DNA of 30,837 nt from Candidatus Krumholzibacteriia bacterium (GTDB taxonomy: Bacteria; Krumholzibacteriota; Krumholzibacteriia; WVZY01; JAKEHA01). The position numbers were made by a program, and so were the translations under genes. Shown piece by piece: positions 1 through 30,837 of the stretch (within the stretch, counting starts at the first letter, position 1; every line of letters starts with the position of its first letter). Location of the stretch: assembly GCA_041742575.1 (NCBI GenBank), contig JBGSIK010000403.1, forward strand, positions 1-30,837. The letters run 5' to 3'. A model generated the notes under the pieces. That model was not told where the DNA came from and searched no databases. It saw nothing but the letters and a program-made list of their open reading frames with translations.

Positions 1-1
1 C

Positions 2-403
2 AAATCTGTGCCGATCAAATTCAACATCTTCTTGTTGAACGAAAACAACAAATTCGCGGACAAGCCGGACTTCACCAAAGAGGTCAAACTGAAAATCGAT
101 TTCTCGGGGCAGTCGGACACGCAGGCGTTGGATATCGACGGGGACTTCAACGGCGACAAGCGGAAGGATTTCGTGTTCGCGACCAGTGAAAACGAGCTCT
201 CGATCTACCTCGGAATCGCGGGCGACAAGAAGACGCTGTTGTCGAACAAGCCGGTGGCGAAAGTGCCGGCCGACGCCTTCGGCGAGCTGTCGAGCCAGGA
301 TCTCAACGAAGACGGCTATTCCGACATGGTCATCTACTACCCCGAAAGCAAGGACCGCAAGGGATTGGTCACGGTGCTGATCAACCGGCGGACGATAAAA
401 TGA
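2..403 (+). CDS. FG-GAP/VCBS repeat protein, C-terminal part only (5' end outside window)
   Basis: The frame is open from base 2 to TGA at 401-403. It has two FG-GAP-like Ca-binding motifs, DIDGDFNGDKRKDFVF and DLNEDGYSDMVI. Confidence 0.75.
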   Translation, partial: KSVPIKFNIFLLNENNKFADKPDFTKEVKLKIDFSGQSDTQALDIDGDFNGDKRKDFVFATSENELSIYLGIAGDKKTLLSNKPVAKVPADAFGELSSQDLNEDGYSDMVIYYPESKDRKGLVTVLINRRTIK

Positions 404-427
404 ACGGAGTCGCGGAAGCGCGGCGCG

Positions 428-1888
428 TCAACGCCAGGCCGCGACGGCTGTCTCCGGCGCGTCCGAGTCGGACAGGAACTTGTAGATGTCGGCGGCCGAC
501 TTCTTTCCCGCGCCCATCGCCTCGATCACGGTGGCGCTTCCCGTGACGATGTCGCCGCCCGCCCAGACGCGGGGGATAGAAGTCCTTCCGTTCACGTCGG
601 CGACGATGTTGCCCCACTTGTTGAGTTCGAGACCGGGAACCGATTTTGTGAGGAGCGGGTTCGCGTTCCCTCCAATGGCCATGATGACGAGGTCGGAGTC
701 GATCGTGAAGTAAGCGTCTTTCTTCGGAATCGGTCTCCTTCTCCCCGAGGCGTCGGGCTCGCCCAGTTCCATCTCCTGGCACTTGATGCTCTTCACCATG
801 CCCCTCTCGTCGCCCATGATCTCGACGGGACTCGAGAGCAACTTGAAGATGATGCCTTCTTGTTCGGCGTGGTGGATCTCTTCGGCGCGCGCGGGGAGTT
901 CCGTGCGCGACCGGCGGTAGACGATGTACACGTTGTCGGCGCCCAGCCGGAGCGCGGTGCGCGCGGAATCCATGGCGACGTTGCCGCCGCCGATGACGCA
1001 CACGGTCCTGCCCTTTACGATCGGCGTGTCGAAATCGGGGAAGAGGAACGCCTTCATGAGATTGGACCTGGTGAGGTATTCGTTGGCGGAATAAACGCCG
1101 CCGAGTTCCTCGCCCGGAATTCCCATGAAGCTCGGAAGCCCCGCGCCCACACCGATGAATACGGCCGAGTAGCCGTGCTTTTCGAAAAGCTCCTGTATCG
1201 TGATCGACCTGCCGATCACCTGGTTGAAATCGATGGTGACGCCGAGGTTCTCGAGGTACTCGACTTCTTTCTCGACGATCTTCTTCGGCAGACGGAACTC
1301 AGGAATTCCGTACATGAGAACGCCGCCGGGCCTGTGGAACGCTTCGAAGATCGTCACCTCGAAACCCAGCACGACGAGGTCCCCCGCCACGGTTAGCCCC
1401 GCGGGCCCGCAACCGACGACGGCGATCTTCTTCCCTCTGGGCGCTTGTTTCGCAGGGAGCTCGATCAAGTTGTGGTCGCGCTCGTAGTCGGCGGCGAAGC
1501 GTTCGAGACGCCCGATGGCGACCGGCTCGAATTTCTTTGCGAGCGAACACTCCACCTCACACTGGGTCTCCTGCGGGCATACTCTCCCGCAGATCGCGGG
1601 GAGGCAGTTGGTCTCCTTGATCTTCCGTGCCGCTCCGACGTAATCGCCCGCGACGATGAGCTTGATGAAACCGGGAATATCGACGTTCACCGGGCACCCA
1701 TTCATGCAGGAAGGCTTCTTGCACTGGATGCACCTGGCCGCCTCCATCTGCGCCTGCTCCGGCGTGTACCCGAAGGGGACTTCGTCGAAATTGTGCGCGC
1801 GGACCTTCGGGTCCTGCTCCGGCATCGGAGTCTTCTTCGGAATGATCTTTTTCTTTTCAGGCTTCTTCTTCTCTTCGGTGTCGCTCAC
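428..1888 (-). CDS. nfnB: NADH-dependent reduced ferredoxin:NADP+ oxidoreductase large subunit (GltA/SudA-like, GltD superfamily)
   Basis: 4Fe-4S motifs CIQCKKPSCMNGCP and CGRVCPQETQCEVEC, dinucleotide motifs VGCGPAG and IGGGNVAMD, and C-terminal AGGDIVTG. The GTG start overlaps the upstream stop (GTGA at 1885-1888). It is paired with an NfnA-type gene. Confidence 0.9.
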   Translation of the reverse strand: MSDTEEKKKPEKKKIIPKKTPMPEQDPKVRAHNFDEVPFGYTPEQAQMEAARCIQCKKPSCMNGCPVNVDIPGFIKLIVAGDYVGAARKIKETNCLPAICGRVCPQETQCEVECSLAKKFEPVAIGRLERFAADYERDHNLIELPAKQAPRGKKIAVVGCGPAGLTVAGDLVVLGFEVTIFEAFHRPGGVLMYGIPEFRLPKKIVEKEVEYLENLGVTIDFNQVIGRSITIQELFEKHGYSAVFIGVGAGLPSFMGIPGEELGGVYSANEYLTRSNLMKAFLFPDFDTPIVKGRTVCVIGGGNVAMDSARTALRLGADNVYIVYRRSRTELPARAEEIHHAEQEGIIFKLLSSPVEIMGDERGMVKSIKCQEMELGEPDASGRRRPIPKKDAYFTIDSDLVIMAIGGNANPLLTKSVPGLELNKWGNIVADVNGRTSIPRVWAGGDIVTGSATVIEAMGAGKKSAADIYKFLSDSDAPETAVAAWR

Positions 1889-2727
1889 TTGATCCCAGCC
1901 TCCTCGATGTATTTATCCAGCGAGCACTTTTCCTCTTTGATGTAGATCTTCTGGCGCTTCATGAGCGTGTCCCAATCCACGACGTGGGCGTCGAACTCGG
2001 GGCCATCGACGCATGTGAATTGCGTCTTGCCGCCGATGGACACCCGACACCCGCCGCACATCCCCGTTCCATCGACCATGACCGAGTTCAGGCTCGCGAT
2101 GGTGCGCACGCCGAAAGGCTTCGTGGTGAGCGCGCAGAACTTCATCATGATCGCGGGGCCGATCGCGTACACGCAGCCGATTTTCTTATCGCGATCGTTC
2201 TCGAGAATTTCCTTGAGCGGCTCGGTGACGAGGCCCTTCCGGCCGTAAGTCCCGTCATCGGTGGTGATGACGTGCTCGTCGGACACCGAAGCGATTTTCT
2301 CCTCCCAGAAGAGGAGGCTCTTGGACCTCGCGCCGTGTATCGATATGACGCGATTCCCCACCTCATGGAGACGCCGGGCGATGGGGTAGATCGGCGCCGT
2401 TCCCACGCCGCCGGCCACCATAATGACGGTCCCGAAGTTCTCGATATCGGAGGGGTGTCCGAGCGGGCCGACGAGCGCATAGAGGGTCCCCCCCTCGGGG
2501 AGCCGTGTCGTTTTCATGCTCGTGGTGCCGACGACCATAATGACGAGCGTGATCGTCCCCGCCTTGCGATCGAAATCGGCGATGGTGAGGGGGATCCGTT
2601 CTCCCCTCTCTTCGGGCATGGCCAGGACGAAGTGCCCCGGCTCGGCCTTGGCGGCGATGAGCGGGGCCTCGATGACCATTTCGAAAATATCTTTAACGAG
2701 CTCGCGTTTCTTGATGATCCGGCTCAT
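1885..2727 (-). CDS. nfnA: NfnA/SudB small subunit (FNR-like FAD/NAD-binding, 2Fe-2S)
   Basis: Motifs ERIPLTIAD, AGGVGTAP, DGTGMCGGCRV and CVDGPEF. The ATG at 2727 (MSRIIKKREL) fits the family N-terminus better than the GTG at 2766. Confidence 0.9.
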   Translation of the reverse strand: MSRIIKKRELVKDIFEMVIEAPLIAAKAEPGHFVLAMPEERGERIPLTIADFDRKAGTITLVIMVVGTTSMKTTRLPEGGTLYALVGPLGHPSDIENFGTVIMVAGGVGTAPIYPIARRLHEVGNRVISIHGARSKSLLFWEEKIASVSDEHVITTDDGTYGRKGLVTEPLKEILENDRDKKIGCVYAIGPAIMMKFCALTTKPFGVRTIASLNSVMVDGTGMCGGCRVSIGGKTQFTCVDGPEFDAHVVDWDTLMKRQKIYIKEEKCSLDKYIEEAGIK

Positions 2728-2791
2728 GGGCTGCGTTCCTATGCTTTGGATTCGTGTGGGTGACAATCGCGCAGTTCTAACTTAGCGAAGA

Positions 2792-2820
2792 AAGATAGCA
2801 AAACCAAGACGGGGCGTCAA
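2792..2820 (-). promoter_or_regulatory. sigma70-type promoter of nfnAB
   Basis: Minus strand reads TTGACG-N17-TATCTT, with an extended -10 TG. Confidence 0.65.
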
Positions 2821-2944
2821 GTGCGGCCATTGCATCGAATTACCGCGGCGATCGACCCGCGGGAGACGGGTGCCCCGCGGGCGCCTTCGAGGCCGCGGGC
2901 AGCGGCTGTTCCCCCTCTCCGTCTTTATTTCCCTGGCTCGCTTG

Positions 2945-2953
2945 TGGTATAAT
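2945..2953 (+). promoter_or_regulatory. extended -10 promoter element for the 3092 gene
   Basis: TGGTATAAT (TGn plus a perfect TATAAT) about 140 nt upstream of ATG 3092. The -35 is weak. Confidence 0.55.
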
Positions 2954-3091
2954 TCCGCCCGTCACTAACCCGCCTTCCCTGCTCAAACTCCGATCCACAC
3001 ACCAACCGGAAGACGGCATTCAATCGTTCATATCCTGGTCGCTGCGATCCCCCCCCAGATCAATTCCTAACGGGGAGTAAGTGAGCGAATC

Positions 3092-6000
3092 ATGAATCGG
3101 CGGAACATCGTCCCGTTCATAGGTTTCCTATTATTGGCGGTCATGTTGTGCCCAAGCGCGGGCTCGGCGTATTACCTCAAAATGACATCGCCCCCCGACG
3201 TGGACAAATCGTATCCGAACAACACCTGCTGGCTGGCCACTGCGGCCAACATGCTGGCCGGGGCCGGATACGGCGTCAGCAGCCCGATCACCACGCCGCA
3301 AGGCCGGGCCATGTACATCTACGGCCAGCTCGTGGAGGAATTCGGCCAGATCGAGTGAGGGTACATCGACACAGCCATCAGTTGGTGGCTCAAAAACAGA
3401 AACGATGACTCCGACAACACGTACGACATCGTCCAATTCTACGGCAATCGGCGCCGAGAGCCCTGGCGAGAAGAGTACGGGGCGCAATTCATCAGTAATA
3501 GTCTCCGGCGTTGTCGCTATGCCGGCTTAGGACTCAGCTGGGCCGGTCCGGTCTCCAGCAGCTGCGGGCAGCTGCATGTGGTGACCGCTTGGGGAGACGA
3601 GCAGGGTACTGGTTACCTCTCGGACAATCCGGCCACCTTCAATATCACGGATTCGGACAATGAGCTCATCCTGGGACCTACTCAGCCGAACGTCAGAACC
3701 TATGGCCTGCAGTACAACGGTCCCGCGGGAGAAGGCTGGTACCTCCCCACCTACGACGTCTACCCGACACACCCGTTCATCATGAACGTCGCCTTCCTGG
3801 TCCAGGGGAATTACAGCTTGCCGGCCGATTGCTACGAGGCGGTCAAGGTGGTCGGATCCTACCGGCTCACTCAGGTTGGTTCGACCGCTGCCACCGGGTT
3901 GGACTACAGGGCTGGGACGGACGTCGGGATTTACTGGTATGAAACCCATGCCGGCGTGGAAGGCGACTCCACGGCCACACCAGTGCCTGGTCACGATCCA
4001 CCGTGGGCCTACGACTTTGAATGGACTTTCGATGAACCTGTGCCGCAAGGGACGCAGGTGACGATATTCACCGAGTTTGCCGAGTGCGTCAGGAACGCGA
4101 TCTATTACAGAGATGTTAGTTTCACCTATGACTCGCGCGACCGCGTCCAGGCCCCCGGCGGGGCCGCTGCGCCACGGGACATCACTGTCCCGGCGATACA
4201 GATCACGGTGGACACCGAGGATCTCTCCGATACGGACATCCCCAACATCTGCGGCGGACAAGTGGTCGGAGCCTTCGAATTGTACAGCGATGAAGCCCGC
4301 ACCACCTTGCTGGGTGAATTCAGATTCGAACACGAGTACAACTGGGATCAGGATCCGGAGCACCACTGGTTTACGGTCGCACTGAGGGACAACACACCCT
4401 GTTGGGTCGGGGACGTCCGGTTCGGGCACAGTCATGGTTTCCTCGACCAGGAAGCGCTGTGGGAATTCGAGGAGTGGTTCGAAGTGCATTATGGAACTGC
4501 CGCTCTGACCGCCACGGATTCGATCAGCTATACCTTGAGCTGGGACGGCCGGCTACCCTACCCGCCGATGACTTCGGGGGACGAGCAACAGTTGGATTGC
4601 ATCGACCATACGTGTTGGAGCGTCCAGGATGTGGACCTCTTCCAGGACAACTTCCCAACCAACGGGACTTCGGCGGGGGCGGGTCGGATCGATATGGCCC
4701 GGCTTCTCGGCCTTGCCTCCGGCGCCGTTCTCGGCGACTCGGCCGTGGTCTCTGTTTACGATTCGCTGGGCATTGCCGAGGATAATTCGATAGGTGGGCC
4801 GGCGGTGTACTTCTACCTGCATCGCGCGCCGGCCACCAAACCCGTGAATCCGATCAGCGCAGTGGAGAACGCGTTTCGCTGGCCGATGGTCGATTCGACT
4901 ACTGCGGCCGACGGACGGCTGTGGTATCGATTCCGGATGGACAGCTGTTTCACCGATCCGGCCGGACCGGGCACTCGCACCGGATATGTGCCCGACCGAT
5001 ACTGCATCGATGTCAACGACAACTATTTCGAGAATGGTGACACCTTGTGGTTCGTCTTCGGTTCCCGGAACGTTGGGGATGAATTCACCTGGTGGAGCCA
5101 AAGTGCCGGGGCGGTTTCCACGTTGGACGAAGCCTGCGCAGCGCCGATGGAGATGCAGATCCTGCCCGGAGCCGGTCCCGGTCGCGGCGGCGATATTCTG
5201 TATGTCGACAACTTCGGGAACCGCGCGGCGAGGGCCGACTACGATTGGGCCTTCAAGATGATGGGTTTGGACCAACAGGTCGACCGGTTCGACAAGCGCG
5301 GGGCGTCTCTGGCCGTCGGCAACGGCCTGGGCAACATCTGCGGGAACGCCGAAGGCCAGCTGATCCCCAATTATCGAAAGATCATTTGGGATTCAGGGAA
5401 TCTAAAGCAGGGAACGGTCGGTGACGGCACCGGCGCTCCGGAGTTGTCCGATGATTTCGCACTGCTCAGTCAATTCCTGAATAATCACACCAACTCCTCA
5501 GGCTGCGGCGTATATCTCACCGGAGACAACCTGGCCGAAGAGTGGGCCGGTTTCAGCAGCGCATCTGCCGTCAATTTCCAGGCTACCTATATGCCCCATG
5601 ATCTGATCACCGGCGATCATAAGCCCTTACACGGCGGATCTCCGTTCGTGATCGGAGAAACCGGCGGTATATTCACGAGCGGCAGCCCGATCATGCCGGA
5701 CACGCTGGTCGCCTATCAAGACTGGCGGGCGGCCTCCGGCCCCGCCGATTTCGATCAGGTGAAGCCTAAACCTGGCGCCGTACTGCAGATGACCTACCGA
5801 GGCACGCATAGCTCGACTGACGGAGCGGTGTTGTCTTATTCCACCAGCAACTATAATGGTCCGGTGGGCGTTGTGCTGTCCAGTTTCAGCTATCACGCCA
5901 TCCGCGACGACCGCCCCCAGAATCCCATGGACCGTGTCGAGCATCTGTACCGGATTCTCACCTGGCTGGGAAACGCCATCGATGAGCCGACCGGGAGCGA

Positions 6001-6298
6001 GGCTGCGCTGCCGTTCCGTGACTATTTGGCCCAGAACTTCCCGAATCCCTTCAATCCGTACACTACCATCCGCTATTCGATTCGGGAGCGCTCACACGTG
6101 ACCTTGAGGATATACAACGTGGCGGGCCAACTGGTGCGGACGCTGGTGGATGGCGAACAGTTGCCGCGGGCGGAGGGATTCACGATCAAGTGGGACGGCC
6201 GAAACGAAACCGGAGAAGCGGTCGCGACCGGCGTTTACCTGTACCGGCTGGTAACGAAGCAGTACACACAGACCAGGAAGCTGGTGTTGCTAAAGTGA
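3092..6298 (+). CDS. Secreted multidomain protein with an N-terminal IdeS/Mac (C66)-like cysteine peptidase domain and a C-terminal FlgD-Ig/T9SS-type domain; one in-frame UGA at codon 89 (selenoprotein candidate or pseudogene)
   Basis: Track ORFs 3092..3358 and 3578..6298 share a frame, and TGA 3356-3358 is the only stop between them. Features: signal peptide MNRRNIVPFIGFLLLAVMLCPSAGSA; NNTCWLATAANML (Cys46); LHVVTAWG (His162); ITDSD; C-terminal QNFPNPFNP...WDGRN...GVYLYRL...RKLVLLK. Confidence 0.8.
3373..3390 (+). other. Candidate bacterial SECIS-like stem-loop
   Basis: AGCCATC-AGTT-GGTGGCT forms a 7-bp stem (one G-U) with a 4-nt loop having G at position 2. The loop starts 21 nt after the in-frame UGA. 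Confidence 0.35.
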
Positions 6299-6401
6299 CA
6301 CAAAAGCGGCTGGAGTCAATCTAGGTTTTGTGGTCGAGAGCGGAACGGTTATCGACATATCGCGAATTCACTGACAGCGTGTCTAACGATGATTCGATTG
6401 G

Positions 6402-6437
6402 ATCCTGTGGCTCGATCACGTGATCGAGCCACAGGAT
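6402..6437. repeat. Perfect spacerless 36-bp palindrome between convergent genes
   Basis: ATCCTGTGGCTCGATCACGTGATCGAGCCACAGGAT is its own reverse complement. It extends to 6390-6445 with a 4-nt bulge and one G-T pair. Confidence 0.95.
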
Positions 6438-6442
6438 TCGAG

Positions 6443-8236
6443 TCACTCTCCTCGCCGCGCTGAGATCTCGCGGTCTCCGCGCGAGAGGACGAACTCGATC
6501 ACGCCCCGGGGCGACGGGCCGATGCGGGCTGAAACTGAGACCCCCGTCATCGGGTCCCACGATTCGAGGCGCTCCCCACCCACGGGGAAGAAGCGGCACG
6601 CGGGATCCACGGGTCTCATGATCATTCCCAACAGTCTGTTCTTTCCCGAGCGCTCCCAGGCATAGGTGCGGGTCACGTCTCCGCGCTCGTGGCGAAAACG
6701 AACGGCCGTGAGGAAGTGTACCTCGCCGCTTCCGGTCCCCAGCACTTCGTATCCTTGTAGCGGCCCGAATTGCTCCTCCTGGCCCTTCGTCCGTTCTTCG
6801 TATGCGTTCCGGAGGTTCTCGATCGGGACCTTCCCCTGGTATGCATCAAACAGAGGAGTGAAGTCTCCTTTTGCACACGCGCCCACGATGCGATCGATCT
6901 CACGGCTCATGGTGACGAGCCGCTCGACGTTCTCCGTGGGCGGCGAGTAAATATACGCGTAGGCCGTCCATCCGTGGGGGACCACGCGAAGGGAATTGCG
7001 ATCGACGCTAACAGCGTATCTCTGACCGTTATCGAGTTCGTAGTCTCCGGCCCATTCGACGAGCACGCTCTGGCCGACGTCCACGACCTGGGGAACATGC
7101 GGATAGGGTTTGCCCATGAAAGCGCGTTCCTCGATCTGTGAGAGGAGATTGTTCGCCGTGGGGAAATCGGCTAATACGTTGGTCTGCAGAAACGCGACGA
7201 TATCGCGCGCGGGCACGATGGCGAGGTCGGCGAAGAAGATGCCATTCCCACCGTTGTGCGTGATGATGCGTACGCCGGGAGCGAGATCCACGATCGACCA
7301 GCCGTATCCGTAGAACGACAGGCTGTCGCCGTTGCTCTCATCGACGTAGGGTTTCCAGAGGGCGTCTCGAGTCGCGACGGAGAGCGTCGAGCCTTTGAGG
7401 AGCGTCTCCGCCCAGCGCACCATTTCCTCGGCCGTCGAGTGGATGCCGCCGTTGGCGCGCAAGGCCCAGTAGGGACCGTCCTCCGCCATCGGCCGTTCGA
7501 GGACCGTTCCCCAGCGTTCGCTGCCCGTGTACCCCTGCGCGATCCGCGACTCCTCCCATTTCGGGATCTGGTAGCCGGTTTCCGCGAGTCCCGCGGGATC
7601 GAAGACGAGTTCGCGCATGGCCTGCTCGTAACTTTTTTTCGTCACCAGCTCGATCACCGCGCCGAGGAGACTGAAGTTGGCATTCGCGTACGCGTACCGC
7701 TCGCCGGGGGCGGAGGCGAGCTGCCCCGTGAGGACGGCGCGGACGTACTCCTCGCGTCCGACCGGGTCGAAATCGTCGATGCCTTCGGGGTCCGTGATGC
7801 CGGAAGAGTGCGTGAGCAAGTGGTGGAGCGTGATCGTCTTTTTGTCAGGCGGTGTCTCGGGGAAGTATTTCCCCAGCGGGTCGTCGAAGCGCACGCGCCC
7901 TTGCTCCACGAGTTTCGCGATGCCGGCGGCCGTGAACTGCTTGGTGATGGAGCCGATGTCGGCGATGGTGGTTGGAGTCCAGGGGAGGTTTCGCTCACGA
8001 TCGGCGAGGCCGTGGCCGTCCGCGATCACGGGCTTCCCGCCCTCGGTGATGCACACGACTCCGGCAAATCCGAGCTTCTCCAAGCGCGAGAAATACAACT
8101 TGGTGTCCTGGACGAACGACTCGTCGAGGGTGGCGGCGGAAGCGTTGGAAGAGCAGATCACACCGGGACCGCGCGTCGCAACCGGCAGTACGGCGGCCAA
8201 AACCAGGACAACCGCAACAATTGACCGGGGTTTCAT
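6443..8236 (-). CDS. Exported serine hydrolase, beta-lactamase/PBP-like family (class C/AmpC-like fold), with C-terminal extension
   Basis: SxxK (GSITKQF), LLTHSSG, YxN (YAYANANF) and HNGG motifs, plus a signal peptide. SD AAGGAG precedes ATG 8236. Confidence 0.85.
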   Translation of the reverse strand: MKPRSIVAVVLVLAAVLPVATRGPGVICSSNASAATLDESFVQDTKLYFSRLEKLGFAGVVCITEGGKPVIADGHGLADRERNLPWTPTTIADIGSITKQFTAAGIAKLVEQGRVRFDDPLGKYFPETPPDKKTITLHHLLTHSSGITDPEGIDDFDPVGREEYVRAVLTGQLASAPGERYAYANANFSLLGAVIELVTKKSYEQAMRELVFDPAGLAETGYQIPKWEESRIAQGYTGSERWGTVLERPMAEDGPYWALRANGGIHSTAEEMVRWAETLLKGSTLSVATRDALWKPYVDESNGDSLSFYGYGWSIVDLAPGVRIITHNGGNGIFFADLAIVPARDIVAFLQTNVLADFPTANNLLSQIEERAFMGKPYPHVPQVVDVGQSVLVEWAGDYELDNGQRYAVSVDRNSLRVVPHGWTAYAYIYSPPTENVERLVTMSREIDRIVGACAKGDFTPLFDAYQGKVPIENLRNAYEERTKGQEEQFGPLQGYEVLGTGSGEVHFLTAVRFRHERGDVTRTYAWERSGKNRLLGMIMRPVDPACRFFPVGGERLESWDPMTGVSVSARIGPSPRGVIEFVLSRGDREISARRGE

Positions 8237-8335
8237 ATCGAACTCCTTACAAGTCGAACTCGTCACAGGGATTTAGTACGGAAAATCCGGCACAAATAGA
8301 CCCTCTCTGCCAACACCAAGAGGCGTCCGACAGCC

Positions 8336-8397
8336 CCCCGCGTGGCACCGGTTTCGGTTAGGGGGGAGTGGACCCGGAAACACGGTACCACACGGGG
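8336..8397. repeat. Imperfect long inverted repeat in a divergent intergenic region
   Basis: Arms at 8336-8357 and 8374-8397. The two internal C-A mismatches on + are G-U pairs on the minus strand. Confidence 0.7.
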
Positions 8398-8666
8398 AGC
8401 AAAGGGAAAATAGCAAGCAGCGTTGATGGCCCTTATACGCGGCCGGCCTTATGGCGGTTCCGGGCGGCGGGTGGGTATTTTTCCGGATCGCTCAAGGGCA
8501 CGCGACCCGTTCTTTATTGATGGCCGGGATTTCCTGTTCGGCTCGTGTGCCGCCTCTGATAGGATTCCTGCCGGCGATTCGTTGGCTCCTTCGCGGAGTC
8601 TGTGAACACCGTCGAAGGGGTCCATCGGTTCGGATCACCCCGGTTTCCGGGAAGAGAGGAGATGGC

Positions 8667-9287
8667 ATGAAACGTTCACAACGATTCGGGCTGGTCTTGA
8701 TATGCCTCGTGACGTGTCTGGGGACGGCGGCGGGCAACACCGCCTCCGCGGAGAAGGCCGGTGCGGTGGGGATTCGCGCTGGAGTGGGAACGGATATCGA
8801 AGGCGGACTGGCTTACGGCGCTCAGCTCAACTACACCCTGTTTCAGGGTCCTAATGCGTTCGAGTTGGGGCTCGCGGTTTTCGGCGGAAAATTCGAGGAG
8901 GAGAGCAGCAACGGCTACAACGACTATTTCGAAGAGACCAACCTCCTCGTGTTCGGCGCGCTCGCCAACTATCTCTTCCGATACGCGATGGAGCTGGAAG
9001 GACCGTATTTCGCGGCCGGCATCGGTGTGGGCGCGATCTCCGTCGAATGGGAAGAGCGGAGCCCAACGGACATCTCGCTCGGGACACCGACGCCCGACGG
9101 GGGCAGCATGCAGTCGGAAGATGCGACCGCTGCGGGACTGATCCTCAACTTCGGAATCGGCTACCGGCTGACCGAGCAATTCGACCTTCGCGCCCAGGTG
9201 CCGACGTTCTTCATTTCGGGATCGGACGACCGGGACGGGAAGGTCATTCCGACGATCACCCTCACGTTGGGGTTCAATTTCAGCTAG
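8667..9287 (+). CDS. Small outer-membrane beta-barrel protein
   Basis: Signal peptide MKRSQRFGLVLICLVTCLGTAAG, alternating Gly/aromatic strands (GIRAGVG, YFAAGIGVG, LNFGIGYRL) and terminal LTLGFNFS. A purine-rich SD (GAGGAG) precedes ATG 8667. Confidence 0.75.
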   Translation: MKRSQRFGLVLICLVTCLGTAAGNTASAEKAGAVGIRAGVGTDIEGGLAYGAQLNYTLFQGPNAFELGLAVFGGKFEEESSNGYNDYFEETNLLVFGALANYLFRYAMELEGPYFAAGIGVGAISVEWEERSPTDISLGTPTPDGGSMQSEDATAAGLILNFGIGYRLTEQFDLRAQVPTFFISGSDDRDGKVIPTITLTLGFNFS

Positions 9288-9312
9288 TGACGTGCGCGGG
9301 AAGGCGCTCCCC

Positions 9313-9360
9313 AAGAAGAGAAAGGGCCGCAAGTGTGGTTGCAGCCCCTTCTCTTTCTTT
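9313..9360. terminator. Probable bidirectional intrinsic terminator
   Basis: Hairpin GGGCCGCAA/TTGCAGCCC with an A-rich left flank and a T-rich right flank, between convergent genes. Confidence 0.7.
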
Positions 9361-9376
9361 ACAGCAAGAGCGTCGA

Positions 9377-9661
9377 CTAGCGCCGGTCGCGTCCGCGACC
9401 ACCGCCGGTGGGCTTGCGCTCGCGCGCTTCGTTCACCTGGATGGTGCGGCCGTTGAAATCCGTGCCGTTGAGCGCGGCGATCGCGGCCTGAGCGCCCTTC
9501 TCGTCCATCTCGACGAAACCGAAGCCGCGGGGGCGGCCGGTGTCGCGATCGGTGACGAGGGACACGTCGGATACGGTGCCGTGGGCCTCGAAAGCAGCCC
9601 GAACGGTTTCCACAGTCGCGTCGAACGGAAGATTGCCGACATACAGTCTCTTACTGGCCAT
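9377..9661 (-). CDS. Single-RRM RNA-binding protein (bacterial Rbp type) with a Gly/Arg tail
   Basis: RNP2 LYVGNL, RNP1 RGFGFVEM and C-terminal VNEARERKPTGGGRG. SD AAGGAG is upstream. Confidence 0.95.
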   Translation of the reverse strand: MASKRLYVGNLPFDATVETVRAAFEAHGTVSDVSLVTDRDTGRPRGFGFVEMDEKGAQAAIAALNGTDFNGRTIQVNEARERKPTGGGRGRDRR

Positions 9662-9865
9662 ACAGAAACTCCTTCTTTCGCCCTCTTTGCGCCGGCGGCC
9701 ATTGGCTCCATTCGGAAACTCTGGCCGCGCCTTGTGTCACGTATTGGCGGGGTTGTTACCCATGCTCAATACACTCGCGTCAACTGGGCTCCGGAACCAA
9801 CTGTCGTCGCTGCGGGGCGAACCTAGCGGAAACGAGCGTGGTGGGAGAACCCTCTGCGTTGATCT

Positions 9866-9894
9866 AGATTAGCACGACTTTATCCTGCTTGCAA
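9866..9894 (-). promoter_or_regulatory. sigma70-type promoter of the RRM gene
   Basis: Minus strand reads TTGCAA-N17-TAATCT with an extended -10 TG, which implies a leader of about 200 nt. Confidence 0.55.
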
Positions 9895-10114
9895 CGAAAA
9901 ACTGCCGCAGGCGGTTGTTGGCGCCGGGCCACAAGCCCTTATAGGGTCGAGCGGGCCGTTTGTCGGCGAGCAATAATCATTCGGTCCATCGGCGAGCCGA
10001 CAACCGAGGCGACCGTCGTGCACGGAACTGCGATGGGCAATGCCGGCCGTAGGGAGCCGTGCCCGAGCGACCCTATAAGGGCTTGTGGCCCGGCGCCCCG
10101 GAACACCTACAGAA

Positions 10115-11260
10115 TTAGTACCAGCGGAATGCTCGCAGGCCGGCTGAAAAGCAGAACACCCCGATCGCCGTCAATATCAAAGCGGGGAGATATATGCCGC
10201 CATATCCGGCGCCCTCGATGAAGATGCTCCTCATGCCGTCCGCGAGCATGGTGAGGGGCAGTATCCGGATGTAGGGGATGCTCCACTCAGGGAAATTGTG
10301 ATAGCTGAAAAAGACCCCCGAAAGGATCAACATGGGCATGGAGACCGCGTTGATGATCCCGTTGGCGACCTCGGTGTTCCGCGTGCGCGCCGACACCAGG
10401 ATGGCGATGCCGGCAAACGCGATATTCCCGGCCAGGAAGATCACGAACAACGCCGAGGCGTCCCCCTGAATCGTGATGTGAAACGCGAGGTTCGCAAACA
10501 GGAAGAGAAGCGCGGACTCGACAAAGTTCATCCCGATGCGGACGGTCATCATCGCCATCAGAAAATGCGACTTTCTCATCGGTGTGGCGACCAGTCGCCT
10601 CAGGAGCTTCTTCGACCGTTTGTCGACGACGCCCCAGCTCATGCCCCACAGTGTGGACATCATGATTCCCATGGCCATGAGGCCCGGCACCAGGAAGTCG
10701 ATGTAGCGCGTGCCCGCGACAGTCAGCGGCTCGATGCTCTCTTCGCTCGTCATCTCAGGGATGTCGGTGCCGCCGAAGAGTCGTGACAGTTTGAGGTAGG
10801 TGAGCTGCGCGTCGGGATTGCGCGGATCGAAATGGTATTCGATCCGCCCGTGGTTTTCGTCGATGGCGACGGAGAGGCTCCCGCGCTTGAGTAGCGCCAT
10901 CGCGTCCTGCCAGCTGGCCTTCTCGAAGATGAACGTGGTGTTCCCGAGCTTCTCGCCCGGCACCGTGATCTTGTAGCGCAGGGGCTCATCGCCTGCCGGT
11001 TCGATCTTCGTGGTGCGGGCGCGAAGGAATGCCTCTATCAAGGAAGAACCATCGGGCACCGCGTGTTCCGCGCCTTCGGCTTCCAGCACGGCGACTTTGC
11101 GGACGACATCCGCCTTCCGCGTGAACGCGACTCCCAGGCCCAGCGACATGAGAATGGGAAAGACGATCCCCCAGAACAAAACCCCCCATTCACGGACGAT
11201 CTCCCTGAAATGGGTCGCCGTGAGCGCGGCGAACTGTTCTCGCGCAATCACTCTACTCAT
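10115..11260 (-). CDS. ABC-2 type exporter permease
   Basis: N-terminal TM, an extracytoplasmic domain, RYIDFLVPGL, LRRLVATPM, five further TMs and ILPLTMLADGMR. It overlaps the ATPase stop. Confidence 0.9.
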   Translation of the reverse strand: MSRVIAREQFAALTATHFREIVREWGVLFWGIVFPILMSLGLGVAFTRKADVVRKVAVLEAEGAEHAVPDGSSLIEAFLRARTTKIEPAGDEPLRYKITVPGEKLGNTTFIFEKASWQDAMALLKRGSLSVAIDENHGRIEYHFDPRNPDAQLTYLKLSRLFGGTDIPEMTSEESIEPLTVAGTRYIDFLVPGLMAMGIMMSTLWGMSWGVVDKRSKKLLRRLVATPMRKSHFLMAMMTVRIGMNFVESALLFLFANLAFHITIQGDASALFVIFLAGNIAFAGIAILVSARTRNTEVANGIINAVSMPMLILSGVFFSYHNFPEWSIPYIRILPLTMLADGMRSIFIEGAGYGGIYLPALILTAIGVFCFSAGLRAFRWY

Positions 11261-12188
11261 GGAGGTGTCTGCCCGTGAGGGAAGTGAACAGGTCGTCGAG
11301 CGTCTTTTTCCTGCACTCGAGATTCTTCAAGCGCAACTCCCTCTTCTCGAGGAAGTGCAGGAACTCCGGGAGCTCGCTCTCCATCCGGTCGAGGGACACC
11401 GTGCCCCTCTCGTTGGCGGTATCCCACCGAATCGGGAACGGCGCGTCTCTCTCCAGGAGGTCGAGCGGTGGTTGAGCGCCCTCCAGCGTGAACTCGATCA
11501 TCTTCTCCCCGTGGTCCTCATCCACGAGCTCCTTCAATGTGCCTTCCCTCAAGATCCGTCCTTTGTCGATGATCACGATGTAATCGCAGAGCCGTTCGGC
11601 TTCCTCCATGTAATGCGTGGTGAGGATGAGCGAGGTCTGCGACCGCTTTTTCAAACCAAGGAGGATCGACCACACTTCTCGCCGCGCGTTGGGATCCAAT
11701 CCGGTCGTGGGCTCGTCGAGGAGCAGAATTTTGGGATTGTTGAGGAGTGCGATCCCGAGGGCAAGCCGCTGCCGCTGGCCGCCGGAGAGGTTCACGACGT
11801 ACGATTTTCGTTTTTCTTCCAGACCGACGATGTCGATGATCTCCGCCACGCGCTTTTCATCGAGCTGGTAGAAGCTGCCGAAGAGTCCGAGGGTCTCGGA
11901 TACGCGCAGCTTGTCGATGAAGCGCGTTTCCTGGAGGGAGATGCCGATCATGCGGTGCAACTCGTCTTCGTTGCCGCGCCACTTCTTCCCCACGATGTGG
12001 ATTTCGCCGCTGTCGGGCCTCTGGATGCCTTCGATCATCTCGACCAAGGTGGTCTTGCCCGCGCCGTTGGGGCCGAGGAGGGCCACAAACTGTCCCCTCT
12101 CGATCCGGAGGCTCACTCCGCGAACGGCTTCGACGGCCTTGAAGGACTTGTAGACGTCTTTGACTTCAATAACGAGTTCGGCATTCAT
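11253..12188 (-). CDS. ABC transporter ATP-binding protein (CcmA/DrrA-like)
   Basis: Walker A GPNGAGKTT, signature LSGGQ, Walker B LLLDEPT and H-loop LTTHYMEEAE. Confidence 0.95.
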   Translation of the reverse strand: MNAELVIEVKDVYKSFKAVEAVRGVSLRIERGQFVALLGPNGAGKTTLVEMIEGIQRPDSGEIHIVGKKWRGNEDELHRMIGISLQETRFIDKLRVSETLGLFGSFYQLDEKRVAEIIDIVGLEEKRKSYVVNLSGGQRQRLALGIALLNNPKILLLDEPTTGLDPNARREVWSILLGLKKRSQTSLILTTHYMEEAERLCDYIVIIDKGRILREGTLKELVDEDHGEKMIEFTLEGAQPPLDLLERDAPFPIRWDTANERGTVSLDRMESELPEFLHFLEKRELRLKNLECRKKTLDDLFTSLTGRHLHE

Positions 12189-12298
12189 CGGTGGACCCTG
12201 GTATCGGTGCTGCGCGCCCGATGGCGCGGTGATGCGTCCATCGATCCTAAACCGTCTCGGGGCTTTTCGTAAGGTGTTTTTCCGGCGCTGCGGTGCGG

Positions 12299-12324
12299 CC
12301 GGGACCCTCTGCGGGCCCGGTTTT
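12299..12324 (+). terminator. Terminator-like hairpin
   Basis: CCGGGACCC-TCTGC-GGGCCCGG followed by TTTT. No + strand gene lies directly upstream. Confidence 0.35.
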
Positions 12325-12418
12325 CCTATTCCGCAAAGATGTTGTTGTTACGCATGTTGCGGACCGGCCGGCGGCTCCCGCCGCATGAAGAGCCGTTCGG
12401 AGTATTGCATTTACGTCT

Positions 12419-12448
12419 TTCCAAATGGTGTGCACACGGGTCTATAAT
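12419..12448 (+). promoter_or_regulatory. Candidate promoter of the LVIVD gene with a palindrome in the spacer
   Basis: Perfect TATAAT at 12443-12448, weak -35 TTCCAA, and a 10-bp palindrome GTGTGCACAC at 12428-12437. Confidence 0.45.
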
Positions 12449-12592
12449 GAGGAGTCCGCAATCCGTTGATCCTGTCGCGGGTGCGATGCACCACGAACGA
12501 ACCTTTGGAGGCCAGCGCCGGATCCTCACTGCATCAAACGCTCTGCAACGCCGCCACGAATCCGGCCCCGGACCTCGAACGGGAGGGAGACC

Positions 12593-15376
12593 ATGAGATT
12601 CCGTCCAGCGATCTTGGCGATATGTACGGGCTTCGTCGTTTTCGTTTCGCTCGCGATTCCGGCGGAAACTGCCGCCGGCACGTGGGCGGAGACCTTCAGC
12701 TCGGCGTTTTTCAAGTACCGCGAGAACACCACTGCAGTCTGGGACACCGTGGCGGGCGAGATCCGGCTGCCTCCATTCAGCATGAGCCTGGTGGGGAGTT
12801 GCGCTACACCGGACGACGCGCGGGACGTCGAGGTCAGAGGAAACTTCGCTTATGTCACCGACAATGTTGGTTTGCAGATCATCGATATCGGGGACCCAGC
12901 CCACCCGGTGTTGATGGGTGGTTGTGACACGCCCGGCTACCCCATTGGGATCGCGATCGACGGCCATTACGCGTACGTGGCCGACTACCCCTCGGCTCTC
13001 AAAGTGATCGACGTGAGCGATCCCACCAGCCCGTCGCTCATAGGGAGTTATGCGATCACTGGTTCGGCGTACGATGTTGCGGTCGCGGGCGATTACGCGT
13101 ACGTGGCGGCGGCAACGCAGGCGTTGGTGGTGATCGACGTGAGCGACCCGACCAACCCAACGTACGTCGACGAATTGCCCGGAACGGAAGCATACTTTGT
13201 GGCGATCTCCGGCAACCACGCCTACGTGAGCGATGGCGACAACGGTATGATGGTGGTGGATATCACGGATCCCACCGATATTGTGCAGGTCGGCAGCTGC
13301 GGCACCGGCGGCCCGGCAAGAAAATCCGTCGTGCGCGGCGATTATCTCTACGTGGCGAATTGGACTGCGGGCTTCGCCGTGGTCGACATAACCGAACCGA
13401 CGGCCCCGGCGCTCGTCGGAGCATGCGCGATTCCCGGGATGTGCCGTGCACTGGACGTGACAGGGGATTACGCGTACGTGACAGGCTACCACACCGGGCT
13501 CTCGGTGGTCGACGTGAGGGACCCGGCCAATCCGGTGTTCGGCGACAGCGTGGACACGCCCGGCTATGCGTTCGGAGTCGATGCCGTGGGCGAATACGCG
13601 TTCGTGGCGGATTACGCTGGGGGGCTTCAGGTCGTCCGCATTTCCCATCGCACGCCGACGCCGATTGTCGCCGGGAATGTCCCGGCGGTCGCGGGCTCCT
13701 TCGGCGTGGCGGTGAGCGGAGACTTCGCGTATGTCGGCGAGACAACATCCGGTGTCCGGGTTGTTGACATCAGCGATCCGGAAAACCCGGTGCTCGTGAA
13801 CACCGTCAGCGTCAGCGGCTCCGCGTGGGAGTTCGACATCGAGGGCAACGAGCTTTATCTCGCCGCCGCGACAGGGCATTTCAAGGTCTTCGATATCAGC
13901 AAACCCACCGCTCCGATTCTGGTGGGTGGCTACAACACGATCGGGAACCAGACCAATGACGTCGCGGTCGCCGGCGACTACGCATATCTCGCGGACTACG
14001 ACGCCGGATTGTACGTGTTGGATGTGAGCAATCCCGCCAAGCCCGACTCCGTCGGCCGCTACGACACGCCGAGTATTGCGTGGGGTGTCGCGGTGGCTGG
14101 GGACTACGCGTACGTGGCTAACTCCGGCATCGGGCTGATGATCTTCGACATCCGCGATCCAGCACACCCCGCGCTCGTCGGGACCTACAATACCCCCAGT
14201 TCGGCGAACAAGGTCTGCCTCGACGGCCAACTTGCGTTCGTGGCCGATGGGACCGGCGGCCTCGTCATTGTGGACGTGACCGACCCGGCCGCGCCGGCGC
14301 TGGTCGGGAGCTACGTTACCCCGACCTACGCCATGGGCGTGGCCGTGGTCGGCGACCGAGCATTCGTAGCGACGCACACCGCCGGTCTGTACGTCATTGA
14401 CGTGAGCGACCCGGTAAGCCCGGTTTTGGAATCGTCCTACGACACGCCGGGTGATGCCCGAGCGCTTGACGTGGCCGGAGATCACGTGTTCCTCGGTGAC
14501 AATATGGGCGGGCTCGACGTGTTCCAGGTGTACGAGCGGTCGATGGATCTGTCGAAAAACGTCGCGCAGAGCAAGCGACTGCACATGTCGGGGGTTGTGG
14601 ACCGCATCAGAGTGATCCCGCAGCAGACAGACTCCATCGCGTGGGAAGTGAGCGCGGATGCGGGCGCGACCTGGCAGAGTGTGCCGGACACGCTGTGGAC
14701 CGACCTCATGTCGCCCGGGACGGAACTTTGCTGGCGGGCGACCCTACAGTTCACGACGCTTGGTGCGTATCCGACGTGCGACGAGATTCAATTCGAATTC
14801 ATGGATGACATCGCCTCGACATTTATCGAGAGCTTTGCGGCGGTGGTGCTGGATGTGGGGGTGGAGCTCACGTGGGAGATCACGAGCGATGATGCGGTGA
14901 GCGGGTTCGAGATCTACCGTGGGGTTGTGGCGGGAGATCTGGGCGAGCGGGTGAGTGGGTCGGGGATGATACCCGCAGAGGCGAGAAGCTACGTGGACGA
15001 GACCACCGACGGGCGGACATACGCGTACACGCTGCGTGTGGTGTTGGCGGACGGTTCGGTGGTGGAGTCGCGGACGGTGGAAGTGAGTGCGCCGGTGCGG
15101 ACGCTTGCGCTCCATCAGAACTACCCGAACCCGTTCAATCCGACGACAATGATCTCGTTCGCGCTGCCTGCGGAGAGCATGGTGGAGCTGGCGGTCTACG
15201 ATGTGGAAGGGCGTTTGGTGCGAAGGCTGGTGCGGGGGCCGATGACTGCGGGAGTCAAGGAGGTAACGTGGGACGGTCGCGACGACGGCGGGAATCCCGT
15301 GGGCTCGGGGGTTTATCTGTACCAGTTGAGAGCGGGCACACGCACGCTGGCGAAGAAGATGGTGCTTTTGAAGTAG
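12593..15376 (+). CDS. Secreted LVIVD-repeat beta-propeller protein with a C-terminal FlgD-Ig/T9SS-type domain
   Basis: Signal peptide, then 14 repeats of consensus GLxVIDVSDPxxPxLVGSYDTPGxAxGVAVAGDYAYVAD, then QNYPNPFNP...WDGRDD...GVYLYQL...KKMVLLK. SD GGGAGA precedes the ATG. Confidence 0.92.
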   Translation: MRFRPAILAICTGFVVFVSLAIPAETAAGTWAETFSSAFFKYRENTTAVWDTVAGEIRLPPFSMSLVGSCATPDDARDVEVRGNFAYVTDNVGLQIIDIGDPAHPVLMGGCDTPGYPIGIAIDGHYAYVADYPSALKVIDVSDPTSPSLIGSYAITGSAYDVAVAGDYAYVAAATQALVVIDVSDPTNPTYVDELPGTEAYFVAISGNHAYVSDGDNGMMVVDITDPTDIVQVGSCGTGGPARKSVVRGDYLYVANWTAGFAVVDITEPTAPALVGACAIPGMCRALDVTGDYAYVTGYHTGLSVVDVRDPANPVFGDSVDTPGYAFGVDAVGEYAFVADYAGGLQVVRISHRTPTPIVAGNVPAVAGSFGVAVSGDFAYVGETTSGVRVVDISDPENPVLVNTVSVSGSAWEFDIEGNELYLAAATGHFKVFDISKPTAPILVGGYNTIGNQTNDVAVAGDYAYLADYDAGLYVLDVSNPAKPDSVGRYDTPSIAWGVAVAGDYAYVANSGIGLMIFDIRDPAHPALVGTYNTPSSANKVCLDGQLAFVADGTGGLVIVDVTDPAAPALVGSYVTPTYAMGVAVVGDRAFVATHTAGLYVIDVSDPVSPVLESSYDTPGDARALDVAGDHVFLGDNMGGLDVFQVYERSMDLSKNVAQSKRLHMSGVVDRIRVIPQQTDSIAWEVSADAGATWQSVPDTLWTDLMSPGTELCWRATLQFTTLGAYPTCDEIQFEFMDDIASTFIESFAAVVLDVGVELTWEITSDDAVSGFEIYRGVVAGDLGERVSGSGMIPAEARSYVDETTDGRTYAYTLRVVLADGSVVESRTVEVSAPVRTLALHQNYPNPFNPTTMISFALPAESMVELAVYDVEGRLVRRLVRGPMTAGVKEVTWDGRDDGGNPVGSGVYLYQLRAGTRTLAKKMVLLK

Positions 15377-15395
15377 GTGCCGAACAACGACGGTT

Positions 15396-15438
15396 TCCGC
15401 GGGGTGCCCGCGAACGTCGGTAGCGGACACCCCGCGGA
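15396..15438. repeat. GC-rich 16-bp stem-loop downstream of the LVIVD gene
   Basis: TCCGCGGGGTGCCCGC / GCGGACACCCCGCGGA with one mismatch and an 11-nt loop. No U-tract follows. Confidence 0.7.
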
Positions 15439-15486
15439 CTGGCTGGACCTGAGAGAAAACGATGTTGAACTGGAGGTGGATGGATC

Positions 15487-15666
15487 ATGTCCCTCACGGA
15501 TGACCAGCGGGACGCCGCACTGAAGGCCCTTCGGGGCGCCGAGGACGCGCTGCAGTACGCCATGTCCGGAGTCAAGGGCGGTGAGGAGGCGGCAACGCTT
15601 CGCAATCGAATAGAGGAAGTCGAGCACTACCTCGTCCGGGCCAAGAAAGAACTCAAGTTCGTTTGA
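15487..15666 (+). CDS. 59-aa small helical protein of unknown function (not in the ORF track)
   Basis: SD GGAGGT at 15472-15477, 9 nt before the ATG. Translation: MSLTDDQRDAALKALRGAEDALQYAMSGVKGGEEAATLRNRIEEVEHYLVRAKKELKFV. Third positions are mostly G/C, like the neighbouring genes. Confidence 0.75.
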   Translation: MSLTDDQRDAALKALRGAEDALQYAMSGVKGGEEAATLRNRIEEVEHYLVRAKKELKFV

Positions 15667-15718
15667 GCCCCCGGGGCCATTTGTCACCCCCGCCACTGGT
15701 GTAGAATATTCTCCAGCA

Positions 15719-15736
15719 TTGTGGATATGTCCACAA
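15719..15736. promoter_or_regulatory. Palindromic operator candidate upstream of cusCBA
   Basis: TTGTGGA-TATG-TCCACAA has perfect 7-bp arms. AGAATATTCT lies just upstream, and a TTGACG hexamer is at 15764-15769. Confidence 0.45.
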
Positions 15737-15853
15737 ATCTGGCTGCGAAACAGACATCCTCCCTTGACGTAACTATAACCTACATAACCGGATACGTGTA
15801 AGCACGTCCGGGGCACGGTCATTGCTGTGGCATCTGTGGAAGGACCGATCCAC

Positions 15854-17266
15854 ATGATGTCCACAGACCGAGTATTGGTGTCGCCGGACCGCTACCGGCG
15901 AGCACACGGGAGCGCCCGCATTGGGCGGAAGGCCGTTCGTGGTCACGCCTGCGCTCCTGCCGTCTGGCTCGTGCTCTCCATTTTGCTCTGTGGGGTGGCG
16001 CACGGCGGCACGTCATCGATCGTTCAATCGCCAACGGTCTCCGCCGACAGCCTCGCCCTCCGGCAGGTCATAGCCGAAGTACTCTCTCGAAACGACCGCG
16101 TCGCAGCCGCCCGTTTCATGGAGGAGGCGGCAAAGAGACGTGTTGGGGCCGCGGGATCTTGGGACGATCCCGTCCTCACGCTGGGCCTCGAAAATTCCCC
16201 TCCCTCGTTCGACCTCGACGAAGATCCCATGACCATGAAGGTCATCGGTCTTCGACAGGCCATACCGTACTCGGGATTCAAGGGACTGCAGGCAAAATCA
16301 GTCCAGGCCGATGCGAACGCCACCGTCGAAGAGCGGCGCGCGACCGAGTCGGAACTCGCGACGGCGGCCAAGATCGCCTATTACGACGTCTACTATCGGG
16401 AGCGTGTGCTCTCCGAACTCGAAAAGCAGCGGCGACTTCTCGAACAAATCGTCGAGTCTTCAACGGCCAAGCTCCGCGCCAATCAAGCGGGCCAGGACGA
16501 AGTGCTCGCGGCACAAGCCGACCTCTGGCGATTGGAACCGATGCTGATGCAGCAGAATCAAGAAATCGGGTCGGCTCGCTACGAATTGAACGCGCTGCGC
16601 GGAGCGGATCCGGCCGGCGATCGGAGGCCGCTTGCTTCGCTCGTGGCTCCGGTTCCACCAGAGACTGCGGAGGAGTGGCTTTGCGCGGCGTCGGCAAATT
16701 ACCCGCCCTTGAAGAAGCTCGATCACCAGGCCGAGAGCTACGCGCTCTCCGCGGAGGCGGCCGGTCGCATGCAATGGCCGATGCTCGAACTCGGGGCGGC
16801 CTACGGTTTCCGCGCCGACGGGGAGATGGAGCCCCGCGACGACATGATCACCATCGAGGCCATGATCTCGCTCCCGGTTTTCGCCGGACGCAAACAGGGG
16901 GACATGGCGCTGTCGATGGCGGCGATGGAAAAGGGCGCGCGCGCCGAGGCGGTACAACGCAGGCGGGACGTGGAACGCGAGCTCCTGGCCCTTCACGATC
17001 GCGCGCGGGTTCTCTCCGAGAGCCTCCGCATGTATAGAGAACGCGTGATCCCCACCGCGGAAGACGCCTACCGCTCCGCGCTCGCGGGATACATCAACAA
17101 TCGCACATCGTTCATCGCCGTTCTCGCTTACGCGCAGGGAGTCTGCCGCGACCGCGTGACGGCCATCGATCTCGAAGCTGAAGTCCACCGCACCCTCGCT
17201 CAGGCGGAGATGTACACGACCGACCCCGACGACTGGGGGGCTGATAGAAAGGAAGACGCGAGATGA
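15854..17266 (+). CDS. cusC: TolC-family outer-membrane factor of a heavy-metal efflux system (CusC-like)
   Basis: Helical OEP pattern (WDDPVLTLG, QAIPYSG, WPMLELGAAY, ISLPVFAG, YRERVIP). First gene of the CBA operon. SD GGAAGGA precedes ATG 15854, but the start is uncertain. Confidence 0.8.
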   Translation: MMSTDRVLVSPDRYRRAHGSARIGRKAVRGHACAPAVWLVLSILLCGVAHGGTSSIVQSPTVSADSLALRQVIAEVLSRNDRVAAARFMEEAAKRRVGAAGSWDDPVLTLGLENSPPSFDLDEDPMTMKVIGLRQAIPYSGFKGLQAKSVQADANATVEERRATESELATAAKIAYYDVYYRERVLSELEKQRRLLEQIVESSTAKLRANQAGQDEVLAAQADLWRLEPMLMQQNQEIGSARYELNALRGADPAGDRRPLASLVAPVPPETAEEWLCAASANYPPLKKLDHQAESYALSAEAAGRMQWPMLELGAAYGFRADGEMEPRDDMITIEAMISLPVFAGRKQGDMALSMAAMEKGARAEAVQRRRDVERELLALHDRARVLSESLRMYRERVIPTAEDAYRSALAGYINNRTSFIAVLAYAQGVCRDRVTAIDLEAEVHRTLAQAEMYTTDPDDWGADRKEDAR

Positions 17267-18846
17267 AAGACGAACACAAGCAATATCCAGCCGACCGGAG
17301 CGGGAGACCTTTCGAAGAAGGTGCGCCACGCTTCGCCCGGACCATGGGCCTCGTTCGCTGGGGGCTCTTTGGCGCGCTGTCGATTTTCGCGCTCGTTATG
17401 GTGCTCAATCATTTCGGTCTCACACCGTGGGCCGGCGAGGACGCGGCTTCGCAGCAGTACCATTGCCCGATGCACCCGACGTACGTGAGCAATCAGCCCG
17501 GCGATTGCCCGATTTGCGGGATGAGCCTGGTGCCGATCGCTACCGCAGGCGGAAAAGCAGAGACCACTCACGGCCACGGTGAGAGTGGATCGCCGGAGAA
17601 AGAGGGGGCGGCCCCGGGGAAAGCAGAAACCGCGCCGGCGGACTCGGCCGCAGCGGCGAACTACGTTTGTCCCATGCACCCGGAGGTTGTGTCCGACAAA
17701 CCCGGCCGATGCCCGAAGTGCGGGATGAACCTGGTCGAGTCCGCCGGGGCCTCGGGAGCGAGAAGGTCCGAGGAGAACGATCACGCGGCAAGCGATATGG
17801 GCGAGCGGCCGGTACCGGGACTCATGCCGGTGATGATCGAGCCCAAGCGGTTGCAGATGATCGGCGTGCGCACGGCGCAGGTGGAAAAGCGCTCCGTGGG
17901 CGGCGCGATCCGGCTGGTCGGGTACCTCACGCCCGATGAGACGCGCACCGCAAGCATCCACGTTCGCGCGAGCGGATGGGTGCAGAAACTCCACGTGGAT
18001 CAAACGGGTCAGCAGGTGAAAGCCGGGCAGCCGTTGCTTTCGCTCTACAGTCCGGACCTCTACGCCGCTCAACAGGATCTGCTCCTGGCGGAGGGGTCGC
18101 TTGCGACCGCCGGGGAGGACGGCGCGCTGCGTGCGGCGCGCGAACAACTGGTTGCGGCCGCTCGGGACCGCCTGGAGCTACTCGGCATGTCACGCGAAGA
18201 CATCTCCACCCTCGGGCAGAGCCGAGTCGCGCAGCCGGAGATCACACTACGGAGCCCATTCGCCGGTGTTGTGCTGGAGAAGGTGGTGCGGGAGGGCCAG
18301 TACGTGATGCCGGAGGAGAGGCTTCTCACGATCGCCGATCTCCGGAGGATATGGGTCCTCGCCGATGTGTATGAGCAGGACATCGCGCAGGTGAAGATTG
18401 GACAGGTCGCGGAAATGAAACTGGGAGCGTTTCCGGGCGAGAACTTCGACGGGAAGGTGGCGTTCCTGTATCCGACCGTGTCGGAACAGACGCGGACCAT
18501 GAAAGCCCGGATCGAATTCCCCAATCCCTCGCTGCGCCTGCGGCCCGGAATGTACGCGGACATCGACCTCCTGGAGGGAGGCCGGGCAGCAACGGGCGTT
18601 CCCGCCGAGGCCATCATGGACGACGGAGACATACAGTACGCGTTCGTCGTTCACGGCGGCACGCAGTTCGAACCGCGTCAGGTGACGGTCGGACGCCGGG
18701 GTAACGACTGGATCGAGATTCTCACGGGCTTACGGGACGGAGAAACGATCGTCACCAGCGCCAACTTCCTCATCGATTCCGAAAGCCGGCTCAAGGCCGC
18801 GATTGCGGGCATGGGGCAGAAGCAAAGTCCCGAACACCAACACTGA
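17263..18846 (+). CDS. cusB: RND periplasmic adaptor with two heavy-metal-binding domains (CusB-like)
   Basis: YHCPMHP...CPICGMSL and YVCPMHP...CPKCGMNL, SGWVQKL, LYSPDL, LRPGMY and FLIDSESRL. ATGA overlap with cusC. Confidence 0.9.
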   Translation: MKDEHKQYPADRSGRPFEEGAPRFARTMGLVRWGLFGALSIFALVMVLNHFGLTPWAGEDAASQQYHCPMHPTYVSNQPGDCPICGMSLVPIATAGGKAETTHGHGESGSPEKEGAAPGKAETAPADSAAAANYVCPMHPEVVSDKPGRCPKCGMNLVESAGASGARRSEENDHAASDMGERPVPGLMPVMIEPKRLQMIGVRTAQVEKRSVGGAIRLVGYLTPDETRTASIHVRASGWVQKLHVDQTGQQVKAGQPLLSLYSPDLYAAQQDLLLAEGSLATAGEDGALRAAREQLVAAARDRLELLGMSREDISTLGQSRVAQPEITLRSPFAGVVLEKVVREGQYVMPEERLLTIADLRRIWVLADVYEQDIAQVKIGQVAEMKLGAFPGENFDGKVAFLYPTVSEQTRTMKARIEFPNPSLRLRPGMYADIDLLEGGRAATGVPAEAIMDDGDIQYAFVVHGGTQFEPRQVTVGRRGNDWIEILTGLRDGETIVTSANFLIDSESRLKAAIAGMGQKQSPEHQH

Positions 18847-18851
18847 CAAAC

Positions 18852-21800
18852 ATGATCCGTGCCACCATCGATTTCTGCGCTCGCAACCGCGCGCTGGTTC
18901 TGATCGGCACCCTCTTTGCGTCCGCCGGGGCGTGGTACGCGATCGCGAACATCCCCGTCGACGCCATACCGGATCTCTCCGATGTGCAGGTGATCGTCTG
19001 GACCGAGTGGATGGGGAGGAGCCCCGATCTCGTCGAGGACCAGGTCACTTATCCCGTCGTGACGTCGCTTCTTTCGGCGCCTCGCGTCGAAGCAGTCCGC
19101 GGATACTCGATGTTCGGAATGTCATTCGTCTACGTGATCTTCGAGGACGGCACCGATCTCTACTGGGCGCGAAGCCGCGTGCTCGAGTACATGCGCGAGA
19201 TCGAAAGCAGGCTTCCGCCCGGCGTGTCGCCCGTGCTGGGACCGGATGCCACTGCGGTGGGCTGGGTGTTCCAGTACGCGCTGGTCGATTCGAGCGGCGG
19301 GCACGATCTCTCCGAACTCCGCACGTTTCAGGATTTCAATCTGCGGTATGCGCTGAGCGCGGTGGCGGGAGTCGCCGAGGTGGCGAGCGTGGGCGGCTAT
19401 CAGAAACAGTATCAGGTCGAGGTCGATCCCGTCCGGCTGGAGGCCTACGGGCTCACCATCGGGGAGGTCGCGCGGGCGATCCGCGCCAGCAACAATGACG
19501 TCGGCGGCCGTGTGATCGAAATGTCGGGACGGGAGTATTTCGTGCGCGGCCGAGGGTACATCAACGACCTCGACGCACTTCGGGCAGTGAGTCTGGGCGC
19601 GAGTGCGACCGGTACGCCGATTCAGCTCGGGAGTGTCGCAAAGGTCTCTTTCGGCCCCGACATCCGCCGGGGCGTCGGGGAATTGGACGGGATCGGGGAA
19701 GCCGTAGGCGGCATCGTGATCATGCGCCACGGCGAGAACGCGCTGGAAGTCATCGATCGCGTGAAGGAAAAAATCGACCAGGTCCGCCCGTTCTTCCCCG
19801 AGGGCGTGGCACTCAAAGTGGTTTACGACCGGAGCGGTCTCATCGAACGCGCGATCGATACCCTGAAGCGCACGCTCATCGAAGAGGGCATCGTCGTCGC
19901 TGCGGTGATCATCATCTTCCTCATGCATTTCGGGAGCTCGCTCGTTCCCATCGTCGTGCTGCCCGTGGCGGTGGGGCTCGCGTTCATCCCCATGTATCTT
20001 CTCGGCGTGAACAGCAACATCATGAGTCTGGGCGGCATCGCCATCGCCATCGGCGCCATGGTGGACGCGAGTATCGTTCTGGTCGAGAACGCGCATAAGC
20101 GCCTGGAACAGACACCGGTGGGCGCGGACCGCCGCGAGATCGTCATCGATGCCGCGAAAGAGGTGGGGCCTTCGATCTTCTATGCTCTACTCATCATCAC
20201 CATTGCGTTTCTTCCCATCTTTGCGCTCACGGGACAAGCGGGACGGCTCTTCACGCCGCTCGCATACACGAAGACGTTCGCCATGTTCTTCGCCGCGGTG
20301 TGCGCGGTCACACTCGCTCCCGCGCTCATGACGATCTTGATCCGCGGACGTATCCGTTCCGAGCTCAAACATCCCGTATCACGACTGCTCACCATGCTAT
20401 ACAGGCCATTCGTGTATGTGGCGCTGCGCAATCCGAAAACCACCATCGCCATCGGGCTCGCGGCCGTGGTATCCGCGCTGCCCATGCTTCCGCGGATCGG
20501 CTCCGAGTTCATGCCGCCGCTCAACGAAGGCGATATCCTCTACATGCCGACGACCTTTCCCAACATATCGGTCGAGGAAGCGAAGCAGTACATGCAATAC
20601 CAGGACCGCGTCATCCGGTCTTTCCCGGAGGTCGTTTCGGTTTATGGAAAGGCGGGCCGAGCGGAAACGCCGACGGACCCGGCGCCGCTCTCGATGCTGG
20701 AGACGGTGGTGCAGCTCAAGCCCCAAAAGCAATGGCGCAAGGTGGATGTGCACCGATGGCACTCCGGTTGGGCGCCACGTTTCGCGAAGCCCGCGCTGCG
20801 GCTCCTCTGGCCGGAAAAGCGCGTCATTGACTGGGACGAGCTCGTGAGCGAGCTCGACAGAGCCATGCAGATGCCGGGTTGGACGAACGCGTGGACGATG
20901 CCGATCAAGACCCGGATCGACATGCTCTCGACGGGAATTCGCACGCCCATCGGTGTCAAGGTGTTCGGCCGCGACTTGGAGGAGATCGAGCGCATCGGCG
21001 TCGAGCTGGAGCGAACACTATCGAAGTTGCCGGCCACGCGGAGTGTTTACTCCGATCGGAATACGGGCGGGTATTTCGTCGATATCATACCCGACCGCGA
21101 CGCGATCGCCCGGTACGGACTCACGATGCGTGACGTGCAGGACGTGATCGAGAGCGCCATCGGAGGAATGGTGATCGACATGACCATCGAGGGACGTAAC
21201 CGGTTCTCGGTGAACGTCCGCTATCCCCGTGCCCTGCGCGATGACGTGGAGAAGCTCAAGTCCGTGCGCGTGCCGTTGCCGACGAGGGCGACCATGAGCG
21301 CCGGGACGATGTCCGACATGTCATCGCCGGAGGGTTCCATGGACGCCCCTTCCGGCTCGAGCGTCATGGCCTCCGCGTCTCGAGCGTTGGAACTCCCGCA
21401 GGGACGTCCTCACGTGCCCCTCGGGCAGATCGCGCAAGTACGCGTGGCGACCGGACCGCCGATGATCAAGGACGAAGACGGGATGCTCGCCGGCTATGTC
21501 TTCGTGGATATGGATCAGAATCAATTGGACATCGGGAGCTACGTGAAGGAAGCCAAGCAAGCGGTGAAAGACGAGGTGCTCGTTCCCGCCGGGTACCACC
21601 TCAAGTGGACCGGTCAGTACGAGCACCTGGAAGTCATGGCGAAACGGATGCGAATCATGATTCCCGTCACGCTTCTCCTGGTGGTGATCCTGCTCTACCT
21701 CAATTTCCGGAGTATCGCGGAGACGCTTATCGTGCTCGTGTCGGTTCCGTTCGCGCTCGTGGGCAGCGTTTGGCTCATGTACTTCCTCGGCTACAACTAC

Positions 21801-22178
21801 TCGACCGCGACTCTGGTCGGGATCATCGCCCTGGTCGGGCTCGCCGCCGAGACGGGCATTGTGATGATCCTCTACCTCGATAACGCGGTCGAACGCCGAC
21901 GCGCCGCGGGCCTCATGAGAGACCGCTCGGATCTCATCGCCGCGGTCATGGAGGGAACGGTCATGCGTCTCCGCCCCAAGCTCATGACCGTAGGCACCAC
22001 CATGATCGGCCTCGTTCCCCTCCTGTGGGCGACCGGCGCCGGCGCCGACGTCATGAAGCGCATAGCGGCTCCCATGGTGGGTGGCCTCGTGACGTCCGCG
22101 TTTCTCACTCTGGAGATCATCCCCGTGATCTATACGTACTGGCGGCTCTGGGAGATGAAGCGGCGAAACCGCGCATGA
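18852..22178 (+). CDS. cusA: Cu(I)/Ag(I) efflux RND permease (CusA family)
   Basis: DAIPDLSDVQVIV, GPDATAVGW and AIGAMVDASIVLVEN. The Met triad contexts are conserved: EGDILYMPT, PAPLSMLET, IKTRIDMLSTG. C-terminal RLRPKLMT and MKRIAAPMVGG. Confidence 0.95.
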   Translation: MIRATIDFCARNRALVLIGTLFASAGAWYAIANIPVDAIPDLSDVQVIVWTEWMGRSPDLVEDQVTYPVVTSLLSAPRVEAVRGYSMFGMSFVYVIFEDGTDLYWARSRVLEYMREIESRLPPGVSPVLGPDATAVGWVFQYALVDSSGGHDLSELRTFQDFNLRYALSAVAGVAEVASVGGYQKQYQVEVDPVRLEAYGLTIGEVARAIRASNNDVGGRVIEMSGREYFVRGRGYINDLDALRAVSLGASATGTPIQLGSVAKVSFGPDIRRGVGELDGIGEAVGGIVIMRHGENALEVIDRVKEKIDQVRPFFPEGVALKVVYDRSGLIERAIDTLKRTLIEEGIVVAAVIIIFLMHFGSSLVPIVVLPVAVGLAFIPMYLLGVNSNIMSLGGIAIAIGAMVDASIVLVENAHKRLEQTPVGADRREIVIDAAKEVGPSIFYALLIITIAFLPIFALTGQAGRLFTPLAYTKTFAMFFAAVCAVTLAPALMTILIRGRIRSELKHPVSRLLTMLYRPFVYVALRNPKTTIAIGLAAVVSALPMLPRIGSEFMPPLNEGDILYMPTTFPNISVEEAKQYMQYQDRVIRSFPEVVSVYGKAGRAETPTDPAPLSMLETVVQLKPQKQWRKVDVHRWHSGWAPRFAKPALRLLWPEKRVIDWDELVSELDRAMQMPGWTNAWTMPIKTRIDMLSTGIRTPIGVKVFGRDLEEIERIGVELERTLSKLPATRSVYSDRNTGGYFVDIIPDRDAIARYGLTMRDVQDVIESAIGGMVIDMTIEGRNRFSVNVRYPRALRDDVEKLKSVRVPLPTRATMSAGTMSDMSSPEGSMDAPSGSSVMASASRALELPQGRPHVPLGQIAQVRVATGPPMIKDEDGMLAGYVFVDMDQNQLDIGSYVKEAKQAVKDEVLVPAGYHLKWTGQYEHLEVMAKRMRIMIPVTLLLVVILLYLNFRSIAETLIVLVSVPFALVGSVWLMYFLGYNYSTATLVGIIALVGLAAETGIVMILYLDNAVERRRAAGLMRDRSDLIAAVMEGTVMRLRPKLMTVGTTMIGLVPLLWATGAGADVMKRIAAPMVGGLVTSAFLTLEIIPVIYTYWRLWEMKRRNRA

Positions 22179-22242
22179 GCCTTTGAGGTAGCGCGCGATG
22201 ACGCCCGCTCCGCCGCGGGTTCATGTGAAGGGGCACGCCTCA

Positions 22243-25101
22243 TTACAGTCTGGAGACGGTGATCGCGTAACTTGCCCAGGAAGAAGGGTGGCGGATGCCC
22301 TTCGGGCCCCTGAGTTGTGCCCGGCGGGCTTCGGCGAGCGCGTGGATTTCGTCCATCTTCGCGTTCTTCCAGCCTTTGACGAACGATGTCCCGATCCGGA
22401 GTGCATCCTTGTCTTTGACATCCCAGAACGTGTGGACGACGGCGCCCGCTCCCGCATCGAGGAACGCATCGCCCAGACTCGGAGCAACTCCTCCGGCGGC
22501 AACGTACGGTGCCCCGCTCGAGCATCCCGAGAGCACCACGACACCGCACCGGCGAAGGTCCGCGGCGCGTATGTCGGTGACGTCGAGAACGGCGGCGTCG
22601 GGGGAGGGATCATCGCCCGGTTTCCCGAGGACAATCATCGCGAGATACGGGGGATCGCATACCGTGTGAGCAGCGATGTAGATGTAGGGCGCGTTTTCCC
22701 AGCTTTGCGCGAGGCGTTGTTTCGTTGCTGATTCTCCCGAAAGGAGAATGGCCGAAGAATCGTAGGCGGCGAGGGTTTCACCCTCGGCTTCCGCCCCGCC
22801 GAGCGTGCGAAGCCGGCGGGGCCCGCCGCGAAACCCGGCTGAAGGTTCTCCATTGACGAGAATCAATCCGCGACCTCGGCTCTTGAGGGTGGGGTCACGG
22901 CGGATGTGCCGCACGTATGCCACGTCGCGATGTTCGAGAAGAGGTTCGTACTCTTCGCGGAATCCAACATCGAAGGCCTCGAATGGAATGGTGCCGAGGA
23001 AATTGTCGGTGGTGACGAGCAAGGACGGTGACTCCAAAGGGGACGAGTTCGTGTCGAGGATCTCCGGAGGCAGAAGCGCGCGTGCCAGCGCCCGCAGGTT
23101 CTTACGAAGCCCCTCGTCTGCGGGCGCGTCTGGATCGTCCGGGTAGGATGACATGGCTTTCCGAGTGGAAGTGACGAGTCTACGCACTTCCTCGGTTGAA
23201 GAACTCAACACGTCTTTGCGAACGCCGCTCCGAGTGGCCGTCCACCGCCAGATCTCTTTGTCTCGAACAAGGTACACCGTGTGCACCCGGTCCGGTCGGG
23301 ATAGGCTCTCAAGGGCCTGCCGCCCCAACGATTGGAACCCGTGGACCAGTGTCTCGCTCGAAGGGCTCGCAGCGGTCGGTGTCCGGCCTCGCCGAGCGTG
23401 CGCCGCCCCCAAACCGGTTGTGCCCCGTTCCCTGGCTCCGAAAAGCAAGTAAAGTTCCCGCCAGTAAAACTCGGCGCCGTAACCCGCAATGTCATCGCCC
23501 GCCACGACGTCGTGAACGAGCTGTCGGAGCTCGTCTGCATCGGTCAGCCATAAGTAGCTCCCCACGCTCGCATCGATCGACGCGGCGGTCTCTCGGAGTT
23601 TCGTCAAACCATTCGCCGCGGCCTCGGCAGCTCTCCCGGTGTCCCCTCGCGCGAGTGCCACCATACCGAGAAGCGCGTCGCGCTCGCTGAGTTCGGTTCG
23701 AAGTTCGTTCTCCTCACCCACCGCAAATCGATCGAACTCTGCCAAGGCCTGCTGGGCGACGTCCGACTCCCCGAGCGCGCACGCCGCCTTCGCGGCGACG
23801 ATCGAAAGCTGCGCGGACCAAAGAGGTAGCGATTCCGTCGGCGGTCGGGAGAGCTTCTTGCGGGCTTCCTCCAAGGCGTCACGGGGGCGTCCGTTCGATA
23901 GGAGCCCCTGAGCACGACAGTACGCGTACTCGTCATCTTCCCCGCGGTAAGACGCCGGGAGCTTGAGTTCCGGGAGCCGCCTGTTGACCCTCCGCAGGAT
24001 CTCGTCGGCCCTCGCGGTGTCGCCCGACGCCATCCTGACTTGAGCCTCATAGACGTCTGTACGAAGGATATGGATCTCAGCCATGCCCAGCTCGAGATCC
24101 TCACACTCGCGCTCCAAGCCGCGGACCTGTGTGACGAGGTTTTCGACGATGTCCCAGCAGCCGAGATTGGCGTGGAACTTCATGGTTTCCTTGATGAAGC
24201 GCACCTCGTAGCAGCCGGGATCGTATGCGCGGGCGACGTCGATGGCTCGTTCGAGAAGGCGTCGTTTCACGTCCAAGCGGCCCAGACGGCCGTAATACGC
24301 GCCAAAGAAATCGAGGATACGCGCCGCTTGATATCCCATTCGACCCCGATAGGCGATCTCGAGCGCCTGCTCGTAACAGATCGCCATCGAATCCGGTTGG
24401 CCCCACTTCTCATACTGCGATCCCAGCCGCCCCAGTGTCTCGCAGGCCATCTTGTTTTCCCCGAGCTTGCGGAACTCGGAGCAGGCTGCTATGAGATACT
24501 GTTTCTGTCGCTCGTAATCTCCCAGCCGTTCGTACGCGTCCGACATGTGGAGATTTGCCATCGCGACCCATGCGCTGTCGCCGAGCGAAGCGAAAATTCG
24601 AGCGTATCGCGTGTGCTTTTCGAGCGCCTCTTCCGGAGAAAGGAGGTGATCGGACGGGGCGGCGATGTACGCCCACCGGGACCCCCACAACTCCTCGCGT
24701 CTTTTTTCGGGAAGGTCCCGCAAAAAAGCGATCTCACTCAAGTAGGAATCGTCTTGGTACACAGTTGAAAAAGCCTGCGCGATGCGGTCCGCATATCCTT
24801 CCAGGAGCCGAGCATCGTTCGTTTTACCCTGGATCGAAAGCTCGTGCACTCGCCGGAAGACATGATTGTTCATGCCGTTGAGCGCCTCGAAACCCATCTG
24901 GCGCGCATACAGCGCGAAACTGCTCGAATCGCTCGAGACCAGGTGGCGGACGAATTCGGGGGGTAATCCCTCGAGAAGGCGGCGGGCGTGACGGTCTTTG
25001 TTCGTCGAACAGGAAAGGACGGAAAGAATCACGCAGGCAAGACAGATGGCCACGAGCAATGGCCGAACGAAAAGCTGTTTGCTGGGGATGGGTCTCGTCA
25101 T
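22243..25101 (-). CDS. TPR-CHAT caspase-like (clan CD) protease, probable lipoprotein
   Basis: CHAT motifs LLVTTDNFLGTIPFEAF, YIAAHT (His), VVLSGCSSG (Cys), AFLDAGAGAVVHTFWDVKD and HPSSWASY, preceded by long helical repeats. N-terminal LLVAICLACVILSVLSC resembles a lipoprotein signal. Start is uncertain (25101 or 25170). Confidence 0.85.
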   Translation of the reverse strand: MTRPIPSKQLFVRPLLVAICLACVILSVLSCSTNKDRHARRLLEGLPPEFVRHLVSSDSSSFALYARQMGFEALNGMNNHVFRRVHELSIQGKTNDARLLEGYADRIAQAFSTVYQDDSYLSEIAFLRDLPEKRREELWGSRWAYIAAPSDHLLSPEEALEKHTRYARIFASLGDSAWVAMANLHMSDAYERLGDYERQKQYLIAACSEFRKLGENKMACETLGRLGSQYEKWGQPDSMAICYEQALEIAYRGRMGYQAARILDFFGAYYGRLGRLDVKRRLLERAIDVARAYDPGCYEVRFIKETMKFHANLGCWDIVENLVTQVRGLERECEDLELGMAEIHILRTDVYEAQVRMASGDTARADEILRRVNRRLPELKLPASYRGEDDEYAYCRAQGLLSNGRPRDALEEARKKLSRPPTESLPLWSAQLSIVAAKAACALGESDVAQQALAEFDRFAVGEENELRTELSERDALLGMVALARGDTGRAAEAAANGLTKLRETAASIDASVGSYLWLTDADELRQLVHDVVAGDDIAGYGAEFYWRELYLLFGARERGTTGLGAAHARRGRTPTAASPSSETLVHGFQSLGRQALESLSRPDRVHTVYLVRDKEIWRWTATRSGVRKDVLSSSTEEVRRLVTSTRKAMSSYPDDPDAPADEGLRKNLRALARALLPPEILDTNSSPLESPSLLVTTDNFLGTIPFEAFDVGFREEYEPLLEHRDVAYVRHIRRDPTLKSRGRGLILVNGEPSAGFRGGPRRLRTLGGAEAEGETLAAYDSSAILLSGESATKQRLAQSWENAPYIYIAAHTVCDPPYLAMIVLGKPGDDPSPDAAVLDVTDIRAADLRRCGVVVLSGCSSGAPYVAAGGVAPSLGDAFLDAGAGAVVHTFWDVKDKDALRIGTSFVKGWKNAKMDEIHALAEARRAQLRGPKGIRHPSSWASYAITVSRL

Positions 25102-25194
25102 CTCTTTGATCGCGGGGCGTCGATAGTGGAGCTCTCGAATCGGTGCGACACCGGGATGATGCGTTTGCATTGGCTTTTCGGCACGGTCAGGCGG

Positions 25195-25220
25195 CACGGA
25201 CACGAGGTTAGAATTCCCAG
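25195..25220 (-). promoter_or_regulatory. Bipartite motif copy 1 (putative ECF promoter) upstream of CHAT
   Basis: Minus strand reads CTGGGAATT-N11-TCCGTG. Confidence 0.55.
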
Positions 25221-25233
25221 TGAATTGTTTCAA
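25205..25233 (-). promoter_or_regulatory. sigma70-type promoter for CHAT
   Basis: Minus strand reads TTGAAA-N17-TAACCT. It overlaps motif copy 1. Confidence 0.45.
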
Positions 25234-25277
25234 TAGATTAATGTGTTCAATTCCTCCACGGCCACCGGATAATACAC

Positions 25278-25306
25278 TTGAACTCGCGGCACGCGTCGGA
25301 TATGAT
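25278..25306 (+). promoter_or_regulatory. sigma70-type promoter of the ECF sigma gene
   Basis: TTGAAC-N17-TATGAT. Confidence 0.65.
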
Positions 25307-25435
25307 TACGTTGTACTCGAGCCTCACGATGTACGGTGTCCCCGCGCAATGAGGGTGGGTTTTGCGGCGAGGAACATTTGGCGTCCCGTGGTCCGAAAGA
25401 CACCCGGTTGCGCGCTAAGAAGTCCGGTAGCAACG

Positions 25436-26290
25436 ATGCCAATCGAACACGGCCTTCCATTCGCCCGGCGGTTCGACTCATCCTTGTCGCTTGCGGCGGC
25501 GGCTTCTTCGGGTTCCATCCCCGCCTGGCACGAGTTCCTGAAACGCTATTCGAACCTCATATTCTCGGTCGTGCGGCGGCATCTCGTGTCGGAAGACGAA
25601 GAGGATGTCCGGTCCGTTTACGTTGACGTTCTCGAAGCGCTCTATACCGGTGAACTTGCGAAATACCGTGACGACGTGGAACTCACGACGTGGCTCATCG
25701 TCTTCACCAGAAGTCGCTCGCTCGATTTCTTCAGGAAGCGCCACGGGCGGTATCGCAAACCGGAGGGGTACAACAAGCTCACTGATTTCGAGAAGAAGGT
25801 GCTCGAGCTCTATTTCGTGAAATGGCTGCCGTTGGCGGTCGTCATAGAGATCCTCCACTCGACGGGGTTTGCGGCGACGGTGGATGACATCGTGGACGCC
25901 AGCACCCGGATCAATGACGTCATGGACGCCCGGTACCTCAGGAGGATCGAGCGACAGCATGATGCCGAGCGCGAAGGCGTCGAATCGGCAAGGATGCTCA
26001 AGTTCCTCGTGGAGTGTCAGTTGGAGCAGGAGGAGAAGACCCGAACGAATAGCCCCGACTGTCAGTTGTTCGAGGAAGAGGCCCAAGCGAGAATCGATCG
26101 GGTGAGAACGACTGTGGAATCACTTTCCCCCGGCGAAAGAGAGATCCTCGCGCTCCGATTCGCTGAGCGTCTCACGGCGAAGGAAATCGCGGGGCGTCTC
26201 AAGCTAGGTGGGCAGAGGCGGGCGTTTACCCGCATCGACAGGATCGTCCGCAAGCTCAGGAAAGCCATGGAAACGGGGGGACAAGTCTGA
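25436..26290 (+). CDS. ECF-type sigma-70 family factor, long form with two sigma4-like segments
   Basis: sigma2 (AWHEFLKRYSNLIFSVVRR...LTTWLIVFTRSRSLDFFRK) and C-terminal sigma4 (LSPGEREILALRF...LTAKEIAGRL). ATG 25436 was chosen because it lies downstream of the 25278 promoter. Confidence 0.85.
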   Translation: MPIEHGLPFARRFDSSLSLAAAASSGSIPAWHEFLKRYSNLIFSVVRRHLVSEDEEDVRSVYVDVLEALYTGELAKYRDDVELTTWLIVFTRSRSLDFFRKRHGRYRKPEGYNKLTDFEKKVLELYFVKWLPLAVVIEILHSTGFAATVDDIVDASTRINDVMDARYLRRIERQHDAEREGVESARMLKFLVECQLEQEEKTRTNSPDCQLFEEEAQARIDRVRTTVESLSPGEREILALRFAERLTAKEIAGRLKLGGQRRAFTRIDRIVRKLRKAMETGGQV

Positions 26291-26319
26291 GCGTGTTGTG
26301 AGAAAAAGGCGACGGGTGC

Positions 26320-26345
26320 CGGGTAGTTCTTGAAATTTGTCCGTG
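26320..26345 (+). promoter_or_regulatory. Bipartite motif copy 2 (degenerate) upstream of the anti-sigma
   Basis: CGGGTAGTT-N11-TCCGTG: 6/9 match in the left box, exact right box and same spacing. Confidence 0.4.
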
Positions 26346-26448
26346 TATCTGTAAAGAAAAGGTGACAGTGCCCTGAGGGGTACCTGAGCCGAGAGCCGAT
26401 AACGAGGAGTCGATCATCAAGACACGTCCAAACGGACCCCACCTCGGG

Positions 26449-27366
26449 GTGAACGATATCGCGAGGTTGCTCGACGGACGCTCGGGGGAAATCGAGCGGG
26501 CCAAGGTCGTTACGCATCTTCGAACCTGCCGTCGGTGCCGGGAAGTTTATTGGGACTCTGCGGCGGAGATCGGGTTCATCAGGGCCGGAGGGGCTTTTTC
26601 GGTCGGGGCGGACGATCTCATCGAGCGTGGAATGCAGGTGCCTGCCCAGGTTGACGCGACCAACCAGGCTCGCCGTGGCGCCGCGGGAAGAACCTCCGAG
26701 CGTGGATTCCGGGGCCGTTGGAGACTCCCCGCCGTTGTGGCGGCTTCAGTGGTGGTTGTCGTAGCGGTCGGTTTGTACACAGGCCGCGTTCTTCAGCAGT
26801 CGAGGCTCTCTCAAGCAGAATCGGAGATCCTTCAGCCCATCCGGACGGCTGTGGGGGACTTCTCGAGAGCCGGCGAGATCGTTCTTCCCGGCGGCGAGGC
26901 GTACGTCGGCGAGAGCGGGCCGGTGTTTCGGTCGCTCAATGGCGGCGCCGGCGAATCGCTCACGACGTCGCTCAAAAGTCTCCTGGAAGAGTTCCTAACC
27001 GGCAGTCGGTCGCCCGATGTGGCGTACTGGCTCGTTGCCGGTTATCTCTCCTCCAATAATGTCCGAACCGCCTCGATCTATGTGGCTGCAGCGCGCGAGC
27101 GTTTTCCCGGCGATCCCCGTTTGAACGTCCTCGACGCTGTCGTTGCGTATTTCGATCGCGACTATGTCCGGTCGGAGCGGCTGCTCCGCGATGTGGTGAA
27201 ATCTCACACCCACGATCCTCTTGCAGCGATCGCTCAAGTCAATCTCGCCATCGTTGTCCGCGATCAGGGAAACATCGCCGAAGCGCGGGACATTCTCCGC
27301 GCCGTTGCTCAACGCCACGAAGGAGAACCGATCGCGAAAAGGGCAGCGGAAATCGCGAGACTGTAA
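26449..27366 (+). CDS. Zinc-finger (ZAS/zf-HC2) single-pass membrane anti-sigma factor with a C-terminal TPR-like domain
   Basis: LLDGRSGEIERAKVVTHLRTCRRC (HxxxCxxC), TM AVVAASVVVVVAVGLY, and TPR-like helices (VAYWLVAGYL, AQVNLAIVVRDQGNIAEARDIL). It directly follows the sigma gene. The real start may be slightly upstream. Confidence 0.85.
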   Translation: MNDIARLLDGRSGEIERAKVVTHLRTCRRCREVYWDSAAEIGFIRAGGAFSVGADDLIERGMQVPAQVDATNQARRGAAGRTSERGFRGRWRLPAVVAASVVVVVAVGLYTGRVLQQSRLSQAESEILQPIRTAVGDFSRAGEIVLPGGEAYVGESGPVFRSLNGGAGESLTTSLKSLLEEFLTGSRSPDVAYWLVAGYLSSNNVRTASIYVAAARERFPGDPRLNVLDAVVAYFDRDYVRSERLLRDVVKSHTHDPLAAIAQVNLAIVVRDQGNIAEARDILRAVAQRHEGEPIAKRAAEIARL

Positions 27367-27800
27367 TCTTATCTGTGTAACTGGCCCTGGTGCGGACTCC
27401 ATCAGAGGAGGAGGACCATGGCCCCACCCCTCCCACCGACAAGTCAATCGATGATCTGGTCGCCGCCAAGAAGCCCGAGGAGATCCTCGGGGAGGAAGGC
27501 ATTTCGAAGGAGCTCACGAGGCGGCTCGTCGAACGCGCCATAGGGGGCGAGACGGCTCCTCACCTCGGCTACCCGCCGCATGCGCCGGAAAGTGATCTAC
27601 ACGGCAACCGCCATTGAGTCGATGCCGTTGAACCCGCGGAAGATGATGCGTCAACGGGGGTTTTCCCGAACGCAGAGAGCGTGCGCAAAATCTTCTATCT
27701 CGCTCTCCAGCGGATCTCGAAGAACTCGCAGCGCCGGTCCTGGACTGATTTTGGGGCCCAGTACGCGGCGTGCGATTGGGAACGCGGGAAGCTACTGAGG
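27357..27800 (+). mobile_element. Decayed, internally deleted IS256-family element (one terminal repeat plus N- and C-terminal transposase fragments)
   Basis: N-terminal-like KKPEEILGEEGISKELTRRLVERA...HLGY is joined to C-terminal-like RKVIYT.TAIES...R.FPNAESVRKIFYLALQRISK, with frameshifts. The left end GAGACTGTAATCTTATCTGTGTAACTG resembles IS285-type inverted repeats as I recall them. No right IR was found, so the right boundary is approximate. Confidence 0.8.
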
Positions 27801-27936
27801 TCGCGGTCCATCGTGAATGTTCCTGCGGGTTGCGGTATCCCTCGATCGTTCGTCCATGGGGATCACGGGCACTCCCGGTTGCTGGTCCAGCAAAGCCGTC
27901 AAGTCATTCTTTTCCCGCCTTGAAAATCGATTCCTC

Positions 27937-27962
27937 CTGGGAATTTCATGTTGGATTCCGTG
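27937..27962 (+). promoter_or_regulatory. Bipartite motif copy 3 (putative ECF promoter) upstream of the S8 gene
   Basis: CTGGGAATT-N11-TCCGTG, with the same 15 fixed bases as copy 1. Confidence 0.55.
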
Positions 27963-28097
27963 TCTTATCTAGCGTTGGGAGCGGCTGATCCGGATCTTGC
28001 CGACTCGCGGGATGATTATCGCATTTCCGCGGGGCTCACAGCTAAGTGTTGGTAACTACCTTGCCTGGTTCTTCACTTAAGAAGGAAGGGACGAGTC

Positions 28098-30791
28098 ATG
28101 AAAAGACTACGACGACGAGTAATGAGCATTCTTGTATGCCTTGTGTGTGCGGCGGCCGTTGCCTTCGCGGCTGCGCCCGTTTCGGCGCAGTGCGTTGACG
28201 AGCATCCGTGGAGACACGGATACAACATCTACGATTACAACACCGGTGTGTGGCCGCGATGCATTCAGGACGTGGACATGGATTTGCCGGAGTTGGCGGA
28301 TTTCCTCGCGGAGTTCGGAGCGCCAACTCCGGGTGTGCCTGTGATCGCGGACATCTTCAACATCTACTGCGAGCCAGACCATGTGCCGCACGGGGTGATG
28401 GTGGAGACGTATTTCGATCACGTTTACAGCCGTTGGCCGGCCGAACATGTTGAAATGGCTACCGGCACTTGGGCCGAGAAGATACAGTACATAGCGGCCA
28501 ACTACGGACCAGGAACGGTGGTCAATCTCTCCACGGGACCCGGGTACGGGGACTGCGGCAAGAACGACATCGATTGTTGTGAGGCTGTCGAAGCGGCCTA
28601 CGCTGCAGGCGTGGTTCTGGTTGGCGCGGCTCCCGTGTTCATGTTCGACGACAACTGCGTGGGCGGGATCGCGGACAAGGTTCTCAGGTGTTGGTGGATA
28701 GACGCCGAAGGGGAGTTCGTTGCTGCCCAGCCGCCCTCGGACGTGAACAACGTGGCCGGCGTCGCGGTTCCTTCGAACTGGTACAACGATGACCCGCTGA
28801 TCCTGAAACACGTCATCAGGAAACCTCCGGGCTATGGCTGGGGATCGGCGTACGTCGAAAGCGGATCTTTTTCAACGCCGCTGCTGGCAGGCGCGATACA
28901 ACACATTGCGGATGTTGTGGCGTCGCGAGGCGTGCCGGCGGGAGATTTCGTCGAGACGGTTCTGGATTATGCGATATCTGGGTGCGATCGCGTGATTGAC
29001 GAGTCGAGCTACCAGCACACCGAGGGTATTGGGACGTCCTTTGGCCCGTGGTCTCAAACGCGCGGTTATGGGGTCTTCAGCGCATGGAAAGCCCTGATCT
29101 ACGCCTATGGTTACGGGAGACTGGAGGCCACCGACCACGAGCTCGATCCGGACGTTGTGAATCCCACAACCGACTTTTCGGACCATTTCGAGCTGCGGGG
29201 GGATCTTCTGGTTCCGGGGAGTCAGTCATTTCGTATCAGCCCGCTGGCGACGATTTCGGTGAAGGGCTCGAGTCCCGAAGGGCCGAACCTTGGGGAGTAT
29301 CCGACCCTCCAGGAGATCTACGTTGCCGGGGACATGGTCGTGGAAAGCTCTCTCGAGGTTCCGTTCACTCCGGACAAGCGGGGCGTGACGGCGACGGTGG
29401 TCGTGGGTGATGGGGGGTCATGCACGGTTGCGGATGAAGGGACGATTACGATCGACGCCGGTCAGGTCTTGTACGTGAAGGACGGTGGCGAGCTCAATCT
29501 GGCGAGCGGCGGCACCATCGAGATAAACAACGGAGGGGTTTTGTGTATCAGCGGCGAGTTCAATCACTACGGCACGCTGATTCTAAATTCTGGCAGCCAG
29601 ACGTTTTTCACGCCGACATCGGCGGCATACCTTGGTGCCGACGTCCACATTGCAGCGGGGGCGTTCTTCCTGGGTAGCAGTAACGTCACGACGGTGGCGG
29701 CCACCGACGCGATGGGGACGGGAGACGACCCGGCTCGGGTGGAGATAAGGTGCGAAGGCGAGATGGACCTCTTCGGCTGGCCGGTGTCGCCACCGACGTT
29801 CAAGTGTGCGAGTGCAGGAGCGGGGCAGTGGGCGGGCATCGCGTTGAGTCCGACGGTTCCCGGCATTACCTGCAATCTTGATTGCGTGCACATATCCGAT
29901 GCGGTGGTTGGGTTGGCTGTCGGAGGGAGCTCGGCGATAGTGGTCAACGGCATTGTCGTCGCGGACTGTGGCACGGGCGTGAAGATCAGCAACCGCAGTG
30001 ACGTCGATCTCAATGGCGGCGAGATCTCGGGTTGCACGGACGGCGTCGTCTTGTCGTACGCGAACGTGGACATCGACGCGGCGTCGATCCACGACAACAA
30101 CGTGGGCATCGACTGCACGGCAAGTGATCCCGTCGTGCGCGGCAGTATGATTTACGCGAACCACATCGGCATTGTGACCCACGATTCCAATTCGATACCG
30201 AACCTGGGGACCGTGGCTGACCCCGGCAACAATAACTTCCACGGTCCGAACCCGAAGTACCCTGGGCTGGCGAACGACTACCACATCACGCCGTTCGACC
30301 CTGCGAATGACATCTATGCTCAGAAGAACTGGTGGGGGACGACCAAATCTTCCCAAATCGCGGCGAGGATTGTGGTGATCGATGCGCCGCCGCAGGGGGC
30401 GGGAAGTGTCATTTACAGTCCGTGGCTGACGTCACCACCACTGGGGGGTTTGTTCACGGTTTCGGGAGAGATTGGGGAAGAGTCGGCGGTCGACGAGGCA
30501 GCGGCAGTTCCGGGCGGGACGTATCTGGCGCAGAACCAGCCGAATCCATTCAATCCCAACACCACGATTGGGTTTGGATTGGATAGGCCCTCGGAGGTTT
30601 CGCTGAAGATCTTCGACGTGACGGGGCGGCTCGTCCGGGAGCTTGCCAGCGGCGAGATGGCCGAGGGGAGACACGCGCTCACGTGGGACGGGACGGATAC
30701 GGCGGGGGCGAGCGTCGGCAGCGGTATCTATTTCTACCGGCTGACGGCGGGTACGTTCTCGCAGACCAGGAAGATGATTCTCCTGAAGTAG
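28098..30791 (+). CDS. Secreted divergent subtilisin-like (S8) peptidase with beta-helix repeats and a C-terminal FlgD-Ig/T9SS-type domain
   Basis: Signal peptide ending APVSA; GVPVIAD (Asp), PHGVMV (His), VVNLSTG, AGVVLVGAA, SGSFSTPLLAG (Ser) and GYGVFSAWKAL. His-to-Ser spacing is 159 aa. Parallel beta-helix-like repeats at about 29900-30200, then QNQPNPFNP...RKMILLK. Confidence 0.8.
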   Translation: MKRLRRRVMSILVCLVCAAAVAFAAAPVSAQCVDEHPWRHGYNIYDYNTGVWPRCIQDVDMDLPELADFLAEFGAPTPGVPVIADIFNIYCEPDHVPHGVMVETYFDHVYSRWPAEHVEMATGTWAEKIQYIAANYGPGTVVNLSTGPGYGDCGKNDIDCCEAVEAAYAAGVVLVGAAPVFMFDDNCVGGIADKVLRCWWIDAEGEFVAAQPPSDVNNVAGVAVPSNWYNDDPLILKHVIRKPPGYGWGSAYVESGSFSTPLLAGAIQHIADVVASRGVPAGDFVETVLDYAISGCDRVIDESSYQHTEGIGTSFGPWSQTRGYGVFSAWKALIYAYGYGRLEATDHELDPDVVNPTTDFSDHFELRGDLLVPGSQSFRISPLATISVKGSSPEGPNLGEYPTLQEIYVAGDMVVESSLEVPFTPDKRGVTATVVVGDGGSCTVADEGTITIDAGQVLYVKDGGELNLASGGTIEINNGGVLCISGEFNHYGTLILNSGSQTFFTPTSAAYLGADVHIAAGAFFLGSSNVTTVAATDAMGTGDDPARVEIRCEGEMDLFGWPVSPPTFKCASAGAGQWAGIALSPTVPGITCNLDCVHISDAVVGLAVGGSSAIVVNGIVVADCGTGVKISNRSDVDLNGGEISGCTDGVVLSYANVDIDAASIHDNNVGIDCTASDPVVRGSMIYANHIGIVTHDSNSIPNLGTVADPGNNNFHGPNPKYPGLANDYHITPFDPANDIYAQKNWWGTTKSSQIAARIVVIDAPPQGAGSVIYSPWLTSPPLGGLFTVSGEIGEESAVDEAAAVPGGTYLAQNQPNPFNPNTTIGFGLDRPSEVSLKIFDVTGRLVRELASGEMAEGRHALTWDGTDTAGASVGSGIYFYRLTAGTFSQTRKMILLK

Positions 30792-30837
30792 GCCCTGTCT
30801 CTCTGTGTTGACGAAGCCCGGCCGCCGGATCTTACGA

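What the first reader, a model, noticed from the sequence alone, without database searches (positions are those of the whole stretch)
3356..3390. Single in-frame UGA followed by a SECIS-like hairpin in a 1068-codon secreted protease: candidate new selenoprotein
Seen: the ORF track splits one frame at TGA 3356-3358 (FGQIE*GYIDTAISWW). The 73 codons missing from the track are stop-free and carry the predicted catalytic His. The UGA lies between catalytic Cys46 and His162, so both halves are needed. A stem-loop, AGCCATC-AGTT-GGTGGCT, follows with its loop 21 nt after the UGA and G-U in the loop. Known: bacterial SECIS elements lie immediately 3' of the UGA, with the apical loop about 16-37 nt away and a G in its first two positions. 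Inferred: Sec insertion in an exported peptidase family not known to me as selenoproteins. Equally open alternatives: a GGA/TGG/TGC-to-TGA nonsense mutation or a sequencing error, with the hairpin a by-product of the AISWWL codons.
Basis: partly seen in the sequence, partly recalled or inferred. Interest (0 to 1): 0.75.

Follow-up and report, generated by a model that had tools for sequence, protein, structure and literature searches.

The report
Selenocysteine in a secreted cysteine peptidase
The single in-frame UGA in this 1068-codon exported IdeS-like cysteine-peptidase gene is almost certainly read as selenocysteine, making it a member of a selenoprotein family (16 members found here) that I could not find described, and the first with a peptidase fold in the lists I could search.

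Summary
ORF 3092-6298 is one frame with a single internal TGA (3356-3358), followed by a hairpin at 3373-3390 with an AGUU loop.

The first 25 database homologues showed only Gly/Ser/Thr at this codon, which suggested a nonsense mutation. That was an artefact, because gene callers truncate TGA genes. Reading homologous DNA directly found:
- 15 further genes, 35-62% identical, with TGA at exactly this codon and one open frame on both sides.
- 5 homologues with Cys at this codon.

All 16 TGA genes keep the same hairpin: a 6-bp stem and an AGUU loop (AGGU in one), 21 nt after UGA. It meets every criterion of the published bacterial SECIS consensus. The full stem occurs in only 7 of 60 non-TGA homologues.

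Sec machinery tracks the TGA form:
- selD is present in 9 of 9 TGA-form genomes, against 1 of 5 Cys-form genomes.
- tRNA-Sec was found in 4 of 5 TGA-form genomes tested.

The window's own genome is a 75%-complete MAG. It holds a selB fragment and a canonical UxxC ResA/TlpA-like selenoprotein gene whose hairpin has an AGUUG loop.

The domain is a distant IdeS/Mac-1-like papain-fold peptidase. The role of Sec beside the active site is inferred, not shown. No such family appears in the selenoproteome reviews I could search.

The parts
3092..6298 (+). Complete gene: 1068 codons including Sec89, ending in TGA at 6296-6298. It encodes an exported multidomain protein.
   Evidence: tblastn alignments of homologues run through the TGA in a single HSP.
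3092..3169 (+). N-terminal signal peptide, residues 1-26 (MNRRNIVPFIGFLLLAVMLCPSAGSA). The cleavage site is inferred.
   Evidence: Read from the sequence. Homologues have comparable hydrophobic leaders, and many have a lipobox Cys at the position of A26.
3167..4081 (+). IdeS/Mac-1-like papain-fold cysteine peptidase domain (residues 26-330) plus a beta-rich extension.
   Evidence: AF2 model, pLDDT 86. Foldseek top hits are IdeS/Mac-1 (E 1.6e-5), then calpain and staphopain. A PDB profile search hits IdeS at 5.7e-4.
3206..3208 (+). Lys39 codon. It aligns with the K of the DITK motif of IdeS (chain 2au1), which I recall as the oxyanion-hole Lys84.
   Evidence: Invariant in A1 and A2. Aligned to the DITK motif of IdeS.
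3227..3229 (+). Catalytic Cys46 codon (TGC).
   Evidence: Invariant in all homologues. Aligned to the Cys of the DLLCGAATAGNML motif of IdeS, which I recall as catalytic Cys94.
3356..3358 (+). In-frame UGA, codon 89: predicted selenocysteine.
   Evidence: TGA at the same codon in 15 homologues, Cys in 5.
3373..3390 (+). SECIS-type hairpin. Conserved 6-bp core at 3374-3379 / 3384-3389, loop AGUU at 3380-3383, plus a seventh A-U pair in this copy. It overlaps codons A95-I96-S97-W98-W99-L100.
   Evidence: 96 of 96 cells pair across 16 sequences, and RNAalifold predicts only this helix. dG is -8.3 to -11.6 kcal/mol for the 13 computed. It meets the consensus quoted in PMC13188914.
3575..3577 (+). 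Catalytic His162 codon.
   Evidence: Invariant in A2. Aligned to the His of the HVINLWGAD motif of IdeS, which I recall as His262.
3650..3658 (+). Asp187-Ser188-Asp189 (the DSD motif), candidate third member of the catalytic triad.
   Evidence: S and D are invariant and the first D is nearly invariant in A2. Aligned to the VTDSD motif of IdeS.
6038..6286 (+). C-terminal T9SS type A sorting / FlgD Ig-like domain (residues 983-1065).
   Evidence: TIGR04183 scores 32.8 bits against a cut-off of 23. PF13860 scores 32.9 bits against a cut-off of 27.

Best explanation
Codon 89 (UGA 3356-3358) is decoded as selenocysteine. The hairpin 15 nt downstream (6-7 bp stem, AGUU loop, lying within the codons for A-I-S-W-W-L) acts as a bacterial SECIS. 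It recruits SelB carrying Sec-tRNA(Sec) to the ribosome, so translation continues to the real stop at 6296-6298.

The product is a 1068-residue exported protein with three parts: a signal peptide, an IdeS/Mac-1-like Lys-Cys-His-Asp peptidase domain, about 650 residues of unassigned beta-rich domains, and a T9SS-type C-terminal sorting domain.

The gene belongs to a deep-branching Sec-bearing clade of this domain family. The other members found here are mostly in Phycisphaerae and other Planctomycetota MAGs and in metagenomes.

What is shown: the UGA, the intact frame, the conserved UGA/Cys column, the UGA-specific hairpin, the co-occurrence with Sec machinery, and the fold.

What is inferred: that Sec is actually inserted, and what it does. 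Sec89 lies in the loop between the second and third helices of the helical lobe, at the first G of the family's 'GGW-D-A--WW' motif. From memory this looks like papain's 'GCNGG-Y' loop, which lines the S1/S2 cleft opposite the catalytic Cys. My preferred reading (about 35%) is that the selenol forms a reversible selenenylsulfide with Cys46. This would be a redox switch or a protection of the exported nucleophile against irreversible oxidation.
For: (1) Conserved UGA. TGA sits at exactly this codon in 15 other genes: L022, L036, L067, L069, L073, L075, L080; L106, L112; L114, L121, L127; L224-L226. Each has a single stop inside one HSP, and protein identity to the window is similar on both sides of it, e.g. 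L114 at 52% upstream and 73% downstream.

(2) Cys at the same column in 5 homologues (L070, L079, L082, L083, L088).

(3) Tree. The 8 TGA genes then known, plus Cys-form L079, lie on one side of a 96/98 branch. Terminal branches are 0.3-1.1 substitutions per site, so the UGA has been kept through deep divergence.

(4) Hairpin.
- All 16 TGA genes have 6 of 6 pairs (96 of 96 cells). The loop is AGUU in 15 and AGGU in 1.
- Codon 96 is always RYC (Ile/Thr/Ala), which keeps pairing with the fixed Trp codons.
- Ser97 is AGT in all 15 TGA genes that have Ser there. Among non-TGA homologues with SWW it is AGT in 5 of 22. AGT makes up 7% of Ser codons in this genome.
- Among 60 non-TGA, non-Cys homologues, 7 have the full stem, 5 have the AGUU loop and 3 have both. 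Among Cys forms, 0 of 4 do.
- Fisher p is about 1e-10, but related sequences are not independent.
- 11 of the 16 were found with no constraint on the hairpin.

(5) SECIS consensus. The hairpin meets all four published bSECIS criteria: loop 3-9 nt, stem 4-16 bp, G[G|U] within the first loop positions, 16-37 nt spacing, and MFE <= -7.5 (PMC13188914; energies).

(6) Sec machinery.
- selD over cut-off in 9 of 9 TGA-form genomes. In the seven of G041-G047 it carries its own in-frame TGA.
- selD in 1 of 5 Cys-form genomes and 9 of 14 Gly/Ser-form genomes.
- selA in 5 of 7 TGA-form genomes tested.
- tRNA-SeC(TCA) in 4 of 5 tested, including a complete chromosome.
- selB in 2 of 4 TGA-form genomes tested.

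(7) The window's own genome.
- A SelB C-terminal fragment sits at a contig edge (SelB-wing_3, E 1.7e-15).
- A ResA/TlpA-like gene has U in the CxxC position (FWFPT-U-GAC), followed by hairpin GCGUGG-AGUUG-CCACGC.
- 21 of 22 genomes of the same taxonomic family have selD, many with their own TGA.

(8) TGA is otherwise a stop here: 701 of 1256 long frames end in TGA, and this gene itself ends in TGA.

(9) Fold and catalytic residues.
Against: - selA, selD and tRNA-Sec were not found in this assembly. It is only 75% complete, in 557 contigs.
- Most homologues have Gly/Ser/Thr at this column, not Cys, which is unusual for a Sec site.
- No compensatory double change can occur in the stem, because the 3' arm is fixed by two Trp codons. 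The RNA evidence is therefore one-sided covariation plus synonymous-site invariance.
- No Rfam family matches.
- A shallow Gly-form clade (L030-L032) has the same hairpin by codon choice.
- The modelled SelB-hairpin complex gave no usable verdict.
- There is no protein-level or expression evidence.
Confidence: 0.88

Rival explanations
1. Read-through of UGA that does not use Sec. The hairpin would stimulate near-cognate decoding (Trp, Cys, Arg or Gly), or slow termination, so that a standard amino acid is inserted.
For: - Most homologues have Gly at this column, and GGA is one step from TGA.
- Sec insertion itself was not demonstrated.
- selA, selD and selC were not found in this assembly.
Against: - The UGA form was found only in genomes with selD (9 of 9), with tRNA-SeC where tested.
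- Cys forms occur mainly in genomes without selD.
- The loop motif A-G-[U/G]-U and the spacing match the SelB-type consensus.
- The loop resembles that of a canonical UxxC selenoprotein gene in the same genome.
Confidence: 0.05
2. A private nonsense mutation (GGA/TGC/TGG to TGA), so that the gene is a recent pseudogene or makes only an 88-residue stub.
For: - The first 25 protein-database homologues all show Gly/Ser/Thr at the site.
- No orthologue was found in the 40 other genomes searched among the closest relatives.
- The gene caller annotated only the 906-aa downstream ORF (P0002).
Against: - 15 other genes carry the same TGA at the same codon, at 35-62% identity, with intact frames and conserved His/Asp motifs downstream.
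- The closest relative, L114 (62% identical), shares the TGA and the hairpin.
- The remaining 979 codons are stop-free in the window.
Confidence: 0.03
3. UGA terminates on purpose. Two separate polypeptides, an 88-aa N-terminal piece and a piece restarted downstream, would assemble or act independently.
For: Databases hold many N-terminal stubs ending at this point and C-terminal pieces starting at profile positions 81-106. These are gene-caller products.
Against: - The catalytic Cys and Lys lie upstream and the His and Asp downstream.
- The downstream piece would lack a signal peptide.
- No conserved start codon follows the UGA, and the sequence immediately after it is a conserved in-frame motif.
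Confidence: 0.02
4. A sequencing or assembly error, or an alternative genetic code (UGA = Gly or Trp).
For: - The genome is a fragmented MAG at about 9x coverage.
- UGA aligns with Gly, as it would under code 25.
Against: - A Logan assembly of the likely source run gives the same letters.
- Homologues from unrelated samples have the same TGA.
- TGA is the commonest terminator of long frames in this genome and ends this very gene.
Confidence: 0.01

Closest known systems
Bacterial selenoprotein genes with an intragenic SECIS (e.g. fdhF, selD, thiol-disulfide isomerase-like UxxC proteins)
   Same: - In-frame UGA followed at 16-37 nt by a small hairpin whose loop starts N-G-[G/U].
- Cys-containing homologues at the same column.
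- Restricted to genomes with selA/B/C/D.
- A canonical UxxC example with an AGUUG loop sits in the same genome.
   Different: - The host protein is a hydrolase-fold peptidase domain, not an oxidoreductase.
- Sec is not in a CxxC-type redox motif.
- Most homologues have Gly/Ser/Thr rather than Cys at the site.
- The SECIS 3' arm is made of two Trp codons of a conserved protein motif.
IdeS/Mac-1 (MEROPS family C66) and IdeC-type streptococcal immunoglobulin-degrading cysteine peptidases
   Same: - Best structural matches: Foldseek E 1.6e-5 to 1.3e-4, probability 1.00.
- A profile search aligns the K...C..A..NML and H.I..WG.D...VTDSD motifs.
- Both are secreted.
   Different: - Only 12-14% identity, and TM-scores of only 0.37-0.46.
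- No Pfam or NCBIfam peptidase model matches.
- Found in environmental bacteria, fused to large beta-rich regions and a T9SS-type sorting domain.
- No Sec is known in C66 enzymes.
Papain family (C1) 'GCNGG' loop
   Same: From memory only. Papain's N-G-G-Y-x-x-S-A-L-x-L-V segment precedes the third helix of the L domain and lines the S1-S2 cleft. It resembles this family's N-G-G-W-x-D-T-A-L-S-W-W, and the model's helix order matches. Sec89 would correspond to papain Gly65.
   Different: Not tested by superposition here. No sequence-level match to C1 models was obtained. Treat this as a lead.
'Trypsin-like serine protease' selenoprotein candidate from ocean metagenomes
   Same: It is the only protease-type entry I found in a prokaryotic selenoprotein table (PMC9312934).
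   Different: It has a different fold and catalytic type (PF00089). It does not appear in the text of the 2026 review.

Membership tests
Bacterial selenoprotein gene (Sec-UGA plus bSECIS) | In-frame UGA with conserved coding sequence on both sides | tested here: met
   There is one stop in 1068 codons, and homologue alignments cross it in a single HSP.
Bacterial selenoprotein gene (Sec-UGA plus bSECIS) | UGA conserved at the same codon in homologues of other organisms | tested here: met
   15 further genes. They form a clade with deep branches.
Bacterial selenoprotein gene (Sec-UGA plus bSECIS) | Cys-containing homologues at the Sec column | tested here: met
   5 homologues have TGC. Gly/Ser/Thr are commoner, which is atypical.
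Bacterial selenoprotein gene (Sec-UGA plus bSECIS) | bSECIS consensus: loop 3-9 nt, stem 4-16 bp, G in the first two loop positions, 16-37 nt from UGA, MFE <= -7.5 kcal/mol | tested here: met
   Loop AGUU (4 nt), stem 6-7 bp, 21 nt spacing, dG -9.2 in the window and -8.3 to -11.6 across the 13 computed. Criteria are from PMC13188914.
Bacterial selenoprotein gene (Sec-UGA plus bSECIS) | Sec machinery (selA, selB, selC, selD) in the same genome | tested here: inconclusive
   Only a selB C-terminal fragment was found. selA, selD and tRNA-Sec were not found in the 75%-complete MAG. Indirect support: a UxxC selenoprotein gene in the same genome, and selD in 21 of 22 relatives of the same taxonomic family.
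Bacterial selenoprotein gene (Sec-UGA plus bSECIS) | Selenium shown in the protein (75Se labelling or mass spectrometry) | not testable with these tools
   No proteomic data were available.
IdeS/Mac-1-like (C66) papain-fold cysteine peptidase | Papain-like fold closest to IdeS | tested here: met
   Foldseek top five hits are all IdeS, Mac-1 or IdeC (E 1.6e-5 to 1.3e-4). TM-scores are only 0.37-0.46.
IdeS/Mac-1-like (C66) papain-fold cysteine peptidase | Lys (oxyanion hole), Cys, His, Asp in the same order and aligned motifs | tested here: met
   K39, C46, H162 and D189 are invariant in A2. They align to the K/C and H/DSD motifs of IdeS chain 2au1.
IdeS/Mac-1-like (C66) papain-fold cysteine peptidase | Match to a curated family model | tested here: not met
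   No Pfam or NCBIfam peptidase model matched at E <= 1. The protein is therefore filed as IdeS-like, not as a C66 member.
IdeS/Mac-1-like (C66) papain-fold cysteine peptidase | Peptidase activity and substrate | not testable with these tools
   Needs enzymology.
T9SS type A cargo | C-terminal sorting domain over the curated cut-off | tested here: met
   TIGR04183 scores 32.8 bits (cut-off 23). PF18962 scores 24.3 bits, below its cut-off of 27.
T9SS type A cargo | T9SS components in the genome | not tested
   Two other proteins in the window carry the same FlgD_ig-type C-terminus.

The most novel reading that the evidence does not exclude
This would be the first natural selenoprotein family built on a peptidase fold. 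Sec89 would sit on the wall of the substrate cleft next to the catalytic Cys46 of a secreted papain-fold enzyme. There it would form a reversible selenenylsulfide with Cys46, giving an extracellular cysteine peptidase a selenium-based redox switch or protection against over-oxidation. An alternative is a second, selenium-dependent catalytic step.
Probability: 0.3. Interest if true: 0.75.

Novelty: new member of a known kind. Interest (0 to 1): 0.66.

Why it matters
Known prokaryotic selenoproteins are overwhelmingly oxidoreductases, with Sec in a redox motif. A Sec residue kept for a long evolutionary time beside the active site of an exported Cys-His-Asp peptidase would extend selenium use to extracellular hydrolases. 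It would also offer a natural system for asking what a selenol adds to thiol-protease chemistry.

There is a practical point too. Gene callers split every member of this clade into an 88-residue stub and a truncated remainder. The family is therefore mis-annotated in public databases. A protein-level homology search alone gives the wrong answer, namely an apparently invariant Gly that looks like a nonsense mutation.

Finally, the very compact, easily recognised SECIS (GCC-RYC-AGU-UGG-UGG-C) is a clean test case for SelB recognition in Planctomycetota and the window's lineage.

Tried and rejected
- **Protein-database homologues.** All 24 showed Gly/Ser/Thr at codon 89. I first read this as support for a nonsense mutation. 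I rejected that once DNA-level comparison showed that TGA forms are simply missing from protein databases.
- **Orthologues in 40 related genomes.** None found.
- **Rfam, at E up to 10 over 3000-3800.** No SECIS family; only chance hits.
- **selD, selA and tRNA-Sec in the own genome.** Not found. The best tRNA-Sec hit is tRNA-Ser(CGA).
- **FdhA and FlpD as further selenoproteins in the own genome.** None found.
- **Raw reads.** Only Logan contigs were available. Run X2 does not cover the site.
- **Predicted complex of the SelB C-terminal fragment with the hairpin.** The tool returned no verdict, so it is not used as evidence.
- **Taxon of the genome.** A neighbouring gltD-like gene hits many phyla at 60-71%. 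The middle region resembles Krumholzibacteriota and Fidelibacterota clusters at sub-threshold scores. The taxon is unresolved.
- **selD SECIS elements of the TGA-form genomes.** They have GU-containing loops but not the same hairpin, so this is only loosely supportive.
- **Literature.** No peptidase-fold selenoprotein in the reviews, deep-Sep or the BSepDB text.
- **Distance between Sec89 and Cys46.** Model coordinates cannot be read with these tools.
Full report
**1. The observation**

The + strand frame starting at ATG 3092 runs to TGA 6296-6298. It contains exactly one internal stop, TGA 3356-3358, which is codon 89 in the context FGQIE*GYIDTAISWWL. The mechanical ORF list shows the two halves as 3092-3358 (88 aa) and GTG 3578-6298 (906 aa). 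The 73 codons between them are open and end in His162. The hairpin is A3373-C3379 / AGUU 3380-3383 / G3384-U3390, which leaves 21 nt between the UGA and the loop. Folded alone, a 71-nt piece has z = -2.0, which is unremarkable. A Logan assembly of run X1, the likely source sample, at about 9x word depth reproduces the region with no differences. These were contigs, not raw reads.

**2. A false start**

A word-indexed search of 5.8 billion proteins returned 24 homologues covering the N-terminal 330 residues. All of them have Gly, or a few Ser or Thr, at the column of codon 89, within a conserved 'GGW-D-A--WWL' motif. None of the 40 other genomes searched among the closest relatives has an orthologue. 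Taken alone, this pointed to a GGA-to-TGA nonsense change.

**3. DNA-level comparison reverses that reading**

I fetched 72 homologous loci from one-genome-per-species contigs and ran tblastn across the site. The codon aligned with codon 89 was:
- Gly in 40, Ser in 11, Thr in 3, and other residues in a few.
- Cys (TGC) in 5.
- TGA in 7 (L022, L036, L067, L069, L073, L075, L080).

I then found more TGA forms by two routes.
- A DNA pattern that fixed only the UGA and the invariant protein-motif bases, leaving codons 96-97 free, added L106 and L112 from genomes and L114, L121 and L127 from metagenomes. L112 lies on a complete Phycisphaerales chromosome.
- A profile search of 1.84 billion representatives found 496 family clusters. 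Among them were 79-112-residue stubs that end exactly at this point. The DNA behind three new stubs (L224-L226) shows TGA followed by the same motif in frame.

That makes 16 TGA-bearing genes in total, at 35-62% identity to the window. Each has a single stop inside one continuous alignment, and conservation is equal or higher downstream of it. On a maximum-likelihood tree, the 8 TGA genes then known, plus one Cys form (L079), lie on one side of a 96/98-supported branch. Terminal branches are 0.3-1.1 substitutions per site. A nonsense mutation cannot persist through that much divergence with the frame intact.

The protein database missed these genes because gene callers truncate them. The window's own gene appears there as the 906-aa P0002.

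**4. The hairpin is specific to the UGA forms**

- In all 16 TGA genes, the six bases of codons 95-96 (GC[C/U]-RYC) pair with GGUGGC, which comes from Trp98, Trp99 and the first base of codon 100. That is 96 of 96 cells paired.
- RNAalifold predicts this helix and nothing else.
- The 3' arm cannot vary, because Trp has a single codon. The 5' arm does vary, but only among Ile (AUC), Thr (ACC) and Ala (GCC), which are the codons that keep A-U/G-U and C-G/U-G pairs.
- Ser97 is AGU in all 15 TGA genes that have Ser there, giving loop AGUU. The sixteenth has Arg AGG, giving loop AGGU. AGU is 7% of Ser codons in this genome. Among non-TGA homologues with the same SWW peptide it is used in 5 of 22.
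- Of 60 non-TGA, non-Cys homologues, 7 have six pairs, 5 have an AGUU loop and 3 have both. Those three are near-identical sequences of one shallow clade, whose sisters use AGC. Among Cys forms, 0 of 4 do.
- Fisher tests give p of about 1e-10. Relatedness inflates such tests.

The element meets every criterion of the published consensus as quoted in the 2026 review PMC13188914: loop of 3-9 nt, stem of 4-16 bp, a G followed by G or U within the first loop positions, 16-37 nt from the UGA, and MFE <= -7.5 kcal/mol. Here dG is -8.3 to -11.6 for the 13 computed. The invariant AGU, rather than the preferred AGC, is what places G-U in the loop. From established work on E. coli and Moorella SelB, which I recall but did not re-read here, the loop G-U is the SelB contact.

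**5. Sec machinery**

| Feature | TGA-form genomes | Cys-form genomes | Gly/Ser-form genomes |
|---|---|---|---|
| selD over curated cut-off | 9 of 9 | 1 of 5 | 9 of 14 |
| selA | 5 of 7 | 1 of 5 | 9 of 14 |
| tRNA-SeC(TCA) | 4 of 5 tested | not tested | not tested |
| selB | 2 of 4 tested | not tested | not tested |

In the seven TGA-form genomes G041-G047, selD itself carries an in-frame TGA. The tRNA-SeC hits were confirmed by ARAGORN and include the complete chromosome.

The window's genome is a MAG of 3.0 Mb in 557 contigs, 75% complete. It lacks detectable selD, selA and tRNA-Sec. It does have the C-terminal 318 residues of SelB at the edge of contig C331, with SelB-wing_3 at E 1.7e-15 plus the wing_2 and beta-barrel domains. 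Of the 22 genomes in the same taxonomic family, 21 have selD, many with their own TGA.

Most directly, contig C54 of the same genome encodes a 440-residue ResA/TlpA-like thiol-disulfide oxidoreductase. TGA replaces the first Cys of its CxxC motif (FWFPT-U-GAC-RVELP). Ten nucleotides later comes the hairpin GCGUGG-AGUUG-CCACGC. UxxC thiol-disulfide isomerase-like proteins are a recognised selenoprotein family, listed in the table of PMC13188914. So this organism decodes Sec, and it uses an AGUU-type loop elsewhere.

TGA is otherwise the commonest stop in the genome, ending 701 of 1256 long frames, and it ends this gene. That excludes a reassigned code.

**6. What the protein is**

- Pfam and NCBIfam recognise only the C-terminal T9SS type A / FlgD-Ig sorting domain.
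- A 38-sequence alignment (A2) gave an AlphaFold model of residues 26-330 with mean pLDDT 86.
- Foldseek's five best PDB matches are all IdeS, Mac-1 or IdeC (E 1.6e-5 to 1.3e-4). Calpain and staphopain follow.
- A profile search of PDB sequences hits IdeS at E 5.7e-4. It aligns the Lys-Cys segment (DVDK...SCWLATAANML against DITK...LLCGAATAGNML) and the His-Asp segment (HAITAWGD...VTDSD against HVINLWGAD...VTDSD).
- K39, C46, H162 and D189 are invariant in A2.

This confirms an earlier first-reader note on the same window (e1-5285514). Identity to IdeS is only 12-14% and no curated model matches, so I call the domain IdeS-like rather than a C66 member.

Residues 330-985 have no assignment. Their nearest Atlas clusters are hypothetical FlgD_ig/Por_Secre_tail proteins. 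Two other genes in the window carry the same kind of C-terminus, so the protein fits this organism's secretome.

**7. Where Sec sits and what it may do (inference)**

Residue 89 is model residue 64. It lies in the loop between helix 44-59 and helix 67-77, the second and third helices after the helix that starts with the catalytic Cys. In Gly forms the motif is N-G-G-W-x-D-T-A-L-S-W-W. From memory this resembles papain's N-G-G-Y-P-W-S-A-L-Q-L-V, whose two glycines line the S1/S2 cleft opposite Cys25. I could not superpose structures, so this remains a lead.

Three further observations bear on function:
- In Sec forms the following residue is no longer constrained to Gly; it is G, S, E, D or H.
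- Cys forms often carry an extra Cys at position 81, or at 86 where it forms a CxxC pair. Sec forms have no such partner.
- The only Cys invariant in Sec forms is the catalytic C46.

My preferred hypothesis is therefore a reversible Sec89-Cys46 selenenylsulfide that switches or protects the exported nucleophile. A free selenol acting in substrate binding or in a second chemical step is equally untested.

**8. Rivals**

- A private nonsense mutation, a sequencing error and an alternative genetic code are each contradicted by the results above.
- Read-through that does not use Sec remains possible only because selenium incorporation was not measured. The strict co-occurrence with selD and tRNA-Sec, and the SelB-type loop, argue against it.
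- Deliberate termination giving two polypeptides would separate Cys and Lys from His and Asp, and would leave the larger part without a signal peptide.

**9. Novelty**

The recoding mechanism is the standard bacterial one. The family is what is new. The words peptidase, protease and papain do not occur in the 2026 selenoproteome review, including its family table, in the BSepDB paper (111 families) or in the deep-Sep paper. A 2022 review lists only a 'trypsin-like serine protease' candidate. NCBIfam has no model for this domain. I could not read the BSepDB supplementary table, the Haft papers or the groundwater MAG study, so prior description cannot be excluded.

**10. Verdict**

I classify it as a new member of a known kind: a new bacterial selenoprotein family, unusual in being a peptidase fold with Gly as the commonest alternative residue. 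The function of the selenol is open.

Noticed in passing
G000 contig C54:3224-4264 (locus L227:143-1465), TGA at C54:3944: A second selenoprotein gene in the same genome. It is a 440-aa ResA/TlpA-like thiol-disulfide oxidoreductase with U in place of the first Cys of CxxC (FWFPT-U-GAC). Hairpin GCGUGG-AGUUG-CCACGC starts 10 nt after the UGA.
   Followed up: yes
G000 contig C331:2-958 (locus L009): The C-terminal 318 residues of SelB run off the 5' end of the contig. selA, which often lies upstream of selB, would fall in the unassembled gap.
   Followed up: partly
Database proteins P0158, P0160, P0161, P0163, P0164 and P0002: Gene callers split every TGA-form gene into a 79-112-aa N-terminal stub and a truncated C-terminal ORF. 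Protein databases therefore contain no full-length Sec form, and a protein-only alignment misleadingly shows Gly at the site.
   Followed up: yes
Loci L070, L082, L083 (Cys-form homologues): Cys forms carry additional Cys residues at reference position 81, and in two cases at 86, giving C-N-x-C. This suggests a local disulfide that Sec forms lack.
   Followed up: partly
Alignment A2 column 41 (window residue A26); proteins P0117, P0138, P0139, P0157: About half of the Gly-form homologues have a lipobox-like Cys directly before the Y-x-K-M-x-PPPDVDK motif, so they are probably lipoproteins. The window has Ala there.
   Followed up: no
L090 and L106 (contigs WJIX01000177 and WJIX01000285 of one MAG): In this MAG the TGA-form gene is broken between two contigs within a few dozen bases of the TGA and hairpin.
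   Followed up: no
G045 contig C66 (the contig of L073, 66372 bases): selD (7247-8170, with its own TGA) lies on the same contig as the TGA-form peptidase gene, about 42 kb away.
   Followed up: no
window 12593-15376 (+) and 28098-30791 (+): Two more large secreted proteins carry the same FlgD_ig-type C-terminal domain. One is an LVIVD-repeat beta-propeller protein and the other is a NosD-like beta-helix protein.
   Followed up: no
window 22243-25233 (-): A 996-aa TPR plus CHAT (caspase-like) domain protein.
   Followed up: no
window 428-2766 (-): A pair of genes: a gltD-like Fer4_20/Pyr_redox_2 oxidoreductase and a DHODB-type Fe-S/NAD-binding subunit. The oxidoreductase's best hits (70-71%) are in Planctomycetaceae and Thermoguttaceae MAGs, but the gene is widely shared across phyla.
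   Followed up: partly

Follow-up and report, generated by a model that had tools for sequence, protein, structure and literature searches.

The closest known system to the locus described here is DdvS/DdvA of Myxococcus xanthus. Common to both are an ECF-type sigma factor held, in our case putatively, by a single-pass anti-sigma factor with an HxxxCxxC motif, a periplasmic TPR-CHAT module (PMC6061681, PMC11506125) and the clustering of several sigma-dependent promoters in one locus. The DdvS promoters have been mapped experimentally and read GTAA-N16-CGT (PMC6061681), while self-cleavage of DdvA has only been proposed and its signal is unknown (PMC11506125). A CHAT gene, together with genes for a subtilase, a carboxypeptidase and a 4Fe-4S protein, also belongs to the genomic context of the ECF54 group (PMC8999054, PMC7826278).

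The window, by which we mean the whole stretch of 30,837 nt that was analysed, belongs to a hot-spring genome of 3.0 Mb in 557 contigs which was assigned to Latescibacterota in our analysis. It contains three copies of a bipartite motif which, judged from the sequence comparisons given below, is most probably a promoter recognised by RNA polymerase carrying the local ECF-like sigma factor (25436-26290). The features of the locus are as follows.

22243..25101, minus strand: gene of a TPR-CHAT protease (952 aa) with a lipoprotein-type signal peptide, divergent from the sigma gene
25220-25195, minus strand: CHAT-side copy of the motif, promoter-like, CTGGGAATT-N11-TCCGTG (-35 box GGGAATT 25218-25212, -10 box TCCGTG 25200-25195, spacer 11 nt)
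25205..25233, minus strand: sigma-70-like TTGAAA-N17-TAACCT overlapping the CHAT-side copy, with TAACCT inside the 11-nt spacer
25278..25306, plus strand: sigma-70-type promoter-like TTGAAC-N17-TATGAT, located 130 nt upstream of the start codon of the sigma gene
25436..26290, plus strand: gene of an ECF-like sigma factor of the sigma-70 family (284 aa; TIGR02937, Pfam regions 2 and 4)
26320-26345, plus strand: anti-sigma copy of the motif, promoter-like, CGGGTAGTT-N11-TCCGTG (-35 box GGTAGTT 26322-26328, -10 box TCCGTG 26340-26345)
26350..26373, plus strand: nearly invariant leader element TGTAA(A/G)GAAAAGGTGACAGTGCCC (24 nt) directly 3' of the anti-sigma -10 box
26416..27366, plus strand: anti-sigma gene; the product has a zinc motif (HxxxCxxC), a single transmembrane helix and, on the periplasmic side, a TPR domain
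27438..27800, plus strand: remains of a transposase of the IS256 family, frameshifted, between the anti-sigma gene and the third copy
27937-27962, plus strand: copy of the motif before the S8-like gene, promoter-like, CTGGGAATT-N11-TCCGTG (core GGGAATT-N11-TCCGTG)
27973..28009, plus strand: conserved leader hairpin common to the S8-like gene and a papain-like protease gene on contig C425
28098..30791, plus strand: gene of a secreted 897-aa protein (the S8-like gene) with signal peptide, N-terminal domain, beta-helix (NosD) and T9SS C-terminal sorting domain (CTD)
30401..30424, plus strand: weaker fourth match GGGAAGT-N11-TCCGTG (14.7 bits) inside the 3' part of the CTD gene

Direct reading of the sequence bore out the three copies reported by the initial annotation, all of them intergenic and sense to the gene downstream. 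The CHAT-side copy lies 93 nt from the CHAT ATG (25101) and the third copy 135 nt from the ATG at 28098. For the anti-sigma copy the distance is 70 nt to ATC 26416, the likely start according to start-codon analysis, and 103 nt to GTG 26449, the first canonical start. Scored with a matrix of the family motif, the CHAT-side and S8-like-gene copies reach 17.4 bits each, and the anti-sigma copy with 10.6 bits is the lowest of the four exact-geometry sites in the genome. Its -35 box GGTAGTT shows a single departure (A to G) from the family core, a variant also present in the closest relative (L123). The match at 30401..30424 may be a chance occurrence; the ortholog of the CTD gene in locus L121 has no internal match of at least 10.5 bits. 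The contig ends at 30837, and any gene downstream of this match lies outside our view.

Within the genome the full motif is specific. The pattern CKGGKARTT-N11-TCCGTG matches three times in the window versus 0.00 times in 100 dinucleotide-preserving shuffles, and a scan of all 3.0 Mb returned the same three matches only, with none for the reversed control pattern. The exact core GGGAATT-N11-TCCGTG occurs three times in the genome, twice in the window and once at C425:3052-3075, versus about 0.08 occurrences expected from base composition by our own calculation; each of these copies is intergenic, in sense orientation and followed by a gene for an exported protease-type protein. The minimal form GGKA-N16-CGTG, into which the motif had originally been condensed, is found 280 times genome-wide versus 309 times at each neighbouring spacing. 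Thus the uniqueness holds for the full motif at this locus and not for the 4+4 core, which is non-specific and stays at background frequency; the signal resides in the full boxes, their clustering and their conservation. Since the family matrix at spacer 11 gave no genome-wide enrichment in this genome, a regulon beyond the few sites found is unsupported.

A module of divergent TPR-CHAT lipoprotein gene, sigma gene and zinc anti-sigma gene recurs across the class, and the sigma family is present in 53 of 156 genomes of this class. We scored 35 sigma loci spread across the class for the family motif, G(G/T)(G/T)AAT(T/C)-N11-(T/G)CCG(T/A)N. Between the sigma and anti-sigma genes the best match has a median of 16.3 bits and attains at least 12 bits, in sense orientation, in 23/35 loci, a figure which is partly circular because 24 of these sites were used to train the matrix. 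The sites on the strand toward the CHAT gene were outside the training set and attain this value in 9/35 loci. The motif is thus present at matching positions in orthologous upstream regions, as its proposed function demands. A spacer of 11 nt is favoured (34 matches versus 11-22 at other spacings; at 14 bits or more, 46 versus 5-13). Four closer relatives, with sigma factors 65-83% identical to ours, were left out of the training. In these the motif stands before the CHAT gene, the anti-sigma gene and the following one or two genes, and 13 of the 16 matches are intergenic and at most 300 nt before a gene on the same strand, a situation which applies to 6.8% of positions (binomial P = 3e-13). 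The relative L120 has the motif at two ferredoxin-like (Fer4) genes. In alignments of the regions before the anti-sigma gene (A4; 7 genomes, sigma identity 54-100%), before the CHAT gene (A5; 6 genomes, boxes invariant) and after the anti-sigma gene (A6) the boxes are kept and the spacers have diverged. In genus g4 the sigma factor, the anti-sigma factor and the promoter are kept, the sites being GC-rich, and no CHAT gene with the motif was found in this genus.

An AA at -35 and a CGT at -10 are hallmarks of ECF promoters, in which an AAC-like -35 and a CGT-like -10 typically stand about 16-17 nt apart. The bipartite architecture and the CGT of the original reading stand; its -35 hexamer C(T/G)GG(G/T)A, however, was displaced, the leading C(T/G) being unconserved. 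The conserved core is G(G/T)AAT(T), that is GGAAT or GTAAT, in the geometry GGAA-N15-CGT. AA and CGT are conserved across the sites. At 14 nt the distance from AA(T) to CGT falls 1-2 nt below that of most ECF promoters characterised so far. For ECF promoters PMC6061681 quotes 14-17 bp, which places the motif at the lower end. We also considered a sigma-28 (FliA) type of promoter and rejected it, as TAA and (G/T)CCG are separated by 13 nt here versus 16 nt in the FliA consensus, TAAA-N15-GCCGATAA. Some of the -10 variants (GCCGAC, GCCGTA) look like GCCGATAA.

The sigma factor had been taken for an ECF, and it does match TIGR02937 (sigma70-ECF) over residues 30-277 with 58.6 bits at a cut-off of 42.9. 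In Pfam it matches Sigma70_r4 (E = 1e-8) and, weakly, Sigma70_r2 (E = 0.002), and the profile of region 2 has the ECFs AlgU, SigW and RpoE as its best matches. It appears, however, not to be a minimal ECF: in alignment A1 and in the predicted structure, regions 2 and 4 are set apart by a helical insert (about 100 aa, residues about 105-215) which is conserved. The best full-length Foldseek matches are sigma32, SigB and sigmaS of groups 3 and 2 (E = 6e-5 to 1e-3), and ECFs align over 160-190 columns only. The insert has no match in Pfam and, modelled alone, no significant structural match, the best being sigma-4/HTH domains with an E of 1.4. At 50% identity the family comprises about 146 clusters among 1.84 billion representatives.

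We infer that this particular sigma factor reads the motif, and the comparison of genomes also bears on whether another one does. The genome encodes two paralogous sigmas (contigs C322 and C306; 43% identity), each beside its own CHAT gene. One of these, or another ECF, might read the ECF-type promoters, with the local sigma being a target, and it fits this idea that the local sigma gene carries no site and that the C306 CHAT gene has a related one, TGTAACC-N11-TCCGTA. The C306 site, however, differs from those of the window in both boxes, and the motif accompanies this sigma family also where a genome has a single copy, as in the complete genome G007, where there is one sigma-family match and the motif is present. 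Moreover, CGT is followed by G at the sites of this genome, by A in G027, G035 and G040, and by C in most other genomes. Within genomes, 14 of 16 pairs of sites have this base in common, which none of 20000 permutations reached, and such uniformity is what a single local factor reading every site would lead one to expect. We therefore regard recognition by another sigma factor as improbable.

The boxes could also be an operator for a DNA-binding regulator, with transcription starting from sigma-70-type promoters. At the CHAT gene this would be TTGAAA-N17-TAACCT, whose TTG (15 nt ahead of the -35 box) and TA..CT are invariant in A5 and give a sigma-70-like geometry. Furthermore, the motif contains a short inverted repeat made up of GGA and TCC. 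Against an operator, the symmetry extends no further than 3 bp, and the motif is asymmetric, all matches of at least 16 bits near modules being sense to the downstream gene. The sigma-70-like features are missing from the sites before (A4) and after (A6) the anti-sigma gene as well as from the GC-rich g4 sites, and no regulator gene other than those of sigma and anti-sigma is conserved in the module. We thus consider an operator quite improbable, and the CHAT gene could have a dual promoter without conflict with recognition of the motif by the local sigma. That the three copies are functionless chance matches or leftovers of local duplication is hardly credible: the DNA upstream of the S8-like gene is clearly paralogous to that upstream of the C425 gene and the loose core is at background, but the shuffles predict no matches, the spacers of the window copies are mutually unrelated though the boxes are identical, and the sites are conserved at orthologous positions across families whose intergenic DNA has otherwise diverged.

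Recognition by the local sigma raises the question of its targets. The three genes of the window proposed as targets were retained; the set was incomplete, however, since on contig C425 the exact core precedes the gene of a further candidate target, a T9SS-secreted papain-like (papain-family) protease. The promoter and leader of the S8-like gene have a homologous counterpart at C425:3037-3156 (78% identity), and because these are paralogous copies of one upstream region the two sites are not mutually independent. The hairpin common to both leaders shows one compensatory pair between the two copies and a non-significant fold energy (z = -0.58). The domains of the 897-aa protein come from Pfam and NCBIfam, and its N-terminal domain, left unassigned by these, is possibly subtilase-like. 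Its earlier assignment to S8 found no backing, as there was no S8 match in Pfam or NCBIfam even at E = 10, nor in PDB sequences. In a language-model feature search of the Atlas, 99 of the 100 nearest clusters are Peptidase_S8 (score 0.89, below the benchmark; 136-148 shared features), which we treat as a lead only. The S8-like gene also has a counterpart in L121, one of the four untrained relatives: an ortholog over the full length (46% identity) which lies beyond the anti-sigma gene and has the motif in front. The remnant preceding the third copy in our window was recognised by six-frame reading, with 48% identity (tblastn, E = 1e-8) to annotated IS256-family transposases. The CHAT protein is assigned by Pfam CHAT (E = 5e-33) together with TPR matches, and its orthologs adjoin the sigma gene in most loci.

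Structure modelling and gene order point to the gene next to that of the sigma factor as coding for the cognate anti-sigma factor. Its domain matches (zf-HC2 and TPR in Pfam, NF052375 anti-sigma) are weak. The predicted complex of sigma and anti-sigma scores 0.71, a mark which 55 of 80 solved complexes attained but also 3 of 110 mismatched pairs; the best control has 0.27. The order sigma-anti-sigma is conserved among the loci. In the leader, a short GC hairpin follows TGTAA(A/G)GAAAAGGTGACAGTGCCC, the element whose near invariance is seen in A4.

Autoregulation, that is a motif before the sigma gene, is usual for ECFs, though not universal. In the 330 nt upstream of the sigma genes, in sense orientation, the best match has a median of 3.0 bits and none of the 35 loci attains 12 bits, so that positive autoregulation finds no site here. 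TTGAAC-N17-TATGAT is the sole site of its kind in 24900-28300, where 0.7 would be expected by chance; as the promoter of the sigma gene it is suggestive only, and this gene is probably transcribed from a housekeeping-type promoter. As the sigma gene lacks a site of its own type, we propose a circuit in which the sigma factor would be produced constitutively and held by the zinc anti-sigma factor. Once released, its region 4 would read the -35 element G(G/T)(G/T)AAT(T/C) and its region 2 the -10 element (T/G)CCGT(G/A/C) at a fixed spacing, the 11-nt spacer corresponding to GGAA-N15-CGT, and transcription would be expected to start about 6-9 nt after CGT. In this genome no fewer than four transcription units would depend on the sigma factor. 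Two of them belong to the module itself, namely the exported TPR-CHAT protease and, by way of a promoter lying between the sigma and anti-sigma genes, the anti-sigma factor; the other two code for T9SS-secreted proteins, the beta-helix (S8-like) protein and the papain-family protease of C425. The result would be more anti-sigma factor as negative feedback, and CHAT protease and secreted hydrolases as output. The initial annotation had put forward the regulon, its recognition sequence and a renewed supply of the anti-sigma factor from an internal promoter, and the comparative evidence (35 loci and four untrained relatives) argues in favour of all three.

By analogy with DdvA, the CHAT protease may cut the periplasmic part of the anti-sigma factor. 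This allows a more far-reaching and rather doubtful reading, a protease-gated envelope switch with constitutive sigma, internally re-supplied anti-sigma and CHAT acting in trans as site-1 protease. The anti-sigma factor would be translated from a weak non-AUG start, and the separate exported TPR-CHAT lipoprotein, itself induced by the sigma factor, would cut the anti-sigma ectodomain. Positive feedback through the protease and negative feedback through the anti-sigma factor would then give a pulse of T9SS-secreted proteases. If true, this would be a two-protein version of a mechanism so far only proposed for DdvA, genetically easier to test, and the switch would rest on a sigma family bridging ECF and group-3 architecture.

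For a sigma family of uncultured Latescibacterota that is so far uncharacterised, the locus offers a concrete recognition sequence open to test, together with a small proposed regulon. It would also connect signalling by sigma and anti-sigma factors with T9SS-secreted proteases and with a caspase-like protease (TPR-CHAT) that is exported. Its wiring appears as a variation on the autoregulated ECF operon: the sigma gene is without a promoter of its own type, and the internal anti-sigma promoter is conserved class-wide. As a split system with defined candidate promoters it would allow protease, anti-sigma and sigma to be supplied separately in reporter assays.

Several known systems share parts of this arrangement. 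The type III-E Craspase with Csx30, Csx31 and CASP-sigma also combines a TPR-CHAT protease, an anti-sigma-like protein and an ECF sigma (PMC10028731), but it is cytoplasmic, RNA-guided and CRISPR-linked, whereas our locus has no CRISPR component and the protease is exported. ECF54, compared here by its published description, resembles our system in the adjacent CHAT gene, in the possible subtilase-like target and in the Fer4 genes with the motif in L120; the descriptions, however, place it in Actinobacteria and give it no anti-sigma factor, in contrast to the conserved ZAS anti-sigma factor of these Latescibacterota. With RpoE-RseA of E. coli and SigW-RsiW of B. subtilis the locus has in common the bipartite promoter with an AA-containing -35 and a CGT -10 and the anti-sigma gene directly downstream. 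Unlike these it shows the insert of about 100 aa, a promoter between the sigma and anti-sigma genes instead of before the operon, and a shorter spacer.

For DdvS/DdvA, comparison with the PDB entries at E <= 0.01 detected no sequence match to either the sigma factor or the CHAT protein. In DdvA the TPR-CHAT part is fused to the anti-sigma factor, whereas here it is encoded by a separate divergent lipoprotein gene and the anti-sigma factor has the TPR ectodomain only. The ddvS-ddvA operon has its own DdvS-dependent promoter, while here the sigma gene is without one and only the anti-sigma factor would be fed back. The promoters themselves, GTAA-N16-CGT for DdvS and G(G/T)AA-N15-CGT here, differ by 1 nt in spacing, and whereas the DdvS regulon consists of CBASS and CRISPR-Cas defence, the one proposed here comprises secreted proteases and hydrolases.

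The window carries three copies of the bipartite promoter-like motif (a -35 box, an 11-nt spacer and a -10 box), and the placement claimed for them in the initial annotation proved to be exact when read from the sequence. The copies and the genes around them are listed here.

Features of the module and its surroundings
22243-25101, minus strand: TPR-CHAT protein, 952 aa (Pfam CHAT, E = 5e-33)
25220-25195, minus strand: motif copy before the CHAT gene, CTGGGAATT-N11-TCCGTG
25436-26290: sigma-70-family protein, 284 aa (58.6 bits with the ECF model TIGR02937, whose cut-off is 42.9)
26320-26345, plus strand: motif copy before the anti-sigma gene, CGGGTAGTT-N11-TCCGTG
26449-27366, from the first canonical start: putative anti-sigma factor with HxxxCxxC zinc motif, one transmembrane helix and TPR ectodomain
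27438-27800: degenerate, frameshifted remnant of an IS256-family transposase, between the anti-sigma gene and the third motif copy
27937-27962, plus strand: motif copy before the S8-like gene, CTGGGAATT-N11-TCCGTG
28098-30791: S8-like secreted protein, 897 aa, with beta-helix and T9SS sorting domain

A degenerate motif pattern matched the window three times, compared with 0.00 matches in 100 dinucleotide-preserving shuffles, and the same three sites are its only matches in the window's own genome (3.0 Mb, 557 contigs, 75% complete). The exact core GGGAATT-N11-TCCGTG occurs three times in this genome against about 0.08 expected, and all three copies stand before exported protease-type genes. 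The minimal form GGKA-N16-CGTG that had been proposed is not specific, since it is found 280 times in the genome compared with 309 times at each neighbouring spacing. A scan of the whole genome with the family matrix, which was built from the sites between sigma and anti-sigma genes and against which all bit scores are given, revealed no enrichment of spacer 11 over other spacers, and the matrix is therefore unusable for extending the regulon. In agreement with the initial annotation the other CTD genes of the window have no motif copy in the matrix scan; a weaker match at 30401-30424, within the CTD gene at 28098-30791, may be due to chance, and the ortholog at L121, a locus of a closer relative, contains no internal match of at least 10.5 bits. 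As a candidate site we note GGTAATC-N11-TCCGTG on contig C164 (3066-3089), where it runs into the end of one gene with the next gene 68 nt further on. An Rfam search of 24900-28300 returned nothing relevant and one spurious miRNA match.

The -35 hexamer C(T/G)GG(G/T)A originally read from the sites lies two bases off, and the relatives do not keep its leading two bases. The -35 core that is conserved reads GGAAT or GTAAT, and in the usual notation the motif is G(G/T)AA-N15-CGT. The promoters of DdvS, mapped by 5'-RACE, read GTAA-N16-CGT and the range cited for ECF promoters is 14-17 bp (PMC6061681), so that the motif of the window is one base shorter than the DdvS promoters and lies at the short end of the ECF range. 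Readings as sigma-54 or FliA promoters were rejected because of the geometry. After CGT, the four sites of the window's genome all have G, those of the relatives G027, G035 and G040 have A and those of most other genomes C; this base agrees in 14 of 16 within-genome pairs, a level attained by 0 of 20000 label permutations, where the sites were chosen by the analyst and the window's genome gives 6 of the 16 pairs. This shared base is evidence, on the sequence level, that one local factor would read the sites.

The DNA comes from a hot-spring metagenome, and the runs listed as containing it are hot-spring, biofilm and sediment metagenomes, with no RNA run among them. Relatives were obtained by the genome search; a single-protein query of the contig collection returned none. 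Of 41 near relatives 26 have the sigma family, as do 53 of the 156 genomes from the class, and at most loci tblastn placed a CHAT ortholog divergently adjacent to the sigma gene and an anti-sigma ortholog 3' of it. The initial annotation had suggested a motif search in orthologous modules, and by reading the intergenic DNA we found the motif there as G(G/T)(G/T)AAT(T/C)-N11-(T/G)CCG(T/A)N, positioned directly 3' of the sigma gene and in many loci also before CHAT. A spacer of 11 is favoured, with 34 pattern matches against 11-22 at other spacings and 46 matrix matches of at least 14 bits against 5-13. Over 35 loci the best match between sigma and anti-sigma has a median of 16.3 bits and reaches at least 12 bits in 23, counts which are partly circular because these same sites gave the matrix. 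At least 12 bits are also reached in 9 of the 35 loci on the CHAT-directed strand, whose sites were left out of the training. Upstream of the sigma gene on the sense strand all 35 loci stay below 12 bits, with a median of 3.0 bits.

A pattern scan of G027 (a single-contig relative of the same order, Candidatus Latescibacterota in NCBI), G035 and G040 gave 27 forward matches compared with 4 for the reversed control. Besides the module's own sites only a few of these matches have a convincing intergenic position, among them G027:3274146, which precedes the gene of a signal-peptide protein of 368 aa. In G040 (L034, contig C6) two strong sites, 9435-9456 on the minus strand and 12971-12992 on the plus strand, share the identical extended -10 TCCGTAAGACATC; one of the pair lies inside the sigma gene at about codon 132, in the insert region, and the other 3' of the CHAT gene before a 160-aa signal-peptide protein. 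The genus g4 (G007 and G018) retains sigma, anti-sigma and promoter, but a search for the window's CHAT found no ortholog in it, and the motif is missing upstream of the other CHAT genes in G007; the CHAT partner is therefore frequent and not obligatory. About 100 nt 3' of the anti-sigma gene this genus (L029, L030) carries the variant GGGAAT(C/T)-N11-GCCGAC, and judging from its N-terminal sequence the G018 protein behind the variant resembles exported hydrolases of the asparaginase or isoaspartyl-peptidase type.

Four metagenomic contigs with a sigma 65-83% identical to the window's, none of them in the training, served as an independent test set. All four have the motif before the anti-sigma, before one or two genes that follow it and, where the contig includes that region, before CHAT. 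Of 16 matches of at least 10.5 bits, 13 lie in intergenic DNA at most 300 nt 5' of a same-strand gene, a class that makes up 6.8% of the strand-specific positions (binomial P = 3e-13). At L121 the anti-sigma gene is followed by one whose product is orthologous to the S8-like protein over its full length (46% identity, 934 columns), preceded by CGTAATA-N11-TCCGTG and directly adjoining the anti-sigma gene with no IS256 remnant between them. The three-target layout of the initial annotation thus recurs at this locus, which makes it ancestral in the clade and the IS256 remnant a later insertion. The closest relative, L123, retains the unusual GGTAGTT -35 at its anti-sigma site, and motif-bearing genes elsewhere in the relatives encode further T9SS-CTD proteins. 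In the relative L120 the motif also stands, at 7265-7288 and 8631-8654, before two ferredoxin-like (Fer4_13) genes interleaved with DsbD_2 membrane-protein genes.

As to the wiring of the circuit, a TTGAAC-N17-TATGAT sequence is found at 25278-25306, 130 nt 5' of the sigma start, the only such site in the region with 0.7 expected by chance. There is no terminator-like site between the sigma and anti-sigma genes, so that read-through from the sigma promoter into the anti-sigma gene is likely, too. Production of the sigma factor would then be constitutive, with induction confined to the anti-sigma, the CHAT protease and the secreted hydrolases. Of the feedback loop put forward in the initial annotation, the internal promoter re-supplying the anti-sigma agrees with the motif between the two genes; positive autoregulation of sigma is absent, none of the 35 loci having the motif before the sigma gene. 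At the CHAT site, an overlapping housekeeping promoter is possible. An alignment of six genomes shows a TTG 15 nt 5' of the -35 and TA..CT within the spacer, both invariant and together forming TTGAAA-N17-TAACCT (25233-25205); none of the other site classes has these sigma-70-like features. We count such a promoter as a rival explanation.

Our preferred reader of the motif is the adjacent sigma factor; we infer its match to the sites, the points at which transcription begins and the function of the CHAT protease. The sigma had been classified as an ECF, and this holds in so far as TIGR02937 is passed and region 2 is nearest to ECFs by profile, with region 4 nearest to SigF, WhiG and FliA as well as to ECFs. 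The match to TIGR02937 covers residues 30-277, so that about 100 residues separate regions 2 and 4, and this insert (about residues 105-215; window 25740-26080), which is helical and kept across the sigma family, fits the classification less well. The AlphaFold2 model is confident (pLDDT 80.5), and its best full-length Foldseek matches are sigma32, SigB and sigmaS, whereas ECFs align over 160-190 columns only; the full-length matches thus favour region-3-containing sigmas. For an identification of the insert as sigma-3 or a second sigma-4 the isolated model gave no significant match (best E 1.4, sigma-4/HTH domains). The sigma family is small: 1.84 billion representatives contain 146 clusters of it at E <= 1e-30. 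The window's genome has two further paralogs (43% identity) on contigs C322 and C306 (L088, L089), both with a divergent CHAT gene of their own. On C306 this CHAT gene is preceded by TGTAACC-N11-TCCGTA, on C322 instead by a TATAAT-like box.

The predicted complex of the sigma with the cytoplasmic part of the protein encoded at 26449-27366 scored 0.71, compared with 0.27 for the best control; the mark of 0.71 is attained by 55 of 80 solved complexes and by 3 of 110 mismatched pairs. This prediction falls short of proof and supports the gene product being an anti-sigma factor. Its translation probably starts at a non-canonical ATC at 26416, 6 nt 3' of a GAGGAG Shine-Dalgarno sequence (window 26404-26451). 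The first canonical start, GTG 26449, would leave out the conserved 'PHL' residues encoded 5' of it, and between the in-frame stop at 26374 and this GTG the frame contains no ATG, GTG or TTG. In the orthologs (L025, L026, L027) the codon at this position is ATC in G035 and G026a, ATA in G026b and ATG in G027. Such a non-canonical start may keep anti-sigma translation low. Directly 3' of the anti-sigma -10 there is a 24-nt leader, TGTAA(A/G)GAAAAGGTGACAGTGCCC (window 26350-26373), followed by a short GC hairpin. This leader is nearly invariant in L123, L118, L120, L121, L024 and L025, where the sigma is only 54-83% identical to the window's, and its conservation exceeds that of the promoter boxes.

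By reading of its sequence the TPR-CHAT protein begins with a lipoprotein signal peptide. The third target gene had been named S8, a name for which the profile searches with Pfam and NCBIfam and the PDB sequence search found no S8 domain; a language-model feature search, in which 99 of the 100 nearest clusters are Peptidase_S8 (score 0.89), provides a lead only. With the matrix scan of the window's own genome we found GGGAATT-N11-TCCGTG also at 3052-3075 of contig C425, before a gene (L087, 3235-6912) for a secreted protein of 1225 aa with Peptidase_C1 (papain family, E = 8.5e-39), beta-helix and dockerin-like domains and a T9SS tail. Together with its flanks and a leader of about 120 nt, this site has a homologous counterpart 5' of the S8-like gene (77-78% identity), and because they are paralogous the two upstream regions are not independent of each other. 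Their boxes are identical (7/7 and 6/6) and the spacer retains only 5/11 bases. Both leaders contain a nearly identical hairpin (window 27973-28009 and C425 3089-3125), GAGCGGCUG(A/G)UCCGGA(U/C)CUUGCCGACUC, the copies of which differ by one compensatory pair; its folding energy is not significant and Rfam gave no match for the window copy. Just 5' of the third site a 60-nt stretch (27829-27887) is 82% identical to the opposite strand of contig C486 (1449-1508) in the same genome and may represent a repeat or one end of an insertion sequence.

Of the systems described so far DdvS/DdvA comes closest, although the PDB sequence search gave no link to it at E <= 0.01. DdvA carries a periplasmic TPR-CHAT domain on the anti-sigma itself, for which self-cleavage has been proposed and is unproven (PMC11506125); anti-sigma and TPR-CHAT are thus fused in DdvA, whereas the window has two separate genes. 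The published context of ECF54 comprises CHAT, a subtilase and a 4Fe-4S protein (PMC8999054, PMC7826278), and ECF54 is described as having no anti-sigma. The neighbourhood in the window resembles ECF54, a likeness by published context only, and differs from it by having an anti-sigma. The motif-bearing ferredoxin-like genes of L120 likewise recall the 4Fe-4S protein of the ECF54 context (PMC7826278).
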